Origin: Candidatus Saccharimonadota bacterium
Lineage (GTDB): Bacteria; Patescibacteriota; Saccharimonadia; Saccharimonadales; JAXHMH01
Direction of reading: 5' to 3'
DNA length: 64,000 bases
NCBI GenBank assembly: GCA_034521515.1
Contig: JAXHMH010000002.1
Location: forward strand, 24,379 to 88,378
Shown: piece by piece, positions 1 through 64,000 of the stretch
Layout: each line of letters begins with the position of its first letter
Position numbering within the stretch: the first letter of the stretch is position 1
The notes under the pieces: model-generated
The model's input: only the letters and a program-made list of their open reading frames with translations
What the model was told of the DNA's origin: nothing
Database searches by the model: none
Translations under genes and position numbers: made by a program

Positions 1-932
1 TCTGAGACCGATACCAGCATAATATTCATAATACCGATGCCGCCAACTAACAGTGATATAGCCGCAATTGCCGTTACCAGATTAGTAATTGAGTGGATGA
101 GTTCATTGGTAATTGCCAGGCTTTCCTCTTGACGCAATATTGTGAAATCCTCTTGATCCGAGCGCTGCTTCGTCAAGGACGTTTTTATAGCCTCGGCGGT
201 TTGCTCAGTGCTCTCAGAATCTTCTGACATCGCCAGCATTTGATAAATATGCATACTGCCGCCCATTAGTTCTTGTCCAACGTGGTAGGGGATGAATATT
301 GCATTATTATAATCCGCACCGGCCAACAGCGGTGTTGCGCCGGGAAACTCGCTGAATACACCCCTAACTATGAATTCACGGTCACGAACCTCTAGCGATT
401 TTCCGGTTGGCACGTTCTCGCCAAACAATTGCTCGGCGACAGTTTTGCCGATTATGGCAGTGTTATCCCGCGAATCTTCAGAGAAAAAACCGCCATACTC
501 AACCGGTTGGCTTAAAACGGTTGGCGCACCAGGTGTGGTAGCAATAACCCGCGCTTCCGGATAGCTACGCTCCTTGGTCTCAGCTAAACCAACTACTTGC
601 CCAAAAGGCACCGTTAAAACAACACCTGGTGTGTTGGCCACCGCATCATAGTCTGATTCTGAGAAAACTGTACTCGATTGACCAACAAATGGATCCAAGC
701 TGGTTATTTCGCCAATTGCGTTCCGCTGTACAGTTGTTCCTGGCAATACGGTAATAATATCTTCGCCGCGTTGACTGATTTGTTGCTGCGCCTGCTGCTT
801 GACGCCCTCGCCAATAGAAACTGTGGTCACGACTGATACGATACCAATAATTATGCCCAGCACGGTCAACAAGCTGCGCCACTTTGAGCTGCGCAGGCTG
901 GATAGTGCCATCTTGATGTCACCGCCAAACAT
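1..932 (-). CDS. ABC transporter permease, MacB/FtsX family (C-terminal part lies beyond window edge)
   Basis: Own translation of minus strand from ATG at 930-932: MFGGDIKMALSSLRSSKWRSLLTVLGIIIGIVSVVTTVSIGEG...LVGGIGIMNIMLVSVSE (N-terminal TM, large extracytoplasmic loop, FtsX-type TM region). Start overlaps stop of upstream ATPase (TGATG). Absent from ORF track because open at window edge. Confidence 0.8.
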   Translation of the reverse strand, partial: MFGGDIKMALSSLRSSKWRSLLTVLGIIIGIVSVVTTVSIGEGVKQQAQQQISQRGEDIITVLPGTTVQRNAIGEITSLDPFVGQSSTVFSESDYDAVANTPGVVLTVPFGQVVGLAETKERSYPEARVIATTPGAPTVLSQPVEYGGFFSEDSRDNTAIIGKTVAEQLFGENVPTGKSLEVRDREFIVRGVFSEFPGATPLLAGADYNNAIFIPYHVGQELMGGSMHIYQMLAMSEDSESTEQTAEAIKTSLTKQRSDQEDFTILRQEESLAITNELIHSITNLVTAIAAISLLVGGIGIMNIMLVSVS

Positions 933-1804
933 CAGTCTTGTCCTTTCTTAGCACGCGATTTATACGATTTACCGCGCTTTTTCTTGGTCTTTGATTTAGC
1001 TTTCTTCTTATCATCCTTGCCAGATATCGCCGACATGAGTGCCGATACCCCAGCCAAATCATCCTCTTCAGTTGTTTTTGGTACAAAATATAGTCGTTTT
1101 GCCATAGCTGGTACTTCGCCGACTTTAGATATTTGATCAGCTATAACCGAACCATCGCGCATAAATACCACCCGGCTGGCGTACCGCGTTAATTCCGGGT
1201 TGTGAGTAACTAGTAAAATTGTGTTGCCCATTTTATGTATATCACTCAGCAGCTCCATTACTAACCGGCTGGCCTCGCTATCTAGGTTGCCAGTCGGTTC
1301 ATCGGCGATAATAATGCTCGGATTGTTAACCAGTGCGCGAGCAATAGCCACACGCTGTGTTTGTCCGCCACTGAGCTGTTTAGGAGTAAAATACTCACGG
1401 TCAGACAGGCCGACTCGTTCCAATACATTGGCGGCTTGTTTAAGCCGGCGAGATTGGGTCATGCCTTTATAAGCCAGGGGTAGGGCGACGTTTTCCAAAA
1501 CATTTAGCTTATCCAGCAGGTTGAAATTCTGAAACACAAAACCAAGCTGGTCGCGTCGCAATCGAGCACGACGCCCAGATGTCATACGCGCCACAATACG
1601 TCCGTTCAGCGAATATTGGCCATTAGTAGGGCGGTCGAGTAAGCCTATTATATTCATGAGGGTTGACTTGCCGGAACCGCTCGGACCCATGATGGCAATA
1701 AACTCACCCTTGTCAACTTGCAAATCAACACTGTCCAACGCAACCGTAGTAGCGTCGCCCAGACCATACAATTTGCTGACGTCTTTTAGTTCAATTACTG
1801 GCAT
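932..1804 (-). CDS. ABC transporter ATP-binding protein (MacB/LolD-like) with lysine-rich C-terminal tail
   Basis: Walker A GPSGSGKST, ABC signature LSGGQTQR, Walker B IIIADEPT; ~60 extra C-terminal residues ending KKKAKSKTKKKRGKSYKSRAKKGQD. Confidence 0.95.
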   Translation of the reverse strand: MPVIELKDVSKLYGLGDATTVALDSVDLQVDKGEFIAIMGPSGSGKSTLMNIIGLLDRPTNGQYSLNGRIVARMTSGRRARLRRDQLGFVFQNFNLLDKLNVLENVALPLAYKGMTQSRRLKQAANVLERVGLSDREYFTPKQLSGGQTQRVAIARALVNNPSIIIADEPTGNLDSEASRLVMELLSDIHKMGNTILLVTHNPELTRYASRVVFMRDGSVIADQISKVGEVPAMAKRLYFVPKTTEEDDLAGVSALMSAISGKDDKKKAKSKTKKKRGKSYKSRAKKGQD

Positions 1805-1989
1805 CTGCTACTACTATACTTGTTTTGCAACATGCACTACAAGATGTAAATGTAGTAATTTAGATTTTATTTAGTTTTTGCGAGCCAATAGTGTAGCTTA
1901 GCTCGTATTTGCTTAGTGTCGAAATGTAAAAAAATTATTCAGATAATTTTAGGGAAATTTATGTGGCGGAGCCATGAACCGTATGGTTC

Positions 1990-2008
1990 ATGGCGGAGAG
2001 AGAGGGAT
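1990..2008. repeat. 19-nt duplicate of the tRNA-Ser 3' end
   Basis: atggcggagagagagggat at 1990-2008 is identical to 2159-2177 (3' acceptor/T-arm of the tRNA at 2160-2249); a further tggcggag at 1964-1971. Confidence 0.9.
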
Positions 2009-2159
2009 ATCGGCAAAAGCCTCCTCCGCTCGCTTGAAAAGAAAATACCTTCGGTGCTTTCTTTTCTGCACTTCGCTACGCCGAACCCCGCTGCTACGCA
2101 GCACGGGTTCTCATCCCTTGCCACATAACAAAGACCGGACAACTGCCCGGTCTTTGTTA

Positions 2160-2249
2160 TGGCGGAGAGAGAGGGATTCGAACCCTCGGTACGGTTGCCC
2201 GCACACACGCTTTCCAAGCGTGCTCCTTAAGCCACTCGGACACCTCTCC
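2160..2249 (-). tRNA. tRNA-Ser (anticodon GGA), CCA encoded
   Basis: Minus strand GGAGAGGTGTCCGAGTGGCTTAAGGAGCACGC-TTGGAAA-GCGTG...long variable arm...GGGTTCGAATCCCTCTCTCTCCGCCA; cloverleaf with anticodon loop TTGGAAA. Confidence 0.9.
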
Positions 2250-2404
2250 AACATTAGCTTAGTATACTAAACGTATAAAGATAACCAAGCTCGAACTTTA
2301 CTGTCTTTCCGTTGAGAATGTAGCCGCCAAAGTTGGCGCAGTATGGATAGTTCTTGAGCGGGTCAGCGTATAGTTACCCAAACCTTTCAGAAAATCCAGC
2401 CTAT

Positions 2405-3109
2405 CTAAGAAATAGTGGTGCCGATGGGCTCACCAGCAGAAACTTTGGCGATGTTACCCCCGTTGAGCAAGTCAAATATAACCAGCGGCATTTTATGCTC
2501 CATGGCTAGACCCATGGCTGCCTTATCCATAATACTGATTGCACCGTCTTCTACAGCTTGTTGGTAGCTGAGAGAATCCATTTTTACGGCATCATTATGC
2601 GTAGTCGGGTCTTTATCGTAAACGCCGTCTACTTTTGTGGCCTTAAGCACTGCGTTGCACTCTAACTCTAGCGCCATAGACACGGCAGCAGTATCAGTTG
2701 TAAGATACGGCCGGCCGATACCCCCCGCTACAATCACCACTCGGCCTTTGCCTAAGTGTTTTTCAGCTAAACGGTGGATAAACTTTTCAGCCACCTGTTC
2801 AGCAAAAATATTACTCAAACAACGGGTCTTTATGCCGTTCGCTTCGAATATGTCTGTTAATGCCAGTGCGTTCATCATAGTGCCAAGCATTCCCATATGA
2901 TCAGCCGTAACCCGCTTAATGCCGTGACCGGCTATTTGGGCGCCGCGCAAGAAATTACCGCCACCAACCATGATTACTACTTGCACATTTTTATCCTGGG
3001 CTTTTTTTATTTCAGCCGCCAACCAGTTGGCTCGCTCTGGGTCAATTCCGCCATCGAACTTTCCAGCTAGCTGTTCGCCGGAAATTTTCAGTAAAACACG
3101 TTTATACAT
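2405..3109 (-). CDS. pyrH: UMP kinase
   Basis: MYKRVLLKISGEQLAG...VVIMVGGGNFLRG...ATKVDGVYDKDP; start moved to internal ATG 3107-3109 (MYKRV), upstream part of the track ORF is non-homologous. Confidence 0.9.
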   Translation of the reverse strand: MYKRVLLKISGEQLAGKFDGGIDPERANWLAAEIKKAQDKNVQVVIMVGGGNFLRGAQIAGHGIKRVTADHMGMLGTMMNALALTDIFEANGIKTRCLSNIFAEQVAEKFIHRLAEKHLGKGRVVIVAGGIGRPYLTTDTAAVSMALELECNAVLKATKVDGVYDKDPTTHNDAVKMDSLSYQQAVEDGAISIMDKAAMGLAMEHKMPLVIFDLLNGGNIAKVSAGEPIGTTIS

Positions 3110-3158
3110 TGCTTTACAGTTTAGCAGAACATACTGTCCCGATGCTATAATTTCATGC

Positions 3159-3356
3159 ATGAACGATGACAAGACCAAACAAGTTATTGAACACCTCGAC
3201 GATAAATTCGCCTCAATGCTCGATACTATTGACACCAGGATAGAAATAAAAGTAAGACAAATCGTACAAGAAGAGCTAACTGAGCTAAATGAAACTATTA
3301 AAGCTACTTATATTGAGATACTAGCTCCGCTAGGAAGCAGGTGGTGCGATGAGTAA
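3159..3356 (+). CDS. small hypothetical coiled-coil protein (65 aa)
   Basis: MNDDKTKQVIEHLDDKFASMLDTIDTRIEIKVRQIVQEELTELNETIK...; fills the pyrH-xth gap, 8-nt overlap with xth start. No homology recognised. Confidence 0.3.
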   Translation: MNDDKTKQVIEHLDDKFASMLDTIDTRIEIKVRQIVQEELTELNETIKATYIEILAPLGSRWCDE

Positions 3357-4203
3357 GTTGAAATTGTACAGTTGGAATGTCAACGGGATTAGGGCAGTAA
3401 TCAAAAAGGGGACTTTCCAAGACTTCGTAGCCCAACATCAACCCGACATTTTGTGCCTACAAGAAACCAAGGCAGAGCAGGGACAGGCCGAGATTGATCT
3501 GCCCGACTATGAAGAGTACTGGCACAGCGCAGACAAAAAAGGTTACTCTGGCACAGCAATCTTCACCAAAATAAAACCACTATCTATCCAAAACGGTTTA
3601 CCAGAAGACATTATCAAAAAATACGAGCTCGCGGCCGATGACTACGGCGACCCAAACAGTGAAGGCAGAGTTATCACTGCCGAGTTTGACGATTTTTACG
3701 TGGTGACTGTTTACACCCCAAACTCCAAAGACGATTTAAGCCGTGTTCCGCTCCGTCATAAACAGTGGGATCCAGCCTTCCTGGCATACTGCAAATCATT
3801 AGAAACCGGAGAGATTCGCTTGAGCGAGATGCACGATACGGCAGCTCATCACTCCGGAAAGCCGGTCGTGTTCTGTGGTGACCTAAATGTAGCCCATACC
3901 GAGGATGACCTGGCTCGCCCTAAAGAAAACCGTGGCAAAAAAGGCTTTACTGACGAAGAGCGCGAAGGTTTTGATAATTTCATTCATGCCGGTTTTATTG
4001 ATACGTTGCGACTTTTCAAGCAAGGCAACGGGCACTATACATGGTGGACACACTGGGCCAACGCGCGGGCACGCAACGTTGGCTGGAGGATTGATTACGT
4101 CCTGGTATCTGAGGCTTTAAAAAGCCGGGTTAAAAAAGCTGAGATCCACGCTGATGTCATGGGTTCAGACCATTGCCCAGTCAGCATAGAGCTTTCCAGT
4201 TAG
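3349..4203 (+). CDS. xth: exodeoxyribonuclease III (AP endonuclease, EEP fold)
   Basis: MSKLKLYSWNVNGIRA...PDILCLQETK...GDLNVAH...WRIDYVLVS...GSDHCPV, full-length ExoIII/APE1 motif set. Confidence 0.9.
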   Translation: MSKLKLYSWNVNGIRAVIKKGTFQDFVAQHQPDILCLQETKAEQGQAEIDLPDYEEYWHSADKKGYSGTAIFTKIKPLSIQNGLPEDIIKKYELAADDYGDPNSEGRVITAEFDDFYVVTVYTPNSKDDLSRVPLRHKQWDPAFLAYCKSLETGEIRLSEMHDTAAHHSGKPVVFCGDLNVAHTEDDLARPKENRGKKGFTDEEREGFDNFIHAGFIDTLRLFKQGNGHYTWWTHWANARARNVGWRIDYVLVSEALKSRVKKAEIHADVMGSDHCPVSIELSS

Positions 4204-4210
4204 CAGCCGG

Positions 4211-4477
4211 TCATTCTAAGCCAATGCCGTAATCACAGGCAACTGTTTCGGCGTTTACACCGTTAGTAACTTTATTAAAACCTTTGGCGTTAAGTAGCTG
4301 CTTTGCTACTTCTGAGCGATCACCAGTCCGGCAATACACCACGATATCAGTATCCTTATCAAGTGTCATAAGTTCTGCCGCGTTATCAAGCTCTAGCAGG
4401 GGTATATTAAACGCGCCAGTCGAGTGGCGCGTTTGGTATTCTTCTGGTTCACGCACATCAATTATCATCTTACTCAT
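4211..4477 (-). CDS. single-domain rhodanese-like sulfurtransferase
   Basis: IIDVREPEEYQTRHSTGAFNIP...VVYCRTGDRS active-site loop; 88 aa. Confidence 0.85.
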   Translation of the reverse strand: MSKMIIDVREPEEYQTRHSTGAFNIPLLELDNAAELMTLDKDTDIVVYCRTGDRSEVAKQLLNAKGFNKVTNGVNAETVACDYGIGLE

Positions 4478-4544
4478 GCATATAGTATAGAACGCCGCAG
4501 TATTCTGTGCTACGATGCGTAAGCCGTAAATTTACAATTAAAAA

Positions 4545-4642
4545 ATATCAAGAGAGTGGCAAGGGATCTGACCCGTTGACCCACCAGCAACCTAGCTTTT
4601 TGCAGCCAAGGTGCTACGTTCAGCCCTTTTCGGGGAAGATAT
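4545..4642 (+). promoter_or_regulatory. SAM-I (S-box) riboswitch aptamer upstream of metK
   Basis: ATATCAAGAGAGTGGCAAGGGATCTGACCCGTTGACCCACCAGCAACC...AAGGTGCTAC...GAAGATAT matches the S-box core (AUCAAGAG, AGGGA, GACCCG, AGCAACC, AAGGUGCUA) with P1 ATATC/GATAT; sits 60 nt before metK ATG. Confidence 0.85.
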
Positions 4643-4702
4643 CAGCACAACACGATGCTCCTTTATCGACCCGAATCAGGACAGATTAAAAGGAGTTTTT
4701 TC

Positions 4703-5689
4703 ATGTCTGTAAAAAAATCAATCTATAAAACCGCCGAGTCAGTTAGCCCGGGGCACCCCGACAAACTATGCGATCAAATTTCTGACGCCATACTCGATGC
4801 TTACCTGGCTGAGGATGCCGACGCTCGAGTCGCCGTAGAAACTGTTGGCGGTCACGGCAAAGTTTTTATAACTGGTGAAGTGACTTCATCGGCCAAAGTT
4901 GACGTTGCGCCGATTGTTGAGCGGCTCGCGCCAGGCGTAGAGCTGGAAACACGTATCGTTGCCCAGAGTCCAGAAATCGCCCACGGCGTAGATACCGGCG
5001 GTGCAGGTGACCAAGGCATAATGGTAGGTTACGCATCGTCAGAAACGGACGAACTACTGCCACTGGAAGTCGTGCTAAGCCGCAGATTAAACCAAGCCCT
5101 TTATGAGCGCTTGCCTCACGACGGTAAAACGCAAGTAACCGTCCGCGATGGCGTCATACAGTCAATCGTAGCTAGCTTCCAAAACGCCCCACAACCTGAA
5201 CTCGAATCAGCAGTAAAGTATTGGCTCTCAAGTTCATCAACTATTACCTATGATCTATCAACTATCAATTTACACATTAACCCCGCCGGCGATTGGCACC
5301 AAGGCGGCTTTGACGCCGATGCCGGACTAACCGGCCGCAAACTCGTGGTAGACAACTACGGCCCCAGCGTGCCGATTGGTGGCGGCTGCTTTTCTGGCAA
5401 AGACCCCAGCAAGGTTGATCGTTCCGCCGCCTATATGGCACGCAAAATCGCCGTAGATTACTTGCGGGAGCGTAAAGCCCAAGAAGTGTTCGTGCACCTG
5501 GCATATGCCATAGGCTACAACCAACCACTAGAAGCAACTGTCACTATTGACGGAGCTCAAGAAGTTGTTGAGGGCTATGACCTAACGCCAGCCGGTATCA
5601 TCAAATCGCTCGATCTCAAACGGCCAATCTACGAACAAACCGCCCGCTTCGGCCACTTCGGCCACCCCAACTTTCCTTGGGAAAAATAG
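4703..5689 (+). CDS. metK: S-adenosylmethionine synthetase (compact, 328 aa)
   Basis: MSVKKSIYKTAESVSPGHPDKLCDQISDAILDA...GAGDQGIMVGYA...GGGCFSGKDPSKVDRSAAY...FGHFGHPNFPWEK; start set at ATG 4703 preceded by AAAGGAG. Confidence 0.95.
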   Translation: MSVKKSIYKTAESVSPGHPDKLCDQISDAILDAYLAEDADARVAVETVGGHGKVFITGEVTSSAKVDVAPIVERLAPGVELETRIVAQSPEIAHGVDTGGAGDQGIMVGYASSETDELLPLEVVLSRRLNQALYERLPHDGKTQVTVRDGVIQSIVASFQNAPQPELESAVKYWLSSSSTITYDLSTINLHINPAGDWHQGGFDADAGLTGRKLVVDNYGPSVPIGGGCFSGKDPSKVDRSAAYMARKIAVDYLRERKAQEVFVHLAYAIGYNQPLEATVTIDGAQEVVEGYDLTPAGIIKSLDLKRPIYEQTARFGHFGHPNFPWEK

Positions 5690-5838
5690 AAATAACATAG
5701 CCAGATACTCGTAATACCTTTGGTTAAAAGTTTCCGCGCTGTAGTAATACTATTAAGGTGGATTATGCGGGGGTTGCTGATAACTTCAAGAATCCTATTT
5801 CAACCTTCTTCGACAAAGTCTAGTGATATACTCCTAGC

Positions 5839-6267
5839 ATGAGCGAAAACACAGAAACCCCTCAGAAGCACTGGTGGTTGTATGTTTTGAAGCTGGAGCA
5901 GGGCAAGTTTTACGTTGGGATTACTTCTAAAACACCAGAAGAGCGGTTTCAGCAGCATGTTAACGGTTTTCTTGGTGCGCAGTGGACAAAAAAATATAAA
6001 CCAATTGAGCTAACCTACAAAGAGGACCTAGGTAACGTAACACTAGAGCAAGCTAAGCTAGCTGAAAATATGAAAATACGTATGTATATGAATATGTACG
6101 GTGATGAAAACGTACGTGGCGGCGACCTAAACTACAGTGGTAAGTATTTCTACAGGTTTGGGAGATTCCATCGTGATGAGGATTGGCAGATCGTGACTGT
6201 GATCCTTTTCCTATCGATTGTAATAACACTACTTTTGCTGGACAAGTTAGGGCTAGTTAGCTTGTGA
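5839..6267 (+). CDS. GIY-YIG domain protein with C-terminal TM helix
   Basis: WWLYVLKLEQGKFYVGITSKTPEERFQQH resembles the GIY-YIG N-terminal motif; hydrophobic tail IVTVILFLSIVITLLLL. Confidence 0.65.
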   Translation: MSENTETPQKHWWLYVLKLEQGKFYVGITSKTPEERFQQHVNGFLGAQWTKKYKPIELTYKEDLGNVTLEQAKLAENMKIRMYMNMYGDENVRGGDLNYSGKYFYRFGRFHRDEDWQIVTVILFLSIVITLLLLDKLGLVSL

Positions 6268-6358
6268 AGGTGTGGGAGCTAAATAGGAAAGCCAAGGCTG
6301 TGCTAGGTTTTCTTCTTCTGCCCTAGCAATAGCTGCGGAAGTAGGGGACAATGAGGGC

Positions 6359-6673
6359 ATGAAGCTTAGAAAACACCGATGGTCACGGGCATACGAATCA
6401 GCCGAGGAAGAGTTGGAACTTTTCTTAGAAAAGCACAACATTCAGGCCGACCGCTGGACCGCCGAGCCGGGCGAAGCAATACCCGGTGAAGCAAGCAAAC
6501 AAGACAAACGGCTATGGTGCGCCGAAGGCACAGTAATATACGCCGTCAACGGCCAGGACATTTCCTTGCAGCCCGGTGACACACTCGATATACCGGCGCA
6601 AATGTACCACGAAGCCCAAACCGGCCTCGGCGGATGTATTTGCTACCAGCACTCCACCGATGCTAAAGCCTAG
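6359..6673 (+). CDS. small cupin-like protein
   Basis: 104 aa; ...GTVIYAVNGQDISLQPGDTLDIPAQMYHEA resembles cupin motif 2 (G-D-x-x-x-I-P-x4-H). Weak, from memory. Confidence 0.4.
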   Translation: MKLRKHRWSRAYESAEEELELFLEKHNIQADRWTAEPGEAIPGEASKQDKRLWCAEGTVIYAVNGQDISLQPGDTLDIPAQMYHEAQTGLGGCICYQHSTDAKA

Positions 6674-6827
6674 AAGTTTGGCAAAAAATCTGGTTGATAT
6701 GAGAGAAACTAGGCTGCAACACTTGTGATAATCATGCATACTTTTAAGTAGGCTTCTAATAAGAAGCTCTGTGTTTACGGCGAGCAGTAAAGACCGTAAA
6801 TATGCACCTAATAAAAGGGGAGGTTTC

Positions 6828-7961
6828 ATGGAATTAACACGTAAGAGCATACAAACTCTGCATAAAAGAACATCCGCCGGGCCTAAACTCAGCATTTACA
6901 TACCGACCCACCCAAAATCCAATAGTGCGTCGATTAACGAGGATAAAACTCGCCTCAAAAACGCCCTAAAAGCTATTGAAAACGACCCAAAATTCGACAA
7001 GCATGCTCATAAAAATATACTTAAGCCGCTTCATGACGTGCTTGATGATACGCAGTTCTGGAAGCACCAAGCTGTCGGGTTGGCACTGTTTGCCGATGCA
7101 AACGGCTTTGAGTTTATGCATTTGCCGCTTGAGCCGACCGAGGCTACGTATATTGATAAAGAGTTTGTCATCAGCCCGCTTATTATTATGCACAGCATAG
7201 CTACTGGGTTTTATGTACTAGACGTTAATTTATCCAGGGTTCGTTTACTAAAATCAGCTCATGGAACATTACATGAGATAGAAGACGCTCAATTACCAGA
7301 ATCATTCCAGGACAGGCTCGCTAACATGGAATATTCCTACGAGCTACAACACCAAGGCGCTCCAAAAGACAGCACTGGTAGTCGCGGTGATTTCCACGGG
7401 CATGAACCCGACGAAGCAATAGCAGACGATATCATAAAGTATTTACGTGATGTAGCTAGAGCAACTGATGCCTACTTATCCGGTCACGACAAACCGTTAT
7501 TACTAGCCGGAACCGAGAATAGAGTGGGTAATTTGCATAAATTTATCCACTACAAGCACACCCTGCCGCATGCTTTAACCGGCAATTTTGAGTCCCACAC
7601 GCCGCAGATGCTGCACGATGCAGCCACAGAAATCATCCAGCAACACCAGCAACATCAACGCGAGGAATTAGTGCAGAACTTGCTAGCAAGCGGCCCAGAA
7701 CACGTGGTCATGGGTCACTCCGAAATAACTGAAGCCGCTGCCGCCGATAGAGTTCAGCGACTGTACTTGCCAATTTTCCGTAATACCGCTGACAACGTAC
7801 GCACCGGCGATGTCCACTCTATCGTCTTGCAACTACCCAAAGCTATCAGCGAACTGGAATCAATGATTCGTTCGGTCATAAACCAAGCCGGCGAGGTGAT
7901 TGCCGTAGAGGTTGATGCCTATAAGGAGCTAGCCCAGCCCAAAGCCCTCTGCCGCTTTTAG
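6828..7961 (+). CDS. conserved hypothetical, resembles bacterial eRF1/Pelota-fold (baeRF-type) family
   Basis: Start at ATG 6828 after GGGGAGG. MELTRKSIQTLHKRTSAGPKLSIYIPTHP...TRLKNALK...DTQFWKHQAVGLALFADANGFEFMHLP...ISPLIIM...GFYVLDVNLSRVRLL follows the pattern I recall for baeRF-like proteins; not verifiable here. Confidence 0.55.
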   Translation: MELTRKSIQTLHKRTSAGPKLSIYIPTHPKSNSASINEDKTRLKNALKAIENDPKFDKHAHKNILKPLHDVLDDTQFWKHQAVGLALFADANGFEFMHLPLEPTEATYIDKEFVISPLIIMHSIATGFYVLDVNLSRVRLLKSAHGTLHEIEDAQLPESFQDRLANMEYSYELQHQGAPKDSTGSRGDFHGHEPDEAIADDIIKYLRDVARATDAYLSGHDKPLLLAGTENRVGNLHKFIHYKHTLPHALTGNFESHTPQMLHDAATEIIQQHQQHQREELVQNLLASGPEHVVMGHSEITEAAAADRVQRLYLPIFRNTADNVRTGDVHSIVLQLPKAISELESMIRSVINQAGEVIAVEVDAYKELAQPKALCRF

Positions 7962-8043
7962 GTATTAAAACTGATATCTTTTACCGACTCTCGGCTATTG
8001 ACCTCTAAAGTGGTTACGTAAAAACTGCTATACTGATGCCCAT

Positions 8044-8454
8044 ATGCCGCTTACAAAAACAAAAAGCAAGCAAAAACAACACCGACAGACCGTCCCGCGC
8101 ATTACGGTACGTTACGGCAAAAAGACTGTTCATTTTATCGTCGATAAGGTGATGATTTTTCGACTCATGCAAAAGCTTGGCAACCGTCTGTGGGGTGTGA
8201 GCGGTTTGTCGATTTTGCTGCTGGGTATGGGTGTTTGTTTTGCTATCAGGCCGGACATGCTGCAATGGTCAACTGCGTTTAGCGACTTCGGCCGTGACGT
8301 TCGTACCGCACCATATCTAGCGGCGTCACTGTTTTTTGGAGCTTATGGTTTGTGGCGATGGCGTAACTATTTGCGCCGTACACTTAAGCGAGCCCGTCCT
8401 ATCACCGGACTTGTGACTCTGACGGTCGTCGGCCTGTACATTGCTGCGCTCTAA
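8044..8454 (+). CDS. polytopic membrane protein
   Basis: Basic N-terminus then several hydrophobic helices (LWGVSGLSILLLGMGVCFAI, YLAASLFFGAYGLW, GLVTLTVVGLYIAAL). Confidence 0.55.
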   Translation: MPLTKTKSKQKQHRQTVPRITVRYGKKTVHFIVDKVMIFRLMQKLGNRLWGVSGLSILLLGMGVCFAIRPDMLQWSTAFSDFGRDVRTAPYLAASLFFGAYGLWRWRNYLRRTLKRARPITGLVTLTVVGLYIAAL

Positions 8455-8807
8455 TGCCAATATCTTGGGAGCCTTGGCCATACCGGATTCATATATTTGG
8501 CGTTATCTTAGCCGGAATTGGCTGCGCCGCGACCGTCGTGGTTGATACCTTACTGACAAAAGTCAGACGCAATAAATCATATTTTTGGTGGAGATTGCTG
8601 CGATTTACTTCGTTTATACTGATAGTTATTGGCGGGTACATAACATTTGGTTCGGTACCGACAGTCAATTGGTTCCAGCTAGCCCTACTTGGCGAGTTGC
8701 TAATGCTTACCGGTTACGGCTTGTGGATTATCGATAAAACATTCCGCGGCGAAGGCAATCGGTCGCAATTGTCGCGCATTCTTCATAAAGTCGTCCTGGT
8801 TGACTGA
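8454..8807 (+). CDS. polytopic membrane protein, translationally coupled to 8044..8454
   Basis: TAATG stop/start overlap at 8452-8456; helices IHIFGVILAGIGCAATVVV, FTSFILIVIGGYITF, LALLGELLMLTGYGLWII. Confidence 0.55.
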   Translation: MPISWEPWPYRIHIFGVILAGIGCAATVVVDTLLTKVRRNKSYFWWRLLRFTSFILIVIGGYITFGSVPTVNWFQLALLGELLMLTGYGLWIIDKTFRGEGNRSQLSRILHKVVLVD

Positions 8808-9120
8808 TTACGCCATAAATAGATCTATCACATAACAGTGTATGTAAGGCTGGATCTCTATGCGCTTGCGTTATATAAGCTGTAACAGTGTATAACGTAT
8901 CAGTTATGAGTTATGAGCTACATAGAAACAGGCGAACTAACCTGATTACGGTGCTTGCCCGATATTAAGCCTTATGATAGAAGGGCTTGCTCGATGATAA
9001 CCTCAGAACGCATGAAGTACAGGTGTTAGCCGATATCGCAGGTGCTGTATACACCAAGCGTCGAACTAATTGCAAGTATCATAGATACCGATATAAACAT
9101 CTATAGAGAAGAAGCTACGA

Positions 9121-9393
9121 ATGATGATTGAAGAGTTGTCTAGCGAAGAAGTAGATAAATATGTGCGTGGGATACAGCTTGGATATGATTTTGCAGTCAG
9201 TGCATTAAGCACCGTGCAGTACATGAGAAGCCCTTTCAGGACGTTTAATAAATTTATAAAAAATACAAAGCATACAGACACTCTACCCGTCAGAACAAAG
9301 TCACAGCAAGAACGTCTAGTAGCTCTTGTGTCTGGAGAGGTATACGTAGAACCAATCCTCAACCCAATGATCTATCCAGCAGAAACCCGCTGA
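9121..9393 (+). CDS. hypothetical protein (only sizeable ORF in a 0.9-kb gene-poor stretch)
   Basis: 90-aa ORF, no recognisable motif; an antisense ORF of similar size overlaps it, so coding status is uncertain. Confidence 0.25.
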   Translation: MMIEELSSEEVDKYVRGIQLGYDFAVSALSTVQYMRSPFRTFNKFIKNTKHTDTLPVRTKSQQERLVALVSGEVYVEPILNPMIYPAETR

Positions 9394-9741
9394 GTGGAGT
9401 ACCATTTAAGAGAATACTGCGATTGTATCTGCTGGCTTTGACAGATTTTTAATCAGAAATATAGAGTCATTGCGCGTCACAGGCAGTTCAGGGCAAATGA
9501 GCGAAGAGCAATCAGATGCACGCAATTGATGGCTTCGAACATGGGGTTGCCCACGGTACTGGAACCGGCTGTATATCAGATCTTGGCAACAAGCAGAACT
9601 TAGCTAAAATTCGATACACCAATTCCAGGTGAAATCATGGAAAACGGTAGCAACATTGTCAAGCAGCAGTTAGCGAATCCGAAAGGACGATCAGACACCG
9701 ACCAAGCTGATGATCAGTACTAATCTTGCTACACTAGTATC

Positions 9742-10377
9742 ATGAAGAAGTTTGCGGCATACGATATTGATGGGACGTTGATTCGCTGGCAGCTGTACCA
9801 CGTTTTGGTGGATAAGCTGGCGAGTGAAGGAGCACTGGGTAAAGATGCTAAACGTCTGCTTCGAGAAGCACGCATGGTCTGGAAACGCCGTGAACACGCA
9901 GACGCATTCAAAGAATACGAGTCCACGCTGATAAAAATATACGAGAACGCGCTCCATAACATCAGTACAAAAGAATTCGACAAACTGGTAACTGGAGTGA
10001 TCGACGAGTATAAGGATCAAACATATGTTTACACCCGAGATATGCTGCGTACACTGCGTTCTGATGGGTATTTTCTAATTATTATATCCGGATCGCACCA
10101 TGAGTTGATTGAACAAATTGGTAAATACTATGGTTTTGATGACTGGATTGGTACCAGGTATTTAAGAGACAAGGGCGCCTTCAGCGGCGAGAAAGAGCTC
10201 GCTAGCCGCGATAAAGCCTCGGCACTGCGTAAGTTAGTCGAAAAACACAGCTTAACCTATGACGGCAGCGTAGGTATCGGTGACAGTAAAAGTGATGTAG
10301 CGATGCTGGAGCTCGTAGAAAAGCCAACTGCATTCAACCCGGATGAACTACTCTTGAGAAGAGGCGCAGAAGCGTGA
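9742..10377 (+). CDS. HAD-superfamily hydrolase (subfamily IB, SerB-like)
   Basis: Motif I AAYDIDGTL, motif II IISGS, motif IV GIGDSKSDVAML. Confidence 0.85.
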   Translation: MKKFAAYDIDGTLIRWQLYHVLVDKLASEGALGKDAKRLLREARMVWKRREHADAFKEYESTLIKIYENALHNISTKEFDKLVTGVIDEYKDQTYVYTRDMLRTLRSDGYFLIIISGSHHELIEQIGKYYGFDDWIGTRYLRDKGAFSGEKELASRDKASALRKLVEKHSLTYDGSVGIGDSKSDVAMLELVEKPTAFNPDELLLRRGAEA

Positions 10378-10430
10378 ATGGCCGATTATTATTGAGCGCA
10401 AAAATGTAATCTATAAACTGGAGCCCCAAG

Positions 10431-11234
10431 ATGGACGCTACGTACTGGCAAAAGCAAACTGACAAACCGCTATTTGAAACGTTGATGTGGAGCAGACCGG
10501 AGTATAAAATGCACGCCGGTAAACTACTAATTATTGGCGGCAATGCACACGGCTTTGCTGCTCCAGCAGAAGCTTATGATCAGGCGCGCAAAGCCGGTGT
10601 CGGATCGGCTCGCGTGGTACTACCCGATGCGATTAAAAAGATTATCAAAGCTTTTTTGGACAAAGCCGAATTCGCCGCCAGCACCCCAAGCGGCAGCTTT
10701 GCGGCAGATGCCTACGGTGAGCTTATTTTGCAGTCAGAATGGGCAGACGGAGTACTGCTCGCCGGAGACTTAGGCAGAAACTCAGAAACAGCAGTGATAC
10801 TAGAAAAGTTCACGAACAACTACACGGGTCAACTAACGATAACTAAAGACGCCCTAGAATACTTCCACGATACACCAGAGTCAATCACCAAACGTCCAGA
10901 CACGACCATTGTTTGCACCATAGCTCAGCTACAAAAACTGCTGCAAAAGAGTGGTTATGCGCGCCCGGTTACTTTTGGGATGGATTTGGTACAGCTTGTT
11001 GATGTACTGCACGACTTCAGTTCAACACATGAGTGCAATATTGTTATTAAGCACATGCAGAACTTAATTGTTGCTTGCAACGGGCAGGTGAGCAGCACAA
11101 AGCTAACTGACGATCTTGAGCATTGGCGGGTAAAAACCGCAGCTCATACCTGCACCTGGTGGCTGCAGAATAAAAACAAACCGTTCGAATCTATGACTAC
11201 AGCTATATACAATATGTTTGACGAAAAGTCATAA
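10431..11234 (+). CDS. YjeF C-terminal-like carbohydrate kinase family protein (NAD(P)HX dehydratase-like)
   Basis: GKLLIIGGNAHGFAAPAEAYDQARKAGVGSARVVLP and LLAGDLGRN resemble the GGS..GA...AALR.GAG and GPGLG motifs of YjeF_C. Confidence 0.6.
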   Translation: MDATYWQKQTDKPLFETLMWSRPEYKMHAGKLLIIGGNAHGFAAPAEAYDQARKAGVGSARVVLPDAIKKIIKAFLDKAEFAASTPSGSFAADAYGELILQSEWADGVLLAGDLGRNSETAVILEKFTNNYTGQLTITKDALEYFHDTPESITKRPDTTIVCTIAQLQKLLQKSGYARPVTFGMDLVQLVDVLHDFSSTHECNIVIKHMQNLIVACNGQVSSTKLTDDLEHWRVKTAAHTCTWWLQNKNKPFESMTTAIYNMFDEKS

Positions 11235-11250
11235 ATTAAATAAGGTAACT

Positions 11251-12225
11251 ATGATGCGCACCCCTTTTTCAGGAGAAATCGAAAGCCCAATTGTGAATTT
11301 TCAATGCCTGCACGCTATGCGCGGAGCAGCGGGCGACGAAAAATTGATTTCTCGCTTGGAGCGAGGTGGAATACAAGAAAAATGTGAAGCCGGCGAAGCG
11401 AGGCTGGAACAAGCTTTTGCACTACCGGATAGTTTTGACGACAAACGGCTTGAACTGCTTTCTAGTGCCGAAGCAAATTGGCAAAACTGCATAATGAACT
11501 ACGATACAATTCGAGCAGGGCATGAATCCAGTGCAGGTAAGTCCCTAACGCACCTAGCCTATCTGCAAACATATCAATGGCTACTATTAAATAAAACCCT
11601 GCCTCCTGAATATATTGCAAAGAAAACTTACAAAGATCTTATTGGCGTAGGTGAGTGGCATAGCTATAAACATAGGGAAATGTCTTCTGAGCTAAAAAGC
11701 TTAGAAGAGTCTGAGTACAACACACAAAAGGTAAATGGCATCAAAAGCGAGCGTAGTAGGCTGGCTGGGAATATGACAGAAATTAGCCTAAAGCTACTGC
11801 TAAAAAGATTTGGTATATACGAACTAAAAGATCGGAGCTGGTGCGCAATACCCTCTCTACTGACAGAGAACCACGGACAAGGCAGCACTGCAAGCGTTAA
11901 TCGACGTTGGGGTATATCAGTATTAACTGATCCCGACGAACTAGGAGAACCTGAACTAACCTACAAAGTACAGTCTAAAACTAGCGATACTTGGGAGCAA
12001 AAGTCACCGCCAGACGACAACATTGCTCTGGTTTGCCTAAACCCAGATTTACGACTTGAGGGGGAGTCCAAACTGCCCGCAAGTACTATCATCCACGAGT
12101 GTAAATTTGAAGTAAACGAACCGGATAATCCAAACTACTTAAGCGTAAAACAACGCCTTGAGAAACGTAGCCAATTACTACTTGAGACTATTGATAGACA
12201 AAAAATACTTCGTGACACTGGATGA
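11251..12225 (+). CDS. hypothetical protein (orphan)
   Basis: Long ORF; start placed at ATGATG 11251 just after the stop of the upstream gene (track ORF starts at 11218 inside it). No motif recognised. Confidence 0.6.
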   Translation: MMRTPFSGEIESPIVNFQCLHAMRGAAGDEKLISRLERGGIQEKCEAGEARLEQAFALPDSFDDKRLELLSSAEANWQNCIMNYDTIRAGHESSAGKSLTHLAYLQTYQWLLLNKTLPPEYIAKKTYKDLIGVGEWHSYKHREMSSELKSLEESEYNTQKVNGIKSERSRLAGNMTEISLKLLLKRFGIYELKDRSWCAIPSLLTENHGQGSTASVNRRWGISVLTDPDELGEPELTYKVQSKTSDTWEQKSPPDDNIALVCLNPDLRLEGESKLPASTIIHECKFEVNEPDNPNYLSVKQRLEKRSQLLLETIDRQKILRDTG

Positions 12226-12380
12226 GGGGCTCGGCCACGTCCCGCCGACCCGTCCGGCTTTCCGCCGGAAAGTCGGGTCACATCAATCCGTGAGTAACAC
12301 GATTTTGTTCGGCTTTGCCGGGGTCGCAATCGCGACGCGCCCGTACGAAAACGCCCCAAGGGTTTTAATTCGTTTACGCC

Positions 12381-12465
12381 TGGTGCCGCGGGAGGGACTC
12401 GAACCCTCAAGCCGTAAGGCATGCGATTTTGAGTCGCACGCGTATACCAATTCCGCCACCGCGGC
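12381..12465 (-). tRNA. tRNA-Leu (anticodon CAA), CCA encoded
   Basis: Minus strand GCCGCGGTGGCGGAATTGGTATACGCGTGCGA-CTCAAAA-TCGCA + variable arm + GAGGGTTCGAGTCCCTCCCGCGGCACCA. Confidence 0.9.
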
Positions 12466-12574
12466 ACAGACGTAAAAGAATGTTTGTAAAAGCCATCTTC
12501 CAGACTCGAGCTTATCTTAGGAAAGACTGGCTTATTGTAATATAATTACACTGTTAAGGCTAGCATGAGCATCT

Positions 12575-13831
12575 ATGAACCCAAGCGATGAAAACCGAAC
12601 AAATGATAATCCTCTGTTTCAGCAACCACCCAAAAAGGACAAGGTGGTTGAGCCACTACATACAGAGCTGGAATCCAACGACCATAATAATACGGCCGTG
12701 ACTTTCATACGCGAAAAAATTAACAAACTTTACGCAACCGAACCATCAGCTCAGGAGGAACTAGAAGAAGCCGAAGCTGCCGACCGACACCGTTCGAAAC
12801 ACCAGCAATACATGCATCAATTAAGCACCTCCGGGAAGTCATTGGCAGAAATCCAAACCGCTTGGCACGAATATTACACCCAGCTCAGCGATAACGAAAA
12901 GCACCAGGTTTGGCAAGAATTTTACGAGCAGCACGGGAGAAGTGATTCATTCCACCCCCAACAACACTCACAATCATCAACACCAAGCTCGCAACACGAT
13001 ACACAACAAAGCCCTGCACCTCAGCAAAACCCAGCTGCAAAATCAGACAAACGAACCGTGTCTGACATAAAAGGGCAACTAATCGGAAGAGTAAGCAGCC
13101 GAGCTAAAGCACCAAAATCGGCACACGCTCGATCGCTCATGTTTGGACTTGGTATGGGAAGCCTGGTCATGGTGTTTATGCTGTTTGGGTTTTTTAATGA
13201 ACGGTTTATTGCGCCATTTATCACACCAAGCCAAACCGTTAGCTCTACTCCTATTATAGTTGACGATACAGAAGAAATCAGTGACGATCCGCTCGTCATT
13301 ATCCCCAAAATTAACGTAGAGGTTCCGGTTGTCTACGATGAGCCGTCTATAGAAGAGGACGCTGTTCAGCGAGCTTTGGAGCGTGGTGTCGTCCACTATG
13401 GTATAACGCCGAATCCCGGCGAGCGTGGCAACGCGGTAATTTTTGGCCATTCTAGCAACAACATCCTCAATAGCGGGAAATATAAATTTGCTTTTGTTAT
13501 GTTAAACCGCCTCAAGCAAGGGGACACCTTTATGCTGCACTATGAAGGCACGCGTTACGTCTATCGAATTTATGAAAAGAAAGTAGTGAGTCCAAATGAC
13601 TTATCGGTACTTGAGACACAAGATAGGCCGTCTACTGTATCTCTTATAACCTGCGACCCGCCAGGCACCAGCACCAACCGGCTCGTGGTGATCGGTGAGC
13701 AAATCACTCCTGATCCGGCCGAGAATATCGCCAGCTCAGTCACCCCGTCAACAACTTCAGAAGAACCGCCTATCTTACCATCAAATGCTCCGAGCCTATG
13801 GAGCCGCATAGTCGGCATGCTTTCAAGCTAG
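12575..13831 (+). CDS. sortase-family transpeptidase with long disordered N-terminal region and TM anchor
   Basis: C-terminal catalytic domain: NAVIFGHSS...TVSLITCDPPGTSTNRLVV (His and TLxTC-type Cys motifs); N-terminal ~190 aa Q/S/H-rich. Confidence 0.85.
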   Translation: MNPSDENRTNDNPLFQQPPKKDKVVEPLHTELESNDHNNTAVTFIREKINKLYATEPSAQEELEEAEAADRHRSKHQQYMHQLSTSGKSLAEIQTAWHEYYTQLSDNEKHQVWQEFYEQHGRSDSFHPQQHSQSSTPSSQHDTQQSPAPQQNPAAKSDKRTVSDIKGQLIGRVSSRAKAPKSAHARSLMFGLGMGSLVMVFMLFGFFNERFIAPFITPSQTVSSTPIIVDDTEEISDDPLVIIPKINVEVPVVYDEPSIEEDAVQRALERGVVHYGITPNPGERGNAVIFGHSSNNILNSGKYKFAFVMLNRLKQGDTFMLHYEGTRYVYRIYEKKVVSPNDLSVLETQDRPSTVSLITCDPPGTSTNRLVVIGEQITPDPAENIASSVTPSTTSEEPPILPSNAPSLWSRIVGMLSS

Positions 13832-13852
13832 AGAGTTTTTTAAGCGAAAAAT

Positions 13853-13878
13853 AAACGCGCCACTCGAGTGGCGCGTTT
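13853..13878. terminator. 26-bp palindrome family member (bidirectional terminator-like hairpin)
   Basis: aaacgcgccactcgagtggcgcgttt 22 nt after sortase stop; A-run/T-run arms. Confidence 0.5.
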
Positions 13879-14018
13879 ATTCCCCCTGCATCAAAAACAC
13901 AATAAAATACGTTCTTAACAATAGGAACATGCCAAGGTCAGACCTTGGCACAAAAAAAGATACAAGCTGTATCCTCGCTGCACAAGGAACGTCCTTGTAC
14001 AGTTTGTGGCACTAATTT

Positions 14019-14060
14019 CTGCACCCTACACCCTGAACCCTAAACCCTATACCCTATACC
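14019..14060. repeat. C-strand heptamer array (CCCTNNA)n, left flank of DUF1566 gene
   Basis: ctgcaccctacaccctgaaccctaaaccctataccctatacc; 14044-14060 is the exact reverse complement of 16118-16134. Confidence 0.9.
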
Positions 14061-14119
14061 TCAAACTGTCCACTGTTAACTGTAAACTATCCATTAAAAG
14101 ACCCGCATTGTCTCTTAGG

Positions 14120-15979
14120 CTAGCGTACCGGCCAGACGTAGTTGTTGAAGGTCTTGCCACGGGAGTTGGTGAGGCCGGCGCCCAGGTCTACGTGCCAGGC
14201 GTCAGACGTATTAGGAGCGTAGGTAGAAGACGACCAATACCAGGTGGGCACCAGACCAGAAAACGGATGGCCGACTGGGAGAGCTGGAGTAGAATGTTGG
14301 TGGCTCATAAGGCTGCGAAACTCACGGCGGCTTGGCAACCGCCAATCCCCAGCCACAGAGCCATCGGTAAGACTACAGCTTGCACTAGCTAGACCATTAG
14401 CGTCACTCAGGGCTTGTGTCCAGGTGCGTGTACCAAAACAGTTGGCGTCTTTGAGCCATATGAGCCCTGTCAGGTTGTCTGTCACTGTGCCATCACTGTT
14501 GTCAGTGAAGCGTGGGTCTGGCCATGCAAGACCCATCTGGTACTCACCATCTTGGCCAGTGCCAGCACAGGAGATGACGGTGCCACCTGCATCGTAGCAG
14601 GTATCTTGGCCGGTGGCAGCAGGTTGCGCTGGCCAGTCAGGTTCTACATCTGCAGCCGTTCCGGTTAAGTACCCCCACTCGCTACTGCATAACCCCCAGT
14701 AGGTCTGTCCGTCTAGGACATCACTTGGCTGAGCACAGTTGGTATCATCTACTGCTGGCATGACTCCCATGATGTCATTGAGGCTATACATGGTGGTGGT
14801 ACTTGGACCAGAAGTTGGACCAACAAAGCCGGTTTGGGTTAGTGCGGAGGTGCCGGTTGTAAGTCGGTTATAAATTTGGGTGAGGCTGGGCTTCTGTGAG
14901 GTAGGGCTATTTGGGCCGCTGGGTGGGGTGAGTTGAGCGTGGGCTACGCCACTGCGTGGCAGAAAACTCCCGAGCCGGGTCAGAAGTGAACGGTACCAAG
15001 TGGTAGAGCTAGCAAAGGCAGCATCTTCTAGGGTTGCTCCGCCATGACTGTTATCCATAGCAATATGGTCTGTGGGCGGATTGTGTGGCGCGAAAGCGAT
15101 ACTGGAGGTGCCACCGCGGACGGGCCAGACAGAGTGGTTGTTGGTCTTGCCGTAGTTTTCGGTGGTGCCATTATTATAGTACACAAACCAGGCACGAGAC
15201 GCATTCGGTACGTAGGTAGAAGACGACCAATAGTAGTAGTTTGTTACTACACCCGAAAACGGGTGGCCTGAGGGTATACGTGGTGCCGATGTTACACCTA
15301 AGTCTAGGAGTGATTCCAATTCATAAATGTTAGGCAACCGCCAATCCCCAGCCACAGAGCCATCCGTAAGACCACAACTTGCACTCGCGAGACCGTTAGC
15401 ATCACTCAGGGCTTGTTCCCAGGTGCGGGTACCAAAACAGTTAGCGTTCTTAAGCCATATCAGGCCAGTCAGGTTATCCGTCACGGTACCGTCAGCGTTA
15501 TCGGTAAAGCGTGGGCTGGCGGTTTCGCCCATTTGGTATTCCCCGTCTTGACCAGTGCCAGCACAGGATATAACACTACCAGCAGCGTCATAGCAGGTGT
15601 TTTGACCAGTAGCTGCGAGTCGAGCTGGCGAATTAAAGCTTGGGCCGAACCCACTGCCCGCGCACAAGCTCCAGTAGGTCGTACCGGGTATAACCTGGCT
15701 TGGCTCAGCACAATCCACGTCTGCTTCCGGCAACAGGCCGAACAGTTCATCCAGGCTGCACATTGGGGTGGTGTCGCCTGGGCCGGTGGTTGGTTCGGTG
15801 AAGGTTGCGACCATAGTACCGGCGGCTCCGGTTTCTAGGCGGTTGCATAGGTCATCTAGGGTGTAGCTTTGGCTGGATGGGTCGGTTGGTGGGGCTGGTG
15901 GGTTTAGGCTAGCAAACACGGCACCGCCGATACCAAGCAGTAGTACGGCAATCAGGATAGGGACTACCCGCTCGCCCAT
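14120..15979 (-). CDS. membrane-anchored surface protein with two tandem DUF1566 (Lcl C-terminal/C-type-lectin-like) domains
   Basis: N-terminal TM; twice repeated TGQ.TCYDA.G..ISCAGTGQDGEYQMG...RFTDN.DGTVTDNLTGLIWLK.ANCFGTRTW.QALSDANGLASASC.LTDGSVAGDWRLP...WSSSTY.PN...AW; visibly GC-richer than neighbours (not computed). Confidence 0.8.
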   Translation of the reverse strand: MGERVVPILIAVLLLGIGGAVFASLNPPAPPTDPSSQSYTLDDLCNRLETGAAGTMVATFTEPTTGPGDTTPMCSLDELFGLLPEADVDCAEPSQVIPGTTYWSLCAGSGFGPSFNSPARLAATGQNTCYDAAGSVISCAGTGQDGEYQMGETASPRFTDNADGTVTDNLTGLIWLKNANCFGTRTWEQALSDANGLASASCGLTDGSVAGDWRLPNIYELESLLDLGVTSAPRIPSGHPFSGVVTNYYYWSSSTYVPNASRAWFVYYNNGTTENYGKTNNHSVWPVRGGTSSIAFAPHNPPTDHIAMDNSHGGATLEDAAFASSTTWYRSLLTRLGSFLPRSGVAHAQLTPPSGPNSPTSQKPSLTQIYNRLTTGTSALTQTGFVGPTSGPSTTTMYSLNDIMGVMPAVDDTNCAQPSDVLDGQTYWGLCSSEWGYLTGTAADVEPDWPAQPAATGQDTCYDAGGTVISCAGTGQDGEYQMGLAWPDPRFTDNSDGTVTDNLTGLIWLKDANCFGTRTWTQALSDANGLASASCSLTDGSVAGDWRLPSRREFRSLMSHQHSTPALPVGHPFSGLVPTWYWSSSTYAPNTSDAWHVDLGAGLTNSRGKTFNNYVWPVR

Positions 15980-16097
15980 GAAGCTAAGTGTCTTTTTGGT
16001 AGCTGTGGCTAGTGTTTGTATTAACCGTTTGATAGTGGCTCCACTGTCTTGCTGTCTTACTGTCTTGCCTACTTGCTTATGGTAGGTAGTATAGCAG

Positions 16098-16245
16098 AGG
16101 GAAGGGCTAGGGTACAGGGTATAGGGTATAGGGTGTAGGGTGGAGACAGGGTTAAGGGTGAAGGGTTTAGGGTGGAGAGATTAGGATGAAATGTTCTGGG
16201 GTTTAGGGTTTAGGGTTGTGTGGGGGTATGGGGGCTAGGGGTTAG
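16098..16245. repeat. G-strand heptamer array (GGGTNNA)n with about 17 G-tracts, includes (TTTAGGG)2-3
   Basis: gggaagggctagggtacagggtatagggtatagggtgtagggtgg...gggttaagggtgaagggtttagggtgg...ggggtttagggtttagggttg...ggggtatgggggctaggggttag, about 120 nt upstream of the DUF1566 start codon. Confidence 0.9.
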
Positions 16246-16311
16246 AAGAAGCTCATGGTTACGAAAACACACAACTACTCGCATGTTTGGTAGACTCTGC
16301 TTCTTTTTGTG

Positions 16312-16340
16312 CTGCACCCTTCACCCTGTACCCTATATCC
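16312..16340. repeat. second C-strand heptamer array, direct repeat of 14019-14045
   Basis: ctgcacccttcaccctgtaccctatatcc versus left-flank ctgcaccctacaccctgaaccctaaaccc. Confidence 0.8.
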
Positions 16341-16466
16341 TACATATGTTGACATTGTACTAACACGCAGTTTCTTACAAAAATGCACATATGTGCAAAA
16401 TGGTAATTTCTAAAGTGAACTAGTTTGGAATAAAGATAAAGGGTGGTTGTTGACGTGAATAGCTGG

Positions 16467-17939
16467 TTAGTCTTCTACGATTAGACTAGCTCGGAGTAGG
16501 GCAGCTCTGTCGTTAATATCTGGGGCAGGAGCTATGGTAAACATCGCTTCATAGTCCCGATCAAAGAACGTACGGTACGAGCCATAGCTCGGAACTAACC
16601 CGTGTTGATTAGTGCCGTCAAAGTCAAACACATGAACATTACCATCGCTCACCAGATTCAAGCGATGTCCGTCCATCCAGGTCGCTTGACGCTGGTCTGG
16701 TACATCTAGATCTGTATCATAACGAGAAATAGCTTTCTTCTCGGCATCATACACTGCAAACTTACTGCCTGACTGAGCTGCAATCGACCGAGCATTGCCA
16801 GAAAACGAGACGTAGCGCGCATCATCAATCCGTAATATCGCCGCTGGAATAAGCGCCTTGTCCGGGTTTCTAGAAAGGGCATCGACCGGATTTTTATAGA
16901 CATAAATTTTCCCTTCTTTGGGCGTTCCAGCCACCACATACCAAGCCCCGTCATATCGAGCAATATCCAGTAAATTATTTTTAGCGTCAGCAAGCTCCTT
17001 TAGCTGATGTTTGCCGTTGCCGTCTAGTATATTCAAAGACACTGTCTCATTGTCTTTAGGATCAACAGCCGTATAAAGAACTACATCGTTACCGTGGGTG
17101 TGATACTGGTTAACATTTTGTAACACGAGTGTAGATTCCGGGTCTTGCAGTGTCCTGGTTCGCAACGTAAGATTCGCGCTGTTATATAAGTAAAACTCGT
17201 CGTGGCTCTTGTCTTTAAGCGTCACTTTGCTAAACGTTTGAGTAAACTCTGTACTCAAATTTACGCTATTGTTTGGTTGCTCACGATCTACCAAGACATA
17301 CTCTGTACCAGCATCAAACGTATGCTTCAACAGAACATGGCGGTTATTTGTTGACCACTCTACAAGCTCAATACGGCTGTTTTGACCTTTAGTAAACACA
17401 CCTTCCGGAATGAGTAATGCAGAGCTTGTAACCGTTTCACCACTTAGGTCAATCTCATCAAACACAGTCACGCTACTGGTGCGCTGCGCAAGCAACCATT
17501 GGCGATCGGGACTTTGCGTAATGAACCTAGGAGGTTGCGATCCATAAAGCTGCGCTACATTTGTATTGAGATTTTCAGGAAACAAGAAAGGGTATACAAA
17601 TCGTTGTATATTGCCACCACCGAGTAGGAAGCTACGGCTCCAATCTCTATAGCCCTCACGCCACAAATCAAGCGTGTAACTTCCCGCGGGGAGTACCATG
17701 CGTCGGTCGGTTGCTCCTTTATTTTCTCCGTTTAACATAACTTGGGCTGGTTCGGGTTGAGCGTCTACAAACAGCAAACCATTTTGGGTTATATCACCAG
17801 TGCGCAAGTTGTAATTATAGCCGTAAGCTTGAAAAAGCAGTAACGTCGCCAAACTCAATATCAAAACTGCCATCAGTCCGTAACCGATATAGAGCCTTAT
17901 TTTATGTGCACGTTTCTTTTTGGGGTCTAAAAAATCCAT
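16467..17939 (-). CDS. PEGA-domain membrane-anchored protein
   Basis: N-terminal TM then LLFVDAQPEPAQVMLNGENKGATDRRMVLPAGSYTLDLWREGYRDW (PEGA-like beta-sandwich motif), followed by large beta-rich domain. Confidence 0.7.
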   Translation of the reverse strand: MDFLDPKKKRAHKIRLYIGYGLMAVLILSLATLLLFQAYGYNYNLRTGDITQNGLLFVDAQPEPAQVMLNGENKGATDRRMVLPAGSYTLDLWREGYRDWSRSFLLGGGNIQRFVYPFLFPENLNTNVAQLYGSQPPRFITQSPDRQWLLAQRTSSVTVFDEIDLSGETVTSSALLIPEGVFTKGQNSRIELVEWSTNNRHVLLKHTFDAGTEYVLVDREQPNNSVNLSTEFTQTFSKVTLKDKSHDEFYLYNSANLTLRTRTLQDPESTLVLQNVNQYHTHGNDVVLYTAVDPKDNETVSLNILDGNGKHQLKELADAKNNLLDIARYDGAWYVVAGTPKEGKIYVYKNPVDALSRNPDKALIPAAILRIDDARYVSFSGNARSIAAQSGSKFAVYDAEKKAISRYDTDLDVPDQRQATWMDGHRLNLVSDGNVHVFDFDGTNQHGLVPSYGSYRTFFDRDYEAMFTIAPAPDINDRAALLRASLIVED

Positions 17940-18065
17940 AAATTGCGTATTAGACGTTACTTTGTCTATTGGTAGTATAGCGCCAAGAGAAGCGTTATGA
18001 AAGCAGGACTTTCCCAGATAGATACTAGGAACGACTTGCTCCTAACAACGGTTTAGGTTTAAGAT

Positions 18066-19196
18066 GTGTATACTAACTACAAAAAGAGGGTAAAAATTGT
18101 GGCTCAACGGCACAACATAATCGAAATTAACGGTAAGCAATATGATGCTTCGACCGGAAAGCCGATACAAACGTCTACAGCCAACAACCACGGCGTGGGT
18201 TCTCCTAAAAACCCAAATCAAAAAGCCGGTAACGTCGACGGCTTTACAAAGCGTCGCAACAAGCATACGACTTCTAAACAACCCCAAACTCCGCGTCAAC
18301 GTGCTACTACAACTGCTCGCGACGTACATAACAAACAACTCAAATCAAATACATTAATGCGACACGCGGTTAAAAAACCAGCGCAAGCTAGCCCTCATCA
18401 TGCAGAAAATAAATCGGATGTTACAAAAATCAACCCGGCGCAACAAACTAGCGCGCACAGCGAAAGAGCAGCTCGTGCGCATGCAGTTGCAAAGAGCAGG
18501 TTGGTAAGTAAGTTCGGTAGCGGGAACCCGTCACCGATCACTCAAACCGTAGAGAAGCTACCACTCAAGCAGCCACCTATCCATGCCGACCAACCTACGC
18601 CAAGTCATACTCCTCGGTTTCCAAAACAGACCCTGACGATAAGCCCTTTTGAAAAAGCCCTCAAAAGTGCAACTAGCCACGAGCAACCGCACGCTAAAAA
18701 GATTCCAAGGCGACACCACGTCGCTAGGAAGCTTCGCTTAAGCCCCAAAGCTATGAACATAAGCGCGGCACTACTCGTCGTCTTGATTGTAGGCGGATTC
18801 ATAGCTTATCGAAGCGCCCCCGGTATTGCTGTACACGTTGCTGCGACTCGTGCCGGAGTTCGGGCATCATTACCAAGCTACCAGCCAGCTGGGTTTTCAC
18901 TGCAAGGTCCAGTCCAATACAGTAGCGGGCAGATTGCCATAGGATACAAGTCAAACAGTGATGAACGGCAGTTCCGTCTCATTCAGCAGAAGACTGACTG
19001 GGATAGCCAAACTTTACTTAACAATTACATAGCAACCGAAACAAACCAGTACCAAACCTTCCAAAAAGGCGACAAAACTATATATATTTACGATGGTAGC
19101 AATGCTGCCTGGGTTAGCGGTGGTACCTGGTATCAAATTAAAGGCGAGTCAGCTCTAAACGCTGATCAATTAGTACGTATCGCTAGCAGCTTGTAA
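18066..19196 (+). CDS. membrane-anchored protein with disordered basic N-terminus; C-terminal DUF4367-like domain
   Basis: GTG start in track (alternative GTG 18099 after AGAGGG); TM ISAALLVVLIVGGFIAY; C-terminus ...QFRLIQQKTDWDSQTLL...TIYIYDGSNAAWVSGGTWYQIKG resembles DUF4367 (memory only). Confidence 0.65.
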   Translation: MYTNYKKRVKIVAQRHNIIEINGKQYDASTGKPIQTSTANNHGVGSPKNPNQKAGNVDGFTKRRNKHTTSKQPQTPRQRATTTARDVHNKQLKSNTLMRHAVKKPAQASPHHAENKSDVTKINPAQQTSAHSERAARAHAVAKSRLVSKFGSGNPSPITQTVEKLPLKQPPIHADQPTPSHTPRFPKQTLTISPFEKALKSATSHEQPHAKKIPRRHHVARKLRLSPKAMNISAALLVVLIVGGFIAYRSAPGIAVHVAATRAGVRASLPSYQPAGFSLQGPVQYSSGQIAIGYKSNSDERQFRLIQQKTDWDSQTLLNNYIATETNQYQTFQKGDKTIYIYDGSNAAWVSGGTWYQIKGESALNADQLVRIASSL

Positions 19197-19219
19197 TTTC
19201 GGTATTTTTGTGCTATAAT
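19191..19219 (+). promoter_or_regulatory. sigma70-like promoter candidate (TTGTAA-17-TATAAT, extended -10 TG)
   Basis: ttgtaa 19191-19196, 17-nt spacer, tgc-tataat 19214-19219, 6 nt before ATG 19226. Confidence 0.4.
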
Positions 19220-19225
19220 TTGCGT

Positions 19226-19561
19226 ATGTCAAAAGAGTATAGCGATGAATCCATCACTTCGGAGTCTGTTGATTGGAAAAAGACGTCTCGTAACATTTTG
19301 AGCGGCCTTGCTCTTGCCTGTGGTGCGTATTTCGGCGCACAAGCAATCAATGCAGATAGCGAAACGGCAGTGTCTACTGTGGACTTAGATATAACCCCAG
19401 GTGCAGAAACTCAGCAAATCCTGGAGTTAACAGCACAAGACCTTCATATTGCTGTGGCAGGCTTATCGTTGGCAGCAGGCGCAACAGGACTTGCGCCGTC
19501 ACTGCGAAGACAACAAGAAACTCATAGCGCTGATTATCAAAAAACCACAAGCCAAGCCTAG
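19226..19561 (+). CDS. small hypothetical membrane protein
   Basis: MSKEYSDES...; hydrophobic segment ILSGLALACGAYFGAQAI; start moved past the TATAAT box. Confidence 0.5.
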   Translation: MSKEYSDESITSESVDWKKTSRNILSGLALACGAYFGAQAINADSETAVSTVDLDITPGAETQQILELTAQDLHIAVAGLSLAAGATGLAPSLRRQQETHSADYQKTTSQA

Positions 19562-19603
19562 TAAAACTCGCACATCTACCCCTGTCGTGGTATGATTTAT
19601 GCA

Positions 19604-21097
19604 ATGACTAGGACACGATTCGCCCCCAGCCCAACCGGATTTTTACATGTTGGTGGTATTCGTACCGCTTTGTTTGCATGGCTCTTGGCGCGTCAAAATG
19701 ACGGTCAATTCATCTTACGCATAGAAGATACCGATAGAAAGCGTGAGGTTAGCGGAGCAGAGGCTCACATCATGGATAGCCTGAAATGGCTTGGTCTAGA
19801 TTGGGACGAAGGGCCGGACTCAGACGGTTCACATGGATCATACCGGCAATCAGAGCGACTAGACATCTACAAAAAATGGGCGCAGAAGCTCATTGACAGC
19901 GGACGAGCTTACGCCGACCCATACACCACAGCAGAAGTTCAGGCCTTCCGTGATGAGGCCATCAAGAATAAGCAGCCGTTTTTATACCGCAATCACCGGC
20001 CAAAAAAACCGCCAGCATGGGATGGCACAATGCCACTACGCTTTAAATCTAATCCGAAGTTTCTTTCAAACTGGGAAGGCGAAAACGCACCTGTAGTTGA
20101 TGAAGTTATGGGTGATAAAATGTTCAACAACTTAACTATTGACCCGGATACTACCGATGATGTTGTCCTCGTAAAGTCAGATGGTTTTCCTACCTACAAT
20201 TTTGCCCATATAGTTGATGATGCCGAAATGGAAATAACGCATGTATTAAGAGGCCAGGAATTTCTAAGCAGTATGGCAATTTATATGGATATTTATCACG
20301 CCCTTGGGTTGAAGGCACCGAAATTCGCGCACTTACCACATATCATGAACGAACAAGGCAACAAGAAACTATCCAAACGGGACGGCGCCAAAGACATTCT
20401 AGATTACGCCAGAGAAGGCTACTTACCAGAGGCGCTGGTCAGTTTTATCGCCACACTAGGCTGGAATGATGGCACAGAACAAGAAGTCTTTACGGTTAAT
20501 GAGCTGATCGAAAAATTTAGCCTAGATCGGGTACATAAAAGCGGTGCTCGGTTTGATGAGCGCCGATTACTGTGGGCCAATGGGCATTTCTTACGCCAAC
20601 TTGATATAAAAACGCTGTACGCACTATCAGTTGGCGAAAATTCAAAAACCAAATACCAGAGTACAGACTATTGGCCAGAAGAGGCCGAAGATGCCGATGA
20701 AGAATACAAAAAACAAGTGATTGGCTTAGTACAGGAGCGTCTGAAGTTCTTGGCAGAACTACCACAGCTAACTGAGTTCTTCTTTAAAGATTTACCGGTA
20801 AACCCAGAGCTTATCAGCAGCCATAAACAGCTTAAGAAGCTTGAAAAAGACGACTTAAAAACACTACTGCAAACCGCCCGGGAAGAGATAGCTCAAAGCG
20901 ATTTTACGACAGACGATTTACAGAACCGCCTCAATGCCTTACTAACTCTCACACACACTAAGCCTGCCGTGCTGTTTAGTCTAATCCGTATTGCTACCAC
21001 CCAAAGTCCGGCCAGCCCCGGGCTAGCTGAAACCATGACCGTACTCGGCCGCGAAACTACTCTGCGCCGTATTGATCAGCAACTACGTCTGTTGTAG
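19604..21097 (+). CDS. gltX: glutamate--tRNA ligase
   Basis: MTRTRFAPSPTGFLHVGGIRTALFAWL (HIGH-type), KLSKRDG (KMSKS-type); alternative ATG at 19592. Confidence 0.95.
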   Translation: MTRTRFAPSPTGFLHVGGIRTALFAWLLARQNDGQFILRIEDTDRKREVSGAEAHIMDSLKWLGLDWDEGPDSDGSHGSYRQSERLDIYKKWAQKLIDSGRAYADPYTTAEVQAFRDEAIKNKQPFLYRNHRPKKPPAWDGTMPLRFKSNPKFLSNWEGENAPVVDEVMGDKMFNNLTIDPDTTDDVVLVKSDGFPTYNFAHIVDDAEMEITHVLRGQEFLSSMAIYMDIYHALGLKAPKFAHLPHIMNEQGNKKLSKRDGAKDILDYAREGYLPEALVSFIATLGWNDGTEQEVFTVNELIEKFSLDRVHKSGARFDERRLLWANGHFLRQLDIKTLYALSVGENSKTKYQSTDYWPEEAEDADEEYKKQVIGLVQERLKFLAELPQLTEFFFKDLPVNPELISSHKQLKKLEKDDLKTLLQTAREEIAQSDFTTDDLQNRLNALLTLTHTKPAVLFSLIRIATTQSPASPGLAETMTVLGRETTLRRIDQQLRLL

Positions 21098-21254
21098 CCA
21101 CATCTCCAATTCTACTCTCAAGTACACTCAAGCTCATCTCCAGCCTGTCAAGCTCACGCTGAGTATGGTTTATTTGCGATAACACTTTGAGACGTTCTAT
21201 AGCAAAATCTGCCGAAGGTGCTTCTGGCTTGTCATAATCCATAAATTTCTCCAT
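21057..21254 (-). CDS. small hypothetical coiled-coil protein
   Basis: 65 aa, overlaps gltX 3' end by 41 nt on the opposite strand; no homology recognised. Confidence 0.3.
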   Translation of the reverse strand: MEKFMDYDKPEAPSADFAIERLKVLSQINHTQRELDRLEMSLSVLESRIGDVATTDVVADQYGAE

Positions 21255-21394
21255 GATCCCGAGTATGTCGAAAATAGACCTATGATAACGGGTATTGTGC
21301 TATGTATAGTACAATATAATGTAATAAAGCGCAAGTATATGCTCCTGGAACACTTTTCGTAGCTTTAGCGGAGATGGACCTGTCCGTCGTAGCT

Positions 21395-24031
21395 TTAGCG
21401 GAGATGGATTACAGTCTCGTCTTCAGGTGGTTGCGGTTTATCGTTTGGGTTGGATGTGCCATCAGGGGGAGACGACTGAGCTCCGTCCTTATTCTTGCGC
21501 TTTCGGCGACGGCGACGCTTTTTCTTAGGTTTTTCCTCGGTATCATTAGTATTTTTATCGGTTTGCGGCGCATCTTTTAGGCCAGTAGCGACTTTAGCGA
21601 GCCGCTTGTTTAAATCTTCTTTACTGAGCGGGGCTTTCGGTTTTGTTGATCCTTCGGATGCTTCTTTCATTTCTGGCTTTTCTAATGAAGGGGTAGGGGG
21701 TTTTGGCGGTGCGCCGGCTTTCTTGGCAGCAGCCTTTTGTTGCTCGGTAGTTAAGTAACGGTCTTTCACAAATATCTCAATCTCATCACGGTCAACCGCA
21801 AACTGTTTACGGCTGTTGTCTATGATTGCAGAGCTATAATCGTCACCGTAATCTGGCAAATTAAGAGTTGTCGCCGAGAAAGCCTGAGCCTTCTCGCCGT
21901 CAATGGTCATACTCAATGCAAAATGCCGGTTATGCATATGAACAAGATCGTACTCTAAAAACTTTGGTTCAAAATAACGTTGCATTATCCGGGCGTCGTC
22001 GGCACTCATCCTAAAGCCAATAATCGAGCCGACGTTACCAAACACGGCGTCTTTTACGCTCAAACTCATCTGAGCTATATACTGGTTAGCGACAGTTAAA
22101 TTCAGACCGTATTTACGAGCCTCTGAAAGAATGGTCGCAAACGAGTCAGTGGCAAAATTTTGAAATTCATCAACATATAGATAAAACGGCAAACGTTCGT
22201 CAAGTGACACATCGGCACGGCTCATAGCGGCCATCTGTATTTTTGTCACCAAAAGTGCTCCAAGTAAGCTGGCATTATCTTCACCAATTAGCCCGCGGCT
22301 TAAGTTCACTATGAGTATCTTACGCTCATCCATAATCTTACGAATACTAAAGCTACTTTTTGGCTGGCCGATGATATTACGTACAATCGGGTTAGCCGTA
22401 AAGGCTCCAACCTTATTAAGTACCGGAGCTACAGCTTCAGCGGCAAATTTATCGTTCCAACTAGCAAACTCTACCAGCCAAAAATTCCGTACTACCGGAT
22501 CTTCTACATATTCCAAAACTTCGGCGCGAAATTTTTTGTCAGTTAGAATACGAGTAATATCCAGCATGGTTGCTTGCGGATAATCAAGTAGAGCCAGCAA
22601 GCTGTAGCGCAAAATATATTCCAGCCGTGGCCCCCAAGATTCAAACATTCTTTTAAGTACACCGATGAGTTCTGAGGTGGTATGCGTCTTAAGGGACTCA
22701 TCATACACTTCCATGGGGTTAAAGGCGATAGGGAAGTTTGTATCTGCAGGATTAAAGTAAATTACGTCATTGACGCGCTCTGGCGGAATACGTTTTAAGG
22801 TGTTTATAGCATAATCGCCGTGCGGATCAACCACCGCAAAACCGTACGGACTGTAAATATCCGATATAGTTAAGAGCTCGAGCATACCGGACTTACCAAC
22901 ACCGGTTTGACCAATAATGTATATATGACGCCCGCGATCAGACCGCGGCATGCCAAACATTGAATTATGACCGCGAAAATTAGTCACCGCAATCGGGCTA
23001 ACTTCGTCTCTGTTGTTGTCAGATACCAACGGTAGGTTAGCTGGCGGTTCAGCGGTAGTAGCATTGGCCCACAGTATGTTGGGAGTTTCTACGTTGGTAT
23101 GCGGCAGGTGATACAGACTAGCTACTTCCTCGATATTACAAATAAAACCAGTACCCTTAAAGGCTCGTCGTTTGTACAGATCTATCATTTTTTGATCGGC
23201 ACTTAGGTAACTTTGTTTAAAGCCGTTAAGATAGGTCGTATTAAATTGCTTAAAGCTTGCAGTAATCGCCTGGAAGCGCATTTTTGCCTGGCTGGTTGTC
23301 CCGTGGCCGCGATACACTACTCGCAAAGCAACGTCGTATGCCAGTTTCTGGCTCTTTTCTTCAGCCGCACTTGCTTTGGTAGTCTCATGCTCGGCTAGTT
23401 TGGCTGCCTGTCCGCCAGCTTTCGCCTCTGGGGGCGCCCACAAAGCAGAGGCTATTCCTGATGAGCCGCCACTAGCACCCTTGTTGCGAATACCGCCGGC
23501 AAACTTTTCACTTTTTTTATGCCAAGTCTCCGAGGCGGGTCTTAACACTACTTGCAGCCATGCTTCTTCATCTTCGTCGAATTGGGCTAAGGCAGCTGTA
23601 ATTGCTGCTAAGGGGTCTACCTCAAAACTCGGAAAGGTTTTAATCGGCAGCGCAGAGTTTGCAGATAGTTTTAATTCACCAACCAACTGGGCGGTAAAGT
23701 GAGCACCATCATCTTTAGAATAATCTTCAACTTCAGATATATGAACCGTTGGGTACTGTGCGTAAATCTGTTCCTCGACAAAGCTTTTTAGGTGATCAGG
23801 CACCCAAACATAAAAACCGATTCGCTTGGCTTTTACTGCAATTTCAAAACTAACTCGTTCGTGTACCGGCTTTTTAAACAAGCTTTTTTGCGCCGATGTT
23901 AAAAGGCCGTGCAGGCTGGCAAACATCTGCTCGGCTGCCAGCTCTTTCTTCTCGTTTGTTCGAGGCACTTGTAGCAGTAATACTGAACCAACGTTTACAG
24001 AAGCAGGGTCTTGCTGTTTCTTCAAAATCAT
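21395..24031 (-). CDS. VirD4/TraD/TraG-like (T4SS coupling-protein-type, HerA/FtsK-superfamily) ATPase with polybasic tail
   Basis: Walker A IIGQTGVGKSG, Walker B LPFYLYVDEFQNF, ...ARKYGLNLTVANQY; large N-terminal domain; tail EEKPKKKRRRRRKRKNK. Confidence 0.8.
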   Translation of the reverse strand: MILKKQQDPASVNVGSVLLLQVPRTNEKKELAAEQMFASLHGLLTSAQKSLFKKPVHERVSFEIAVKAKRIGFYVWVPDHLKSFVEEQIYAQYPTVHISEVEDYSKDDGAHFTAQLVGELKLSANSALPIKTFPSFEVDPLAAITAALAQFDEDEEAWLQVVLRPASETWHKKSEKFAGGIRNKGASGGSSGIASALWAPPEAKAGGQAAKLAEHETTKASAAEEKSQKLAYDVALRVVYRGHGTTSQAKMRFQAITASFKQFNTTYLNGFKQSYLSADQKMIDLYKRRAFKGTGFICNIEEVASLYHLPHTNVETPNILWANATTAEPPANLPLVSDNNRDEVSPIAVTNFRGHNSMFGMPRSDRGRHIYIIGQTGVGKSGMLELLTISDIYSPYGFAVVDPHGDYAINTLKRIPPERVNDVIYFNPADTNFPIAFNPMEVYDESLKTHTTSELIGVLKRMFESWGPRLEYILRYSLLALLDYPQATMLDITRILTDKKFRAEVLEYVEDPVVRNFWLVEFASWNDKFAAEAVAPVLNKVGAFTANPIVRNIIGQPKSSFSIRKIMDERKILIVNLSRGLIGEDNASLLGALLVTKIQMAAMSRADVSLDERLPFYLYVDEFQNFATDSFATILSEARKYGLNLTVANQYIAQMSLSVKDAVFGNVGSIIGFRMSADDARIMQRYFEPKFLEYDLVHMHNRHFALSMTIDGEKAQAFSATTLNLPDYGDDYSSAIIDNSRKQFAVDRDEIEIFVKDRYLTTEQQKAAAKKAGAPPKPPTPSLEKPEMKEASEGSTKPKAPLSKEDLNKRLAKVATGLKDAPQTDKNTNDTEEKPKKKRRRRRKRKNKDGAQSSPPDGTSNPNDKPQPPEDETVIHLR

Positions 24032-24177
24032 TAAATAAAATTATACGATAATTTACTCTGTTTTTCAAGCATAAGCTTAGTCTCAACAACTTTATTGCGC
24101 GTGGCATTTTTCGCCACAACGTATAGTTTATAGTCCTTGTGGTTGTGTGACAAACACTGCTACAATGTAGCCCATCT

Positions 24178-25425
24178 ATGCTAGACGATATCAAGCCGTC
24201 GTTACCGACGGATGGTGAAAGGGGGTCGCCCCCTCCTCATCCTCACGACACACAAACACATAACACACACCACAACAGCTTCGACAGTGCCAGTGTAGCT
24301 GACGAAAGCGGCAGTATTCCTGTAGCCCAAATTGGGCACATCAGTCACGTATCGTTTAAAGACCGCTTGTTTTCCACGTGGCATAAACTCACAAAAAGAA
24401 AGCGTATTCTGCTACTTACTAGCTTAGTCGGACTACTCATCGGTGGCAGTGTGGCTGGATATTTTATATTTATTAAATCTGACCCGCCGCCAGCACCAGT
24501 TGTTATTCAAGAGCCCGAACCAGAGCCCGAACCAGAACCGACCACTAAACCATCTCCGCTGACCGGTGTCGAAGTAGCTATTAAACTCGCGGAACTACCA
24601 GTGACCGGCATCATGATAGAAAACAGCCCCGAAGCCCGACCTCAATCCGGTCTACGTGATGCCGGTGTAGTGGTTGAAGCAGTCACTGAAGGTGGCATTA
24701 CCAGGTTTTTAGCCCTTTTTCAGGAGTCAAAGCCCAAAACGATAGGCCCAGTAAGATCTGCCCGAACTCATTTTCTTGACTTTGTTGTCCCATTTGACGC
24801 AGCTCTCGCACATGTTGGTGGTAGCGGCCACGCCCTGAATGAGATTAGCCACCAAAACATACGCAGCCTCAATCAGTTCACATACCCCGGAGCTTATCAA
24901 CGCTCCAATGCTCGATACGCTCCACACAACATGTACACCAGCCGCCAACAACTGCTTGAAGTCCATAAGCAAGCCGGTTTTAATAAAAGTAATTTCAAAG
25001 GTTTTCTACGAAAAGAGCCGGCACCATCAAAAACACCCAAAGCTTCTACCATAAACCTCAACATTTCTAGTTTTAACTATAATTCCAGCTATAACTACCA
25101 TGCAGAGTCGAATACCTATAGGCGAACCATGGCTAACCAGCCACACATGGACGAGACTAGCGGTAAGCGCATTTCACCTGACGTGGTGGTGGCATTAGTT
25201 GCCAAACACTCCTACGCCGGCATATACTCAAGATATAAGATTCGCGGCAGCGGCGAGGTATTTGTGTTCCAGGATGGCAAAGTTATCCGAGGAACGTGGC
25301 ATAAAGCAAACAGAAGTGCCGAACTAACCTTTAAAACAAAATCTGGCGAACCACTTGCGCTTAATCCGGGTCAGACCTGGATTACACTTGCCGACAACGC
25401 AGGACAAGTGACACACTCGCCATAA
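24178..25425 (+). CDS. DUF3048-family membrane-anchored protein
   Basis: TM then PEPEPEPEP linker then PLTGV...VTGIMIENSPEARPQSGLRDAGVVVEAVTEGGITRFLALFQ...PVRSARTHF, the pattern I recall for DUF3048 (YerB-like). Confidence 0.7.
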   Translation: MLDDIKPSLPTDGERGSPPPHPHDTQTHNTHHNSFDSASVADESGSIPVAQIGHISHVSFKDRLFSTWHKLTKRKRILLLTSLVGLLIGGSVAGYFIFIKSDPPPAPVVIQEPEPEPEPEPTTKPSPLTGVEVAIKLAELPVTGIMIENSPEARPQSGLRDAGVVVEAVTEGGITRFLALFQESKPKTIGPVRSARTHFLDFVVPFDAALAHVGGSGHALNEISHQNIRSLNQFTYPGAYQRSNARYAPHNMYTSRQQLLEVHKQAGFNKSNFKGFLRKEPAPSKTPKASTINLNISSFNYNSSYNYHAESNTYRRTMANQPHMDETSGKRISPDVVVALVAKHSYAGIYSRYKIRGSGEVFVFQDGKVIRGTWHKANRSAELTFKTKSGEPLALNPGQTWITLADNAGQVTHSP

Positions 25426-25439
25426 TGTGAGGTATTAGG

Positions 25440-26978
25440 GTGGATAATTTTTCAAGACTCAAAAGCCATGTAAAGTCATTAATTTTAATTAGTCTGTTTA
25501 CGGTGGCGGCAGCTGGCATCGGCGGATCGTGGTTTTTAAATGAAATACTCGGCGTCAACCCGCTTTTGGCAGCAGCCGGAGGGCTTGGGCTCGTTGGAAT
25601 AACAAGTATTTTTGTAACACAAATTCTAACAGATTACGCGCTGCGTCCGTTGCAGTTTTTGCGCCAAGCAATATTACACGTTTCGCCTGAGCATAGCAGT
25701 GCTCCAGCTCCAAATCTGGAAACAATAAAGCCGGGTCGCGAGCTTGTGACAAGTCTAGCTCTTGAGGTATACCAGATGGCTAGCCAAGCTCAAGAAGGCA
25801 GCCAAGAAAACTCTGAACGCCTACAGAACGTTACACAATCGGCTCAAATAGTCAGCCACATGCCGCTACCGTTATTTGTGTTCAACAAAGAACAGCTTGT
25901 CACCAACGCTAGTGCCGCAGGGGTAGAGTATTGTGGAGTGAACAGCGCAGATATGTTCGGCAAACCCTTATATGACAGCGTTGATATGGAATTTCCAAAC
26001 GAGTTCACACTAGAAAAATGGATTACTGATTGTCAGGCCAACAAAGTTACCGACACCGCATATTGGGAGCGAGTTCGTATCAGAACCAAAGGCGATAAAG
26101 CCGAGCTGCGGCAATGCGACATGGCGGCTTATTACAACCGTGATAATCCAAGCGGTACAGAGTTTATTGTCACACTGTTCGACCGCACTGAAAGGTATAA
26201 CGTCGACGACCAATCACTCAGTTTTGTGGCTCTGGCTGTACACGAACTACGGACACCGCTGACAATTCTTCGAGGATATATAGAAGTTCTTGAGGACGAG
26301 CTTGGTAACTCCTCAGAGGAGATGGCTGGTTTTATGTATAAATTGCAAGTTTCAGCCAACCAGTTGACGGCCTTCGTGAACAACATACTGAACGTAGCCC
26401 GTGTCGAAGACAATCAACTCGTATTGAGTCTCAGCGAAGAAAAGTGGGATGAAGTTCTTGGCCATGCGGTAGACGACATGAAACTCAAGGCGCAAGTGCA
26501 CGGAAAAACGCTTGACTGCACAATAGCACCAAACCTACCAACAGTGGCAGTAGACCGTGTCAGTATTTATGAAGTCATCAACAACCTGATTGATAATGCC
26601 ATAAAATATAGCCAGGGTGCCGATAAAATTACTATAAAATCCGGACTCAGCAAAGGCGGATTGATAGAAACTACTATTACTGACTACGGGGTTGGAATAC
26701 CAGAAAGCGTCATGCCTAATCTGTTTGAAAAATTCTACCGGAACCACCGAACACGAGCTCAGATAGGAGGTACGGGTCTCGGCTTATACCTAAGTAAGGC
26801 CATAATCTCTGCTCACGGCGGTCAGATCTGGGCAAAATCCAAAGAAGGCGAGGGAAGCACGTTTGGTTTTAGTCTACTCCCATATGCGCAGCTAGACGAA
26901 CAGAAGAAGAGCGGTGACAAAAATATTGTACGCAACGCCCACGGCTGGATAAAAAATCACTCATTGTATAGACGATAG
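25440..26978 (+). CDS. sensor histidine kinase
   Basis: GTG start; 2 TM; H-box LAVHELRTPLT; N box NLIDNAIKYS; G boxes DYGVGIP, GGTGLGLYLSK. Confidence 0.9.
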   Translation: MDNFSRLKSHVKSLILISLFTVAAAGIGGSWFLNEILGVNPLLAAAGGLGLVGITSIFVTQILTDYALRPLQFLRQAILHVSPEHSSAPAPNLETIKPGRELVTSLALEVYQMASQAQEGSQENSERLQNVTQSAQIVSHMPLPLFVFNKEQLVTNASAAGVEYCGVNSADMFGKPLYDSVDMEFPNEFTLEKWITDCQANKVTDTAYWERVRIRTKGDKAELRQCDMAAYYNRDNPSGTEFIVTLFDRTERYNVDDQSLSFVALAVHELRTPLTILRGYIEVLEDELGNSSEEMAGFMYKLQVSANQLTAFVNNILNVARVEDNQLVLSLSEEKWDEVLGHAVDDMKLKAQVHGKTLDCTIAPNLPTVAVDRVSIYEVINNLIDNAIKYSQGADKITIKSGLSKGGLIETTITDYGVGIPESVMPNLFEKFYRNHRTRAQIGGTGLGLYLSKAIISAHGGQIWAKSKEGEGSTFGFSLLPYAQLDEQKKSGDKNIVRNAHGWIKNHSLYRR

Positions 26979-27091
26979 AGGATGGAAGGAAGAGTAAGGA
27001 GTAAAGAGATTCGAGACTTGAGATTTGATAAAACGAGCTATTCCAAACTCCATACTCCACACTCCAACCTCTAAGATGATAGAATAGCAGT

Positions 27092-27502
27092 ATGCAGCAA
27101 GATACAACACCAACGCCTCAGCCACAAACCGGCAAATCAGTTCTTTGTATTGAGGATGAACATTTTATTGGCGAGCTATACACTCGTGCTCTTACACGCG
27201 CCGGCTATGAAATTAACGTGGTTATTGACGGAGTTGAAGGATTAAAAGAAGCCCAGACAAACAAATACGACATCATATTGCTCGATATGATGGTGCCGAA
27301 TTTGACCGGTTTTGAAATTTTGAAACGACTGCGCGATCCATCAATAACCCCTAAGTTGGATGGCAAAATTATCATCACCACCAACCTGGAGCAGGGTGAT
27401 GAAGCCAAAGCCGAGATAGAAAATCAAGCTGACGGTTACGTCGTTAAAGCTGAAATAACCCCAAAACAGCTCGTTAAGTTCCTCGACCAACTCGACACCT
27501 AA
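27092..27502 (+). CDS. single-domain response regulator (receiver only)
   Basis: VLCIEDEHF...DIILLDMMVPNLTGFE...IIITTN...VVKAE; 136 aa, no output domain. Confidence 0.9.
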   Translation: MQQDTTPTPQPQTGKSVLCIEDEHFIGELYTRALTRAGYEINVVIDGVEGLKEAQTNKYDIILLDMMVPNLTGFEILKRLRDPSITPKLDGKIIITTNLEQGDEAKAEIENQADGYVVKAEITPKQLVKFLDQLDT

Positions 27503-27545
27503 GCTCTTACTCTTAGAGTAAGTAACCTGATCACTTTTTGCATAA

Positions 27546-28082
27546 AAGCCAGCACTCCATCCTCCCCACTTTTGGCAGCAAAAGTAGGCAAAACTGCTGG
27601 GCTGCGTTTTTGCCTTGATGTATCTGTTGATACAAAACAGGCTCGCTGGTTCGTCTCTTTTTGCGGCGCAGCAGGCTTTGCCTGGTGGCAGGCAAAAAGG
27701 GAATGCTGTCGGAACTCCCCCTCACCATCTCTTTCGAGAGTGGTGAGGGGTCAGACAGCTCTCGCGCCCAAGGGCGCCTCTTTTACACAACATCTAGTCA
27801 GGACTTTGCAGAGCCAGACCCCGGAATGGCTTCGCCATTCCGGTTAATTATGTGTTCTTTAAAAAGAACACAACTAATGAGGGTCACATCTGAAAAACAG
27901 AAGCGAAGGAGTGCTGGTTGGACGAGTCAAGCCGGTAGTCAAGCTCCGCCAAAGTAACTAGAAAAACTGGCGGAGCCGCTTGTCGTTCTGCCGGCGCGGC
28001 CAACCAGTGCTGCTTCGTACTCTTGTTTTTTCAGTCGTGACGAGCTTTTTGGTTACTTTTTAGCGGACAAAAAGTAACAGGG
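27546..28082 (+). ncRNA. hairpin-dense repeat element, copy A (candidate large structured RNA; family unidentified)
   Basis: Paralog of 42629-43158; at least 8 hairpins plus an 18-bp long-range helix; compensatory differences between copies; G-U pairs valid only on + strand. As a repeat this is certain; as an RNA gene it is inference. Confidence 0.55.
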
Positions 28083-28127
28083 TATTTGATTCTTCCGGCC
28101 TTCGCAGTAGTAATGCTAATTCCCAGT

Positions 28128-28152
28128 ATTTCCAAGACCTGGTCTTGGAAAT
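28128..28152. repeat. 25-nt perfect palindrome atttccaagacc-t-ggtcttggaaat
   Basis: 12-bp arms; the same element (central base complemented) recurs at 31027-31050. Confidence 0.9.
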
Positions 28153-28246
28153 AGCTAGAATATTGTATAACTATCTTGTTGTTCGCTATGGCGGAGTAGG
28201 TTTGGAAAAGAAGGTTAACAGAAGCTTTCGTTTGTGGTGTTTTACT

Positions 28247-28272
28247 AAACGCGCCAGTCGTCTGGCGCGTTT
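28247..28272. terminator. 26-bp palindrome family member
   Basis: aaacgcgccagtcgtctggcgcgttt, 14 nt downstream of the minus-strand small gene 28286..28456. Confidence 0.5.
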
Positions 28273-28285
28273 ATTTTACAGGCTA

Positions 28286-28456
28286 TTAACGCTGCGTTGT
28301 TAGGTGATAGCCAAAACAAACAGGGCATTTGTAAACGCGGGTAGGCTTTTTAAGTTCTCGGGTAGGGTTGATCCGTTTTAGCGCGGCCTGAGCATCAGCG
28401 TCGCTACCAAACCTCCGCTTGCGCTTACACGCCACCTTTTCATTAATACTCGCCAT
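28286..28456 (-). CDS. small zinc-ribbon-like protein (56 aa; below ORF-track cutoff)
   Basis: Own translation: MASINEKVACKRKRRFGSDADAQAALKRINPTRELKKPTRVYKCPVCFGYHLTTQR; C..C/CPVC pairs. Confidence 0.45.
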   Translation of the reverse strand: MASINEKVACKRKRRFGSDADAQAALKRINPTRELKKPTRVYKCPVCFGYHLTTQR

Positions 28457-28595
28457 GAGCCTATTCTACCTCACTACTATCTCAAATATCGTACACGTAC
28501 GTATGAAAGTGCCGTAAATTTTATGAACTAAAAATCACTAGGGAAATTGGACGAGATATGTGTTTTTAGTATTAATTGAGTGCTACTATAGATAC

Positions 28596-28799
28596 ATGGA
28601 TGACCAACAATTAGACGATTTGAAACAATTTATCGAAGCTACTGTCTCCCAGACGGAGGCGCGGCTTGAGCAGAGAATCGATGACCTTAGCAAAGATATG
28701 CATAGCGGGTTTTCCGGGGTAGGCGAGGCAATCGAACAAATACACACAGAGGCTGCTACGCATGAGCGGCGCCTGACAAACCTCGAAAAAACTGCCTAG
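28596..28799 (+). CDS. small hypothetical coiled-coil protein
   Basis: MDDQQLDDLKQFIEATVSQTEARLEQRIDDLSKDMH...; 67 aa. Confidence 0.4.
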   Translation: MDDQQLDDLKQFIEATVSQTEARLEQRIDDLSKDMHSGFSGVGEAIEQIHTEAATHERRLTNLEKTA

Positions 28800-29019
28800 A
28801 ACTTGGCAAAGGGTATATACTCAACGTAGTCGTGTAGGTACTTTGGGAATATCCTGACTTCTACTTACAGGCTTATCTAACTACCTAGTCTTCCTTCTAC
28901 GCTTAGGCCAACGGAGGATGGCTCTCGTCACCACAAACGTGACGCTACAATTACAATATCCGATCGCAACCGCGGACACTGGTTGCACCTCTTTTATTAC
29001 ACGTAATTGGTAGTTAGAT

Positions 29020-29298
29020 ATGAATAATTCGATTCTTATTAACGAGCGGGTTGAGGTCATTACTGTGTTTCGGACGCACAGCAGTGAAGGCAGTATTTGC
29101 GTGCCCGCCAAAATGAAATACAAGAACCAGGAAATCTTGTTTACCGAGCTGGGGCTGCGGCACCCAACTTCCAAGGGTAAACGCATGGTTCATGTGTTTG
29201 ATATGAGTGATGGCGCCAACGATTACCGGCTAGAGTTCGACGCCGAGATGCTCACCTGGACACTAATTGCCATACTGGAGGGCCACTATGCAGCTTGA
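29020..29298 (+). CDS. small hypothetical protein translationally coupled to the Y-family polymerase
   Basis: 92 aa; its last 11 nt overlap the polymerase start (ATG 29288). Confidence 0.55.
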   Translation: MNNSILINERVEVITVFRTHSSEGSICVPAKMKYKNQEILFTELGLRHPTSKGKRMVHVFDMSDGANDYRLEFDAEMLTWTLIAILEGHYAA

Positions 29299-30544
29299 TA
29301 TCAGCCGGGAAGAAGCTCAGATTATGCACATCGATCTCAACAGTGCCTTTGCCACCACCGAGCAACAAGCGCACCCGTCCTTGCGCGGCAAACCAATTGG
29401 CGTGACTAACCGCATCTCCAAATACTGCTGCGTAATTGCAGCCTCTTACGAGGCCAAAGCACTAGGCGTAAAAGTCGGCATGCGGCTAGATGAAGCTAGA
29501 GCACTCATACCAGACTTCATTATTCTAGAAACCGACCCGCCCAAATACCACCACGTCTACCAAAAACTGGCCGCCATCATGAAGGATTATTCGCCGGATG
29601 TGCAAATGAAAAGTATTGATGAGGGAGTGATTGATTTTCATGGCACTAGAGGCGTCATTAACCCACGCCCGCTTAAAGACATTGGGCATGAAATAAAGCG
29701 GCGAGTCCGGCAAGAAATCGGCAGCTGGATGCGCATCAACGTCGGAATTGGATCGAACCGGTTTTTGGCCAAAACAGCAGCTGGACTACACAAACCCGAC
29801 GGTCTAGACCTGATAGACCACCGCAACCTGCACCAGGTATACGCTGACATGAAACTGACCGATCTAACCGGCATTGCCTCGCACTACGAGGCCCGGCTCA
29901 ATGCGGCCGGTATTTACACGCCGCTGCAGTTTTTGGACGCGCCAGCCGATGTGCTGCGGCGTTTAGTGTTCCATAGCGTGGTAGGGGAGGATTGGTACCA
30001 GCGGTTACGGGGTTACGAGGTAGACAATGTGCCAACCAAGCTCGGCAACGTTGGCCGGCAATACGTGCTGGACACTCGCACGGCTGACGAGAGCGTCATT
30101 TTGCCCCGGTTCCAGTATTTGTGTGACACCACCGGCAAAAAGCTGCGATACAACAACGTAGACGCTCGCGGAGTGCTAGTCTGGGCAACTTTCCAATCAG
30201 GCGACAGTTGGTACCAGCGTAAAATGTTTAAGACCACGTTTTATACCGACCGTGACATCTACCAGCGAGCGCTCTTTTTATTCAACCAGCGCCCCAAGCA
30301 CATGATAATCAGCGCCATGGGCATTACCTGCTACATGCTCACACCAAGCAGCCGCAGCCAGTCTAGCTTGTTTGAATCAGTCAACCGTGAGGAGTGGCTA
30401 ACTACTGCTGTGGATGAGATAAACAATCGCTACGGCACATTCATGATTGCTGCCGCTAACTCGCTGGAAGGCAAGAACGTCGTCAAGCAAAAAATACCGT
30501 TTGGCGGCACCAAATATTTCGAACTGCTCCTAAAACGCGCTTAG
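29288..30544 (+). CDS. Y-family DNA polymerase (DinB/UmuC-like)
   Basis: IMHIDLNSAFATTEQQ...LRGKPIGV...YEAKALGVKVGM...SIDEGVIDF...IGSNRFLAKTAAGLHKPDG. Confidence 0.9.
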   Translation: MQLDISREEAQIMHIDLNSAFATTEQQAHPSLRGKPIGVTNRISKYCCVIAASYEAKALGVKVGMRLDEARALIPDFIILETDPPKYHHVYQKLAAIMKDYSPDVQMKSIDEGVIDFHGTRGVINPRPLKDIGHEIKRRVRQEIGSWMRINVGIGSNRFLAKTAAGLHKPDGLDLIDHRNLHQVYADMKLTDLTGIASHYEARLNAAGIYTPLQFLDAPADVLRRLVFHSVVGEDWYQRLRGYEVDNVPTKLGNVGRQYVLDTRTADESVILPRFQYLCDTTGKKLRYNNVDARGVLVWATFQSGDSWYQRKMFKTTFYTDRDIYQRALFLFNQRPKHMIISAMGITCYMLTPSSRSQSSLFESVNREEWLTTAVDEINNRYGTFMIAAANSLEGKNVVKQKIPFGGTKYFELLLKRA

Positions 30545-30572
30545 TCGTAAAAAGTTAGAGTAAACTAGGAGC

Positions 30573-31001
30573 ATGAAGATACACATGGTAACCGTTGGCA
30601 AGCCAAAACTCGCCTATGCAGCATCTGGTTGGGATGAGTATTTAGGCCGTCTACAGCACTATCACCAAGTGCGCGTCACGCACCTCGCCGATAAGAATAA
30701 TAATGCGGATAGCTTGCTGGCCGCAGCCGGCAACGCGTACAAAATTGCGCTCGTCATTGACGGCAAACAATTTACCAGCAAGGAGCTGGCGGAATTTCTA
30801 GACAAACGCGCGCTGAATGGCAGGGAAGTCTGCCTACTCATCGGCGGACCGGACGGCCTGCAACCAGAGGTAATCGATGCCGCAGATTTCCAAATGGGTC
30901 TATCCCGCATGACATTCCCGCATGACCTGGCAATGGTCATCCTCCTGGAAGCCCTCTACCGCGCAAGCACCGTCAGCGCCGGCCAGCCTTATCATAAATA
31001 A
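30573..31001 (+). CDS. rlmH: 23S rRNA (pseudouridine1915-N3)-methyltransferase (SPOUT)
   Basis: MKIHMVTVGKPKLAYAASGWDEYLGRL...LLIGGPDGL...LSRMTFPHDLAMVILLEALYRASTVSAGQPYHK. Confidence 0.9.
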   Translation: MKIHMVTVGKPKLAYAASGWDEYLGRLQHYHQVRVTHLADKNNNADSLLAAAGNAYKIALVIDGKQFTSKELAEFLDKRALNGREVCLLIGGPDGLQPEVIDAADFQMGLSRMTFPHDLAMVILLEALYRASTVSAGQPYHK

Positions 31002-31026
31002 AACATACTATATAACATTATCCTTG

Positions 31027-31050
31027 TTTCCAAGACCAGGTCTTGGAAAT
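31027..31050. repeat. second copy of the ttccaagacc/ggtcttggaa palindrome
   Basis: tttccaagacc-a-ggtcttggaaat, 26 nt after the rlmH stop. Confidence 0.9.
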
Positions 31051-31097
31051 GCCTTGGAAATGCACTATGTTGGAGAGTATTTATTTGTTATAAATAA

Positions 31098-31126
31098 GAA
31101 AAGAGCCTCCTTGGAGGCTCTTTTTA
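31098..31126. terminator. bidirectional intrinsic terminator
   Basis: aaaagagcctccttggaggctcttttt: GC-rich stem flanked by an A-run and a T-run, between convergent rlmH and 31145..31414. Confidence 0.65.
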
Positions 31127-31144
31127 GTAGGACACTAATCGTTT

Positions 31145-31414
31145 TTATTCGTTTAGCGCTTCGTCTATCTCTGACGTGTCCAATTCGCTATCGACATCAA
31201 TGTCTTTTAAGTAGCTCTCGGCCTCTTCCAGATCCTGACTATCGCTCACCTCAGGAGCAGGCGTTCGCTCTTGACTGGTTACTTCCGGCGTCGATTCCGT
31301 GCCGTTTTCCTGAGCATCGTATACTCGCCAGCCTGCAAATGCTACTACGGCGACTACTACTAATATAGCGATGATAGCTATAGCGGAAAAACCTTGTTGA
31401 TTATTCCTCATCAT
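31145..31414 (-). CDS. small membrane-anchored acidic protein (pilin-like N-terminus lacking Glu5)
   Basis: MMRNNQQGFSAIAIIAILVVVAVVAFAGW... then acidic tail; start at ATGATG 31414, 14-nt overlap with the upstream gene. Confidence 0.5.
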   Translation of the reverse strand: MMRNNQQGFSAIAIIAILVVVAVVAFAGWRVYDAQENGTESTPEVTSQERTPAPEVSDSQDLEEAESYLKDIDVDSELDTSEIDEALNE

Positions 31415-32054
31415 TTTCAACCTCCACTTCATCTTCACTTTCTTCAGAATTCGCCTCTTGTTCCTGAACAGCTTCTGCACGCAAATCGCTTATCAAGGCG
31501 ACCAATTCTGTCCGATAGGCCCTGAGACTTTCTCGTGCGTCGGCAATCGCTTCGCGATATCCCGCTAATTGATCACCAACATTTTGGTTCTCGCAGTCTA
31601 GCTCAAATGTGTATTCACTGACAACTTGTAGCGATGCCTCTGCGTTAGCCTTTGCTGATTCTATATTCAACAGATGTGTTTCGTAGTTATCCACTGTCAG
31701 CTGATTTGACTCGTAAAAACCTTGAACTCGTTCATACACCGTGTCGATTGATGTCTTAACCGATGTTGCGCCAGTGGCGAGTCGCGGCATGACCCGTACT
31801 AGATTCTGTTGACGACGCTCACATACTTCTTGTTGAATAGTTGCTCTTCTTTGTGCAACCTCTTGTTGGATCTGAGCCTTGCGTTCTTCAACGTCAGGCT
31901 TGGGCGGCTGTGCCCGTTCACGAGCCTCAGCGGCGGTCGCTTGGGCTTGTTCGCGCTTTTGCGATATATCAGGGCGGCCTTGTGCAAACACAATAGACTG
32001 CACACCAGCAACAACGAAAACCCCGACTATCAACAGTCCGAGGTACTTTTTCAT
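31401..32054 (-). CDS. secreted coiled-coil protein with acidic tail
   Basis: Signal-peptide-like MKKYLGLLIVGVFVVAGVQSIVFAQG, helical Q/E/R-rich body, C-terminal EESEDEVEVENDEE. Confidence 0.6.
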   Translation of the reverse strand: MKKYLGLLIVGVFVVAGVQSIVFAQGRPDISQKREQAQATAAEARERAQPPKPDVEERKAQIQQEVAQRRATIQQEVCERRQQNLVRVMPRLATGATSVKTSIDTVYERVQGFYESNQLTVDNYETHLLNIESAKANAEASLQVVSEYTFELDCENQNVGDQLAGYREAIADARESLRAYRTELVALISDLRAEAVQEQEANSEESEDEVEVENDEE

Positions 32055-32242
32055 ACTTATTCCTTTACTATTACATTATAAATGCAACTCCATATTAGTT
32101 CCGTAAGCAGGCGATTGCAACCCGCTCATGGTTGGCGTACTCGGTACTTCAGAAATTGCAGAAATTGCGCAGTGAATATAGACTCTGTGGCTTGCAGGGT
32201 TTGCACGTTTTTTGCAAGGTCTAACCTTGCAAACCTGGCATC

Positions 32243-32327
32243 CCCGCATGATCTAGCGATGGTCATACTACTAGAGGCCATCTACCGCGGCAGCACTATA
32301 TCTGCTGGTCAGCCGTATCATAAATAG
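32243..32327 (+). pseudogene. detached second copy of the rlmH 3' end (last 28 codons plus stop)
   Basis: Encodes PHDLAMVILLEAIYRGSTISAGQPYHK* versus PHDLAMVILLEALYRASTVSAGQPYHK* at 30918-31001. By my codon comparison there are 12 synonymous and 3 replacement codon differences. No upstream rlmH body. Confidence 0.8.
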
Positions 32328-32346
32328 CTTTTTCGCCAACCAATCT

Positions 32347-32375
32347 AAAAACCCCACGCGAAAGGTGGGGTTTTT
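32347..32375. terminator. bidirectional intrinsic terminator-like hairpin
   Basis: aaaaaccccacgcgaaaggtggggttttt. Confidence 0.55.
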
Positions 32376-32378
32376 AGA

Positions 32379-32398
32379 TTGGTGACCTCACGGAGAAT
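32379..32398. repeat. 20-nt duplicate of the tRNA-Glu 3' end
   Basis: ttggtgacctcacggagaat at 32379-32398 is identical to 32523-32542. Confidence 0.9.
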
Positions 32399-32523
32399 AT
32401 TGAAATATAATCCGCCCGTTTGTCGCTAAAGCGACGGGGGATTAGCGAACTCTGGGGTTCGATTCGTCCGCCAGTCGACGGACCACCAAACAAAAACACC
32501 CACTCGGGGTGGGTGACTTTGTT

Positions 32524-32598
32524 TGGTGACCTCACGGAGAATCGAACTCCGATTTTCAGGATGAGAACCTGATGTCCTAACCGTTAGACGATGAGGCC
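32524..32598 (-). tRNA. tRNA-Glu (anticodon CUC), CCA encoded
   Basis: Minus strand GGCCTCATCGTCTAACGGTTAGGACATCAGG-TTCTCAT-CCTGAAAATCGGAGTTCGATTCTCCGTGAGGTCACCA. Confidence 0.9.
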
Positions 32599-32863
32599 AA
32601 ATTTCTAGTGATGCGGGCGAAAGTGTTTACATTTTCGCACATATCCGAGAAATTTGTGCCTGATACCTTAGTATAAGGCCTCGTATAGCTTCAGGCCGGG
32701 ACAGCTACTATTTATATTTACTGGCTGTCTCGGCTTCGGCATATAATCTCGCTAATCGCTCGATTATCAGAACCGACGGTCGGTTTCTGCAAAATACTAA
32801 CATATTTTGCTGTCACCCTCTGGTCGCTTTTTTACTTTCAACTTTCAACTTTATACTTGATAC

Positions 32864-32882
32864 TATCAGCTGACAGCTGATA
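32864..32882. promoter_or_regulatory. 19-bp perfect palindrome, operator candidate upstream of the kinase/regulator pair
   Basis: tatcagctg-a-cagctgata, about 110 nt upstream of ATG 32991; preceded by tttcaactttcaacttt direct repeats. Confidence 0.3.
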
Positions 32883-32990
32883 AATCCTAGCATAACAGAG
32901 GCAGGCGGGCAAGAGAACATCCGTTGTTTGACAGAGTATAACGTGACATAATGGTAACGGTTAACAGACAACGGGCACCACGAAACAGAT

Positions 32991-34703
32991 ATGCAACATG
33001 TACCGCTCAAGTGGCTCACACGACTACGCCTAGCACTTGGCTTATATAGCCTTTACTTTGTCGCTGGCTACGGCTTAACGACTATTTTTGAGCTGCCCGA
33101 TATCCAGTCTGCGCTTGCGCTGAACGTGTATCTGGCAATACTGGCTAGTGTACACCTGCTTTATGAACTCAGTATTGGTCTGCTTATGTTCAAGCGAAGC
33201 CCTTGGACGTCCGCGGCCATTTCGCTTGCCGCTGTCTCACTTATTGCTTTTATCGCTATAGAGATGACCGGAAACTACAGTTCGCCTTACTGGATTATGC
33301 TGTTTACTCTGATCTTCCTTAGCGGCATGCTCGGGTCGTATATAGCGCCAGGTTTCGTGTTTATCCTCACCATAGGATTGGTATTTAGTGTTACCGGCTT
33401 CTTTACCGGTGACTTTGAGCTAATCCACGGATTAACTGTTGTAGGCCTCGGAATACTTATATCGGTAATCAATCACTTTGTCTGGAGGCGATACTATGAA
33501 ACACCAGAGAAGAAAGATAGCCAGCTAGCAGCCATGCTCAAGAATAAGCAGCTACAGTCTGAGACTCTGGTTAGGTCTATCAGCGACGGCGTTATTGTGA
33601 CGGATACTGACGGAAAAATAACCTTAATGAACCCTGCAGCCGCTACGTTAAGCGCCTGGCCGATTGAGGAAGCCACAGGTCTAGACCTCCACTCCGTTTT
33701 GTCGTTGACTCAAGAAAACGATGCCCCGTTAGAAGTCGATTTATTCAAGCAAGTTATGGCCAACAAAAAGCCAGCCTCTTCTTATGTGACACTAACGGAT
33801 CGGCAAGGAAGTCGGAAATATATAGTTTCGCTAGTAATTTCACCGGTTCTTGCGCCGAAGACTGAGGAATTATTGGGTGTCGTCGCTGTCTTACGTGATG
33901 TCAGCCGCCAACGACGAGAAGAGCAGCAGCGAGCGGAGTTTATCAGCACCGCTAGCCATGAGATGCGTACACCGGTTGCCGCGATCGAGGGCTATCTAGC
34001 ACTCGCTATGAACGAAAAGATTAGCAAGATTGATAGCAAAGCTCGAAGCCACCTTGAAAAAGCCTACGCTTCAACAAAACATCTCGGAAAGTTATTCCAA
34101 GATCTATTGACTAGCGCAAAAGCTGAAGACGGTCGGCTTGTTAGTCACCCAGTTGTCGTAGAGATGGGTAGCTACCTTGAAAAGCTAGTTGATACACTTA
34201 AGTTCGGCGCCGAAAAGAAAGGGCTTTTAACCGACTTCGTCATTGGTGGAACAGAAGAATCCGGTAGCCAAGTAGGCGGAAAAGTCGTACGTCCCTTGTA
34301 TTATGCCAGTGTTGACCCGGATCGATTGCGCGAAGCAATCACGAATCTGTTCGATAACGCTGTCAAATACACCGAAAAAGGCAAGGTGTCGATCGGATTG
34401 ACAGGCGATCAGCAGGTAATTCAAATTTTCATCCAAGATACCGGATCGGGCATACCTGCAGAAGATGTACCGCATTTATTCCAGAAATTCTATCGCGTAG
34501 ACAATTCTGCTACTCGTACTGTTGGCGGTACAGGTCTCGGTTTATTTATTTGCCGCAAGATTATTGAACTATACGGCGGTAGGATTTGGGTAGAGAGTAC
34601 TGTCGGGAAGGGCAGCACCTTTTACATCAATTTACCGAGGCTTGATACCCAGCAAGCCCAGAGACTCCAAGCTTCTCAGACAGATAATTCCACTCAAACT
34701 TAG
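32991..34703 (+). CDS. sensor histidine kinase (multi-TM N-terminus, PAS, HisKA, HATPase_c)
   Basis: About 6 TM helices; PAS-like ISDGVIVTDTDGKITLMNPAAATL; H-box STASHEMRTPV; NLFDNAVKYT; DTGSGIP; GGTGLGLFICRK. Confidence 0.9.
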   Translation: MQHVPLKWLTRLRLALGLYSLYFVAGYGLTTIFELPDIQSALALNVYLAILASVHLLYELSIGLLMFKRSPWTSAAISLAAVSLIAFIAIEMTGNYSSPYWIMLFTLIFLSGMLGSYIAPGFVFILTIGLVFSVTGFFTGDFELIHGLTVVGLGILISVINHFVWRRYYETPEKKDSQLAAMLKNKQLQSETLVRSISDGVIVTDTDGKITLMNPAAATLSAWPIEEATGLDLHSVLSLTQENDAPLEVDLFKQVMANKKPASSYVTLTDRQGSRKYIVSLVISPVLAPKTEELLGVVAVLRDVSRQRREEQQRAEFISTASHEMRTPVAAIEGYLALAMNEKISKIDSKARSHLEKAYASTKHLGKLFQDLLTSAKAEDGRLVSHPVVVEMGSYLEKLVDTLKFGAEKKGLLTDFVIGGTEESGSQVGGKVVRPLYYASVDPDRLREAITNLFDNAVKYTEKGKVSIGLTGDQQVIQIFIQDTGSGIPAEDVPHLFQKFYRVDNSATRTVGGTGLGLFICRKIIELYGGRIWVESTVGKGSTFYINLPRLDTQQAQRLQASQTDNSTQT

Positions 34704-34802
34704 CAGACCTAGGGTCAATTTCAGTTTGTATAACCTGTTCACATGTTACAATATGTATTAACATAAGCTTGATTAGCAAACAAGAAAAGGAATTAGGCAC
34801 CC

Positions 34803-36416
34803 ATGGCAAAAATAATGCTCGTTGAAGATGACAATAACCTACGTGAGATATATGAAGCTCGACTTTTAGCTGAGGGGTACGAGATTGTTTCCGCTCAGGA
34901 CGGAGAAGCCGCTCTGGCAATGGCCGTCAAAGAACGCCCGGACCTTATCATATCTGACGTTATGATGCCAAAGATAAGTGGTTTTGATATGTTGGATATT
35001 TTGCGCAGTACACCTGAAACAAAAGATACCAAAGTTATTATGATGACCGCATTGTCCCAAGCAGAGGACAAGGCACGTGCGGAAAAACTAGGTGCTGATA
35101 AGTACCTTGTAAAATCACAGGTGACATTAGAAGACATTGCCAAAGCCGCCCAAGAAGTGCTATCTGGCAATAAGGCCACGCCTGAACAATCAACAACACC
35201 AGATGACAGCTCGGGAACAACACCACCTGAGCCAGCTCAACAACCAGAAGTACAGCAACCTACGCCTGAACCTGCACCGACTCAAGAGTCTTCGGCGCAA
35301 CAACCACAACCGTCACCAACAACAGAAAATACCCCTCCGCCAACAGAGCAACCAGCCGAACCTACATCACCGGATAATACTCAACCCTCGAATACTCAAG
35401 CACAGCAAGCACCTTCAACGGAACCAACGCAACAGGCATCAACACCAACACCCGCCCAATCAACAGAACCTTCGCCTCAGCCACAGGTTACCTCGACAGA
35501 TAGCGAACCAAAAACAGCACCCGATCAAGCATCTCCTCCAGCCAACGATCAGCCAGATCCAAATCAGGCAGCACCTGAAGCATCAGAACAAACCCAAACA
35601 TCATCTGCGACAGATGCGGAATCTGCAGCCAATCCGCCTGCTACACCTTCAGCACCGCCACAACAGTCAGCACCATCCAACAACCAGCCAAATCCTCAGA
35701 AAAGTAACGCTCCTCAACAACCTACGCAACAGGCTCAATCAACAGCAGAAGAAGAGAAGGCAATGGACGAACAAATAAAAAAGTTTGTTGATCAACCAAC
35801 ACAGCAACCAGCTCAACCGAAAGAACCTACTGCCGCTGACCCTCAGCAGCCAGCACAGAAACCACCCGATCAAACTCCTCAGCCACAAACCGCAAAGTCC
35901 ACAACTAACATTGCGGTTAAACAGGCACCATCGACGGATGCAACAAATGATGCAACCAGCCAAGCAGATAAGCTTGCCGACGTAGTCAACGAGACGCTAA
36001 ACAAAGGCGGATCCGATAACACAAAAACTGATAATGATTCTTCCTCAACGACTGGCGAAAAACCAGCTAAAAAGGTTATCAGTCCCTTAAACGATACTGC
36101 CGATACCAAACCTGATCTAAATAGTCTACTAAAAAAAGAGGAAGAAAAAGAAGCGGCAGCAGCGGCAGGCAGCAACGCTATTAATCAACAAGCTGATACC
36201 AAACAATCAGCCCAACCGTCCTCCACTAATAGCCAACAATCGACACAACAACCTCCAGCCAATCCACAAACAGCCCCACCAACAAACAATACGCAGGCTA
36301 CAGCACCCGAACAAAATCAAACCTCACCCGCAACACCGCAAAACCCCTCGCAACCAGCGCAACCCAACCCCAATCAGAATCCAGAAGATCAGCAACATCG
36401 CGATATAGCGCTTTAG
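34803..36416 (+). CDS. response regulator receiver domain fused to about 410 aa of P/Q/T/S-rich low-complexity sequence
   Basis: MAKIMLVEDDNNLREIYE...DLIISDVMMPKISGFD...VIMMTAL...YLVKS, then a PQ-rich tail with no recognisable output domain. Confidence 0.85.
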   Translation: MAKIMLVEDDNNLREIYEARLLAEGYEIVSAQDGEAALAMAVKERPDLIISDVMMPKISGFDMLDILRSTPETKDTKVIMMTALSQAEDKARAEKLGADKYLVKSQVTLEDIAKAAQEVLSGNKATPEQSTTPDDSSGTTPPEPAQQPEVQQPTPEPAPTQESSAQQPQPSPTTENTPPPTEQPAEPTSPDNTQPSNTQAQQAPSTEPTQQASTPTPAQSTEPSPQPQVTSTDSEPKTAPDQASPPANDQPDPNQAAPEASEQTQTSSATDAESAANPPATPSAPPQQSAPSNNQPNPQKSNAPQQPTQQAQSTAEEEKAMDEQIKKFVDQPTQQPAQPKEPTAADPQQPAQKPPDQTPQPQTAKSTTNIAVKQAPSTDATNDATSQADKLADVVNETLNKGGSDNTKTDNDSSSTTGEKPAKKVISPLNDTADTKPDLNSLLKKEEEKEAAAAAGSNAINQQADTKQSAQPSSTNSQQSTQQPPANPQTAPPTNNTQATAPEQNQTSPATPQNPSQPAQPNPNQNPEDQQHRDIAL

Positions 36417-36519
36417 AGTACGGAGTACATAGTACTGAGTACTTAGTGTAGAAACAGGCTGCATATACTTAGTGCTGGGTACTGTGTACTAACTACTCTT
36501 TGCTGTGTACTCTAGTGGT

Positions 36520-37179
36520 GTGAGGATAAATAAATATATTGCTAGTGCTACTGGTATGAGCCGCCGCGCAGCCGACAGAAAAGTTGCAGAAAGGCGGGTG
36601 ATGGTAAACGGTGCACCGCCATCGTCAGGCTACAGCGTGCAAAAAGATGATACCGTAACCCTAGACGGCAAAATTATATCGCCTGGCTCAACCACTACTA
36701 TAATCATGCTCAACAAACCGGTCGGTTATGTCTGCTCACGGGACGGGCAGGGCAACAAAACTATCTACCAACTGCTGCCAGAATCGCTCCACCACCTAAA
36801 GCCTGTTGGCAGGCTAGACAAACACTCATCCGGGCTGCTGCTTATGACCGACGACGGGCAGCTAGCTTACAAGTTAACCCATCCCAAATTCCAAAAGCTG
36901 AAAAAGTATAAAATTGCGCTTAATAAAGATTTAACAGAGAAAGATTTTGATAAAATCACCAAACAGGGCGTCATGTTAGACGATGGTCTTAGTAAATTTG
37001 CTCTTGACCCAATCAATAATCAGAACAAAGAGTGGAAAGTAGAGATGCGCGAAGGTCGCAACCGGCAGATCCGTCGCACATTCGAATCCTTGGGTTATAA
37101 CGTCGTCAAACTCCACCGCACCCATTTTGGCGAATACACACTTGGATCTCTGCAAAGCGGAAAAATACAAACTCTCTAG
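36520..37179 (+). CDS. rRNA pseudouridine synthase (RsuA/RluB family, S4 domain + catalytic domain)
   Basis: (V)RINKYIASATGMSRRAADRKV...VMVNG (S4); catalytic GRLDKHSSGLLLMTDDG; REGRNRQIRR. GTG 36520 preferred over track start 36505. Confidence 0.85.
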   Translation: MRINKYIASATGMSRRAADRKVAERRVMVNGAPPSSGYSVQKDDTVTLDGKIISPGSTTTIIMLNKPVGYVCSRDGQGNKTIYQLLPESLHHLKPVGRLDKHSSGLLLMTDDGQLAYKLTHPKFQKLKKYKIALNKDLTEKDFDKITKQGVMLDDGLSKFALDPINNQNKEWKVEMREGRNRQIRRTFESLGYNVVKLHRTHFGEYTLGSLQSGKIQTL

Positions 37180-37200
37180 CAACAAAACTTAACTTAAATC

Positions 37201-37803
37201 CTAAGTCTTGGCTTCATTGAGTAGTGACATGCCAACGTATACACCTAGCGCAAAGGAAGCCGCTCTGTCTGGCTCCTCCAACAAGGGTCGCGAGAGAGCC
37301 TCCGCAAACAATTCACCCATAATATCGGGTAGTTGGTCGCTCCACATAAATGGGGATTCACCAGATACTATATATGATTTTAAGGAATCAAAATTCGATG
37401 GTCGAGCGTGAAAAATTTCAGTTATAGTATCTTTGTCAAGTTTTTGGTCAGCACCTGGAGAGTGGGTGCTTGAAGAGGCCGCCATAGAATAAAACCACAA
37501 AAAGCCGAGCCTTTCGCAGAACATGCCATTAATTGTGTCCTGTGGATCTGCTGGAGTATCGTGCTTATAAACCCTGGCACCAGCCCTGGACTTATTGTCG
37601 TATACCAATAGAGCCTTCTTCAAGAACGAGTAAAGATCATCCTCAGATACATCTTTCATTTCTTCATCAATTAGTTCGATGAATTTAACAGGATAATCCA
37701 GGGCGAATTCGGTCTGTACGGCCATAGCTTGTCTGATTTCCTCGGTCGAAGCTCGACCTTCTACGTTACCGGGAAATAAATTGCCACCTTCTGGGTTTGT
37801 CAT
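37201..37803 (-). CDS. hypothetical protein
   Basis: 200-aa ORF, no motif recognised. Confidence 0.55.
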   Translation of the reverse strand: MTNPEGGNLFPGNVEGRASTEEIRQAMAVQTEFALDYPVKFIELIDEEMKDVSEDDLYSFLKKALLVYDNKSRAGARVYKHDTPADPQDTINGMFCERLGFLWFYSMAASSSTHSPGADQKLDKDTITEIFHARPSNFDSLKSYIVSGESPFMWSDQLPDIMGELFAEALSRPLLEEPDRAASFALGVYVGMSLLNEAKT

Positions 37804-37867
37804 GACAATATTTTACCATCATTTATATCAGTTTACAATAATCGCTACCTCTGTTATACTGTTGTAA

Positions 37868-39424
37868 ATGAGTAGTAAAAAATTACCGATTGTGGCAATT
37901 GTTGGCCGTGCGAACGTTGGCAAGTCCAGCTTATTTAACGCTATACTTTCGCGCCGTGAAGCAATCGTAGCAAGAGAAGCCGGAACAACCCGCGACGCTG
38001 TTTGGGCAAAAGCCACTGTATTGGGCCAAGCGAAGTCTTCGGCGCATTTGGATGGAGCGCACGGAAGCGACGAGCAGCGGACTGAGCCGTATAAATCATA
38101 CGGTGAGGGAGCAGTGGAGCCGGTGACACAGCGATCCGCCAAAAAGGGTGGTGGAGTTTCTGGCTCCGCCAGAAAGCAGACCACCCTGGTGCGCCAAGAC
38201 TTCTGGTTAGCCGATACTGCTGGGATTAAAGACCCCGAGGATGACTTTGAGTTCACTATCCAAGAACAAATAACTCAAGCCGCCGAGAGTGCCGATGTTA
38301 TCTGGGTTGTCGTAGAAGCGGATGTGGCAATAAACGAAGAAGATCGTAGAGTCGCCAAGATGGCGCTTAAGTCAAAAAAGCCGGTCTTTTTGGTTGTAAA
38401 TAAAATAGACAAAGCCAAAAAGGCCAGTTCCAAAGATTATCAGCGTCTGGGCATAAAGCAGATTTTTCTTACTAGCACCACGCAAAACAGAGGTATTGGA
38501 GACCTTCTTGATGAGCTTATCCAAGAGATCCCAAACATATCTCTGCCCGAGCCAGACGAACGACTCCGGATTGCATTGTTGGGCCGACCAAACGTTGGTA
38601 AATCACGACTGTTTAACACACTGGCTAAGAAACAGCAGGCAATCGTAGCCGATAGAGCCGGTACAACCCGCGACATTAACCGCGCTATCGTGCGTTATCA
38701 GGGCAAAGAGATTGAACTTATGGACACTGCCGGCATACGACGTAACGGCAAGATAGAGAAGGGCATCGAACGCTTTAGCGTAATCCGATCTTTAAGCGCC
38801 ATAGAACAAGCCGACATCTGCTTGTTGCTGCTTGATGCAAACGAACTACACGTTACGCTTGACCAGAAAATAGCTGGCATGGTTAAGGAATCCGGGAAAG
38901 GCCTGATACTAGTCGTTAGTAAATGGGACAGCCTTGATAAAGACGCCTATACTCGCGACAGTGTGGCACCACGTATTGTTCACGATTTTGACTTTACGCC
39001 TTGGGCACCATTAGTTTTCACTAGCGCCGTAACTGGTCAAAATGTCACCAAATTGTTCGATATGGCTCTACATATCGAAAAACAACGCCAGATTATTATC
39101 AAGACAACCGAACTAAACCGCTGGCTCGGTGATATCACCAACAGCCACCCTCCGGCTGGCCTAAAGAACCGGCAACCTAAACTTAATTACATCGTCCAAG
39201 AAGCCGATAACCCGACCAATTTTAAGGTGTTTGGGGCGCACACAAAGTTCCTGCACTGGAGCTATAAGCGATTTATGGATAAAAGTTTGCGCGAAAAGTA
39301 TGGCTTTGAAGGTACGCCGGTGAAATTTTGGTTTTTTGAAAAACACGAAACTCACAAACACGGTGCAAGCCCCACAAAAGAGCGCAACAAAGAAAACCGC
39401 CGCCGCGAACGCAAGAACAGCTAG
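37868..39424 (+). CDS. der: ribosome-associated GTPase Der/EngA carrying a ~57-aa insertion in GTPase domain 1 and a basic tail
   Basis: G1 GRANVGKSSLFN, G2 TTRD, G3 DTAG; second domain GRPNVGKSRLFN...DTAGIRR...SKWD; KH-like C-terminus; tail KERNKENRRRERKNS. Confidence 0.9.
   Translation: MSSKKLPIVAIVGRANVGKSSLFNAILSRREAIVAREAGTTRDAVWAKATVLGQAKSSAHLDGAHGSDEQRTEPYKSYGEGAVEPVTQRSAKKGGGVSGSARKQTTLVRQDFWLADTAGIKDPEDDFEFTIQEQITQAAESADVIWVVVEADVAINEEDRRVAKMALKSKKPVFLVVNKIDKAKKASSKDYQRLGIKQIFLTSTTQNRGIGDLLDELIQEIPNISLPEPDERLRIALLGRPNVGKSRLFNTLAKKQQAIVADRAGTTRDINRAIVRYQGKEIELMDTAGIRRNGKIEKGIERFSVIRSLSAIEQADICLLLLDANELHVTLDQKIAGMVKESGKGLILVVSKWDSLDKDAYTRDSVAPRIVHDFDFTPWAPLVFTSAVTGQNVTKLFDMALHIEKQRQIIIKTTELNRWLGDITNSHPPAGLKNRQPKLNYIVQEADNPTNFKVFGAHTKFLHWSYKRFMDKSLREKYGFEGTPVKFWFFEKHETHKHGASPTKERNKENRRRERKNS
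38032..38203. mobile_element. in-frame palindromic insertion with terminal inverted repeats inside der (MITE/RPE-like)
   Basis: TIRs gaagtcttcggcgc (38032-45) and gcgccaagacttc (38191-203) are 13/14 complementary. Internal hairpins ccgtat/atacgg 38087-103 and agggtggt/accaccct 38145-87. Falls between the G2 and G3 motifs, where Der proteins I recall have only about 20 aa. Confidence 0.5.
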
Positions 39425-39530
39425 TGTTTGATATTTGAAGTTATCATCAGATTCTGCGGGACAAGTAGGCTATTTAAGTTCGCTTTGGATGCTACGCGGG
39501 CAGAATAGCGCCGCGCGAACCAAGCTATAC

Positions 39531-39559
39531 TTGATACTTTCTACTTTCTACTTGATACT
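39531..39559 (+). promoter_or_regulatory. promoter candidate TTGATA-17-GATACT placing the TSS at or near the pth ATG (possible leaderless mRNA)
   Basis: ttgata 39531-36, 17-nt spacer, gatact 39554-59, ATG at 39566; the motif tacttgatact occurs twice here and once at 32855. Confidence 0.3.
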
Positions 39560-39565
39560 TACCTT

Positions 39566-40207
39566 ATGGCATTATTCCAAAAGAACCCATTCAGCACAGA
39601 CAGCACCAAACCCCTCTACACCCTAAGCAACAACAAAACCATCTTAATTGTCGGGCTTGGCAATATGGGCACCAGATACCATAAGACTCGTCATAACCTT
39701 GGTTTCACCTGTGTTGATGCCTTCGCAAAGCAACACGAATTTCCGGATTGGGCAGAAAAAGGCGATCTAAAAGCTTATGTTACAGCTAAAACGCTCGGTG
39801 ATACTAAAGTGCTATTGGCTAAGCCAACAACTATGATGAACCTCAGCGGCGAAGCGGTGCAGGCAATTGCTCATTTTTATAAAGTTGAACCTAGCTCAAT
39901 CGTGGTCGTGCACGATGAAGCAGCAATTCCGTTTGGGCAGATACGTACACGTATGGGCGGTAGCAGCGCTGGCCATAATGGAATAAAGTCAATTACCAAA
40001 CACATTGGAGAAGATTTTGGCCGCGTGCGCATAGGCGTCGAACCTGCCGAACCAACCAGGCTGGACATGTCAGACTATGTGCTGGCTCGTATGTCTGAAG
40101 ATGAAGAATCACAACTGCCGGCACTACTACGCGAGACAAGTACCTTGTTGACGGAATACGTTTTTGCCGGCGAACTAGGCCACGAAACCCGCAGTTTCTT
40201 GGTTTAA
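39566..40207 (+). CDS. pth: peptidyl-tRNA hydrolase
   Basis: ILIVGLGNMGTRYHKTRHNLGF...MNLSGEAV...VVHDE...GGSSAGHNGIKS. Confidence 0.9.
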   Translation: MALFQKNPFSTDSTKPLYTLSNNKTILIVGLGNMGTRYHKTRHNLGFTCVDAFAKQHEFPDWAEKGDLKAYVTAKTLGDTKVLLAKPTTMMNLSGEAVQAIAHFYKVEPSSIVVVHDEAAIPFGQIRTRMGGSSAGHNGIKSITKHIGEDFGRVRIGVEPAEPTRLDMSDYVLARMSEDEESQLPALLRETSTLLTEYVFAGELGHETRSFLV

Positions 40208-40249
40208 CTTATAACCGCTTTACTCACAATCAGATCGTTTTATTCATTC

Positions 40250-40525
40250 CTACGCATCCAGCTCATCCTCCACGCCCAGCTGCCTTAACATACTGCGAGC
40301 GGCCGTAATAATCTCTTCGCTGTCTTCCTTAAAGCTTTTGCCGTAATCATCGCTCGAGAATTGCCGGGATTCAAGCTCCTTTTTGGCCTCTCTGATCTTA
40401 GAGATCAGTCCTTCAACATCATCAATCGGCCAATCTTTTCGGCCACTCATAACATCCGTTTCGCGTTCGGTGTCGCCGTAATAGTACTTATCCCCGCACT
40501 CTTCCAGAATTAAGTTATACCACAC
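40250..40525 (-). CDS. small acidic hypothetical protein
   Basis: 91 aa, helical, D/E-rich. Confidence 0.5.
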   Translation of the reverse strand: MWYNLILEECGDKYYYGDTERETDVMSGRKDWPIDDVEGLISKIREAKKELESRQFSSDDYGKSFKEDSEEIITAARSMLRQLGVEDELDA

Positions 40526-40557
40526 AACCGGCCAAAACTAAGGTACGTCGATAAGTC

Positions 40558-40884
40558 TTATAGGCTTGATTCGAGCTCAAGCGTTTCTTTTATGCTAGTC
40601 ATGCCCAGACCCACAGTAACTTGAATAAGATCTTCCTCGAGCTGACTTATTATCTCCAGCTGGGCACTTTCCGAGCTTTTGAGGTTCAGTGCACCTTCCT
40701 CCCCATCATTCCACGCAAACTGCCTTTGGCTCAAAAGACCCTCAAGCTGAGCCCGCTTTTCAAATGCAGCCGGCAGCAATAAGTCAAACGCTGCGTCTGC
40801 GCCATATTCTGGATCTTTGGGGTCAAGCTCCAGTGCTCTTATGTCATCCTTATCCAGCCTAATAATGTTGTCAACAAATTCCAT
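40558..40884 (-). CDS. small acidic hypothetical protein
   Basis: 108 aa, helical, D/E-rich; same strand as and adjacent to 40250..40525. Confidence 0.5.
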   Translation of the reverse strand: MEFVDNIIRLDKDDIRALELDPKDPEYGADAAFDLLLPAAFEKRAQLEGLLSQRQFAWNDGEEGALNLKSSESAQLEIISQLEEDLIQVTVGLGMTSIKETLELESSL

Positions 40885-40919
40885 ATATAAACCTATAAAT
40901 TATTATACTGTTATCTAAA

Positions 40920-40963
40920 AGAGCCTCAAGAGGGTGAAGATTGCCAGTGGCAATCTGCAAGGC
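40920..40963. repeat. 44-bp perfect direct repeat, copy 1
   Basis: gagcctcaagagggtgaagattgccagtggcaatctgcaaggcc; contains hairpin gattgcc-agt-ggcaatc. Confidence 0.95.
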
Positions 40964-41024
40964 CCATCCTTCCAGCGGAAAGACAGGTGGGGTCGCCAGA
41001 GGTGGTTGGGCACCCTAACTGAAA

Positions 41025-41068
41025 TGAGCCTCAAGAGGGTGAAGATTGCCAGTGGCAATCTGCAAGGC
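41025..41068. repeat. 44-bp perfect direct repeat, copy 2 (105-bp period)
   Basis: Identical to 40920-40963. Confidence 0.95.
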
Positions 41069-41258
41069 CGGAAGCCCGGATGGCATATGCCACCGAGCTG
41101 AGGTGGGGCCGACCGCATTTTCAAAGAAAATGACGGGTGGGGCTGGGCGCCTCAAATAAAAACAGGCTTCCAGAGGGGGTGGGCACCACTGGAAGCCTGA
41201 TTCCACCCTTCAAGCCCACCAGCGAAGCATCTAGCAACAACGTAAGACGTGCCGTGCC

Positions 41259-41317
41259 TCCCTCACCACTTTTTAAAGAAATAATTTTTTGGCCTATTTC
41301 ACTAAAAAGTGGTGAGG
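41259..41317. repeat. 16-bp perfect-stem hairpin sharing the CCCTCACCA/TGGTGAGGG arms of the 530-nt elements
   Basis: ccctcaccacttttta (41259-74) pairs with taaaaagtggtgaggg (41302-17); compare cccctcacca/tggtgagggg at 27718-50 and 42800-32. Confidence 0.8.
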
Positions 41318-41612
41318 GAATCTTTTGGACTCGCTTTGAAGTACAGATTATCACTCATGATAACCTGTGGGGTCTTAAAGGGGTTAGTTTGTTTTAGAAC
41401 GCTTTTTGCCGATAGAGCAAAGTGGAGGGTAACAACTTTGATACAGAATCCGAAGACTCCGCTATGGCGCGCTCTAAAACAATCTAACAACATAGTTCTA
41501 ACTTTTGCTGTTAGAATTGGGGGTATAAGGTACGTAAAATCCTATTTAGGACTTACGAATTGCTATTCTAGCAAGAATGTTGCCTTATGTCAATACTAAA
41601 AAACATTATTTT

Positions 41613-42479
41613 ATGAAAATCAAGAAGCTTACGCTAAAATCTACCGAATTTCCAGAGTGTCTAAAGAACATACCCAGTCCGCCAAAGCAAATTTTTGTCC
41701 GCGGCAACCCATCTGTACTTCTTCAGAATAACCCTGTCTTAACAGTTGTCGGTACGCGTAAGGTAAGCCCTTACGGGCGTGAGGTAACTGATAAGTTCGT
41801 CCGAGAAGTCGCCTCAAAAGGCGTGACCATTGTGAGCGGCCTAGCGCTAGGGGTGGATATTTTGGCTCATAGAGCTGCTTTATCCGTCGGAGGTAGTACT
41901 ATTGCAGTATTACCCTGCAGCCTGGATTCAATATATCCAAGCTCTCACTACCATGATGCTATGAAAATAGTAGAGCAGGGCGGAGCGCTTATAAGTGAGT
42001 ACCCTGAAGGCACCGAGCCCTTTAAGACAAACTTTATTGAACGAAACCGACTGGTTTCTGGACTAGGTGATGGGGTGCTCATTACAGAGGCTGCTGAAAA
42101 GTCCGGAACTCTGCACACTGCCAACTTTGCACTAGAGCAGGGCAAAACTGTCATGGCAATTCCAGGCAATATTACCAGCCCGCTCAGCAAGGGCACCAAC
42201 AACCTCATTAAATCTGGCGCACTACCAATTACCGATAGCTCAGATATACTATTTGCTCTGGGAGTTAAAGAAAACAAAGCCAACGAGCAAGTAGAGTTAT
42301 TCGGTGGCGACCAAGGCGAAACAAATATATTAAACCTCATTGCTTCCGGCATAACTGATGCTTCCGAACTGCAGCGCCAAAGTGATTTAAACCCAGGGGA
42401 GTTCAACCAAACGATAACCATGCTAGAGATAAACGGCCGCATACGTTCCCTAGGCGCCGGCCACTGGACTCTTAGCTAG
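41613..42479 (+). CDS. dprA: DNA processing protein A (Smf)
   Basis: MKIKKLTLKSTEFPECLKNIPSPPKQIFVRGN...TVVGTRKVSPYG...IVSGLALGVDILAHRAAL...GTLHTANFALEQGKTVMAIPG; start moved to ATG 41613. Confidence 0.9.
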   Translation: MKIKKLTLKSTEFPECLKNIPSPPKQIFVRGNPSVLLQNNPVLTVVGTRKVSPYGREVTDKFVREVASKGVTIVSGLALGVDILAHRAALSVGGSTIAVLPCSLDSIYPSSHYHDAMKIVEQGGALISEYPEGTEPFKTNFIERNRLVSGLGDGVLITEAAEKSGTLHTANFALEQGKTVMAIPGNITSPLSKGTNNLIKSGALPITDSSDILFALGVKENKANEQVELFGGDQGETNILNLIASGITDASELQRQSDLNPGEFNQTITMLEINGRIRSLGAGHWTLS

Positions 42480-42628
42480 AGACTTGAGTATAGAGGGTAG
42501 AGTTCAAGAGCTTTGAAAGTAAAACCCTAAGCAATACAGATGTAAATACATATGTATTTTTGAATTTACATCTGTTATTCCCATGACACCTTTTTGTGAA
42601 TCTTCTTTCCTAAAGATACAAATATAAT

Positions 42629-43158
42629 AAGCCAGTACACCATCCTCCCCACTTTTGTCATCAAAAGTGGGCAAAACTGCTGGGCTGCGTTTTTGCCTTG
42701 ATGTATCTGTTGATACAGAACAGGCTCGCTGGTTTGTCTCTTTTGCGGCGCAGCAGGCTTTGCCTGGTGACAGGCAAAAAGGGAATGCTGTCGGAACTCC
42801 CCCTCACCATCTCTTTCGAGAGTGGTGAGGGGTCAAACAGTCCTCGCACCCGAGGGCGCCTCATTCTCACAACATCGCTTCAGGGTAAGCCGGAGCCAGA
42901 CCCCGGAATGGCCCGGGCCATTCCGGATAGATACGTGTTCTTTTAAAACACAGGTAACTAGGGTCACATCTGAAAAACAGAAGCGAAGCAGCGCTGGTTG
43001 GACGAGTCAAGCCAGCAGTCAGTCCCGAACAAACAAATAAAGAATGGTGAGGGACCGCTTGTCGTTCTGCTGGCGCGGCCAACCAGTGCTGCTTCGTGCT
43101 CTTGTTCTTTCAGCCGTGACGAGGTTTTGTACTACTTTTGGCAGGCAAAAGTAGTAGG
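42629..43158 (+). ncRNA. hairpin-dense repeat element, copy B (candidate large structured RNA; family unidentified)
   Basis: Paralog of 27546-28082 in the same orientation, between dprA and topA. Confidence 0.55.
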
Positions 43159-43232
43159 AGCATTTGCATCTCCCGGAAAAGAAGGCGACGGGTTTTATTT
43201 GCATTTTAGATAAAAGCCAAGTAGTCTAGCTT

Positions 43233-43324
43233 GTCGAGTAGTGAGCTTTCGTGTACATCACGGTTCCATAACCGTGATATTTAACTTTGCTCGAGCAAAG
43301 TTGCACGAAAGTCTACTACCCGAC
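43233..43324 (+). promoter_or_regulatory. three-way-junction structure in the topA leader (or 92-bp MITE with 21-bp TIRs)
   Basis: Outer stem gtcgagtagtgagctttcgtg / cacgaaagtctactacccgac (17 WC + 2 GU + 2 mismatches) encloses hairpins atcacggtt/aaccgtgat (43257-78) and the palindrome aactttgctcgagcaaagtt (43283-302); ends 37 nt before the topA ATG. Confidence 0.45.
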
Positions 43325-43360
43325 TTGCTGTTACCAACTAATGAGATACACTTATTGCTA

Positions 43361-45676
43361 ATGACTAAAAACCTGGTTATCGTCGAGTCCCCAGCTAAGG
43401 CCAAAACAATAGAAAAATACCTTGGTAAAGATTTCAGGGTATTATCTTCTGTTGGTCATATCCGTTCAATACCTAAAAAGGTTAAAGGCGGAGAAGAGCC
43501 CATTGATATAAACAATGGTTTCAAAACCCAGTACGAAGTAGACGCTGACAAGAAAAAGGTTATCACCCAGCTAAAAAAAGCTGTCAAAGAAGCCGACACT
43601 GTCTGGTTGGCGACTGATGAAGACCGCGAAGGGGAGGCAATAGCATGGCACTTGTGCGAAGTCTTAAAACTGGACCCAAAAACTACCAAGCGCATAGTTT
43701 TTCATGAAATAACCAAGCCAGCCATCGAGGAGGCAGTCAAAAATCCCCGTACAGTCGACATGAGCCTGGTGCAAGCACAACAGGCACGTCAGATATTAGA
43801 TCGTATTGTAGGGTTTGAATTGTCGCCGGTGGTCTGGCAAAAGGTACCTGGCGGTAAATCGGCTGGTCGTGTCCAGTCACCAGCTGTCAGGTTGTTAGTG
43901 GAGCGTGAACGAGAGATAGAGTCTTTTGAAGGATCGTTTTCTTTCAAGATAACCGCCGAATTTTCATCGGGTGATGACACTTTTAAGGCAGAATTACCTA
44001 AGCGATTTAATAGCGAGGGTGAAGCCAAGCAATTCTTAGAAAGCTTACTACGTGCATCGTTCAAAGTTAGCGATGTCAGCAAAACTCCAGCTACTCGTAA
44101 CTCCAGTGCGCCGTTTACAACCAGCACTTTGCAACAAGACGCCAACAGCAAACTCAACTTCGGTGCCAAGGCCACCATGGCTGCCGCTCAAAAACTATAT
44201 CAAGAAGGTAAAATCACCTATATGCGAACCGACTCGGTCAATCTGGGCGGCCAAGCGCTTTCACAAATAACTCATTATGTAACTAAGACTTACGGTGAAG
44301 AATATCATCAGATTCGCACCTACAAGACCAAATCATCTGGCGCTCAGGAGGCTCACGAAGCAATTCGCCCAACCGATATTAGCCTAGAGTCAGCCAGCGA
44401 TGACTCTTATGCACAGAAGCTTTACGACCTTATTCGCCGTCGCACGCTAGCCAGCCAAATGGCTCCAGCCAAGCTTGAAAAAACTGTCGTAACCATTGCA
44501 ATATCCAGTAGCAAGGAAGCTTTTGAGGCCAAGGGCGAAGTTATTGTTTTTGACGGCTTCTTGAAAGTATACGGCGGCAATAAAAAAGAAGATACCATAT
44601 TGCCATCTGTTAAGTCAGATGATGTGCTATCTCTTGATTCAGCAACTGCCAAACAAGTCTTTGCTCGACCACCAGCTAGGTACACCGAAGGTAGTTTGGT
44701 CAAAAAGCTAGAAGAACTTGGTATTGGCCGACCATCAACTTATGCAACTATTATCAACACCATACTGACGCGAGGTTACGCCGAAAAAGGCGAGACAGAG
44801 GGCGAACCAAGGGAAGTCATTGTTTTAAACCTGGCTAAAAACGACGTATCGAGGGAAGTCGTTGAAGAAAAGACCGGATCCGACAAGGGCAAGTTAGTGC
44901 CAACTACCAGTGGCCGCGTGTTAAGCGATTTTTTGCACAAACACTTTGACCAAATTGTCGATTATGGCTTTACGGCGGATGTTGAAGCCGATTTTGATAA
45001 AATCGCCACCGGCAAATTAGAGCGCAACAAAATGCTTGAGGAGTTTTATAAGCCATTCCATGAGCTTATAGAGCAATCTGGCGGTATTGATCGTGCCTCC
45101 GTTGCGCAGGCGAGGGAAGTCGGCATTGACCCTAAGACTGACAAGCCAGTGCTGGCTCGTTTGGGCAGATATGGTCCAATGTTGCAACTCGGCGCGACTG
45201 AGGATAAAACAGATAAGCCGCGCTTTGCCCCGATGCCAAAGGGTGCCAAAGTAGAGACCGTCACGCTTGAGCAAGCACTTAAAGCGTTTGAATTACCGCG
45301 CATTGTCGGTCAGACCGATGACGGTAAAGATATCAAAGCAAACATAGGTCGCTTCGGCCCGTATATCCAGGTAGATAAACTTTTTGTGAGCATTAAACCC
45401 CGCGATCCGCACACCATTACGCTCGATGAGGCCAAAGAACTCTACGCCGCCAAGCTTAAAGCCGAGGCAGAGAAGCACATTGCAGAATTTGGCGACATTA
45501 AGGTACTTAACGGCCGGTTTGGCCCATATGTGACCGATAGCAAAAAGAATGCCAAGATCCCCAAAGACACCGATCCTAAAAAACTAACAGAATCAGACGC
45601 CAAGAAACTGCTCGCTGAAGCCCCAGCCAAGAAACGCGGGGGCTTCAAGCGCCGCGCCACAAAGTCCAAGAAATAA
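43361..45676 (+). CDS. topA: DNA topoisomerase I
   Basis: MTKNLVIVESPAKAKTIEKYLG (TOPRIM)...LATDEDREGEAIAWH...ITYMRTDS (active-site Tyr)...basic tail; start moved to ATG 43361. Confidence 0.95.
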   Translation: MTKNLVIVESPAKAKTIEKYLGKDFRVLSSVGHIRSIPKKVKGGEEPIDINNGFKTQYEVDADKKKVITQLKKAVKEADTVWLATDEDREGEAIAWHLCEVLKLDPKTTKRIVFHEITKPAIEEAVKNPRTVDMSLVQAQQARQILDRIVGFELSPVVWQKVPGGKSAGRVQSPAVRLLVEREREIESFEGSFSFKITAEFSSGDDTFKAELPKRFNSEGEAKQFLESLLRASFKVSDVSKTPATRNSSAPFTTSTLQQDANSKLNFGAKATMAAAQKLYQEGKITYMRTDSVNLGGQALSQITHYVTKTYGEEYHQIRTYKTKSSGAQEAHEAIRPTDISLESASDDSYAQKLYDLIRRRTLASQMAPAKLEKTVVTIAISSSKEAFEAKGEVIVFDGFLKVYGGNKKEDTILPSVKSDDVLSLDSATAKQVFARPPARYTEGSLVKKLEELGIGRPSTYATIINTILTRGYAEKGETEGEPREVIVLNLAKNDVSREVVEEKTGSDKGKLVPTTSGRVLSDFLHKHFDQIVDYGFTADVEADFDKIATGKLERNKMLEEFYKPFHELIEQSGGIDRASVAQAREVGIDPKTDKPVLARLGRYGPMLQLGATEDKTDKPRFAPMPKGAKVETVTLEQALKAFELPRIVGQTDDGKDIKANIGRFGPYIQVDKLFVSIKPRDPHTITLDEAKELYAAKLKAEAEKHIAEFGDIKVLNGRFGPYVTDSKKNAKIPKDTDPKKLTESDAKKLLAEAPAKKRGGFKRRATKSKK

Positions 45677-45836
45677 ACAGCCTGGTGCGTGCACAAAAAA
45701 ACGTATACATATAAATAAAAATCTAGGTTTTCCACAATTTGGTATCTTGGCAATTTATTGCCTGATGATATTTCTACACCATAGTCTAAGTAAATATGTC
45801 TATTTTGTGCTACAATAGTTTTATACGACAAAGGTA

Positions 45837-45865
45837 TTGACTATTAGAACGTATTGTTTTAGAAT
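45837..45865 (+). promoter_or_regulatory. sigma70-like promoter candidate TTGACT-17-TAGAAT
   Basis: ttgact 45837-42, 17-nt spacer attagaacgtattgttt, tagaat 45860-65; 45 nt upstream of ATG 45911. Confidence 0.45.
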
Positions 45866-45910
45866 AATAGTTAAGAACAGTGTGAACAGTAAATATAAGG
45901 AACACAAATT

Positions 45911-46945
45911 ATGACTGAATCCAGTGGTACGCTAAATATCGAAAAAATCGTAAACGATATATTAGGCACTATAGACAGGGAGCGAGAACGCGAAATTATT
46001 TCTCGTAGATTTGGCCTGTTTGACCGTAAAGAAACCCTGGAACAAATTGGTGAACTACTTGGCATTACCCGAGAACGTGTCCGCCAGCTTGAAAAGGCAG
46101 TCATTGCGCGATTAAAATCTCAAGCAGAGCAGGGACAGTTACCACACATTAATGAGGTACAAGACAAATTCTTGACTGAATTACATGAGCTAGGGAAGAT
46201 CGCTCGAATTACGGATTTAAGTGCAAAGTTCCACAAAGATAACAGCAAAGAGAACCAATCAAAGATCGCTTTTTTGGCTCAGCTTTGCCCACGTCTAGCG
46301 GTTATTGAAGACAACGATCACTTCCACCACGCTGTTGGTATCAGGGAAGTTCACGACGAAAAAACCATAAAAGAACTTGTTTCTGGGGTTATTGAAACTG
46401 TAAAGAAGCTAGGTGAACCGGCCAGCGCCGAAGAAATCGCCAAGCATGCCGGACATGAAGACCACAAGCATACACAGGCACTTGCAAGTGCTAGCAAACA
46501 CCTTGCCACGCTAAACAACAGATGGGGCTTAATTAAGTGGCCCATGGTTAACCCAAAGAATATACGTGACAAAATATATGTCATCTTGCACGAGAGTGGT
46601 AAACATATGCACTTTAATGAGATAGCTGACACCATAAAGCAAAGCGAGTTTAAGCGCAAAGATGTAACAACACAAGCAATTCACAATGAGCTTATTAAAG
46701 ACAAACGATTTGTTTTAATTGGACGCGGTATTTACGCCTTAAAAGAATGGGGTTATGACCGTGGAACTGTAGCCGACGTGATCGCAGACATACTTAAGGA
46801 AAACGGCCAACCAATGCACCGTGATGAAATCGTCAAAGCAGTACTTAAGAGCCGCCAGGTTAAAGAAACTACTATTTTGCTAAACTTACAAGGCAAGCCG
46901 CAGTTTAAACGCGTTGCCAAAGCCACTTACAGCCTCGCCGAATAG
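45911..46945 (+). CDS. DNA-binding protein: sigma-70 region-4-like HTH followed by HARE-HTH-like winged-helix repeats
   Basis: REIISRRFGLFDRKETLEQIGELLGITRERVRQLEKAVIARL (region 4-like); C-terminal IYVILHESGKHMHFNEIADTI...RFVLIGRGIYALKEWGY and VIADILKENGQPMHRDEIVKAV... Confidence 0.65.
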   Translation: MTESSGTLNIEKIVNDILGTIDREREREIISRRFGLFDRKETLEQIGELLGITRERVRQLEKAVIARLKSQAEQGQLPHINEVQDKFLTELHELGKIARITDLSAKFHKDNSKENQSKIAFLAQLCPRLAVIEDNDHFHHAVGIREVHDEKTIKELVSGVIETVKKLGEPASAEEIAKHAGHEDHKHTQALASASKHLATLNNRWGLIKWPMVNPKNIRDKIYVILHESGKHMHFNEIADTIKQSEFKRKDVTTQAIHNELIKDKRFVLIGRGIYALKEWGYDRGTVADVIADILKENGQPMHRDEIVKAVLKSRQVKETTILLNLQGKPQFKRVAKATYSLAE

Positions 46946-47580
46946 ATAAGACCGATTACTTTATTGTACAAAATACGAACAAGCTAACATTGTTTAGTAC
47001 TAAATGTTACACATAGGCCAAACAAGGCAAAAGTAAATTAAACACTAAAAATTAAACCACACATAAGTCGGGTAGTGCATTTAAAAATAATAACGTACTA
47101 TAAGGCCAAGAATCATTTGAAAAAGGCCGGGAGACAACGAGCAAGTGCACCAAAACCGAACATTGACACGACGTCGCACAATGTATATTTTGCGACTCGC
47201 ATATCTGGTTTAAAGATGATTACAAATACCTCCCCGTGCAGGGGACTTTTGGCAGTCTGCGCCTAAAACTGCTTGCAAGTAACTGCCCGGTGTCTACTAT
47301 CTGCTACTTGTTGCTAATCCACCTATAGCCACCAACACGCCTCACATAAAACGTTATGATTTTTACACTCGCGGGACTTATCCACATCCGCTGGCCAGCG
47401 GATCGTGAAAACATTTGCTTTTACGACGTTTGATTGTAAAAATTTGCATTTGCCCTACTTTCCTGTTTTATATATATTTTTTTGACATTGCCCTACTTTT
47501 GTATGTTCGTATAGTTTTTTAGTAAATGTGAAATATTTCAAATCTGAACATTTTACGAACATTAGGGTAGAGTGGGGTTT

Positions 47581-48498
47581 TTACTTATAAAAAACTCGGC
47601 CTTCTACCCGTACGTCTATGTACTCACCTGGCTGAACGCCTTTTGCGTTAAGATCCTTTTTCGTCGCAATATATGCACCCACCTGCTCTCTTGCGTCATT
47701 TGCAGTATTGAATTTTAGGTAATATCCCTCCCCTTGCGGCCAAACGTGAAGTTCGTTAGCAATTACCGGAAGTACCAGTTGCTCAACCTTTATATTCGCT
47801 GACTCTAGTAATAACTTCGTTGATTTAATAAATGCCACCGTATCGCTAGGCAGAATCCAGTCACCCACTTTTGGCGTCAACCCAACTTCATCAATAATTT
47901 GCGGAACCATCGATTGCACATCATGCTCAACATCAGCAACATCGACAATCACACGACCGCGTGTGTCGACAACAACCGCGTTAACATCCGAAGTTAACAC
48001 AAAAGCTGGCGTTTTGGCTCTAATTTCAATAACTGGGCGGCGACTGGCGACCGGAACCGTAATTGCTATTTGATCAAGCTCCGGAAATTGCTGTAACAGC
48101 GAGCGTTCAATTGAACGAGTGTCAATTGTCAATTTAAATCTATGCAGTACATTTGCTTTTAGAGCGTCTCTTGCTGCCTCTTGATATATCTCCTCTGATT
48201 GTAATATTGAAAGAGACTCATCTGGTTGTTCTACCGTAACGATCCGCGGAGATATGTCCAAACTAAGTATATAAAAAATACAACCGATTATAATCAATAT
48301 GGCTATAAACCCTGGTAATTTGTGCCAGCCCGTGACATCAGTCTTACTGTTTGGCTCTCCGCGCCGGCGAGCTGTCGAGTCACGAACGTCATACCGGCGG
48401 TTTGCGTAGTATGAGTACATAGGAGCGCGGCCTGGGGATTTGGTGTTATGCTTGTCGTCGTTGGACTTTCGAAGAAGCCTGCGAAGTAAATTTCTCAT
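47581..48498 (-). CDS. ftsQ: cell division protein FtsQ/DivIB-like (TM + POTRA)
   Basis: Basic N-terminus, TM FIAILIIIGCIFYIL, POTRA-like segment, C-terminal ...EYIDVRVEGRVFYK; last gene of the dcw cluster. Confidence 0.7.
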   Translation of the reverse strand: MRNLLRRLLRKSNDDKHNTKSPGRAPMYSYYANRRYDVRDSTARRRGEPNSKTDVTGWHKLPGFIAILIIIGCIFYILSLDISPRIVTVEQPDESLSILQSEEIYQEAARDALKANVLHRFKLTIDTRSIERSLLQQFPELDQIAITVPVASRRPVIEIRAKTPAFVLTSDVNAVVVDTRGRVIVDVADVEHDVQSMVPQIIDEVGLTPKVGDWILPSDTVAFIKSTKLLLESANIKVEQLVLPVIANELHVWPQGEGYYLKFNTANDAREQVGAYIATKKDLNAKGVQPGEYIDVRVEGRVFYK

Positions 48499-49634
48499 GT
48501 ATTAAACTCGAGCAATAGTTTTGCGATATTTTTTGCAGCGTTAGACTTTGTAGTTTTTCTAAAATTATCGACTAGCCGCTTACGAGCTGTGTCATCATCA
48601 AGCAAGCTCGTTAAAGTCGTCTTTAGCAAATCCGATTGCTTCGCTAGCTCCACCTCATCCAGCGCAAGCACGGCTCCTAGCTTCTCAAGGTGCTGAGTAT
48701 TCTTGACTTGGTGACCAGACGCTAAATGCGGAGCCGGAATAACCACGCACGGTTTACCCTGCACCGCAAATTCAGCTAAACTCGTTGCACTGCCCCGGCA
48801 CACAATCACATCAGCTGCAGCACTATATTTATGTAGATCATCAATAAACTCCATTACAATACAACGCTCTTTAAACTCCTGATAAGAGACGTTCCCACGA
48901 CGACCTGTTTGATGCACTATGTATAGATTTGACCGTTGTCTTAATAGGTCAAGAAGTACAGGAGAAACCAGGTGGTTCATGCGTTGCGCACCCTGGCTTC
49001 CACCGGTCACCAAAACAACTTTCGCGTTATGCGGGATTGTTAATTCTTTACGATACTGAGCCTTTGTTTTTTCATCGACAGATCTAAAATTATCTGACAA
49101 TGGTATCCCCACATGCCGCACAAGCGATTGTTTATAAGGGTAAAACGATGCTGGCATTGCTGTAGCATGATATCGTGCCCAGCGACCAACAATACGATTA
49201 GCTAAACCAGGTGTCGTGTCGGAGTCGTGAGTTATGAACGGTATGCGCAAGATACGCGCCGCTACACCAACCGGCACGCCCACAAATCCACCCTTTATGA
49301 ATATCACATCCGGTCTATTTTTAATAAGTAAAGCGACCGATTGAACTGTACCGATACAAAGATAGATGATGTCTCGTAAGTTAAGAAGGTTTGTTTTAAC
49401 ATCGACTAACTTTTTTATCCAACTTTCATTGTGGTAACGCCGAAATTTACCGGCAAAAATCAACTTGAAGCTATCGATATCTGGCTTATTTTGAATAAGA
49501 TGAACAAATTTACCACGCCGTTCACCGACATACATAATCTCTGCGGGTGCAGACGACTGTTTAAGCTCGTGCGCGACGGCCAGAAGGGGCGTAATGTGCC
49601 CGCCTGTTCCGCCTCCAGTCAAAAGTACTTTCAT
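48495..49634 (-). CDS. murG: UDP-N-acetylglucosamine--LPS/lipid I N-acetylglucosamine transferase MurG
   Basis: MKVLLTGGGTGGHITPLLAVAHEL...VTGGSQGA...; start at ATG 49634 (alternative 49649). Confidence 0.9.
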   Translation of the reverse strand: MKVLLTGGGTGGHITPLLAVAHELKQSSAPAEIMYVGERRGKFVHLIQNKPDIDSFKLIFAGKFRRYHNESWIKKLVDVKTNLLNLRDIIYLCIGTVQSVALLIKNRPDVIFIKGGFVGVPVGVAARILRIPFITHDSDTTPGLANRIVGRWARYHATAMPASFYPYKQSLVRHVGIPLSDNFRSVDEKTKAQYRKELTIPHNAKVVLVTGGSQGAQRMNHLVSPVLLDLLRQRSNLYIVHQTGRRGNVSYQEFKERCIVMEFIDDLHKYSAAADVIVCRGSATSLAEFAVQGKPCVVIPAPHLASGHQVKNTQHLEKLGAVLALDEVELAKQSDLLKTTLTSLLDDDTARKRLVDNFRKTTKSNAAKNIAKLLLEFNT

Positions 49635-50817
49635 TACCCTTCCCTTCACTTAAAGCCAAGTTATTCACGCCGTATGTCGTGTATCGTGATACATTAAACA
49701 CAATACCTATCGTGGCCGTTACAAAGATTATACTGGTACCACCATAACTAATAAACGGCAACGTAATACCTTTTAGCGGCAGTACACCAAGCATGGCTCC
49801 TATATTGATTAACGCTTGGGTGCTGAGCCATGCCAGAACACCCACTATAAGTAGTCTACTATGAACATCCGGGGCTCTTTCCATGATGTGCCGCATCCTG
49901 GCGAACAGTGCCACGAACAATCCAATCAACACCACTGAACCTACAAACCCAAACATCTCTGCGAAAATAGCAAATATTGAATCGTTAGCCGATTCGGGCA
50001 GGTACCCATACGCTTGTACGCTACCACCAACGTTCTGACCAAACATTCCACCGGAACCGATTGCAATTAGCGCCTGGCATGCCTGGTAACCGGCTGACTG
50101 ACAATCGCTCTCAGGCTGTAAAAATGTCATAAATCTATCTCGCCTATAGCCCGTACTAGATATCGCCAGCACCGTACCGATCGCCAAAATACCGATTACC
50201 ATCAATATTCTCTTCATGGGTAGCCCCGCAACAAAACACATGGCGAGGAACATAGCTGCCAAAACCCCAACCGAACCTAGGTCGCTTTGAAATACCGCCA
50301 CGACAATACTTACTCCAGCGAGCGCGATCAAAATAGGCTTAAATGTTTTATCGAAACTTTGCAAGTTATTCTCTTTAACCCTATTGGCAAGAAACCCTGC
50401 CAACCAGATAAGTACTGCAAATTTAATAAGCTCAACCGCCTGAAACGACAATCCGCCTATTTGAACCCACCGGGTCGCCCCGTTAACCTCTTGGCCAAAA
50501 ATATGTACAGCTACCGCTACTAATGACGCAGCGATAATGAGCGGTATTTTAAGCTGCTTAATATGGTGCATTTTTAAGTTAGCGGCTATGAGAAACGTTA
50601 CAATGCCAAGCCCAATAGCCGTAAACTGCTTGCTAACATAATAATTTTCACTAACGTTTTGCTGCTCACTCAACCCCGGGCTTATGGCGTATACAACGAT
50701 AAGTCCAATAGCTAGCAACACGGTGCTCAGCAGTACGAGTAAGTAATCTGGTTTATGTTTCCGCTGTTGTAAGCGGTGTAGCATTGCCGGCCGGCGAGAT
50801 GCTGAAGAAAGAGCCAT
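49561..50817 (-). CDS. ftsW: SEDS-family lipid II flippase/peptidoglycan polymerase FtsW
   Basis: About 10 TM helices, ...GATRWVQIGGLSFQAVELIKFAVL..., ...LPLKGITLPFISYGGTS; start at ATG 50817 (TAATG with the mraY stop); 3' end overlaps the murG start by at least 74 nt. Confidence 0.9.
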   Translation of the reverse strand: MALSSASRRPAMLHRLQQRKHKPDYLLVLLSTVLLAIGLIVVYAISPGLSEQQNVSENYYVSKQFTAIGLGIVTFLIAANLKMHHIKQLKIPLIIAASLVAVAVHIFGQEVNGATRWVQIGGLSFQAVELIKFAVLIWLAGFLANRVKENNLQSFDKTFKPILIALAGVSIVVAVFQSDLGSVGVLAAMFLAMCFVAGLPMKRILMVIGILAIGTVLAISSTGYRRDRFMTFLQPESDCQSAGYQACQALIAIGSGGMFGQNVGGSVQAYGYLPESANDSIFAIFAEMFGFVGSVVLIGLFVALFARMRHIMERAPDVHSRLLIVGVLAWLSTQALINIGAMLGVLPLKGITLPFISYGGTSIIFVTATIGIVFNVSRYTTYGVNNLALSEGKGNESTFDWRRNRRAHYAPSGRRARA

Positions 50818-51857
50818 TACAAGCCTCCTACAACAAACAGAATAAGTCCTATAACAGCCGCCACTTGGCCAAGTATCCAAAACCGCATGGTAATTTTGGT
50901 TTCAGGCCAGCCGCTGGCCTCAAAGTGATGATGAATTGGTGACGATTTAAACACTTTTTTACCATTGCGGATTTTTCTAGATAGTCGATTTATAATCACT
51001 GACCCCGTCTCGGCAACATACACTGCACCGATGACCGGCAAGATAAAAATAGTATCCGTTTGCATTGCGATGATACCTAGTGCCGTACCAAGCGCAAACG
51101 AGCCAACATCACCCATAAAAAACCGTGCTGGATAGATATTAAACCAAGTATAGCTCAGCAATGCTCCGACGATGGTTAGACAAAAACCAGCCAATGCATA
51201 TTGACCTTGCATGAAACATATCAGTGTATACGCAGCGAAAGAAGACACCAGAAGTCCGCCGGCAAGTCCATCAAGTCCATCTGTTATATTAACCGCGTTG
51301 GCTGTCGCCACGACAATAAACCAAAACAACGCAATTACCAAAAAACCTACCTGTAACTCACCGATAACTGGCACCGAGATGCTTGAGACGTCAAGCCTCG
51401 CGAAGAACCACCAACCACCGATTAGTGCAACTGCACTATGCAGCGCAAACTTAATTTTTGACCGCATACCGGCAATTCCTAATCCTTGTCCGCGTATATT
51501 GATATAGTCATCGATTAAGCCGATAATACCGGCACCAACCATACCGGCTAAAGGTAACCAGGTTTGACCTCTGTCAAGATTAAATAGTAACGTCACTACA
51601 GAAACTGAAACGACAAATATGACCCCTGCCATGGTTGGAATATTTCGTTTGTGTTTGGCAGCATGCAATTTCTGATATACCTTGGCTAATCCGCCGGACC
51701 ATGCGTCCGAACGCTGCCTTTTCCACCATTGGTATTTATAAGCCGCAGTGGTATATATCGGGGTTATTGCCATACTTACCATAAAGCTCAACGCCGCCAA
51801 TGCCAGTATTCTAATGACGGTACTTGTTTGTATGCTAACTGTTAGTATTTCTGTCAT
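50817..51857 (-). CDS. mraY: phospho-N-acetylmuramoyl-pentapeptide transferase
   Basis: ...KHKRNIPTMAG..., NAVNITDGLDGLAGG, ...MGDVGSFALG..., SSPIHHHFE. Confidence 0.95.
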   Translation of the reverse strand: MTEILTVSIQTSTVIRILALAALSFMVSMAITPIYTTAAYKYQWWKRQRSDAWSGGLAKVYQKLHAAKHKRNIPTMAGVIFVVSVSVVTLLFNLDRGQTWLPLAGMVGAGIIGLIDDYINIRGQGLGIAGMRSKIKFALHSAVALIGGWWFFARLDVSSISVPVIGELQVGFLVIALFWFIVVATANAVNITDGLDGLAGGLLVSSFAAYTLICFMQGQYALAGFCLTIVGALLSYTWFNIYPARFFMGDVGSFALGTALGIIAMQTDTIFILPVIGAVYVAETGSVIINRLSRKIRNGKKVFKSSPIHHHFEASGWPETKITMRFWILGQVAAVIGLILFVVGGL

Positions 51858-51879
51858 GATAAACTTCCCTACAATTATC

Positions 51880-53673
51880 TCATTTCTTCGGTGTTACACC
51901 AAAATTATCTATCAGTACATTAACGATATCGGTAAATACCGGACCGGCACCGGTAGAACCGGCGTATCCGCCAATTTGTGGGTCATTAACGCGTGCCACG
52001 ATAATGTATTCGGGATTATCTCCGCCGACAAACCCCATAAACATACCGTTAAATTTGTCTTCGTAATACCCACCCTCTGGCTTTGGTACCTGAGCAGTCC
52101 CAGTTTTGCCACCAATACTATACTTGGGCCGAAGTGAATCCATCCCATAAGTACGGTGGTTCGTCTGGAACACATACTCCATAAGCTCTTTTACATTTTT
52201 ACTTGTTTGCCGAGAAACAACTTCCTTATTTACTGCTTGCGGTCTGCGATCGTGCACTCCGCCGTCCTGAGAAATCACACTTTCTACTAGATAAGGATGG
52301 TAGCGAGTACCCCCGTTTACCACACTGGCAAGAGCAGCACCCATTTGTAACGGGGTTGCGGTCATACCCTGCCCAAACGCCGTGTTTGCGAACTGAATAT
52401 TCAACCCAAATCCGTCAACTGGATCAGGGATCGAACCGGCTGACTCATAACCCTGTTCAATCCCGGTATACTGACCAAAATAATAATGGTCTGTCATATA
52501 ATTGTGCCATGTTGTGCGAGCTTGTTTATTTATTTCACCACCGCCTAATTGCTTGAGCATCCAAGTAGCACCAGTATTTAAAGATAATTGGAGAATATCT
52601 TTTATAGAACGAGTTCCCGCTCCGCCGGATTCTTCCACATTTGTAATCGTAGCTCCGTCAACCTCTATAAATCCGGAATCATAATAGGTAGAGTCCCGTT
52701 GAATTACCCCTTCATTAAGTGCCGCCGCTACGGTCAACGGTTTCATTATCGAACCAACTTCTAAGGCGCCGCTTACAATATTGTTTTCAAATACACCAAT
52801 ATCATCGCTGCTTACTTTTGAGAATTTGGCCGGATCATATGTCGGATAATTAGCCATTGCTTTAATGGCACCAGTGTCCGCTTCCAAAACAACAACACCA
52901 CCCGAAGATGATTTGGCTCGCTTTAAGTTAGCTCTGAGTATATCTTCGACATGTTTTTGCATTCCAATGTCCAAAGATGTCACGACTCGCTGACCATTCT
53001 GCGGTTCAATCAACGTGTTTTCGCGATTTGCCGGCAATGGCACACCTTGGGCATCAGTTATTGCTCGTAACATTCCAGGTGTACCGCTCAGCTCTTCGTT
53101 TAACGCCTGTTCCACCCCATATACGCCTTCGCCCTCATCGTTCACAAAACCAAGTGACTGCGAAGCAAGTTTGCCCTGCGGGTAGGTTCTATATACCGCA
53201 TCCCGTAGACCTATACCTTTTAGATCTAGTGACTCAATGGTCTTCTTGGTATCTTTATCTAGTTTTTTGGCTAGTATGACGTAGCGGCTATCTGCGGTCA
53301 TTTTTTGTTTGTACTCGTTGGCATCGCCTCCGATAATTTCCTGTATTTCGATTGCCGCTTGATCATGATCTTCAATAAATGCAGGGTCAGCGAACAATGT
53401 GTATTTTGTCTCGTTCAAAACAATCGGAACCCGCTCACCATTACTATATGCTTCTATAACCCCCCGCTCAGCTGGAATCTCATACTCTCTCAGCTGTCCA
53501 TGCTGTGCAGCAGTTTTATAATGATCATGTTGAATAATTTGAATATAAAACAACCGGACTACCAGTAACCCAAAGACAAGCAATAACAGCACATACCAAA
53601 CCCGGATGCGTTGTACTGGTTCTAGTAACTGCTTTATTGACGGTTGCATACGACCCCTTTTACGGTTTATCAC
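51880..53673 (-). CDS. ftsI: class B penicillin-binding protein (FtsI-type transpeptidase)
   Basis: N-terminal TM, dimerisation domain, SxxK as GSIMKP, KTG as GGKTGTAQ. Confidence 0.9.
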   Translation of the reverse strand: MINRKRGRMQPSIKQLLEPVQRIRVWYVLLLLVFGLLVVRLFYIQIIQHDHYKTAAQHGQLREYEIPAERGVIEAYSNGERVPIVLNETKYTLFADPAFIEDHDQAAIEIQEIIGGDANEYKQKMTADSRYVILAKKLDKDTKKTIESLDLKGIGLRDAVYRTYPQGKLASQSLGFVNDEGEGVYGVEQALNEELSGTPGMLRAITDAQGVPLPANRENTLIEPQNGQRVVTSLDIGMQKHVEDILRANLKRAKSSSGGVVVLEADTGAIKAMANYPTYDPAKFSKVSSDDIGVFENNIVSGALEVGSIMKPLTVAAALNEGVIQRDSTYYDSGFIEVDGATITNVEESGGAGTRSIKDILQLSLNTGATWMLKQLGGGEINKQARTTWHNYMTDHYYFGQYTGIEQGYESAGSIPDPVDGFGLNIQFANTAFGQGMTATPLQMGAALASVVNGGTRYHPYLVESVISQDGGVHDRRPQAVNKEVVSRQTSKNVKELMEYVFQTNHRTYGMDSLRPKYSIGGKTGTAQVPKPEGGYYEDKFNGMFMGFVGGDNPEYIIVARVNDPQIGGYAGSTGAGPVFTDIVNVLIDNFGVTPKK

Positions 53674-54044
53674 TGGAGGGTGTCACGTGGAGCGACCGAA
53701 ACAAGACTCTTGGCAACGTCACTTTCTTGGACGCGCTCTAGAGCTTGCAAGCGAGCCGAAGCAACACTAAGCTCTTCGTGCTCAACCTGAAGTGTCGCCT
53801 GTTCTTGTTGCAATTCGTTTATCTGATACCCAAACGCATTTGTTTTGGTAACTTGGGTAAGATAAAGCAGGCCTAACAAGCAAGCAAGCACAACTAATAT
53901 AATCGTGTTACTGACGGGGCCTATTGTGGCTACTTTCGGTCTAAAACTTGTTGCGTTTTGGTTACGGCTGCCGTAGCGTTGCCGCCCCATTGCAAGAGAA
54001 TTTGAATATGTCATATTTTTGTACTTTTTATTTTTGCCTGCCAC
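53670..54044 (-). CDS. ftsL: FtsL-like cell division protein
   Basis: Position between rsmH and ftsI; single TM IILVVLACLLGLLYL followed by a coiled coil. Confidence 0.6.
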   Translation of the reverse strand: MAGKNKKYKNMTYSNSLAMGRQRYGSRNQNATSFRPKVATIGPVSNTIILVVLACLLGLLYLTQVTKTNAFGYQINELQQEQATLQVEHEELSVASARLQALERVQESDVAKSLVSVAPRDTLQ

Positions 54045-54228
54045 TTACCATTTCTGAGCAGAGCAGCCTGTAATCAGATTGCAAAGCTTGATGAAATGGT
54101 GAGTGGGTGTTTATTTTAGTCTATGCCCTGCCCCCTAACTTGTTAGAGGGCAGGAATGTTGGCATACTAGTGCATCACTTTGACGCGTACTTTGTATGCA
54201 CGGGAGAGGCTTTTTACCTGAATTGGCA

Positions 54229-55137
54229 TTAAATCTCTCCTTTCTGTTTGTTGTTTATTTTTGCTGCGACACGCAGTTTAGCACTGCGAGCTCGCGGATT
54301 GGAAACTTTTTCATTTTTGCCGGCAATCACCGGCTTTTTGCTAAGCAATCGTAAATCTGCATCATATCGATTACCTGCATATTTTGCCAGTTGCTGTTTT
54401 ACGATCCTATCTTCCAAACTATGAAAGCTAATAATCGCTAGCCGACCACCTGGTGCAAGCATATCTACCCACAGGGGTATTGCCTGTTCCAGCTGCTCAA
54501 GCTCACTATTGACTGCAATCCTCAGCGCTTGAAACGTCCTGGTTGCCGGATGTATCCGACTACGGCCGCGCCAAGCTGATTTTACAATCTCAGCAAGCTG
54601 ACTGGTTGTGTGAATTGGCCTATGACGAATAATGAGCTCAGCTATTTTCTTAGCTTTGGGCTCTTCGCCGTAGTCCTTTAGTATCCTTTCTAGTTCTTCC
54701 ATACTGTACTCATTTACAATCGTAGAGGCACGGAGTGATTGTCGTTGATCCATCCGCATGTCGAGCGGACCTTCCTGTTGGATACTAAATCCACGTTCAT
54801 TATTATCAAGGTGCGGTGACGATGTCCCTAAATCTGCCAAAATACATTCATAATTTTTGTCTTGGCGCCGAAGTTCTTGGCTTGCTGTCAAAAAATCCTG
54901 GTGAACAATTTTGACTTGATCGCCGAACTGTTTCTGCAAAAACTCTACCGCGTATTGATCGCGGTCTACGAGCGTTGCCCTGCTTGGCGCTAAGGTGCGT
55001 TCCAACATTGCTGCTGCGTGTCCGCCGTACCCAGCCGTAAGATCAAGGAACGAGTCCCCGCTACGTGGATCTAGGTACTGCAACACTTCTTCAAGCAATA
55101 CTGGCGTATGTTTGTTTTGGTGTTTATTTTGGTGCAT
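54229..55137 (-). CDS. rsmH: 16S rRNA (cytosine1402-N4)-methyltransferase
   Basis: HTPVLLEEVLQYL...FLDLTAGYGGHA...ILADLGTSSPHLD...GFS...LRIAVNSEL...ISFHSLEDRIVK. Confidence 0.95.
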   Translation of the reverse strand: MHQNKHQNKHTPVLLEEVLQYLDPRSGDSFLDLTAGYGGHAAAMLERTLAPSRATLVDRDQYAVEFLQKQFGDQVKIVHQDFLTASQELRRQDKNYECILADLGTSSPHLDNNERGFSIQQEGPLDMRMDQRQSLRASTIVNEYSMEELERILKDYGEEPKAKKIAELIIRHRPIHTTSQLAEIVKSAWRGRSRIHPATRTFQALRIAVNSELEQLEQAIPLWVDMLAPGGRLAIISFHSLEDRIVKQQLAKYAGNRYDADLRLLSKKPVIAGKNEKVSNPRARSAKLRVAAKINNKQKGEI

Positions 55138-55570
55138 CGTGCACTATTTTTTTGGTGATCTTTTGTTTTTGTTTTTGTTTTTTTAAGGTCACCTATCTAG
55201 CAGTCAACTTTTTGTTTTTTGGTGGTTTTTGTTTTTGTGGTGTTTGTAATTGCGTTTGTTGAGACTTAGTGCGGATTTCGTTTGGTGAAATCTGCAAGGT
55301 CCTAGCTGCACTTACAAACAAGTTTGAGAGACTTATGTGTGAGGTGGAGTTTTGGGAGGTGTTTTGGTGTAAAGAACAAAGGTTTTTATAGTGGTTGCCT
55401 TCGGCCACTTGTTGACTGCCAGATAGCTAACCTTCAGCCATGAGACACCCCTTCGGGGTTTCTCATCGCGCAGGGCTTTGGCAAAGCCAAAGTCTCTGGC
55501 TGCTCTTCCCGAGAAAAGCGGCTACGATATATTTCTATCTAATTTCGTTTGGGTTTTTAAGGTACTTTAA

Positions 55571-55930
55571 CTATGCTGCAACTAGGCGCCAGTATTTACC
55601 AGCACGTATAGCAACAACACCACGATCAATCCCGGCATGGTCAAGTAAATGCTGTTCGATAGATATCCGACCTTGCTTTCCGTCAAGCGTTGCTTCGGTT
55701 TTACCCATACGAAACTGCACGTTGAGATCCGCTACGCTCTCATCAAGGATACTTCCCTGGAGCTGCGGCTCAACTAGCTCATCCCATACTGCCTTAGGGT
55801 ACAAATGCAAATAGTCTTTGAACCCTTTGGTGATAACTACCCCGCTACTCAGCTCGTCTCGAAGCTCGGCTGGTATTGTCAACCTCCGCTTGCTGTCGAG
55901 CTTTCTTTCGAAATAGTCTATCGTGGCCAT
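55571..55930 (-). CDS. mraZ: transcriptional regulator MraZ (short form, two SpoVT/AbrB-like halves)
   Basis: LDSKRRLTIPAELRDEL and LDGKQGRISIEQHLLDHAGI; first gene of the dcw cluster. Confidence 0.8.
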   Translation of the reverse strand: MATIDYFERKLDSKRRLTIPAELRDELSSGVVITKGFKDYLHLYPKAVWDELVEPQLQGSILDESVADLNVQFRMGKTEATLDGKQGRISIEQHLLDHAGIDRGVVAIRAGKYWRLVAA

Positions 55931-55988
55931 ATGTATGTAGTTAAGTTACTAGTGGTTTTTATTTTTATTGCTGGAGTAATCTATTTTG

Positions 55989-56039
55989 GATTACCCACGA
56001 TTACCCACTGACATGAGTTTACTACCCACCATTACCCAC
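55989..56039 (-). promoter_or_regulatory. candidate MraZ operator: four GTGGGTAAT-type boxes in two 10-bp-phased pairs
   Basis: Plus strand gattacccac gattacccac ...21 nt... tactacccac cattacccac; minus strand reads TGGGT + 5-nt spacer, as for the E. coli TGGGN-N5 MraZ sites; 59-109 nt upstream of the mraZ ATG. Confidence 0.55.
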
Positions 56040-56100
56040 TTGCAACCCTTTTCCAATAAAAAACCAGATAAAATCACTTAGTTATCCACAGATTTGACAG

Positions 56101-56130
56101 AAATAAAAATCCACCACAACATGTGGTGGA
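56101..56130 (-). terminator. intrinsic terminator of 56157..56606
   Basis: Minus strand tccaccaca-tgt-tgtggtgga followed by tttttattt. Confidence 0.7.
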
Positions 56131-56156
56131 TAAGTCCGTCCTTCAGACGCTATGAC

Positions 56157-56606
56157 TTACTGTCCGCCACCCTTAGTCTCGAAATCTTGGCCATACTCTG
56201 GAGTTCCCGGCTCAGGACCACCTTTGTTAGTATATACATCTACTGACTCGCCCTGATCCGGGTCGCCACCTTTGACTTCTATACGCATGTTTGGATGCAT
56301 ATCTTCAGGTGTACCCCCTTTTATATAATGCTCGACATCATCTGCTTCAGACCGACCTTCAAAGGCCATATCAGCCAGTTTGTAAGCTCCTGCAGCGGTT
56401 GGCACCGCTACCGATACAGCAAGCAGCCCGGCTGCAATTTTCCGTAGCTTTGCTGGTTCACTTTCGCTCGTTATCCTAGGGTTTGTTTCAGGCTCGTAAA
56501 GAGTACCCTTGCCTCGCCTTCTTTCTTTATTATCATCAAGTTTGGCCAAGAATTCGATGCCAACTTTACCTTTTTCTAGTGGATTTTTTTCTTCAGACAT
56601 GACCAC
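56157..56606 (-). CDS. hypothetical membrane-anchored protein
   Basis: 149 aa, central TM IAAGLLAVSVAVPTAAGAY, G/P/E-rich C-terminus. Confidence 0.55.
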   Translation of the reverse strand: MVMSEEKNPLEKGKVGIEFLAKLDDNKERRRGKGTLYEPETNPRITSESEPAKLRKIAAGLLAVSVAVPTAAGAYKLADMAFEGRSEADDVEHYIKGGTPEDMHPNMRIEVKGGDPDQGESVDVYTNKGGPEPGTPEYGQDFETKGGGQ

Positions 56607-56682
56607 ATTATAGCAAGCATTAGCGTTTCTGTCAATCTTATGACTACCCTAGCTTATACCCTATCTTAATTTACCGCTGACA

Positions 56683-57936
56683 TTAGAGCTCATCTACGCG
56701 TTTGGCGAACCATCTGGCGCTGGGACGTATAGTGCGTTTCATAGTCTTACGATCTACGTGTACCAGCCCAAACTGTGGCCACCAGCCATATTTCCACTCA
56801 AAGTTATCAAGTAGGCTCCAGTGTAAGTAACCACGTACGTCTACCCCTTCGCTTAACGCTCGCTCCATAGCAACAATTGTCTCCTCAATCCACCAACGGC
56901 GGTGTTTATCACTAGCATCAGCCAAACCATTCTCGGTCACAATTACCGGCTTTTTATACCTCACCCAGCATCTTTCCAGTAACTGATAGAGTCCCTCTGG
57001 CTCCATGTACCACCCCAAGTCACTTAACGGTATCTTAGGGTTAGCCACGTTCATAATACCCTTGTAATAATCAGTGAAATAATAGTTAAACCCTATATAA
57101 TCCTGATAGCGCATAATCCGGTTCAAAAACCACCAGTTCCAACCATAACGCATAATCTTAGTCGATACTTGGTCAAATATATTATGCGGACGTTTGGCCT
57201 GTATATTCCCCAGTTGTGCGGCAACCCCGATTTGCAAATGTTTTTTATCTTTTTTGAGAATCTTGTAAGCCCGTTTGTGAGCAGAAACCAGATTATAATA
57301 CACCTTGGCAGCGCTCCACCAACTCTTTTCTTGAGGCGGCCATTCACCCGTTAAATAACTAAAACTAGTGTAAACATTTGGCTCATTAAGCGTAATAATA
57401 TACTTCAGCAAATTACCGTATTCTTCGCCAAGCTTGTTTACAAACCTGTCAAAATACTTAAGATTAGCGCGTTTTTTGAAACCGCCCTTCTCCTCGAACC
57501 ACACCGGCACCGTCCAGTGCCAGATATTCAAAAAAGGCTCAATGTTCATTTTGAGCAACTCATTGATATACTGACGATAGTGTTCTATTGCCTTCTCGTC
57601 CCACTTGCCTTCCTCTGGCTCAATACGTGACCACTCTACACCGAACCTGAATGCATTTAGATTAAGCTCTTTTACTAGAGCAAAATCTTCTTTATAGCGT
57701 TTTAGGTGTTCGACACCCTTCCCGGATATGTAGTTATTAGGATCAGTTGCCTGGTCTTTAATATCGTGCCATGAAGGAAGCCAGCTAAGTCGCTCCGGAG
57801 CAGTTTTAGCCAACTCACCAGCATGAGCTAACTCCCAGACCGACCACTGGTTGTATGTGTTACCCTCAACTTGATGGCTGGCGGTACTTGCGCCCCAATA
57901 AAATTCGCGCGGGAAAACCGGGTGTTCCAAATTCAC
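56683..57936 (-). CDS. glycoside hydrolase family 1 (beta-glucosidase-like)
   Basis: FYWGASTASHQVEGN, acid/base TLNEPNVY, nucleophile IVTENG, ...WSLLDNFEW. Confidence 0.9.
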   Translation of the reverse strand: MNLEHPVFPREFYWGASTASHQVEGNTYNQWSVWELAHAGELAKTAPERLSWLPSWHDIKDQATDPNNYISGKGVEHLKRYKEDFALVKELNLNAFRFGVEWSRIEPEEGKWDEKAIEHYRQYINELLKMNIEPFLNIWHWTVPVWFEEKGGFKKRANLKYFDRFVNKLGEEYGNLLKYIITLNEPNVYTSFSYLTGEWPPQEKSWWSAAKVYYNLVSAHKRAYKILKKDKKHLQIGVAAQLGNIQAKRPHNIFDQVSTKIMRYGWNWWFLNRIMRYQDYIGFNYYFTDYYKGIMNVANPKIPLSDLGWYMEPEGLYQLLERCWVRYKKPVIVTENGLADASDKHRRWWIEETIVAMERALSEGVDVRGYLHWSLLDNFEWKYGWWPQFGLVHVDRKTMKRTIRPSARWFAKRVDEL

Positions 57937-58003
57937 TGTCTACCTCTCTTCATTATACTGTTCATACTTTATTGCTTCTTTCGTCACAGCTAGTGATTTA
58001 TTT

Positions 58004-58627
58004 TTAATTTTTTGATTTTCTTTTTGATCCCGACCGTGCATTATCCGTAGAACGATGAGCTTTAGCAAAACGCTTCCCCTCCCTATACGCCAGTTCATGT
58101 CGAAACGCATCAATACGATCAACATATTCTTCGTACCTATTATACAAGTTAGAGTAATGCCCGCTCGGTGCCAACAATTTAAGTAGTTTATTTTCGGCTT
58201 CAAGATATTCTACAAGACTATAAAAATCGCCATCACCAGATACGATGATAGCTTTATCGTAATGTTTCATCTCTTTCATAGCCCACAGAACCAAATCAGC
58301 ATCTACATTGCCTTTTACATGCTTATCTTCTTCAGCGGTATTGCTTTTGCTTTTATCTTGGTCGTCACCTTCAGGACGAGGGCGAGTCATATCAAATGTC
58401 GGCTTTAACACCACAGCAAAGCCGGTATCATGCAATTGTTCATACATTTTTTCTTGTTCTGGTATATAGCCTATAAACATATAGGCCTGGCTGACACCAT
58501 ATTTATCGGTCAAAAATTGGCGAAACTTCTTCCAATCCATCTTCCACCCCAAACGCTGCACGCTGACGTTAAGGTTCTGGCTATCGATGAATGCATACAC
58601 GCGCGGTGTTTTACGCCGTCTTCTCAT
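58004..58627 (-). CDS. NYN/LabA-like (DUF88) domain protein
   Basis: VYAFIDSQNLNVS...MFIGY...VDADLVLWAM...AIIVSGDGDFYSLVEYL. Confidence 0.8.
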   Translation of the reverse strand: MRRRRKTPRVYAFIDSQNLNVSVQRLGWKMDWKKFRQFLTDKYGVSQAYMFIGYIPEQEKMYEQLHDTGFAVVLKPTFDMTRPRPEGDDQDKSKSNTAEEDKHVKGNVDADLVLWAMKEMKHYDKAIIVSGDGDFYSLVEYLEAENKLLKLLAPSGHYSNLYNRYEEYVDRIDAFRHELAYREGKRFAKAHRSTDNARSGSKRKSKN

Positions 58628-58740
58628 AACACTATCTTACCACTTCTTTTTATTTTGTCCGTTTCGTCGCTGTTACGACTCGTCAGTACGACTGTTACTT
58701 CGTAGACGGAGCTAGGAAATGAATGGGAGCGAGGGGGATA

Positions 58741-59079
58741 TTACTTTATCACGCACCTGCGCTCTACCACCGTGCAATGCTCCCTACTGGTCTTTCTTCC
58801 CCCGAGGTATTTCCTTGAGAGTACCTTCTCCTCGTGCACCCAGAAGGAGTGCCCAAAGGCAGCACCTGCAATAGCTGTGAGGAGGAGGATTACGAGACCA
58901 GCGAAGCCTTTCACTTCACCCAGCACGAGCTCTAGACCACTCCAGAGAGCCGCCAGGCAAACTAGTGCAGCCATTAGAGCTACAAGTTGAGTCTTCAGCC
59001 GCAATCGTGCTAGCTGAACATCGTAATCGACTTGCCCCTCCGGAGCTGGCTCTTCCAGGCTGTGTCTTTTAGCATTCAT
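58741..59079 (-). CDS. small two-TM membrane protein
   Basis: MNAKRHSLEE...LVALMAALVCLAALWSGL...AGLVILLLTAIAGAAFG; internal ATG 59079 preferred over the track start. Confidence 0.45.
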   Translation of the reverse strand: MNAKRHSLEEPAPEGQVDYDVQLARLRLKTQLVALMAALVCLAALWSGLELVLGEVKGFAGLVILLLTAIAGAAFGHSFWVHEEKVLSRKYLGGRKTSREHCTVVERRCVIK

Positions 59080-59244
59080 CGCCCACACCTCCACAGATGA
59101 ATCTGGCCACCAGGTTTTTCCTAGCACTCACACTATACAATCTTCGTGTCTATGTTAAAAAGTTAAGCGTTTTCCTAAGGAGCGAGGTCTCGTCATTGAT
59201 AGTCTTCAATGGGCGCTTTTTGAGTATTATGCAAATTCCAGTCG

Positions 59245-60777
59245 TTACTTCAACTCGGTTATAGAATCTTCTCCAAAATGCTTTTTTAGCCTAGAGCGTA
59301 TGGATCCTGGATGGCGACCAAAGATTTCCGTCATTTCCTTAACACTCACCTTTTTCTTGCCAGAAAATAATTTGACCAGCTTATTATCATCGGCCTTACT
59401 CCAGGGCTTGTAGGCGTTAGGATATTTTTGCCTCATCTTTTCTAGCTTGGCCGTCCAGGTTCCGGGCTTGGCATCTTTATTAGCCTCTAACTCGGCTTGC
59501 CGCTTAGCAATATTTTCGCGCAAGTGTTCAAAACGTTGTTTATCAGATTGGGACTTGCTTCTTAGCGTGGTGTCAATAGTCAACGCCTCTTGGCTAACCC
59601 GCAGTGCCATTTGATTAATACCCGCCAAGCGCAAAGTTTTTAAGCTGCGCACGCGAGATAGAGCAACGTAGCCCATCCCCTCAACAAACGCCCGGCGTAA
59701 ATCAATCCGTGCTGCATCCAACGTCATGCCTTGGCTTTTATGTACTGTTATGGCCCACGCCAAGCGGAGTGGTAGCTGGGTAAGACTAGCCCGTTTTTTG
59801 TCACCGTCCCGCATTTCCCAGGTTTCTGGTGTTATAACCAATCGCCGCCCATTTCTAAGCTCTACTTCCGGATACCCGGTCTCGTCATCAAAACCAGTAA
59901 CCACACCAAGCGAACCATTGACATACTTTTTCTCGGCGTTATTTTTAACGCACATAATCAGCGCGCCTTGCTTGAGTTTCAAAGTCTCGTGCGCCAAGCA
60001 GGATTTTTTAAGAGATTCCACGTAGCTTTCTTTGCCTGTCGTTTCCATGTAATACACTTGTTCCTCTTCTTCAAATTGAGCTAAACGCTCTTTATTAATG
60101 GCGTCAACATCAACATTGTTGGTATGCAGCTCGGTCACTTCCTCAAACGGGTCAAAAGCTTGGCGACGTTCCAATAACGCTTCGGCGTGCCGACGGCGTA
60201 TGTCACCCTGGCGCATGGCATTTAGTATCTCGAGTAGCGTGTCATCATCCTGTCTATGCTGCTCATCAAGATAACAAACCACCGGATCAAGCTCATCCCA
60301 TACATTAGAGCTAACTACAAACGAACTCTTTGGCTGCTCACCACGGCTTACTGGCGGAAGCTGAAAAAAATCACCACAAAGCACTACCTGCAGACCGCCA
60401 AACGGCTCGTCAACACCGCGAACTTTTCGGGCGATATCATCCACCATATCCAGCCTATAATCGTGCAGCATAGAGATTTCATCAATGACAAGCACATCAG
60501 TTTTTTTGATAGTATCTCTGCGACCCTTCAATAAATGTTCATGAAACTTAGGCGGTAACTCGTCATGTATACCAATTCCACTCCACGAATGAATAGTGCT
60601 GCCATTAAGGTGGGTTGCTGCCAAACCAGTTGTAGCCGTTACGGCAACTGTCTTGCCGGATCGCTTTGCTTGCGCAATAAATTGGTTCAACACATGGGTC
60701 TTGCCCGACCCCGCCGGCCCGGTCAATAAAGTATTCTCACCCGCCAATAGTATCTCTAAAGCTAATGCTTGATCCAT
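59245..60777 (-). CDS. PIF1/RecD-like SF1B DNA helicase with C-terminal HTH-like extension
   Basis: Walker A LLTGPAGSGKTH, VLVIDEISML, VVLCGDFFQLPPV, ...ITVHKSQGMT. Confidence 0.85.
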   Translation of the reverse strand: MDQALALEILLAGENTLLTGPAGSGKTHVLNQFIAQAKRSGKTVAVTATTGLAATHLNGSTIHSWSGIGIHDELPPKFHEHLLKGRRDTIKKTDVLVIDEISMLHDYRLDMVDDIARKVRGVDEPFGGLQVVLCGDFFQLPPVSRGEQPKSSFVVSSNVWDELDPVVCYLDEQHRQDDDTLLEILNAMRQGDIRRRHAEALLERRQAFDPFEEVTELHTNNVDVDAINKERLAQFEEEEQVYYMETTGKESYVESLKKSCLAHETLKLKQGALIMCVKNNAEKKYVNGSLGVVTGFDDETGYPEVELRNGRRLVITPETWEMRDGDKKRASLTQLPLRLAWAITVHKSQGMTLDAARIDLRRAFVEGMGYVALSRVRSLKTLRLAGINQMALRVSQEALTIDTTLRSKSQSDKQRFEHLRENIAKRQAELEANKDAKPGTWTAKLEKMRQKYPNAYKPWSKADDNKLVKLFSGKKKVSVKEMTEIFGRHPGSIRSRLKKHFGEDSITELK

Positions 60778-60822
60778 AGACTACACAGTATACCGCATAT
60801 ATCTACACGGCGGCGACCGGAA

Positions 60823-62067
60823 TTACGACGGCCAAACGATGTTTTGCAAGTACTGATCAACTGTTTCGCCGCGACGAATAAGTTCCGGCTTACCATCACC
60901 CCTAATTAGCATCTCGGCCGAGCGCAGTAAGCCGTTATAGTTAAATCCCATGGCATGGCCATGCGCGCCAGCGTCATGGATTACGAGCAAATCCCCAGAC
61001 TCAACTTCTGGCAGCTCTCGGTCTATCGCAAACTTATCATTGTTTTCGCATAGTGCACCGACCACGTCATAACTATGTGTTAAATCGGCGTCTTCTTTAC
61101 CAAGCACCGTAATGTGGTGGTACGCCCCGTACATCCCTGGCCGCATAAGGTTTTGCATGGAGGCATCTACGCCTAGATAGGTTTTGTACTTTTCCATAAC
61201 ATATTGGACACGTGTTAATAGGAAACCTTGACTGCCTGTTACGTAACGTCCGTGTTCTGTATATACTTGCAGTTTTTTGCCATGTTTTTCAATAACCTGC
61301 TCCACCTCTTTTGCAGCTGCTACTACATCAAACGGCTCTTGATCGACTCGGTAATTAAGCCCAAACCCGCCACCAAGATTTATAAAGCTAATTGTGATCC
61401 CTGCGGCTTTTTCAATCTGCTCCACTGCCTCTAGTAGCAGCTCGGCTGTGTCGGTAAAATATGACACACTAAGCTCATTGGACGCCACCATGGTATGCAG
61501 CCCAAACTCCTTGATGTTTTCACGCTTGAGCTGCTTGAATGATTCTACTAATTCATTAATGCCCATGCCGTATTTTGCCTCGGTGGGCTCGCCAATAATA
61601 TCGTTACCAGACTTCAGGCTGCCTGGGTTATAGCGCGCGGCTACCCTGTTTAAAGACCCGCCGTTAAGCGCGTCTTTAAACGCCGATGCTTGGCTCAGGT
61701 CATCTATATTGACTGTCGCACCAAGCTCAATGGCCAGCTCAAAATCACGTTTTGGCGTGTTGTTACTTGAGTAAAAAATGTCTTCGCCAGCTACGCCAAG
61801 CCGTTGCATAATTGCAAGCTCAGCACGCGACGAACAATCAAACCCCATACACTCCTCCTGTAATATTTTTAGAATTACCGGGGTTGGCGTAGCTTTAACG
61901 GCAAAGAAGTTCTTATAGCCCTCCGCCCATTCAAACGCCTTATTAAGCCGCTGCGCGGTTTCACGTATTCCACGCTCATCATAAATATGCAGTGGAGTAC
62001 CAAACTCTTTGGCAATTTCCTCGGCAGCCTGTTTGTCGAATGGTAATCTTAGATCTTTTCGGTTCAT
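60823..62067 (-). CDS. lysA: PLP-dependent fold-III decarboxylase, diaminopimelate decarboxylase family
   Basis: GTPLHIYDE..., FFAVKATPTPVILKIL (PLP Lys), GFDCSSRAEL, NLGGGFG, ...CENNDKF; substrate assignment is tentative. Confidence 0.7.
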   Translation of the reverse strand: MNRKDLRLPFDKQAAEEIAKEFGTPLHIYDERGIRETAQRLNKAFEWAEGYKNFFAVKATPTPVILKILQEECMGFDCSSRAELAIMQRLGVAGEDIFYSSNNTPKRDFELAIELGATVNIDDLSQASAFKDALNGGSLNRVAARYNPGSLKSGNDIIGEPTEAKYGMGINELVESFKQLKRENIKEFGLHTMVASNELSVSYFTDTAELLLEAVEQIEKAAGITISFINLGGGFGLNYRVDQEPFDVVAAAKEVEQVIEKHGKKLQVYTEHGRYVTGSQGFLLTRVQYVMEKYKTYLGVDASMQNLMRPGMYGAYHHITVLGKEDADLTHSYDVVGALCENNDKFAIDRELPEVESGDLLVIHDAGAHGHAMGFNYNGLLRSAEMLIRGDGKPELIRRGETVDQYLQNIVWPS

Positions 62068-62073
62068 TGCAGC

Positions 62074-62349
62074 CTATCCAACCATCCGTTTTATCGTTGA
62101 CTCATATTCCGGAAAATAATTGCTAATCAAAGGTAAATCAAACTCACTGAGTATCGAGCTAGCTGGCTCCCGCTCCAACAAGAATACAAACGACTTTTCA
62201 ACTAGCTGCTCGGGATCGATCTTGCTTTCTGTGAGCATACGATAATAATCATCACTGCACCTAACTCGGTAAATATTGCCATCTACACGCACAGCAAATA
62301 CATATACATCGTCTTTATGTTCTCTCTGCTCAACTTGGACTTCCGTCAT
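62074..62349 (-). CDS. small conserved hypothetical protein
   Basis: 91 aa, 6 nt upstream of the lysA-like gene start. Confidence 0.5.
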   Translation of the reverse strand: MTEVQVEQREHKDDVYVFAVRVDGNIYRVRCSDDYYRMLTESKIDPEQLVEKSFVFLLEREPASSILSEFDLPLISNYFPEYESTIKRMVG

Positions 62350-62397
62350 GACATGATCATTGTAGCACCTACATTGCTAGTGTAATATCTCTGCTGC

Positions 62398-62838
62398 TTA
62401 GCTAGTATTGTGTAGTGATACCACATTACGCCATTTTTTGTCGTAGTGGTCTTTCAATCTATCTAACTTTTCTTCGCCACCAGCTAATTCTACTAGGACT
62501 TTTTGAGCTTTTTTGACATTTTGCTGAGCCACTCGTCTTTGTGCCACCAACTCGCTTCTATAGTGGGGTTTGTTGCCTTCCCAAGCAAACCGTTTTGATA
62601 CAACACCATACAACGCAACACCAAGCATTGCAATATTTTCCTCACTCGCCTCAACCTCAACAGGCTCTCGCCAAAACTCCGGACTCCCTTGCGTATCTTC
62701 TGCTTCCCGTATAGCAGTTGTAATTTCCTGGTTTACGGAATAGATAACGGAGCTTGTTGCCATACCAAGTTTAAGCGATGCTACATCTATACCCTCTATG
62801 GCAATCTTCGGTTTTTCTGGTGTACCCGACGGGTACAT
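62398..62838 (-). CDS. hypothetical protein
   Basis: 146-aa ORF, no motif recognised. Confidence 0.5.
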   Translation of the reverse strand: MYPSGTPEKPKIAIEGIDVASLKLGMATSSVIYSVNQEITTAIREAEDTQGSPEFWREPVEVEASEENIAMLGVALYGVVSKRFAWEGNKPHYRSELVAQRRVAQQNVKKAQKVLVELAGGEEKLDRLKDHYDKKWRNVVSLHNTS

Positions 62839-62943
62839 AGGGCTCCCCTTTGCTCATTTTATTACTATTTATTTACCACGTTGCTGGGTTTCAAGGCAAC
62901 ACTATTTATTAACCACTTTTTAATAACAACCTGTCCTTATTAT

Positions 62944-62969
62944 TAAACGCGCCACTCGACTGGCGCGTT
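62944..62969. terminator. 26-bp palindrome family member
   Basis: aaacgcgccactcgactggcgcgttt in the divergent gap 62839-63129. Confidence 0.4.
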
Positions 62970-63129
62970 TAGCGTTTGTGCTGCACAGACTCCAAATAGC
63001 ATGTGTTTTTGTTTTAGATTTATACTGAATACGCAAGCCGGCTTTCGTATTCAAGAACTCAGCGTCGCCTTATACAGTAAAAAGCTTCTGCTTTGTGAAT
63101 ACTTATTTGAGAGATACAATACTCGCATT

Positions 63130-63771
63130 ATGCCCTCAGAACCAGAAAACATTCCAGAAATGTCACCTATCAAACGTGCTGAAATAGACAGGAGTGAGTT
63201 TGGACCTAAAACTTACCGATGGATTACACGCATGAATAGAGGTCTCATGCTTCAACACGTGCGAGTTATGCTTGATGATTTTCAACCAACTCTTGAAGCA
63301 AATGGAGGATACGCCTACTACCACACCTACTATGGCGATGAGGAATACAAAGTCTTGCTGTCTAATACTATAGAAGTAGCACACCCAGGTAGTCATACAG
63401 TAATCATTAATAAACAGCGATCAACCAAATATGGCGAAGCGGGTTTCCCTGACGGAACAGCCATAGAGCTATGCGATGGCGCAATTACTCCAAGAGGAAA
63501 ATGGCTAAACAGCGCTATTGAGACTGTTCTACGTCCCGATCCATTGGTGTCTTGGGATAGACCCAATCTTGCCACAATACTACAGAAAACGCAGGACGGT
63601 CTACACATTTACGGCAACCTTGCAGATGGAGGTTTTTCACCGCAGCCACCGCGCGACTTAGACGATATAGCCATGGACAGTGAGATGCTCTGGAAGTCAT
63701 ACGAAGCATTGGCATTGTGCGCCCAAAGCCACCCAGAAGATGATATATACAATCTTAAGCTCCATGGCTAA
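63130..63771 (+). CDS. hypothetical protein
   Basis: MPSEPENIPEMSPIKRAEIDRSEFGPKTYRW...; start moved to ATG 63130. Confidence 0.5.
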   Translation: MPSEPENIPEMSPIKRAEIDRSEFGPKTYRWITRMNRGLMLQHVRVMLDDFQPTLEANGGYAYYHTYYGDEEYKVLLSNTIEVAHPGSHTVIINKQRSTKYGEAGFPDGTAIELCDGAITPRGKWLNSAIETVLRPDPLVSWDRPNLATILQKTQDGLHIYGNLADGGFSPQPPRDLDDIAMDSEMLWKSYEALALCAQSHPEDDIYNLKLHG

Positions 63772-63820
63772 AAACTCATGTCAGCCTATGACTTGAAATA
63801 TATAACTCTGTGTTACCACT

Positions 63821-63846
63821 AAACACGCCAGTCGACTGGCGCATTT
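63821..63846. terminator. 26-bp palindrome family member (degenerate)
   Basis: aaacacgccagtcgactggcgcattt between convergent genes. Confidence 0.45.
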
Positions 63847-63873
63847 CAGTTTTATGCCTAACGTAAACTCGAT

Positions 63874-64000
63874 CTAATGTTCAAGTATCTTGTCTATAAG
63901 TTCCGGGAACTCCTCGGTTTTCATGGTATTTCCTAGCATATAGTGGCCGTAATCTGGTATATCAATAAACTCCACGTCATCGCGACCGTCGAATGTTTGG
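63874..64000 (-). CDS. C-terminal end of an alpha/beta-hydrolase-like protein (N-terminus beyond window)
   Basis: Own translation: QTFDGRDDVEFIDIPDYGHYMLGNTMKTEEFPELIDKILEH*; the GH...E..F tail is typical of alpha/beta hydrolases. Confidence 0.4.
   Translation of the reverse strand, partial: QTFDGRDDVEFIDIPDYGHYMLGNTMKTEEFPELIDKILEH

Follow-up and report, generated by a model that had tools for sequence, protein, structure and literature searches.

Tandem G-rich heptamers have been described in the intergenic DNA of Xanthomonas (GGGAATC) and Nostoc (GGGGAYT), and form G-quadruplexes (G4) in CD experiments (Rehm et al. 2015, PMC4692102). They lie within 50 nt of coding regions, in the sense strand where they follow a stop codon and in the antisense strand where they precede a start codon, and 70–75 convergent pairs are found per Xanthomonas genome; in the discussion of the same study, the excess of heptamers among bacterial repeats is ascribed to polymerase slippage (PMC4692102). 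Other tandem intergenic heptamers, i.e. the cyanobacterial STRR and the TAACTGA repeats of Beggiatoaceae (PMC4679880) as well as the heptanucleotide elements of Geobacter (PMC2700814), are often located near start codons that have no canonical ribosome-binding site (PMC4679880, PMC2700814). Here, we describe heptamer arrays that surround an inserted surface-protein gene (Lcl) in a Saccharibacterium. By their sequence, these arrays appear closest to the G4-forming heptamers of Xanthomonas and Nostoc; that they constitute a new recombination or antigen-switching system is not supported.

The locus lies in a stretch of 64,000 nt that was analysed as a whole (the window) and comprises three genes:

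12575–13831, plus strand: sortase gene (Pfam Sortase, E 4e-25), the conserved left neighbour of the insertion
14120–15979, minus strand: Lcl gene, 619 amino acids; TM or signal segment at the N-terminus, plus two modules of about 300 amino acids
16467–17939, minus strand: PEGA-domain gene (Pfam PEGA), the conserved right neighbour of the insertion

The Lcl gene is an acquired, lineage-specific insertion at a conserved convergent junction. PEGA orthologs are present in 80 Saccharimonadales species, and in 64 of these the PEGA and sortase genes are convergent and adjacent, with a median gap of 70 bp; in 47 of the 64 species the gap does not exceed 150 bp, as opposed to 2,635 bp at the locus studied here, and no Lcl homolog was found across the 80 related loci. 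The product, which carries the database name DUF1566 domain-containing protein, Candidatus Saccharibacteria (MAG), matches Pfam PF07603 with 176 bits (cutoff 34.9, E 3e-52) and contains two Lcl_C/DUF1566 domains, each of which closes one of two protein modules that are 58% identical to each other. A sequence search found no relative of the Lcl protein with a solved structure, and exact look-up of the Lcl and sortase proteins gave no match. The closest PEGA homolog found anywhere is 53% identical. The PEGA protein itself is encoded on one 3.6-kb Logan contig, which is identical to window positions 16378–19993 and ends 36 nt before the rightmost array (module R, see below) on one side and inside gltX on the other; since this other end falls within gltX, the breaks of the contig are uninformative on repeat heterogeneity. 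Ten window proteins (including Lcl, PEGA and sortase) were compared with the metagenome and viral contigs listed in the heptamer scans described below, and none of these contigs encodes a relative of them.

It is synteny, not composition, that leads us to call the Lcl gene an insertion. The original prediction had seen by eye that the gene is GC-richer than its neighbours, and its GC content of 0.556 is in fact the maximum among the ORFs of the window (mean 0.468, s.d. 0.028). The raised GC content thus holds, but the further claim that the gene is compositionally foreign is weak: GC3 is 0.539 as compared with 0.452 ± 0.056 for the window (a z of only 1.5), codon usage is unremarkable, with the gene lying outside the six most deviant ones of the window, and the bulk of the excess resides at codon position 2 (GC 0.569) and thus mirrors amino-acid composition. 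Similarly, the arrays had been suggested to be the ends of an acquired cassette, of which the acquisition stands (by synteny at 80 loci), but not the notion that the arrays travelled with the gene. For the available homologs, import of the arrays together with the gene was rejected, as seven loci that carry the nearest homologs of Lcl are free of period-7 heptamer arrays. In several relatives (L074, L079, L080, L040, L042, L043 and L058), the PEGA–sortase junction holds other lineage-specific inserts, and these contain no heptamer arrays either.

The non-coding DNA on both sides of the gene contains the following repeats:

14019–14062, minus strand: module L, on the gene strand GAGGTAT (AGGGTNN)x5 AG, with CCCTNNA heptamers at 14024–14058
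14063–14088, minus strand: NNACAGT heptamers (TRF, period 7; phase read from the sequence)
16098–16145, plus strand: module A, GAGGGAAGGGCT (AGGGTNN)x5 AG, with seven G-tracts, the best complement of L
16146–16177, plus strand: module B, a 32-nt tandem copy of A, 84% identical
16198–16244, plus strand: blocks C and D with more G-tracts, GGGGTTTAGGGTTTAGGGTTG...GGGGGTATGGGGGCTAGGGG, G4Hunter score 1.39
16312–16342, minus strand: module R, on the gene strand GTAGGATAT AGGGTAC AGGGTGA AGGGTGC AG, with C-strand heptamers at 16317–16337
Example array sequence (modules L, R and A): GGGTATAGGGTATAGGGTTTAGGGTTCAGGGT

Thus, the arrays are four paralogous (AGGGTNN)n-AGGGTGSAG modules, all of which (L, A, B and R) terminate in AGGGTG(G/C)AG, plus extra G-tracts. 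The anatomy given in the original prediction proved accurate. All three arrays are in place, and 17 tracts of at least three G occur between 16098 and 16245, with G-strand arrays at 16110–16144, 16149–16176, 16199–16219 and 16224–16244. The 17-bp perfect inverted repeat that flanks the gene is exact (14044–14060 is the reverse complement of 16118–16134) and belongs to a longer inverted match between L and A, which extends over 24 nt at 96% and over 44 nt at 84% identity. The right C-strand array is a direct repeat of the left one (14019–14049 and 16312–16342, 87% identical); module R is inverted with respect to A and B, with which it forms an inverted pair of 30 nt at 87% identity and a spacing of 134–166 nt. 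With at most one mismatch, GGGTNNAGGGTNNAGGGT has 12 matches in the window, all of them at the Lcl locus, as compared with none in 100 shuffles. Within the unit, a conserved 5-nt core contrasts with two hypervariable NN positions: mismatches occur at 9 of 125 core positions vs 28 of 50 NN positions (Fisher p = 1e-11), and 25 units show 11 distinct NN dinucleotides. At the sequence level, this contrast is evidence for selection acting on the G-tracts rather than on whole units.

How close is this arrangement to the known classes? As in Xanthomonas and Nostoc, each 7-nt unit combines a G3-4 tract with a remainder that varies in part, and about four or more tracts make up an array (3–7 per module and 17 in the central block at the Lcl locus). 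The strand rule of these heptamers is also obeyed: L, which lies in the 3′ UTR 59 nt past the Lcl stop codon and precedes the terminators, and R, which lies 125 nt past the PEGA stop codon, are G-rich on the sense strand, whereas A–D, located 119–265 nt before the Lcl ATG, carry their G-tracts on the template strand of the gene. Moreover, A/B and R form a convergent inverted pair, whose stem-loop would compete with G4 formation. There are differences, however. The AGGGT core is combined with two hypervariable positions, L and R are 59–125 nt away from the ORFs and not within 50 nt, the arrays are found in a Saccharibacterium with a small genome and around an inserted gene, and their G4 structures are predicted from sequence. 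Whereas the Xanthomonas repeats are one family at about 180 sites, the AGGGT core is found at one locus in 64 kb, and the GGGT core has no occurrence elsewhere in the window nor in 1.28 Mb of relatives, so that membership in a genome-wide family is unproven.

The non-G arrays of the window (TACTTNN, AGTACNN and NNACAGT) rather resemble the STRR, Beggiatoaceae and Geobacter heptamers; those consist, however, of one or a few families genome-wide, whereas in the window each locus has its private core and many arrays form inverted hairpin pairs. A further class for comparison is provided by the REP and BIME elements of enterobacteria, which are involved in mRNA 3′-end protection and termination and serve as insertion targets. 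Like these, the modules are short structured extragenic repeats found at the ends of genes in both direct and inverted copies, but REPs are imperfect palindromes rather than heptamer arrays and belong to genome-wide families mobilized by a RAYT (REP-associated tyrosine) transposase, and neither such an enzyme nor such a family is seen at the Lcl locus.

Heptamer arrays are not restricted to the Lcl gene. Arrays of at least four phased copies occur eight times at period 7 in the window, as compared with 0–1 times at periods 5, 6 and 8–11, and period-7 arrays with other cores, likewise built from a fixed core and a variable spacer, were found at a minimum of four unrelated places in intergenic DNA (26980–27071, 32828–32865, 36417–36497 and 39525–39562). 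A period-7 run at 5241–5265 was set aside, as it lies inside the metK coding sequence and is probably due to chance. Long hairpins are predicted for two of the other-core arrays in the window (z −3.0 and −4.8), compact array hairpins with loops of 13–20 nt are present at other junctions of the genome, and relatives have array hairpins too (L004, dG −46; L008, dG −37); the array hairpin between HK and RR genes is absent in relatives, in which the two genes abut. The units at 39525–39562 resemble a −10 box and those at 26980–27025 a Shine–Dalgarno sequence. In bulk intergenic DNA, lag-7 autocorrelation is weak (0.280 vs 0.260–0.271); the period-7 effect is carried by discrete arrays. This genome has a strong local tendency to form heptamer arrays, with private cores at intergenic sites. 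A generic repeat, which the original prediction had considered as a counter-explanation, therefore fits the architecture, which recurs at these four or more sites of the window and, as AGGGTNN, in Omnitrophota (see below), but not the GGGT core, which within the 64 kb and 1.28 Mb of relatives is confined to the locus.

Scanning metagenomes for AGGGTVN x3 yielded at least 120 stretches, and most of the matches listed are telomere or subtelomere contigs of eukaryote type, along with perfect microsatellites. Also among the matches listed, however, are inverted (hairpin) pairs of AGGGTNN between housekeeping genes (queA, SpoIID and PEMT) on an Omnitrophota contig, and on non-telomeric contigs the pairs listed have the G-arm first in 19 cases vs 3 in the opposite order. 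A scan of viral contigs gave 68 matches, mostly perfect heptamer microsatellites and none related to the Lcl locus.

Slippage at heptamers is a known bias of bacterial replication, and the arrays could be its neutral by-product, i.e. inert repeats that filled the long new non-coding DNA around the gene. The arrays indeed occupy the two longest intergenic stretches near the gene, array sites are many in this genome, and the cores are private to each site and often derived from local signals such as −10-like or Shine–Dalgarno-like units; the attribution of the bacterial heptamer excess to slippage (PMC4692102, discussion) points in the same direction. Neutral decay should, however, be even at all seven positions, whereas 7% of the core and 56% of the NN positions have diverged (p = 1e-11), and recent slippage predicts identical NN positions rather than 11 dinucleotides in 25 units. 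Since the strand arrangement relative to ORFs is also the same as in other phyla and the 19:3 bias among the matches listed argues for constraint, we consider a neutral by-product without effect rather unlikely.

Which structures could such constraint act upon? The G4 potential foreseen for the arrays is real but, as predicted from sequence, moderate, with G4Hunter scores of 1.2–1.4; all canonical G3N1-7 x4 motifs of the 64 kb are at the Lcl locus, one of them inside the gene. G4 formation alone does not account for the conserved A and T beside the G-tract, and with non-G-core arrays present in the genome it cannot be the general explanation of its heptamer arrays. Complementarity is pronounced: the RNA duplex L:A reaches −67 kcal/mol vs −32 ± 4 for shuffles, R:A −41 and R:B −34 kcal/mol, and the minimum-free-energy fold of 15980–16466 (minus strand; z −2.26) predicts pairing of R with A. 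Rfam gave only sub-threshold chance matches, to terminator-like sRNAs. The arrays have to be seen together with the expression signals of the three genes:

13850–13881, no strand assigned: perfect palindrome of 16+16 bp with T-rich tails (inverted-repeat search, fold)
13928–14002, minus strand: three hairpins in the Lcl 3′ region (13928–13952, 13952–13976 and 13978–14002)
16043–16074, minus strand: three 8-nt repeats, sense AAGACAGN, period 8, in a putative 100-nt leader
16088–16096, minus strand: putative extended −10 box TGCTATACT, 108 nt upstream of the Lcl ATG, abutting module A
16379–16400, minus strand: small hairpin TGCACATATGTGCA followed by T5, now the PEGA terminator (terminator scan, 16384–16397)

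The TATACT box noticed next to the array in the original prediction is present (minus strand, 16093–16088) within TGCTATACT, and module A thus adjoins a genuine-looking extended −10 element of this genome's own promoter type, as six other genes of the window have a TGnTAnAnT motif 6–11 nt ahead of their start codons. A scan for the sigma-70 consensus detected no Lcl promoter; the genome's extended −10 motif did. The arrays may tune this promoter through repeat length, as suggested in the original prediction; extended −10 promoters are independent of −35 spacing. No Shine–Dalgarno-like motif was found upstream of the Lcl ATG. Downstream of the gene, the middle hairpin (13952–13976, GATACA-GCT-TGTATC followed by T7) is a canonical intrinsic terminator in a region that folds strongly (13832–14119, minus strand; dG −104.8, z −6.35), and the palindrome at 13850–13881 probably represents the native terminator that acts in both directions for the convergent sortase and PEGA genes. 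R:A pairing does not resemble an intrinsic terminator, with a loop of 166 nt and no T-run.

The strong complementarity would also allow long-range RNA pairing, in which C-rich A/B in the 5′ leader pairs with L in the 3′ UTR, and R with the other module; this would close the ends of the mRNA and control its stability or translation. The pairings L:A and R:B (−67 and −34 kcal/mol) do not cross, L is within the transcript upstream of the terminators, and no SD-like motif was found ahead of the Lcl ATG. Yet the only good promoter match, TGCTATACT (16096–16088), is downstream of A, so transcripts would include A and B only if transcription from PEGA read through the PEGA terminator, and no promoter-like site was found on the minus strand upstream of the arrays. 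We regard this mechanism as very unlikely.

Alternatively, the modules may be recombination substrates or cassette boundaries, serving gene capture, inversion (L × A) or deletion (L × R); in one variant, the gene landed in the loop of a pre-existing L:A array hairpin and parted its arms. L and A, the best-matching pair (44 nt at 84%, 24 nt at 96%, −67 kcal/mol), bracket the gene and its −10 box exactly, the direct repeats L and R bracket the gene plus A and B, compact array hairpins with 13–20 nt loops exist at other junctions of the genome, and the junction in relatives takes other lineage-specific inserts. These inserts come without heptamer arrays, however. Among about 48 window ORFs compared with Pfam, some of which have no Pfam match, there is no recombinase, integrase or transposase match; target-site duplications are absent beside L, A and R, neither the window nor the relatives have a second copy of module or gene, and identity tracts of 17–24 bp are marginal for RecA. 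In addition, the NNACAGT heptamers prolong L towards the Lcl stop codon with the 7-nt phase kept, which fits in-place growth better than a sharp insertion boundary. Of the two forms of this idea in the original prediction, an invertible switch finds no recombinase in these ORFs, and the inverted repeats enclose both the gene and its putative promoter; a mobile cassette can point to TIR-like ends (CT(G/C)CACCCTACACCCT, 15/16 identical) but has no flanking duplication, no transposase among the approximately 48 ORFs and no further copy in window or relatives. Overall, a role in recombination seems unlikely to us.

G4-capable tracts upstream of a surface-protein gene are also reminiscent of Neisseria pilE, whose variation depends on silent pilS donors and on an sRNA promoter associated with the G4, and heptad operators are bound by the omega repressor of inc18 plasmids. 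The Lcl locus could accordingly undergo pilE-type G4-initiated antigenic variation or carry operators for a dedicated omega-like repressor: beside the promoter there are heptads, direct as well as inverted, that share a conserved 5-nt core, and the two 58%-identical Lcl modules could recombine. The pilE element, however, is a single 16-nt G4, whereas here repeats are on both sides of the gene. A search for silent DUF1566 cassettes, as expected for the pilE-like variation envisaged in the original prediction, found none: tblastn against the window retrieved only the gene itself, and the 80 related loci contain no donor copy. Furthermore, the G-strand arrangement is generic, as at housekeeping genes of other phyla, a candidate RHH (ribbon-helix-helix) regulator is absent next to the arrays, and the cores of other arrays are unrelated, so that no single binding protein explains the class. 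Both versions are therefore highly improbable. Of the original reading as a whole, the acquired gene, the G4-type arrays and the array at an extended −10 box remain, while pilE-like variation and the invertible or mobile cassette do not.

The reading that we favour, and to which we give about an even chance, is that the arrays are structure-forming gene-boundary repeats beside the inserted Lcl gene, which arose from the heptamer slippage of this genome and local copying. A DUF1566/Lcl_C surface-protein gene would have entered the tight convergent PEGA–sortase junction; the local slippage tendency would then have built arrays in its non-coding flanks, and these would have been copied locally in direct and inverted orientation, with the cores kept constant as the G-tracts matter. 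The result would be a G-rich sense strand in L after Lcl and in R after PEGA, and a G-rich template strand in A–D ahead of the Lcl promoter, and R with A/B could form a long imperfect hairpin, or instead G4/i-motif structures, between two co-directional genes. The most likely effect may be insulation against read-through or pausing, together with 3′-end stabilization; programmed recombination is not likely. Several findings count against this gene-boundary reading: in the R:A hairpin, the loop measures 166 nt and a U-tract is missing, PEGA and Lcl already have canonical terminators, the strongest complementarity (L:A) is between modules 2 kb apart and is not required by the model, and G4Hunter scores are only 1.2–1.4. 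The same applies to the confinement of the GGGT core to this locus within the 64 kb and 1.28 Mb of relatives, to the conserved A and T beside the G-tract and to the arrays with non-G cores. In a bolder version, which we put forward as doubtful speculation, an active, lineage-specific process builds long intergenic heptamer-array hairpins, each with a private 5-nt core, two hypervariable positions and the purine- or G-rich arm at the 5′ side, one of which captured a foreign adhesin gene in its loop, with the arms now acting as an insulating G4/hairpin switch.

Overall, the locus records that a bacterium of the Candidate Phyla Radiation (CPR) gained, specifically in its lineage, an adhesin-type protein within a cluster of surface-protein genes (sortase, PEGA). 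With it, the host range of G-rich heptamers with inverted pairs is widened beyond Xanthomonas and cyanobacteria, and the strand rule in a Saccharibacterium together with AGGGTNN pairs on an Omnitrophota contig points to a physical role at gene boundaries that has been conserved. A single gene with four modules and a promoter that abuts one of the arrays also makes a compact test case. If true, an array hairpin capturing an adhesin gene would represent a way, not described before, in which CPR bacteria with small genomes acquire genes and insulate their transcription.

The Lcl gene (14120..15979, minus strand), which encodes a DUF1566/Lcl_C surface protein, lies between a PEGA gene and a sortase gene. 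Orthologs of the downstream PEGA gene from 80 Saccharimonadales species (loci of 1.28 Mb in all) served as comparison set, and in 64 of the 80 the sortase gene is convergent with and directly downstream of PEGA, with a gap of at most 150 bp in 47 of those loci (median 70 bp, an upper bound); in the window, this gap measures 2,635 bp. Since the junction is so widely conserved and none of the 80 related loci encodes an Lcl homolog, synteny marks the Lcl gene as an insertion there that is specific to its lineage, something composition alone would not prove. The 'acquired cassette' of the original prediction thus stands as an inserted gene, but not as a cassette with mobile features. In a number of relatives, this place is taken by other small ORFs specific to their lineage, so that insertions seem to recur at the junction: inserts occur in L074 (11485-12204), L079 (11443-12043), L080, L040, L042, L043 (2296-5506) and L058 (2480-11241), the small ones being putative membrane or secreted ORFs and the largest measuring 3.2 and 8.7 kb, and none of these seven contains heptamer arrays. 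The best PEGA homolog in all collections searched is 53% identical, and no close relative of the genome was found.

In the NCBI annotation, the Lcl product (619 aa, two Lcl_C/DUF1566 domains) belongs to a 706-kb contig of a Candidatus Saccharibacteria MAG and is named a DUF1566 protein. With a GC content of 0.556, its gene is indeed richer in GC than its neighbours and ranks highest among 50 window ORFs (mean 0.468, sd 0.028). This excess resides mainly in codon position 2 (0.569), because the protein is rich in Gly, Ala, Pro, Thr, Ser and Trp, whereas GC3 exceeds the mean by just 1.5 sd and codon usage is ordinary for window ORFs; the high GC is therefore real, but the case for a compositionally foreign gene is weak. 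Elsewhere, the nearest homologs share 38% identity along the full length and 50–61% across one domain, and the few with named hosts come from Deltaproteobacteria, Desulfobacterales and Acidobacteria. The protein is also an internal tandem duplication of a module of about 300 aa (58% aa identity between copies), visible in the DNA as 183-nt segments about 1 kb apart that are 85% identical.

Around this gene lie four paralogous modules, each with an AGGGTG(G/C)AG terminus in G orientation, and further G-tracts:

14019-14062, minus strand, module L
16098-16145, plus strand, module A
16146-16177, plus strand, module B
16198-16244, further G-tracts (C, D)
16312-16342, minus strand, module R

Reading of the sequence bore out the CCCTNNA heptamers (14024-14058 and 16317-16337), the 17 G-tracts with 4-nt spacing (16098-16245), the direct repetition of the left and right C-strand arrays (87% identity, 31 nt) and the 17-bp perfect inverted repeat (14044-14060 / 16118-16134), which extends to 24 nt (96%) and 44 nt (84%). 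Module B repeats A in tandem (84% identity); L and R repeat each other directly, and both are inverted relative to A and B. The three-unit pattern GGGTNNAGGGTNNAGGGT (at most one mismatch) has 12 matches in the window, all at the Lcl locus, where shuffles expect 0. NNACAGT units (14063-14088) prolong L in phase on the gene strand, reaching 31 nt from the Lcl stop codon. With L and A matching best and lying on either side of the gene, at a junction that is itself variable, the modules could have a role in recombination or as cassette boundary, for instance if the gene had been caught inside the loop of what was once an L:A array hairpin; we consider this unlikely, however, as none of about 48 window ORFs scanned gave a recombinase hit, no target-site duplication was seen, neither the window nor the relatives have a further copy, and the array extends in phase toward the gene.

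Over 25 units in phase, mismatches affect 9 of 125 positions (7%) in the AGGGT core, as opposed to 28 of 50 (56%) at the two following positions, where 11 different dinucleotides occur (Fisher p = 1e-11). Such a constant core beside a variable dinucleotide fits neither fresh slippage nor neutral decay. Arrays of four or more in-phase 4-mer copies favour one period: the window has eight at period 7 and 0–1 each at periods 5, 6 and 8–11, and the relatives have 11 at period 7 versus 0–5 at others. Besides the Lcl locus, four intergenic window arrays have unrelated cores:

26980-27071, GGAGTAA / ACTCCAN, in the gap separating a histidine kinase from its response regulator
32828-32865, ahead of a gene for a histidine kinase
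36417-36497, AGTACNN
39525-39562, TACTTNN, between the -10 box and ATG of pth

The check for similar arrays at unrelated intergenic sites thus gave a split answer, as the period-7 architecture recurs with other cores but the GGGT core is absent outside the Lcl locus in the 64-kb window and in the relatives. Unrelated private cores, some of them made from local signals (-10-box-like or Shine-Dalgarno-like units), point to local slippage rather than a dispersed mobile family. The units TATACTT, GATACTT and CTACTTT at 32828-32865 and 39525-39562 resemble a -10 box, which suggests slippage of promoter sequence itself. Inverted array pairs at 26975-27095 and 36412-36510 fold into long imperfect hairpins (z -3.0 and -4.8), and relatives have private-core hairpins as well (L004, dG -46; L008, dG -37). 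The kinase-regulator hairpin is lineage-specific, the two genes abutting in relatives; its arms resemble strings of SD and anti-SD sequences, and behind it lies a promoter of the leaderless type. In another Saccharimonadales species (L033, 279-353), 11 perfect GCTAACG copies between gltX and a DUF4367 gene represent a fresh heptamer expansion. A Y-family DNA polymerase (29267-30544, plus strand; IMS domains), whose GC3 of 0.617 exceeds that of every other window gene, is possibly relevant to slippage or template switching. This general heptamer tendency would allow the Lcl arrays to be neutral slippage debris, an explanation rendered quite improbable by the 7% versus 56% divergence and by strand and arm-order biases.

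Extended -10 boxes (TGnTAnAnT) lie 6–11 nt upstream of start codons at six window genes, with a seventh directly adjoining an annotated start (5824-5832, 8026-8034, 9727-9735, 24158-24166, 27077-27085, 37852-37860 and, the seventh, 56607-56615), and an SD-like motif precedes only 9 of 49 genes, so that many mRNAs of this Saccharibacterium are probably leaderless. A baeRF-family (bacterial archaeo-eukaryotic release-factor) protein is encoded at 6771-7961 (plus strand), adjoining a GIY-YIG protein. The TATACT box noticed beside the array is part of an identical extended -10 box, TGCTATACT (16096-16088, minus strand), which adjoins module A 108 nt upstream of the Lcl ATG and is a credible putative Lcl promoter with an unusual 100-nt leader without SD. 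This putative leader contains three 8-nt repeats (16043-16074, sense strand AAGACAGN) that have ACAGT in common with the NNACAGT heptamers of the 3' UTR. Downstream of L follow three hairpins, including a canonical terminator (13952-13976, stem GATACA/TGTATC plus T7), and beyond them a native-looking bidirectional terminator (13850-13881); PEGA has its own small terminator (16384-16397). L thus falls inside the predicted Lcl 3' UTR and R past PEGA, both G-rich as RNA, whereas in A–D, upstream of the putative promoter, the template strand is the G-rich one. The promoter-like TGGTAGACT (16288-16296, plus strand), situated between the G arrays and R and directed through R into the PEGA 3' end, is a possible antisense start. 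Predicted RNA duplexes (L:A -67, L:B -43.5, R:A -41, R:B -34 kcal/mol) are all well beyond shuffled controls. With so strong an L:A duplex and L within the transcript, the mRNA ends might pair 5' to 3', but we judge this very unlikely, since transcription would have to start upstream of A, where no start site turned up.

Most AGGGTVN matches listed in a metagenome scan are eukaryote telomere-like contigs and perfect microsatellites; the non-telomeric contigs listed include many unrelated bacterial and phage contigs with close inverted G-array/C-array pairs. Clearest among them is L110, with AGGGTNN / ACCCTNN pairs (3887-3920, 4715-4800, 5852-5946) amid queA, SpoIID-domain and PEMT-family methyltransferase genes, near tgt, queH and ruvB, its RuvB sharing 83% identity with the RuvB of a Candidatus Omnitrophota MAG; one array apparently lies within the queA reading frame. 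Among the metagenome and viral matches listed (L085-L272), 19 close pairs begin with the G arm, 5' of the C arm, against 3 of the opposite order (p = 0.0009); the G-first order is identical on either strand and shared by A/B...R. GGGNATC-type heptameric repeats in Xanthomonas and Nostoc are intergenic, form G4 in CD experiments, are mostly transcribed, tend to have the G-rich strand in sense right after stop codons and in antisense right before start codons, and number 70–75 convergent inverted pairs per Xanthomonas genome, with no function identified (PMC4692102); heptamer repeats of unexplained function also occur in Beggiatoaceae (PMC4679880) and Geobacter (PMC2700814). The Lcl arrays resemble the Xanthomonas and Nostoc repeats in unit, tract number, intergenic position, inverted pairs and strand arrangement, which is identical, although distances here are longer (59–125 nt); their sequence is of G4 type, and within the 64 kb the GGGT core has a single site. 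G4-capable tracts and heptads beside a promoter also recall pilE-like variation or heptad operators, to which we give hardly any credence, as donor copies are absent from the window and 80 related loci and cores differ from locus to locus. As system types, a pilE-type G4-driven system and an invertible recombination switch, both originally proposed, as well as a mobile cassette and an intrinsic terminator were rejected, the Lcl locus failing the defining features of each.

The reading we prefer, with roughly even confidence, is an inserted gene flanked by slippage-built, constraint-kept heptamer arrays acting as structure-forming boundary elements. Local heptamer slippage together with local direct and inverted copying would have built the arrays, and constraint on the G-tracts would have kept them. 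In vivo, an R:A/B hairpin might compete with G4 or i-motif, which, along with the G-rich 3' UTR, could insulate against or pause read-through transcription and stabilise the 3' end. Pif1 helicases unwind G4, and a PIF1-like helicase encoded at 59245-60777 (minus strand; PF05970 E 1e-34, plus a Pif1 2B domain) is therefore a candidate resolver of the G-rich arrays. Overall, the arrays may be filed with a known, functionally unexplained class of G-rich heptameric repeats, within which this locus is distinguished by its hypervariable dinucleotide, the four-module layout round an inserted gene, the host phylum and the abutting extended -10 promoter.

Follow-up and report, generated by a model that had tools for sequence, protein, structure and literature searches.

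Two stretches of about 550 nt within 64 kb of a Saccharibacteria genome raise the question of what kind of genetic element would be duplicated with no coding capacity, show extreme foldability, diverge in a manner that preserves its structure, be missing from the orthologous site in relatives, and belong to no known RNA family. Saccharibacteria are ultra-small episymbionts with stripped-down genomes. Beyond the universal set, large and intricate RNAs are rare in bacteria; those found so far (OLE, ROOL, GOLLD, and the HEARO/omega RNAs) have each led to unexpected biology. In the genome considered here, 1.1 kb of structured non-coding DNA has been kept beside genes of DNA uptake and repair (dprA, topA, and dinB), which suggests a function. 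The analysis described below indicates that the element probably either functions as a structured RNA or is a mobile element with a structured fold, and in the preferred reading, to which a probability of roughly 0.4 is assigned, it is a large structured RNA of mobile origin that is restricted to one lineage.

Two copies of one non-coding element

Copy A (27546-28098, 553 nt) and copy B (42629-43176, 548 nt) both lie on the plus strand of the window, the whole 64-kb stretch of DNA that was analyzed; the features described below are on the same strand unless stated otherwise. The two copies align from end to end as a single non-coding element with sharp boundaries and unrelated flanks, and homology possibly begins 4 nt earlier, with an ATAA common to both. 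The original prediction had placed this plus-strand element at 27546-28082 and 42629-43158, and the alignment bears it out, with homology running on to 28098 and 43176. Global identity between A and B is 83%, corresponding to 85 substitutions and 7 indel columns, and is distributed in blocks: conserved blocks are 93-100% identical, and three variable blocks (27783-27812, 27932-27961, and 28052-28081) are 53-60% identical. The first ~200 nt, which had been described as nearly identical, are 87-100% identical when computed over 27543-27752, and identity is also high in the stems of the 3' domain. A third copy was not found in the 64-kb window by a repeat search, by nhmmer with its filters off, or with a covariance model of the 3' domain.

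Both copies are sense-oriented and located just 3' of plus-strand genes, with a distance from the upstream stop codon of 44 nt for A and 150 nt for B, in agreement with the predicted 45-150 nt; no strong terminator lies between gene and element. Copy A is preceded by a receiver-only response regulator with its stop at 27502 and is followed, ~150 nt downstream, by a canonical bidirectional terminator (28246-28273). Copy B lies 3' of the dprA stop (42479) and 5' of a structured topA leader, and the true start of topA is likely the ATG at 43362. The flanking genes are also present on two independent Logan contigs (run SRR26473340), both of which stop within the first 50-70 nt of the element, the expected behavior of an assembler at a repeat.

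The 15 kb between the copies holds dinB, a SPOUT methyltransferase, a tRNA, a histidine kinase/response regulator pair, rluA, der, pth, and dprA, with unremarkable GC content and without an integrase. Five relatives have rluA-der-pth-dprA-topA in this order as well. Because the intervening DNA is core and syntenic with relatives, A and B are not the attachment sites (attL/attR) of an island or prophage.

A protein-coding gene was also rejected. A 1-nt indel at 27658 and further indels in loops shift all frames between the copies, so that, as had been noted originally, the open reading frames are not kept in one frame. The 98-aa open reading frame has 0 matches among 1.84 billion representatives in an exhaustive phmmer search, a relative of the 65-aa minus-strand frame was not found by a word-index protein search, and the sole match of the 91-aa frame of copy A is copy B's own annotated 57-aa frame (U5K77_00410). 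The repeat pair of a diversity-generating retroelement was dismissed on the basis of the mixed substitution spectrum (48 of the 85 substitutions are transitions, and changes occur in all directions), the intergenic position of both copies, and the absence of a reverse transcriptase. Arrays of CRISPR or TIGR guide RNAs are marked by repeats and spacers that alternate periodically and by a neighboring gene of the Cas or Nop-domain (Tas) type (PMC12045711); periodicity is absent from the element (TRF), and no Cas or Nop-domain (Tas) gene is present in the 64-kb window.

Architecture of the fold and its retention between the copies

From its 5' end, the element would fold into a cluster of 5' hairpins, a central multi-branch domain, two short perfect hairpins, an irregular hairpin of 160 nt, and a 3' hairpin. 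The 5' subterminal hairpin of A (27565-27588) consists of CCCACUUUUG-GCAG-CAAAAGUAGG with one C.A mismatch, and its counterpart in B (42648-42671) is perfectly paired with a different loop; the anticipated difference in the loop and one pair is therefore found, and the hairpin folds in both copies. In the consensus fold of A and B, the central multi-branch domain (27646-27817) is closed by a helix between CUGGUUC (27646-27652) and GAGCCAG (27811-27817), inside which lie a CUCUUUUUGC.../...GCAAAAAGGGA helix and a variable linker (27753-27812). A hairpin with a perfect 10-bp arm, CCCCUCACCA...UGGUGAGGGG, occupies 27718-27750 and is identical in B (42800-42832). The hairpin CCGGAAUGGC-UUC-GCCAUUCCGG (27821-27843) keeps its stem in B (42903-42926) with a changed loop, as the original prediction had it.

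The 3' domain is a long irregular hairpin of ~160 nt (27884-28045 in A, 42964-43124 in B) that holds an 18-bp helix (27904-27921/28000-28017) and a nested helix (27931-27938/27988-27995). Its internal loops, ACGAGUCAA (27922-27930) and CGCUUGUCGUU (27977-27987), are invariant, and the helix between them varies by compensatory substitutions. The apical hairpin of the domain is variable: GCUCCGCCA/UGGCGGAGC in A (27943-27976) is unrelated to GUCCC/GGGAC in B (43022-43055). Beyond the domain lies the 3' subterminal hairpin, which reads GUUACUUUUU-AGCGGAC-AAAAAGUAAC in A (28052-28078) and UACUACUUUUG-GCAGG-CAAAAGUAGUA in B (43130-43156), with compensatory changes relative to A. An alternative pairing of 27549-27561 with 27905-27917, present in A, is not kept in B and was discarded.

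Many of these hairpins are perfect 9-14-bp palindromes, and several modules recur. Stems of the CUUUU(U)G...CAAAAG type are found at both ends of the element, internally at 27654-27702, and just to the left of copy A (27533-27548); the CCCUCACC/GGUGAGGG stem of the 27718-27750 hairpin reappears at 41260-41318 in the window and, at a different site, in one of the relatives (L006, 4877-4939). Copy A also contains a terminator-like hairpin followed by a U-run (27764-27785). Together with the plus-strand genes that precede both copies, such features would be expected of a cis-acting mosaic of palindromic units at operon 3' ends, comparable to REP/BIME sequences, which might serve as an attenuator, an insulator, a stabilizer of mRNA 3' ends, or a cluster of protein-binding hairpins. 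More generally, the element resembles REP/BIME, ERIC, BOX, RUP, and Correia repeats in being hairpin-rich, non-coding, located after genes, and built from recurring modules. Those repeats, however, are 30-300 nt long, occur in tens to hundreds of copies, and form a single hairpin or a simple mosaic, whereas the element is one 550-nt unit in two copies. Its long-range closing helices (27646-27652/27811-27817 and the 160-nt domain) and invariant loops go far beyond the elaboration of REP/BIME sequences, the entire arrangement was duplicated as one unit and not shuffled, the hairpin modules are not dispersed across the window, and the terminator-like site in the middle of the element is lost in B. 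A mosaic of this kind is accordingly regarded as doubtful.

The strength of the fold was assessed against dinucleotide-preserving shuffles. The minimum free energy (MFE) of the plus strand corresponds to z-scores of -10.2 for A and -9.7 for B, and that of the minus strand to -7.7 and -8.2, respectively. When the 64-kb window was scanned with a sliding fold of 150 nt, the longest uninterrupted series of strongly folding segments coincided with the two copies.

That the differences between A and B preserve helices, as had been claimed, is confirmed as a bias toward keeping the fold. When the same 85 substitutions were placed at random positions in copy A (n = 120), the mutants had a mean MFE of -195 +/- 8 kcal/mol, a loss of about 45 kcal/mol, compared with -241 kcal/mol for B (z = -5.6); none of the 120 reached the value of B, and the reverse test yielded z = -6.8. 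In a stricter control, substitution positions were fixed and only the bases were randomized, resulting in mutants of -222 to -225 kcal/mol, z-scores of -2.2 to -2.4 for B, and 1-2 of 120 mutants reaching B. Since the effect in the stricter control is smaller (z about -2.3), the placement of the substitutions explains most of the retained folding energy, and a smaller but real share is due to the choice of bases. Substitutions affect 11.5% of paired versus 25.8% of unpaired positions.

Changes that preserve pairing are seen in three places, the 18-bp helix, the nested helix, and the 3' hairpin. In the 18-bp helix of A, a single G.G mismatch is accompanied by two G.U pairs; the mismatch is repaired in B, where one G.U has also become C-G. 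In the nested helix, G-C changes to A-U and U.G to C-G. Both sets of changes agree with what had been reported from the sequence. All three variable blocks, which are unalignable, form a hairpin in both copies, and folding upheld the earlier observation that the apical and 3' hairpins are unlike in sequence but remain hairpins. Based on these comparisons, selection very probably acts on the fold of the element. Because further homologs were not found, the covariation is that between two sequences, and template-directed correction within quasi-palindromes could give rise to compensatory changes with no selection on an RNA.

Similar processes form the basis of a neutral explanation, in which a duplicated, palindrome-rich spacer without function was shaped by patchy gene conversion and hairpin-templated mutation. 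Stretches of 60-150 nt that are 100% identical adjoin blocks at 53-60% identity, a pattern that patchy conversion between the copies could cause; G.U and A.C changes are equally frequent, and conservation beyond this genome was not found. A functionless relic would nevertheless have to explain why unalignable blocks remain hairpins at the same positions in both copies, why substitutions avoid stems, and why the total folding energy is wholly retained, and a streamlined genome of ~0.7 Mb would be expected to shed 1.1 kb of useless DNA inserted between core genes. This explanation is considered improbable, more so than the palindromic mosaic.

Known RNA classes and the search for relatives

The original prediction had described the element as unclassified and devoid of the core motifs of RNase P, tmRNA, SRP, 6S, or group II domain V, and it had proposed a cmscan search as a check. 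At the gathering threshold, the 4227 families of Rfam 15 identified only three tRNAs and a SAM riboswitch in the window, leaving the element unmatched. A permissive search with both copies returned only chance-level matches to miRNA and sRNA families (best E of 0.13, with 20 bits compared to thresholds of 40-100). ARAGORN did not find a tmRNA in the element. A group II intron was rejected, with Intron_gpII and group-II-D1D4 unmatched at E up to 10 and with boundaries, AAGCCAG at the beginning and CCGG at the end, that do not conform to a 5' GUGYG and a 3' AY; a group I intron or IStron was rejected likewise, the RF00028 catalytic core (P3-P9) being unmatched at E up to 10.

In size and hairpin density, the element is reminiscent of the large "ornate" bacterial RNAs, whose functions, where known, have emerged recently. 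With OLE, ROOL, GOLLD, HEARO, and raiA, it shares a size in the range of ~500-800 nt, many hairpins, and a multi-domain fold, as well as conserved internal loops, variable peripheral stem-loops, a frequent association with mobile DNA, and the occurrence, in some cases, of several copies per genome. In contrast to these RNAs, it has no match in Rfam 15, its hairpins are unusually perfect, and it is represented by two copies in one genome, whereas the established classes were defined by hundreds of covarying homologs. The 3' domain, a 160-nt irregular hairpin with internal loops, resembles 6S RNA, of which some bacteria carry two paralogs. Unlike 6S RNA, however, it lacks a large central bubble, the Rfam 6S model is unmatched at E up to 10, and the domain amounts to one-third of the element. 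A divergent representative of a known class (group I or II intron, 6S, OLE, ROOL, GOLLD, HEARO, RNase P, or tmRNA) that escaped detection is therefore most unlikely, given that no Rfam 15 model reaches its gathering score, that permissive E-values are at least 0.13, that ARAGORN detects no tmRNA, and that the 5' end is AAGCC and not GUGYG.

Relatives of the host are distant. The second-best DprA among 5.8 billion protein clusters is 66% identical, and a close relative is therefore not known. Near dprA, the element is absent from all five relatives examined (62-65% DprA identity). In two of them, L006 and L007, the dprA-topA spacers are 226 and 292 nt in length and unstructured (z = +1.0 and +1.9, respectively). 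Because relatives lack the element at dprA, and because the spacer is short and unstructured in two of them, copy B represents a lineage-specific insertion of a discrete unit.

Searches for homologs elsewhere gave uniformly negative results. In a single scan of 185,579 species genomes, an exact DNA pattern of the two loops produced 4 matches, which were in unrelated phyla and were dismissed as chance after inspection, and it was unmatched in IMG/VR. With degenerate 24-nt seeds, for which the conserved blocks were translated into a "pseudo-protein," a homolog was not found in JGI metagenomes or IMG/VR; a seed match in a phage structural gene (L014) was rejected as a chance match. No relative was found in phage and plasmid collections by blastn or among 5.8 billion protein clusters, and neither nhmmer with the --max option nor the covariance model of the 3' domain had a match in the masked window or in the relatives' loci. 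A literature search on structured RNAs in Saccharibacteria or Patescibacteria retrieved nothing relevant. It is important to note that the pattern, seed, and blastn searches require near-exact identity over 11-24 nt, so that a family as diverged as the host proteins (about 65% amino-acid identity) would escape them.

Strand, active molecule, and mobility

An argument for a plus-strand RNA had been made from the G-U pairs in the 18-bp helix. This argument fails when all predicted pairs are considered: one-sided changes comprise 8 G.U compared with 6 A.C on the plus strand, and A.C on the plus strand is G.U on the minus strand. The MFE structures contain 15 and 18 G.U pairs on the minus strand and 10 and 10 on the plus strand. 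With DNA folding parameters, the two strands are equally stable (z = -10.3 and -10.4). The single feature in favor of the plus strand is the RNA MFE, which is 7-15 kcal/mol lower on that strand.

A sigma-70-like promoter common to both copies was not found. Copy B is preceded by a perfect TATAAT (42623-42628) that lacks a -35 element, and copy A by a weak TCGACA/TAGAGT (27492-27519). A canonical terminator common to both copies is also absent; the 3' hairpin has no U-run, and copy B runs on into the structured topA leader. On the structured-RNA reading, the element would be transcribed, the plus strand would be the transcribed one, RNA and not single-stranded DNA would be the active form, and the element would play some part in the cell.

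In the preferred model, A and B would be paralogous copies of a lineage-restricted element of ~550 nt that is selected for a multi-domain hairpin fold, and its likeliest product is predicted to be a plus-strand RNA. Because the copies share no promoter, they would be co-transcribed with the genes upstream, A with the histidine kinase/response regulator operon and B with dprA. The transcript might remain a structured module of a 3' untranslated or intercistronic region, or it might be excised as a stable large non-coding RNA that acts as a protein-binding scaffold. A copy-and-insert event would have brought the element to at least one of its sites, with B interrupting the dprA-topA spacer.

Several considerations count against an RNA that serves the host. 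An important RNA would be expected in sister lineages, though the nearest relative has a DprA of only 66% identity. Perfect palindromes are more common in DNA repeat elements and terminators than in ribozyme-like RNAs. Finally, the similar end hairpins and the insertion-like behavior fit a transposable element, and it is these two signs of mobile origin, one hairpin motif at both ends and an insertion of B that relatives lack, that the original prediction had overlooked.

The alternative that follows from these signs is a non-autonomous, "palindrome-associated" transposable element of the IS200/IS605 type, which would move as single-stranded DNA. In such an element, the subterminal hairpins would be the sites of the transposase, the interior might be guide-RNA-like, and the fold would serve mobility and not the host. 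Each end has a hairpin ~20 nt inward, both hairpins being on one strand and sharing the motif ACUUUUGGCAG(G)CAAAAGUAG: the 5' hairpin of A (ACTTTTGGCAGCAAAAGTAG, 27568-27587; ACUUUUGGCAG-CAAAAGUAG) and the 3' hairpin of B (ACTTTTGGCAGGCAAAAGTAG) agree at 20 positions around one inserted G, their sole difference. Terminal inverted repeats and a target duplication are absent in both copies, as they are in non-autonomous IS200/IS605 elements with their guide RNAs, which are also similar in their same-strand subterminal hairpins, structured non-coding interior, and intergenic insertion. A miniature inverted-repeat element (MITE) was rejected for the same termini, since AAGCCAG... at one end is not the complement of ...TCTYCCGG at the other and a target-site duplication is not seen in the flanks. 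The common orientation of A and B, the insertion of B in a dprA-topA spacer that is free of it in L006 and L007, the folding of single-stranded DNA at z of about -10.3 on either strand, and wobble pairs that carry no strand signal (8 versus 6) would all be accommodated by single-stranded transposition. Elements of this type insert directly 3' of a conserved target of four or five nucleotides; both left flanks end in ATAA with a 1-nt offset (ATAA|AAGCC in A, ATAA|TAAGCC in B), although this match is weak, depends on the offset, and has a chance level of a few percent with two copies.

The element differs from known members of this group in the distribution of its conservation. The terminal hairpins are its most variable parts and the interior its most conserved, the opposite of what is expected of decaying transposon copies, and in IS200/IS605 elements the termini are not less conserved than the interior. 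The element is also larger than is typical of these, and genes for TnpA and TnpB, or for any transposase, IscB, or reverse transcriptase, are absent from the 64-kb window (Pfam). Only two copies are visible, HEARO and every other Rfam family are unmatched, and phage, plasmid, and viral collections contain no relative. A single-stranded transposon is thus a possible explanation but a less favored one. The order of preference that results is the structured RNA, the single-stranded transposon, the palindromic mosaic, and the neutral relic; these explanations are not mutually exclusive, since a functional RNA can be part of a mobile element.

A more specific version of the structured RNA, put forward tentatively, would make the element the founding member of a new class of ~550-nt structured RNA, a self-contained, mobile non-coding RNA gene in a deep-branching and as yet unsampled Saccharibacteria lineage with a genome of ~0.7 Mb. 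The like-type hairpins at the ends might then be signals for processing or mobility, and the invariant internal loops might be binding sites for protein or RNA. If an RNA, the element would join a very small number of structured RNAs that are confined to the candidate phyla radiation; if the relic of a hairpin-ended transposon, it would document single-strand transposition in this phylum. Either reading is provisional, and the two-copy orphan is a genuine object that fits no known class and is unusual in a genome of 0.7 Mb.

As a by-product of the analysis, a second region emerged that lies on the minus strand at the opposite side of dprA, at about 41153-41560. This region of 400 nt is conserved in five relatives; it includes a terminator and a conserved promoter of the sigma-70 type, some of its sequence blocks are invariant, and its helices show compensatory changes. 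It has no match in Rfam. It is a candidate for a new Saccharibacteria RNA that is better supported than the two-copy element. In the copy of the region found in this window, a variable insertion consists of the element's CCCUCACC/GGUGAGGG hairpin stem.

A candidate RNA gene divergent from dprA

On the other side of dprA from copy B of the hairpin-rich element, a conserved non-coding region of ~400 nt is encoded on the minus strand (41153-41560), divergent from dprA itself, and homologs are present in the dprA neighbourhoods of five relatives (L006 4310-4953, L007 4464-4938, L010 4427-4938, L015 2300-2830, and L016 2453-2965). The region is preceded by a conserved sigma-70 promoter (41593-41565, minus strand; TTGACA-17-TGcTAGAAT), contains three invariant blocks (UGUUAGAUUGUUUUAGAG, AAGUUGUUACCCUCCACUU, and CUCUAAAACA), and includes a terminator hairpin whose loop is conserved. 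Compensatory changes were observed in an 18-bp helix and in other helices, with two-sided changes in 19 of the 54 predicted pairs. A search against Rfam 15 returned no match for the region. We regard it as a candidate for a new RNA gene of Saccharibacteria, one that carries variable hairpin insertions. Two direct repeats of 48 nt (40917-40964 and 41022-41069; 98% identical, with a spacing of 105 nt) are similar to the terminator module of this candidate RNA (AAAAGAGCCUCnAGAGGG...).

Hairpins with a CCCUCACC/GGUGAGGG stem are found both in the candidate RNA of this genome (41260-41318) and in the two copies of the element (27718-27750 and 42800-42832). The stem is also present in the candidate RNA of the relative L006 (4877-4939), at a position different from that in this genome. 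The hairpin looks like a recurrent module.

Sequences adjoining the two copies

Downstream of copy B, the gene topA is preceded by a structured leader (43190-43361), in which GUCGAGUAGUGAGCUUUCGUG/CACGAAAGUCUACUACCCGAC and two hairpins form a three-way junction; in a sliding scan, the 150-nt window at 43201-43350 yielded a z of -3.2. The true start of topA is likely the ATG at 43362 (MTKNLVIVESPAK) rather than the GTG at 43241.

About 190 nt from copy A, a minus-strand gene (28286-28456) encodes a small protein of 56 aa with a C...CxxC...H motif (…RVYKCPVCFGYHLT…), for which no matching family was found in Pfam. A 67%-identical homolog is encoded in L006 between dprA and topA (5923-6060), at a site matching the position that copy B holds in the window. 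Inverted repeats of 42 nt (28128-28169 and 31009-31050; 83% complementary), each containing the perfect palindrome TTTCCAAGACC(T/A)GGTCTTGGAAA, enclose a 2.9-kb block in which the small genes lie together with dinB and the gene for a SPOUT methyltransferase; these repeats may represent operator sites. An 878-aa protein resembling type IV secretion coupling proteins is encoded 3.5 kb upstream of copy A (21395-24031).

Independent contigs assembled from short reads of the same organism (Logan, SRR26473340) break off 50-70 nt inside copy A and copy B (L001 4698-4751 and L013 1590-1660); such contig ends agree with the element also being repetitive in this sample. The same run contains a second Saccharibacteria genome (L017, corresponding to GCA_034520885.1).

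Other features of the window

A 32-nt palindrome, TAAACGCGCCAGTCG..TGGCGCGTTTA, occurs in five copies (4404-4435, 13848-13879, 28242-28273, 62940-62971, and 63816-63847) with A-runs and T-runs on either side, and is either a bidirectional terminator used repeatedly or a dispersed short repeat. A strongly folding region (32250-32800) surrounds the minus-strand tRNA-Glu gene (32524-32598), the end of which is partly duplicated over 35 nt (32364-32398 versus 32508-32542); the partial duplicate at 32364-32398 may be an integration scar. Within 14018-16188, the gene for a 619-aa protein with Lcl_C domains carries an internal tandem duplication of ~1 kb (85% identical), flanked by inverted runs of CCCTAnA-type heptamers (14018-14061 and 16103-16188). 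Finally, a SAM riboswitch (4542-4645) lies upstream of metK, and a baeRF, a bacterial homolog of the archaeo-eukaryotic release factor, is encoded at 6771-7961.

Follow-up and report, generated by a model that had tools for sequence, protein, structure and literature searches.

The question raised by this locus is how a genome comes to carry the 3' end of rlmH twice, the second time behind 1.3 kb of other DNA, and which of the two ends is the chromosome's own. In the stretch of 64,000 nucleotides analysed here (the window), the intact rlmH (30573-31001, plus strand) encodes 142 amino acids and matches Pfam SPOUT_MTase across its full length (E=7.7e-40). Its last 28 codons and TAA stop, copy A1 (30918-31001, plus strand), had been noticed in a sequence-only reading of the window to recur downstream, and we reproduced this recurrence at 30918-31001 versus 32244-32327; a repeat search returns a 91-nt pair with 77% identity and a spacing of 1326 nt. 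The detached copy, A2, is a 3' pseudogene fragment of rlmH (32226-32327, plus strand) with strong homology at 32244-32327 (28 codons plus TAG) and weak homology from 32226. It matches positions 122-154 of the SPOUT_MTase profile (E=1.3e-8), and an nhmmer profile of 36 rlmH genes (that of the window and those of 35 distinct relatives) matches it at 32226-32328 with E=1.7e-24. Upstream of 32226, neither this DNA profile nor local alignment detects rlmH homology.

A2 lies in an open reading frame of 81 codons (32082-32327, plus strand) that is annotated by NCBI as RlmH. That A2 might be part of a longer, real gene, a possibility raised beforehand, does not agree with the N-terminal 54 residues of this frame, which have no other match in 5.8 billion proteins. 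The very start of the frame (MQLHI...GW) resembles the N-terminus of RlmH faintly (hmmsearch E about 0.02), and a remnant of the rlmH gene body 5' of A2 was set aside as unproven, the DNA profile and the local alignment being blank there. The 81-codon frame is an rlmH fragment, no second methyltransferase, and its annotation should be taken as that of a fragment.

A codon-by-codon recount of the two copies gives the figures first reported for them: 12 synonymous differences, 3 replacements (L>I, A>G and V>I) and TAA versus TAG at the stop. When 19 random substitutions were simulated, three or fewer replacement codons were obtained in 0 of 20,000 runs, with a mean of about 12. This signature of purifying selection bears out the earlier proposal that the copies diverged while each still closed a functional gene, in separate lineages. 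Two of the replacements in A2, L>I and A>G, occur in none of 120 relatives, where both positions are invariant. Such changes are expected for a dead copy, and suggest that A2 has begun to decay. The copies share identical runs at their edges, CCCGCATGA on the left and TATCATAAATA on the right (30990-31000 and 32316-32326); the latter is an 11-mer that ends both copies and contains TATCATAA. A separately produced Logan contig from run SRR26473340, which possibly derives from the same reads as the metagenome-assembled genome, is 100% identical to the window over 28284-32595.

The insert of about 1.33 kb is made up of a palindrome, a terminator, an operon of two genes, one for a secreted and one for a membrane protein of the cell envelope, and the upstream region of that operon. 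We confirmed both structures next to rlmH that had been pointed out from the sequence: the perfect palindrome TTTCCAAGACC-A-GGTCTTGGAAA (31027-31049), which is followed by a tandem 11-mer at 31042-31063, and a G+C-rich hairpin with T-runs on both strands (31099-31124) that is likely the terminator of both the cargo operon and rlmH. The palindrome recurs in the window only at 28128-28152, where 0.01 matches would be expected by chance. The two genes for acidic proteins were also confirmed, both on the minus strand and overlapping. The small one (31145-31414) encodes 89 amino acids with one hydrophobic helix, an acidic tail and a pI of 4.05, and the large one (31401-32054) encodes 217 amino acids with a hydrophobic, signal-like segment at the N-terminus, a long helical and charged middle, an acidic tail and a pI of 4.6. 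The region upstream of the large gene (32055-32242) has no detectable rlmH homology and ends in a hairpin, TTGCAAGGT-CTA-ACCTTGCAA (32212-32232), that abuts the start of the rlmH homology. Neither gene belongs to a Pfam or NCBIfam family, and Rfam has no match in the insert, in the 125-bp module described below or in two long non-coding stretches. The large gene has 37 clusters of homologues, the best with 78% identity, and in relatives the small gene always follows and overlaps it. The pair is a conserved two-gene unit of Saccharimonadia, found in six other genomic contexts, and in this respect it is not typical island cargo as had been supposed. In none of the seven further contigs that represent these contexts does it lie beside rlmH or tRNA-Glu, and no circular or element form of it was found; both observations speak against the reading that we favour below.

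To the left of the insert, rlmH holds a conserved position 3' of o92 and a dinB-like gene, and the order DUF3048, histidine kinase, response regulator, o92, IMS polymerase, rlmH is common to many relatives. Since the flanks on both sides are syntenic with relatives, the insertion event was a local one. Comparison of the interval between rlmH and tRNA-Glu among relatives had been set beforehand as the way to examine the idea of an insertion. In the closest sampled relative (L046, RlmH 87% identical), rlmH ends in TAA and is followed by a 32-nt hairpin and tRNA-Glu, that is, an empty site, and the segment between the two copies was therefore rightly read as an insertion. Each relative has a different interval, with lengths between 32 nt and 5.9 kb, those other than L046 holding 0.9-5.9 kb of unrelated DNA. 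None of them carries the cargo of the window there, and none of the other fetched loci holding rlmH has a second rlmH 3' end, so that an ancient arrangement of two copies with identical cargo, fixed in the group, is not what the relatives show. The suggestion that rlmH is an insertion hot spot holds as far as the variability of the interval is concerned, but gains no support for rlmH as a recurrent attachment site, no other duplication of its end having been seen in the fetched loci.

The right-hand junction contains a feature overlooked by the earlier reader. A2 runs rightwards into a hairpin, hp1 (32339-32383), with a perfect 19-bp stem, and then into a 20-nt copy of the tRNA-Glu 3' end, from T-loop to CCA (32379-32398, minus strand), which is 100% identical to 32523-32542 at the end of the intact tRNA-Glu (CUC) gene (32524-32598, minus strand; ARAGORN; Rfam tRNA 61.5 bits). 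The architecture of hp1 is that of the empty site in L046, and the terminator part of model R1 also hits hp1, as befits a terminator of ancestral type separating rlmH from the end of tRNA-Glu. The A2 side is also colinear with L024, in which a full rlmH is followed, 22 nt on, by the same tRNA-end copy and module. Being continuous with the terminator hairpin and the tRNA-Glu end copy, A2 still sits on the ancestral junction of rlmH and tRNA-Glu.

Taken together, these observations point to an insertion through the end of rlmH that left two copies from different lineages, a reading to which we assign a probability of about 0.8. In the ancestral state rlmH and tRNA-Glu(CUC) would have lain tail to tail with a shared terminator hairpin between them. 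A single recombination event, within the last 28-34 or so codons of rlmH, would have joined the chromosome to an incoming molecule with its own diverged rlmH end, yielding two direct copies, one that completes rlmH and one that is dead. As to direction, we tentatively favour, at a little under even odds, that A1 (30918-31001) was the replacement end supplied by the incoming DNA and that A2 is the original end of the chromosome, with the crossover at about the shared CCCGCATGA, close to where the repeat begins on the left. The dead fragment would then still adjoin the old terminator and the tRNA-Glu side, rlmH would now end at a new hairpin and terminator, and both cargo genes would be read convergently towards that terminator. 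The responsible enzyme would no longer be encoded here, leaving the insert fixed and immobile. We scanned 37 large ORFs of the window for it (the two insert genes and 35 others): none is an integrase, serine recombinase, resolvase or transposase, no tyrosine integrase is adjacent to tRNA-Glu in the window, and the scanned segments of L024 and L026 contain no integrase. Hence the insert is without a recombinase, as first described, the search for one able to act on it found none in these 37 ORFs, and this counts against our favoured reading.

The favoured direction resembles that of prophage e14 in the icd gene of Escherichia coli, where icd stands on one flank and icdC, a C-terminal pseudogene, on the other, with mainly synonymous differences (PMC13626634). 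As with e14 and phage 21 in icd, the insertion lies within the 3' end of a protein-coding housekeeping gene, the far end of the insert carries the last few dozen codons a second time, and the copies differ mostly synonymously with few conservative replacements, the gene being intact and the other copy a C-terminal pseudogene. The features of a target-restoring element that we find are two direct copies of the 3' end, synonymous-biased divergence and an empty site (L046, RlmH 87%); an integrase encoded by the element beside its attachment site is missing. Further, e14 is about 15 kb long, has its own integrase and still excises, whereas the insert in the window is 1.3 kb, has no recombinase and has no known excised or element form.

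Tests of which copy came in do not all agree. Measured against L046 over codons for identical residues, synonymous difference amounts to 0.505 for the gene body and 0.50 for A2 but only 0.32 for A1, and a tail value as low as that of A1 occurs in only 1.8% of comparably diverged pairs. Divergence is far higher in the six codons left of the shared 9-mer than in the 28 on its right (Fisher p=0.01), as expected if that side is an arm of the element and not rlmH. Composition is on the other side: the third-position contrast first noticed between the copies is real (G+C3 of 0.70 in A1 versus 0.48 in A2), and A1 resembles the gene body (0.59) and departs from the cargo (0.41-0.46; binomial p of 0.007 against cargo-like composition), which fits A1 as the native end. 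In relatives the G+C3 of the rlmH tail tracks that of the whole gene, and about 3 of 35 show a deficit as large as that of A2. On average across all relatives, A1 is a typical tail and A2 slightly too distant, and the body-versus-tail synonymous distances give conflicting signals on which copy matches the gene body. The two 84-nt copies were also compared by nearest sequence with the 35 relatives, in line with the phylogeny that the sequence-only reading had proposed. A2 is about as far from A1 (64 of 84 nt identical) as from any other genome (52-69 of 84). Because synonymous sites are near saturation, neither copy is placeable, and the 81-nt synonymous comparisons are low-powered. Scans of metagenome contigs for exact patterns (hp1 plus the tRNA end; an A2-specific 20-mer) gave no matches to a donor or ancestral lineage, and viral contigs scanned for the tRNA-Glu core gave none either.

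The composition of the copies leads to the same insertion with the direction reversed. Here A1 would be native and A2 a passenger from the rlmH of a former host, picked up by imprecise excision and recombined at the very 3' end, in the shared TATCATAAATA, with the geometry of staphylococcal SCC elements. We consider this rather unlikely. It accounts for the agreement of A1 with the gene body, for the resemblance of A2 to the cargo, for a deficit that so few relatives show, for the identical 11-mer with TATCATAA closing both copies and for the intact rlmH in a conserved gene order. It needs two steps, capture and then re-integration, without a ccr-type or other recombinase; neither copy has the GA dinucleotide that precedes the SCC core by 6 bp, the codons for Tyr-His-Lys-stop would give the identical 11-mer anyway, and A1 is unexpectedly near L046 relative to the gene body. 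Distinctly unlikely, in our view, is the replacement of native genes by a patch from a diverged relative, comprising its whole rlmH (perhaps from o92 and dinB onwards) and the cargo downstream, with a homologous join at one end and an illegitimate one within the native rlmH at the other, so that a 3' stump was left. The three genes o92, dinB and rlmH do share a G+C3 of about 0.6 versus 0.453 +/- 0.053 for the 64-kb window, the identical palindromes bracket this block, DprA is present and makes DNA uptake plausible, and a functional rlmH would have been retained throughout. As in homology-facilitated illegitimate recombination after natural transformation, an intact import would stand beside a resident stump and no recombinase would be needed. 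That process requires a well-matched anchor, however, and the only visible homology is 77% over about 90 nt. Recombination efficiency declines with sequence divergence, and homologous anchoring at 77% identity would be very inefficient. Nor was a donor-like arrangement of rlmH and then cargo found in the contexts of the cargo homologues. The G+C3 argument itself was dropped after a control in relatives, where the same genes are equally enriched: the mean excess over neighbours is +0.04 for rlmH and +0.08 for the IMS polymerase, most relatives show it, and it reaches +0.10 to +0.14 in L021, L022 and L024. The excess is thus general and no mark of import, and G/C richness at third positions of the intact gene speaks neither for A2 nor for A1 as the foreign copy.

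Since the source is a metagenome-assembled genome, the second copy could in principle be false, made by joining contigs of two related populations at conserved sequence, and the Logan contig does stop inside the tRNA, a typical branching point. This is very improbable. Logan contigs are built with k=31, and exact identity extends over no more than 11 nt between the rlmH ends and 20 nt between the tRNA ends, both shorter than k; both junctions lie in unique sequence, and the Logan contig (possibly from the same reads) is identical across all of them. Least probable of all is that the rlmH end was duplicated locally in tandem and diverged in place, or that the 81-codon frame is a functional short gene. 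The repeats are direct, the frame is open and its start is faintly RlmH-like, but a non-functional copy diverging in place would have collected about 12 replacement codons, not 3, the N-terminal part of the frame has neither a homologue nor DNA-profile homology, and two substitutions fall at positions otherwise invariant.

Returning to the insertion with A1 incoming, the locus invites comparison with staphylococcal SCC elements, whose attachment site is the 3' end of rlmH (orfX), and with integrative elements in general, which typically duplicate the 3' end of their target gene. Target gene and region are the same as for SCC and SCCmec, and the 8-bp att motif TATCATAA, the SCC core, occurs in both copies and so at both boundaries. 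The conserved ending of RlmH, Tyr-His-Lys-stop, accounts for this resemblance. SCC att sites have a central GA 6 bp upstream of the core and degenerate inverted half-sites flanking it; here the hexamers upstream of the core are CAGCCT and CAGCCG, without GA at that position. Unlike SCC, the insert has no ccrAB or ccrC large serine recombinase genes between the copies (att-bounded elements lacking ccr are known in staphylococci), SCC duplicates only about 15-18 bp and not 85 nt of diverged coding sequence, and the host phyla are unrelated. It is highly doubtful that the rlmH 3' end is a genuine attachment site in Saccharibacteria, at which small cassettes without a recombinase would be moved by an enzyme encoded elsewhere in the genome, as an independent SCC counterpart in another phylum sharing the TATCATAA region, with the palindromes close to either end of the insert (31027-31049 and 32212-32232) as recognition hairpins. 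Since the duplicated rlmH end is found in no other genome, targeting of rlmH rests on one event; if rlmH turned out to be hit repeatedly, the likeness to SCCmec would be worth noting.

The locus is an insertion scar of a familiar kind in an unusual phylum. Very little is known about gene gain and loss in the tiny genomes of Saccharibacteria, and here a dated example is available at sequence level, comprising the gene in its intact form, a dead stump preserving sequence from another lineage, and the empty site of a relative. The junction of rlmH and tRNA-Glu is also a site of gene-content turnover in this clade. The direct-repeat scars of L026 and L024 copy the 3' end of tRNA-Glu and have nothing of rlmH: in L026 an exact 20-nt tRNA-end repeat recurs 4.6 kb apart, around a segment with ABC-transporter and VanY genes, as in an island at a tRNA 3' end, and in L024 truncated tRNA-end copies precede an island that carries PLD-like, XRE-like and TraD-like genes. 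The window is like such islands in that tRNA-Glu is the partner at the right junction, with the 20-nt direct repeat 144 nt away. It differs in that its cargo is bounded by repeats of the rlmH end, the 20-nt repeats (32379-32398 and 32523-32542) enclosing only 124 bp; islands of this type also have a tyrosine integrase next to the tRNA, and none was found in the scanned segments of the window, L024 and L026. Between the tRNA-end copy and the real tRNA lies a conserved module of about 130 nt (32399-32528, plus strand) with a promoter-like site, GGGGTTCGATTC, a short hairpin and the hairpin hp2 (32484-32528). In L024 and L034 the tRNA-end copy ends at the same boundary, between GAAT and A. Common to three distant genomes, this small repeat with its module is old and possibly functional.

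The source of the sequence is a Candidatus Saccharibacteria (order Saccharimonadales) metagenome-assembled genome (MAG), and its close relatives are all Saccharimonadales MAGs. Genes for a DUF3048 protein, a histidine kinase and a response regulator lie upstream of the rlmH block, and a mostly non-coding stretch of about 1.5 kb separates the response regulator from o92, which is followed by a Y-family (IMS/DinB-like) polymerase gene directly before rlmH (30573-31001). An interval of 1.5 kb then leads to tRNA-Glu(CUC) (32524-32598, minus strand), beyond which lie a PAS histidine kinase gene and a response regulator gene.

The last 28 codons of rlmH and its TAA stop (30918-31001) recur, with a TAG stop, at 32244-32327. 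In our codon-by-codon comparison, 12 of the codons differ synonymously and 3 by replacement (L>I, A>G, V>I), exactly the count of the sequence-only reading; with a repeat finder, the pair extends to 91 nt (77% identity, spacing 1326 nt). That the detached copy is truly rlmH sequence is shown by a Pfam match (E=1.3e-8) and by a DNA profile of 36 rlmH genes, the window's own and those of 35 distinct relatives, which matches 32226-32328 with E=1.7e-24. DNA-level and profile searches found no rlmH homology upstream of 32226, in agreement with the claim that this copy lacks a gene body. When 19 random substitutions were placed on the repeat, about 12 amino-acid-changing codons were expected, and three or fewer were obtained in none of 20,000 simulations. 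Replacements are thus far below the random expectation, so the two copies diverged almost wholly as working gene ends in different lineages, as had been proposed. Two residues of the detached copy (I and G) occur in none of 120 relatives, which fits a short period of decay after detachment.

The detached copy is contained in an 81-codon ORF (32082-32327), whose beginning (MQLHI...GW) is faintly RlmH-like (E about 0.02). Its first 54 residues match nothing among 5.8 billion proteins besides its own NCBI entry, which gives no substance to the concern that the copy might belong to a longer real ORF. PGAP named that entry '23S rRNA methyltransferase RlmH', but just the last ~34 codons are rlmH-like; the ORF is a fragment and its public name is misleading. 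A Logan contig from run SRR26473340, possibly the MAG's own reads, is identical over 28284-32595, all junctions included. Exact matches between the repeats reach at most 11 and 20 nt, less than the Logan k-mer of 31, and a chimeric assembly join is therefore unlikely.

We compared the interval among relatives that retain the order rlmH ... tRNA-Glu - kinase - regulator. In these, the distance from rlmH to tRNA-Glu varies between 32 nt and 5.9 kb (L046, 32 nt; L019, 0.86 kb; L034, 1.4 kb; L022, 2.0 kb; L047, 2.1 kb; L014, 2.3 kb; L023, 2.5 kb; L026, 5.9 kb), and the contents of the longer gaps are mutually unrelated, showing that the interval is a place of turnover. In L046, the contig with the closest RlmH (87% identity), only a 32-nt hairpin separates the rlmH stop codon from tRNA-Glu; this junction is an empty site. 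An empty site and alternative cargo can thus both be found in relatives, and the segment between the two copies is supported as an insertion. In L026, a 4.6-kb ABC-transporter/VanY segment is flanked by an exact 20-nt repeat of its own tRNA-Glu end, and L024 carries PLD-like, XRE-like, TraD/VirD4-like and GNAT genes past a truncated tRNA end; neither segment encodes an integrase. None of the other fetched rlmH-bearing loci has a second rlmH end or the two-copy arrangement. Given these tRNA-end repeats, the recurrent scars belong to tRNA-Glu, and a duplicated rlmH end is so far known from the window alone. The suggestion of an insertion hot spot is therefore supported for the region, which is variable, but not for rlmH as its target. 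The gap of L034 is filled by 1.26 kb without ORFs of at least 60 codons (6440-7690), which lacks both an Rfam match and similarity to the non-coding stretch of the window.

To the right of the detached copy, 11 bases past its stop codon, lies a perfect 19-bp hairpin (32339-32383), a feature not mentioned in the sequence-only reading. The right arm of this hairpin leads into 20 nt (32379-32398) that repeat the 3' end of tRNA-Glu, T-loop through CCA, and are identical to 32523-32542 of the real tRNA. Since the three are contiguous, the detached copy belongs to a junction in which an rlmH end, a terminator and a tRNA-Glu end follow one another. L024 has a full rlmH and, 22 nt beyond it, this tRNA-end copy, truncated at the identical boundary (GAAT|A); the ~100-nt module and hairpin come next, as they do in the window, which is colinear with L024 from the detached copy rightwards. 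This conserved module, between the tRNA-end copy and the real tRNA-Glu (window 32379-32530; L034 7694-7852; L024 6450-6614), has a promoter-like site, with the -35 within the tRNA-end copy and TATAAT at 32406-32411, then about 85 nt ending in GGGGTTCGATTC, a short hairpin, and finally a terminator hairpin that has one arm in common with the tRNA end. Comparison of three distant genomes shows compensatory changes in the two hairpins, and the fold z-score is -4.8. The module has no Rfam match. On the opposite strand, its covariance model also recognizes the T-arm of tRNA-Glu together with the terminator, so that the module resembles the 3' half of a tRNA in mirrored, degenerate form; it may represent an old remnant of a tRNA, or else a small RNA.

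The simplest account of the locus is a single event in which the chromosomal rlmH recombined, within its last 28-34 codons, with incoming DNA that carried a diverged rlmH end. The outcome would automatically be an intact gene, then the insert, then a displaced fragment in the same orientation as the gene. No parallel is better documented than that of e14 (and phage 21) in E. coli icd, where icd runs into prophage e14 and a C-terminal pseudogene, icdC, lies at the far end with mainly synonymous differences (PMC13626634). By analogy, the end of the intact gene would be incoming and the detached copy native, a direction to which we give a probability of roughly 0.45. The fraction of synonymous-eligible codons differing from the closest relative is 0.505 in the gene body, 0.50 in the detached copy and 0.32 in the intact end, a low value seen in 1.8% of comparably diverged pairs; and divergence is far higher in the six codons that precede the shared CCCGCATGA than in the 28 that follow it (p=0.01). 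Both observations would count for the e14-like direction. Synonymous sites are near saturation, and the detached copy is as distant from the intact one as from any relative.

The reverse, in which the intact end is native and the detached copy incoming, seems unlikely to us; it draws on third-position G+C, which in the intact end (0.70) is like that of the gene body (0.59) and unlike that of the genes in the insert (0.41-0.46; p=0.007), while the detached copy (0.48) resembles the latter. Still less probable is the import of the whole o92-dinB-rlmH block, leaving the detached copy as the native stump. The first hint of such an import was the third-position G+C of these three genes, about 0.6 against 0.453 +/- 0.053 for the window. 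However, in most Saccharimonadales loci examined (L001-L051) rlmH and the IMS polymerase gene also exceed their neighbours, by a mean of +0.04 and +0.08; the excess is +0.10 to +0.14 in relatives with the same dinB-rlmH pair and up to +0.17 in the window (29020-31001). It is therefore a property of these genes, and we rejected it as a mark of import. Moreover, homologous anchoring at 77% identity would be very inefficient.

The insert carries two minus-strand genes (31145-31414 and 31401-32054) that overlap by 14 nt. Their products, of 89 aa (one hydrophobic helix, acidic tail, pI 4.05) and 217 aa (signal-like N-terminus, acidic tail, pI 4.6), match no family in Pfam or NCBIfam. As a unit, the pair is conserved in Saccharimonadia (37 clusters, best identity 78%), invariably ordered large gene then small gene, and in none of the six different neighbourhoods examined in relatives does it adjoin rlmH or tRNA-Glu. 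It resembles an ordinary pair of envelope genes that has moved rather than classic island cargo. Consistent with the earlier statement that no recombinase is present, a scan of 37 large ORFs in the 64-kb window detected none. The 8-bp att core of SCC elements, TATCATAA, is present in both rlmH ends, but it is what Tyr-His-Lys-stop encodes; unlike SCC, the insert has no ccr gene, and the GA crossover dinucleotide is absent from both copies. We therefore do not class the insert as SCC-type. Overall, the insertion scar at this locus is real and well preserved, and of a kind already known; the phylum that harbours it has been little studied.

The 64 kb hold exactly two copies, identical to each other, of a perfect 24-nt palindrome, TTTCCAAGACC-N-GGTCTTGGAAA; they lie at 28128-28152 and 31027-31049, on either side of o56-o79-o92-dinB-rlmH, and the palindrome is absent from the relatives' loci (L001-L051). 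A weaker relative, TTGCAAGGT-CTA-ACCTTGCAA (32212-32232), abuts the start of the detached copy. The palindrome could be a REP-like element, a transcript-end hairpin or a recombination site. Between the response regulator gene and the first copy of the palindrome, about 630 nt (27503-28130) hold many G+C-rich hairpins; they contain no plausible ORF, and nothing in Rfam matches them at gathering thresholds. Elsewhere in the window, an 878-aa TrwB/TraD/VirD4-like ATPase is encoded between gltX and the DUF3048 gene (21395-24031, minus strand), and a similar 886-aa protein in the post-rlmH island of L024 (7736-10396). A DprA gene is found at 41577-42479, a SAM riboswitch (RF00162, 51.5 bits; 4542-4645) immediately upstream of the S-adenosylmethionine synthetase gene (4655-5689), and a 396-aa protein with a bacterial archaeo-eukaryotic release-factor-like (baeRF) domain (6771-7961) adjoins a small GIY-YIG protein (5839-6267).
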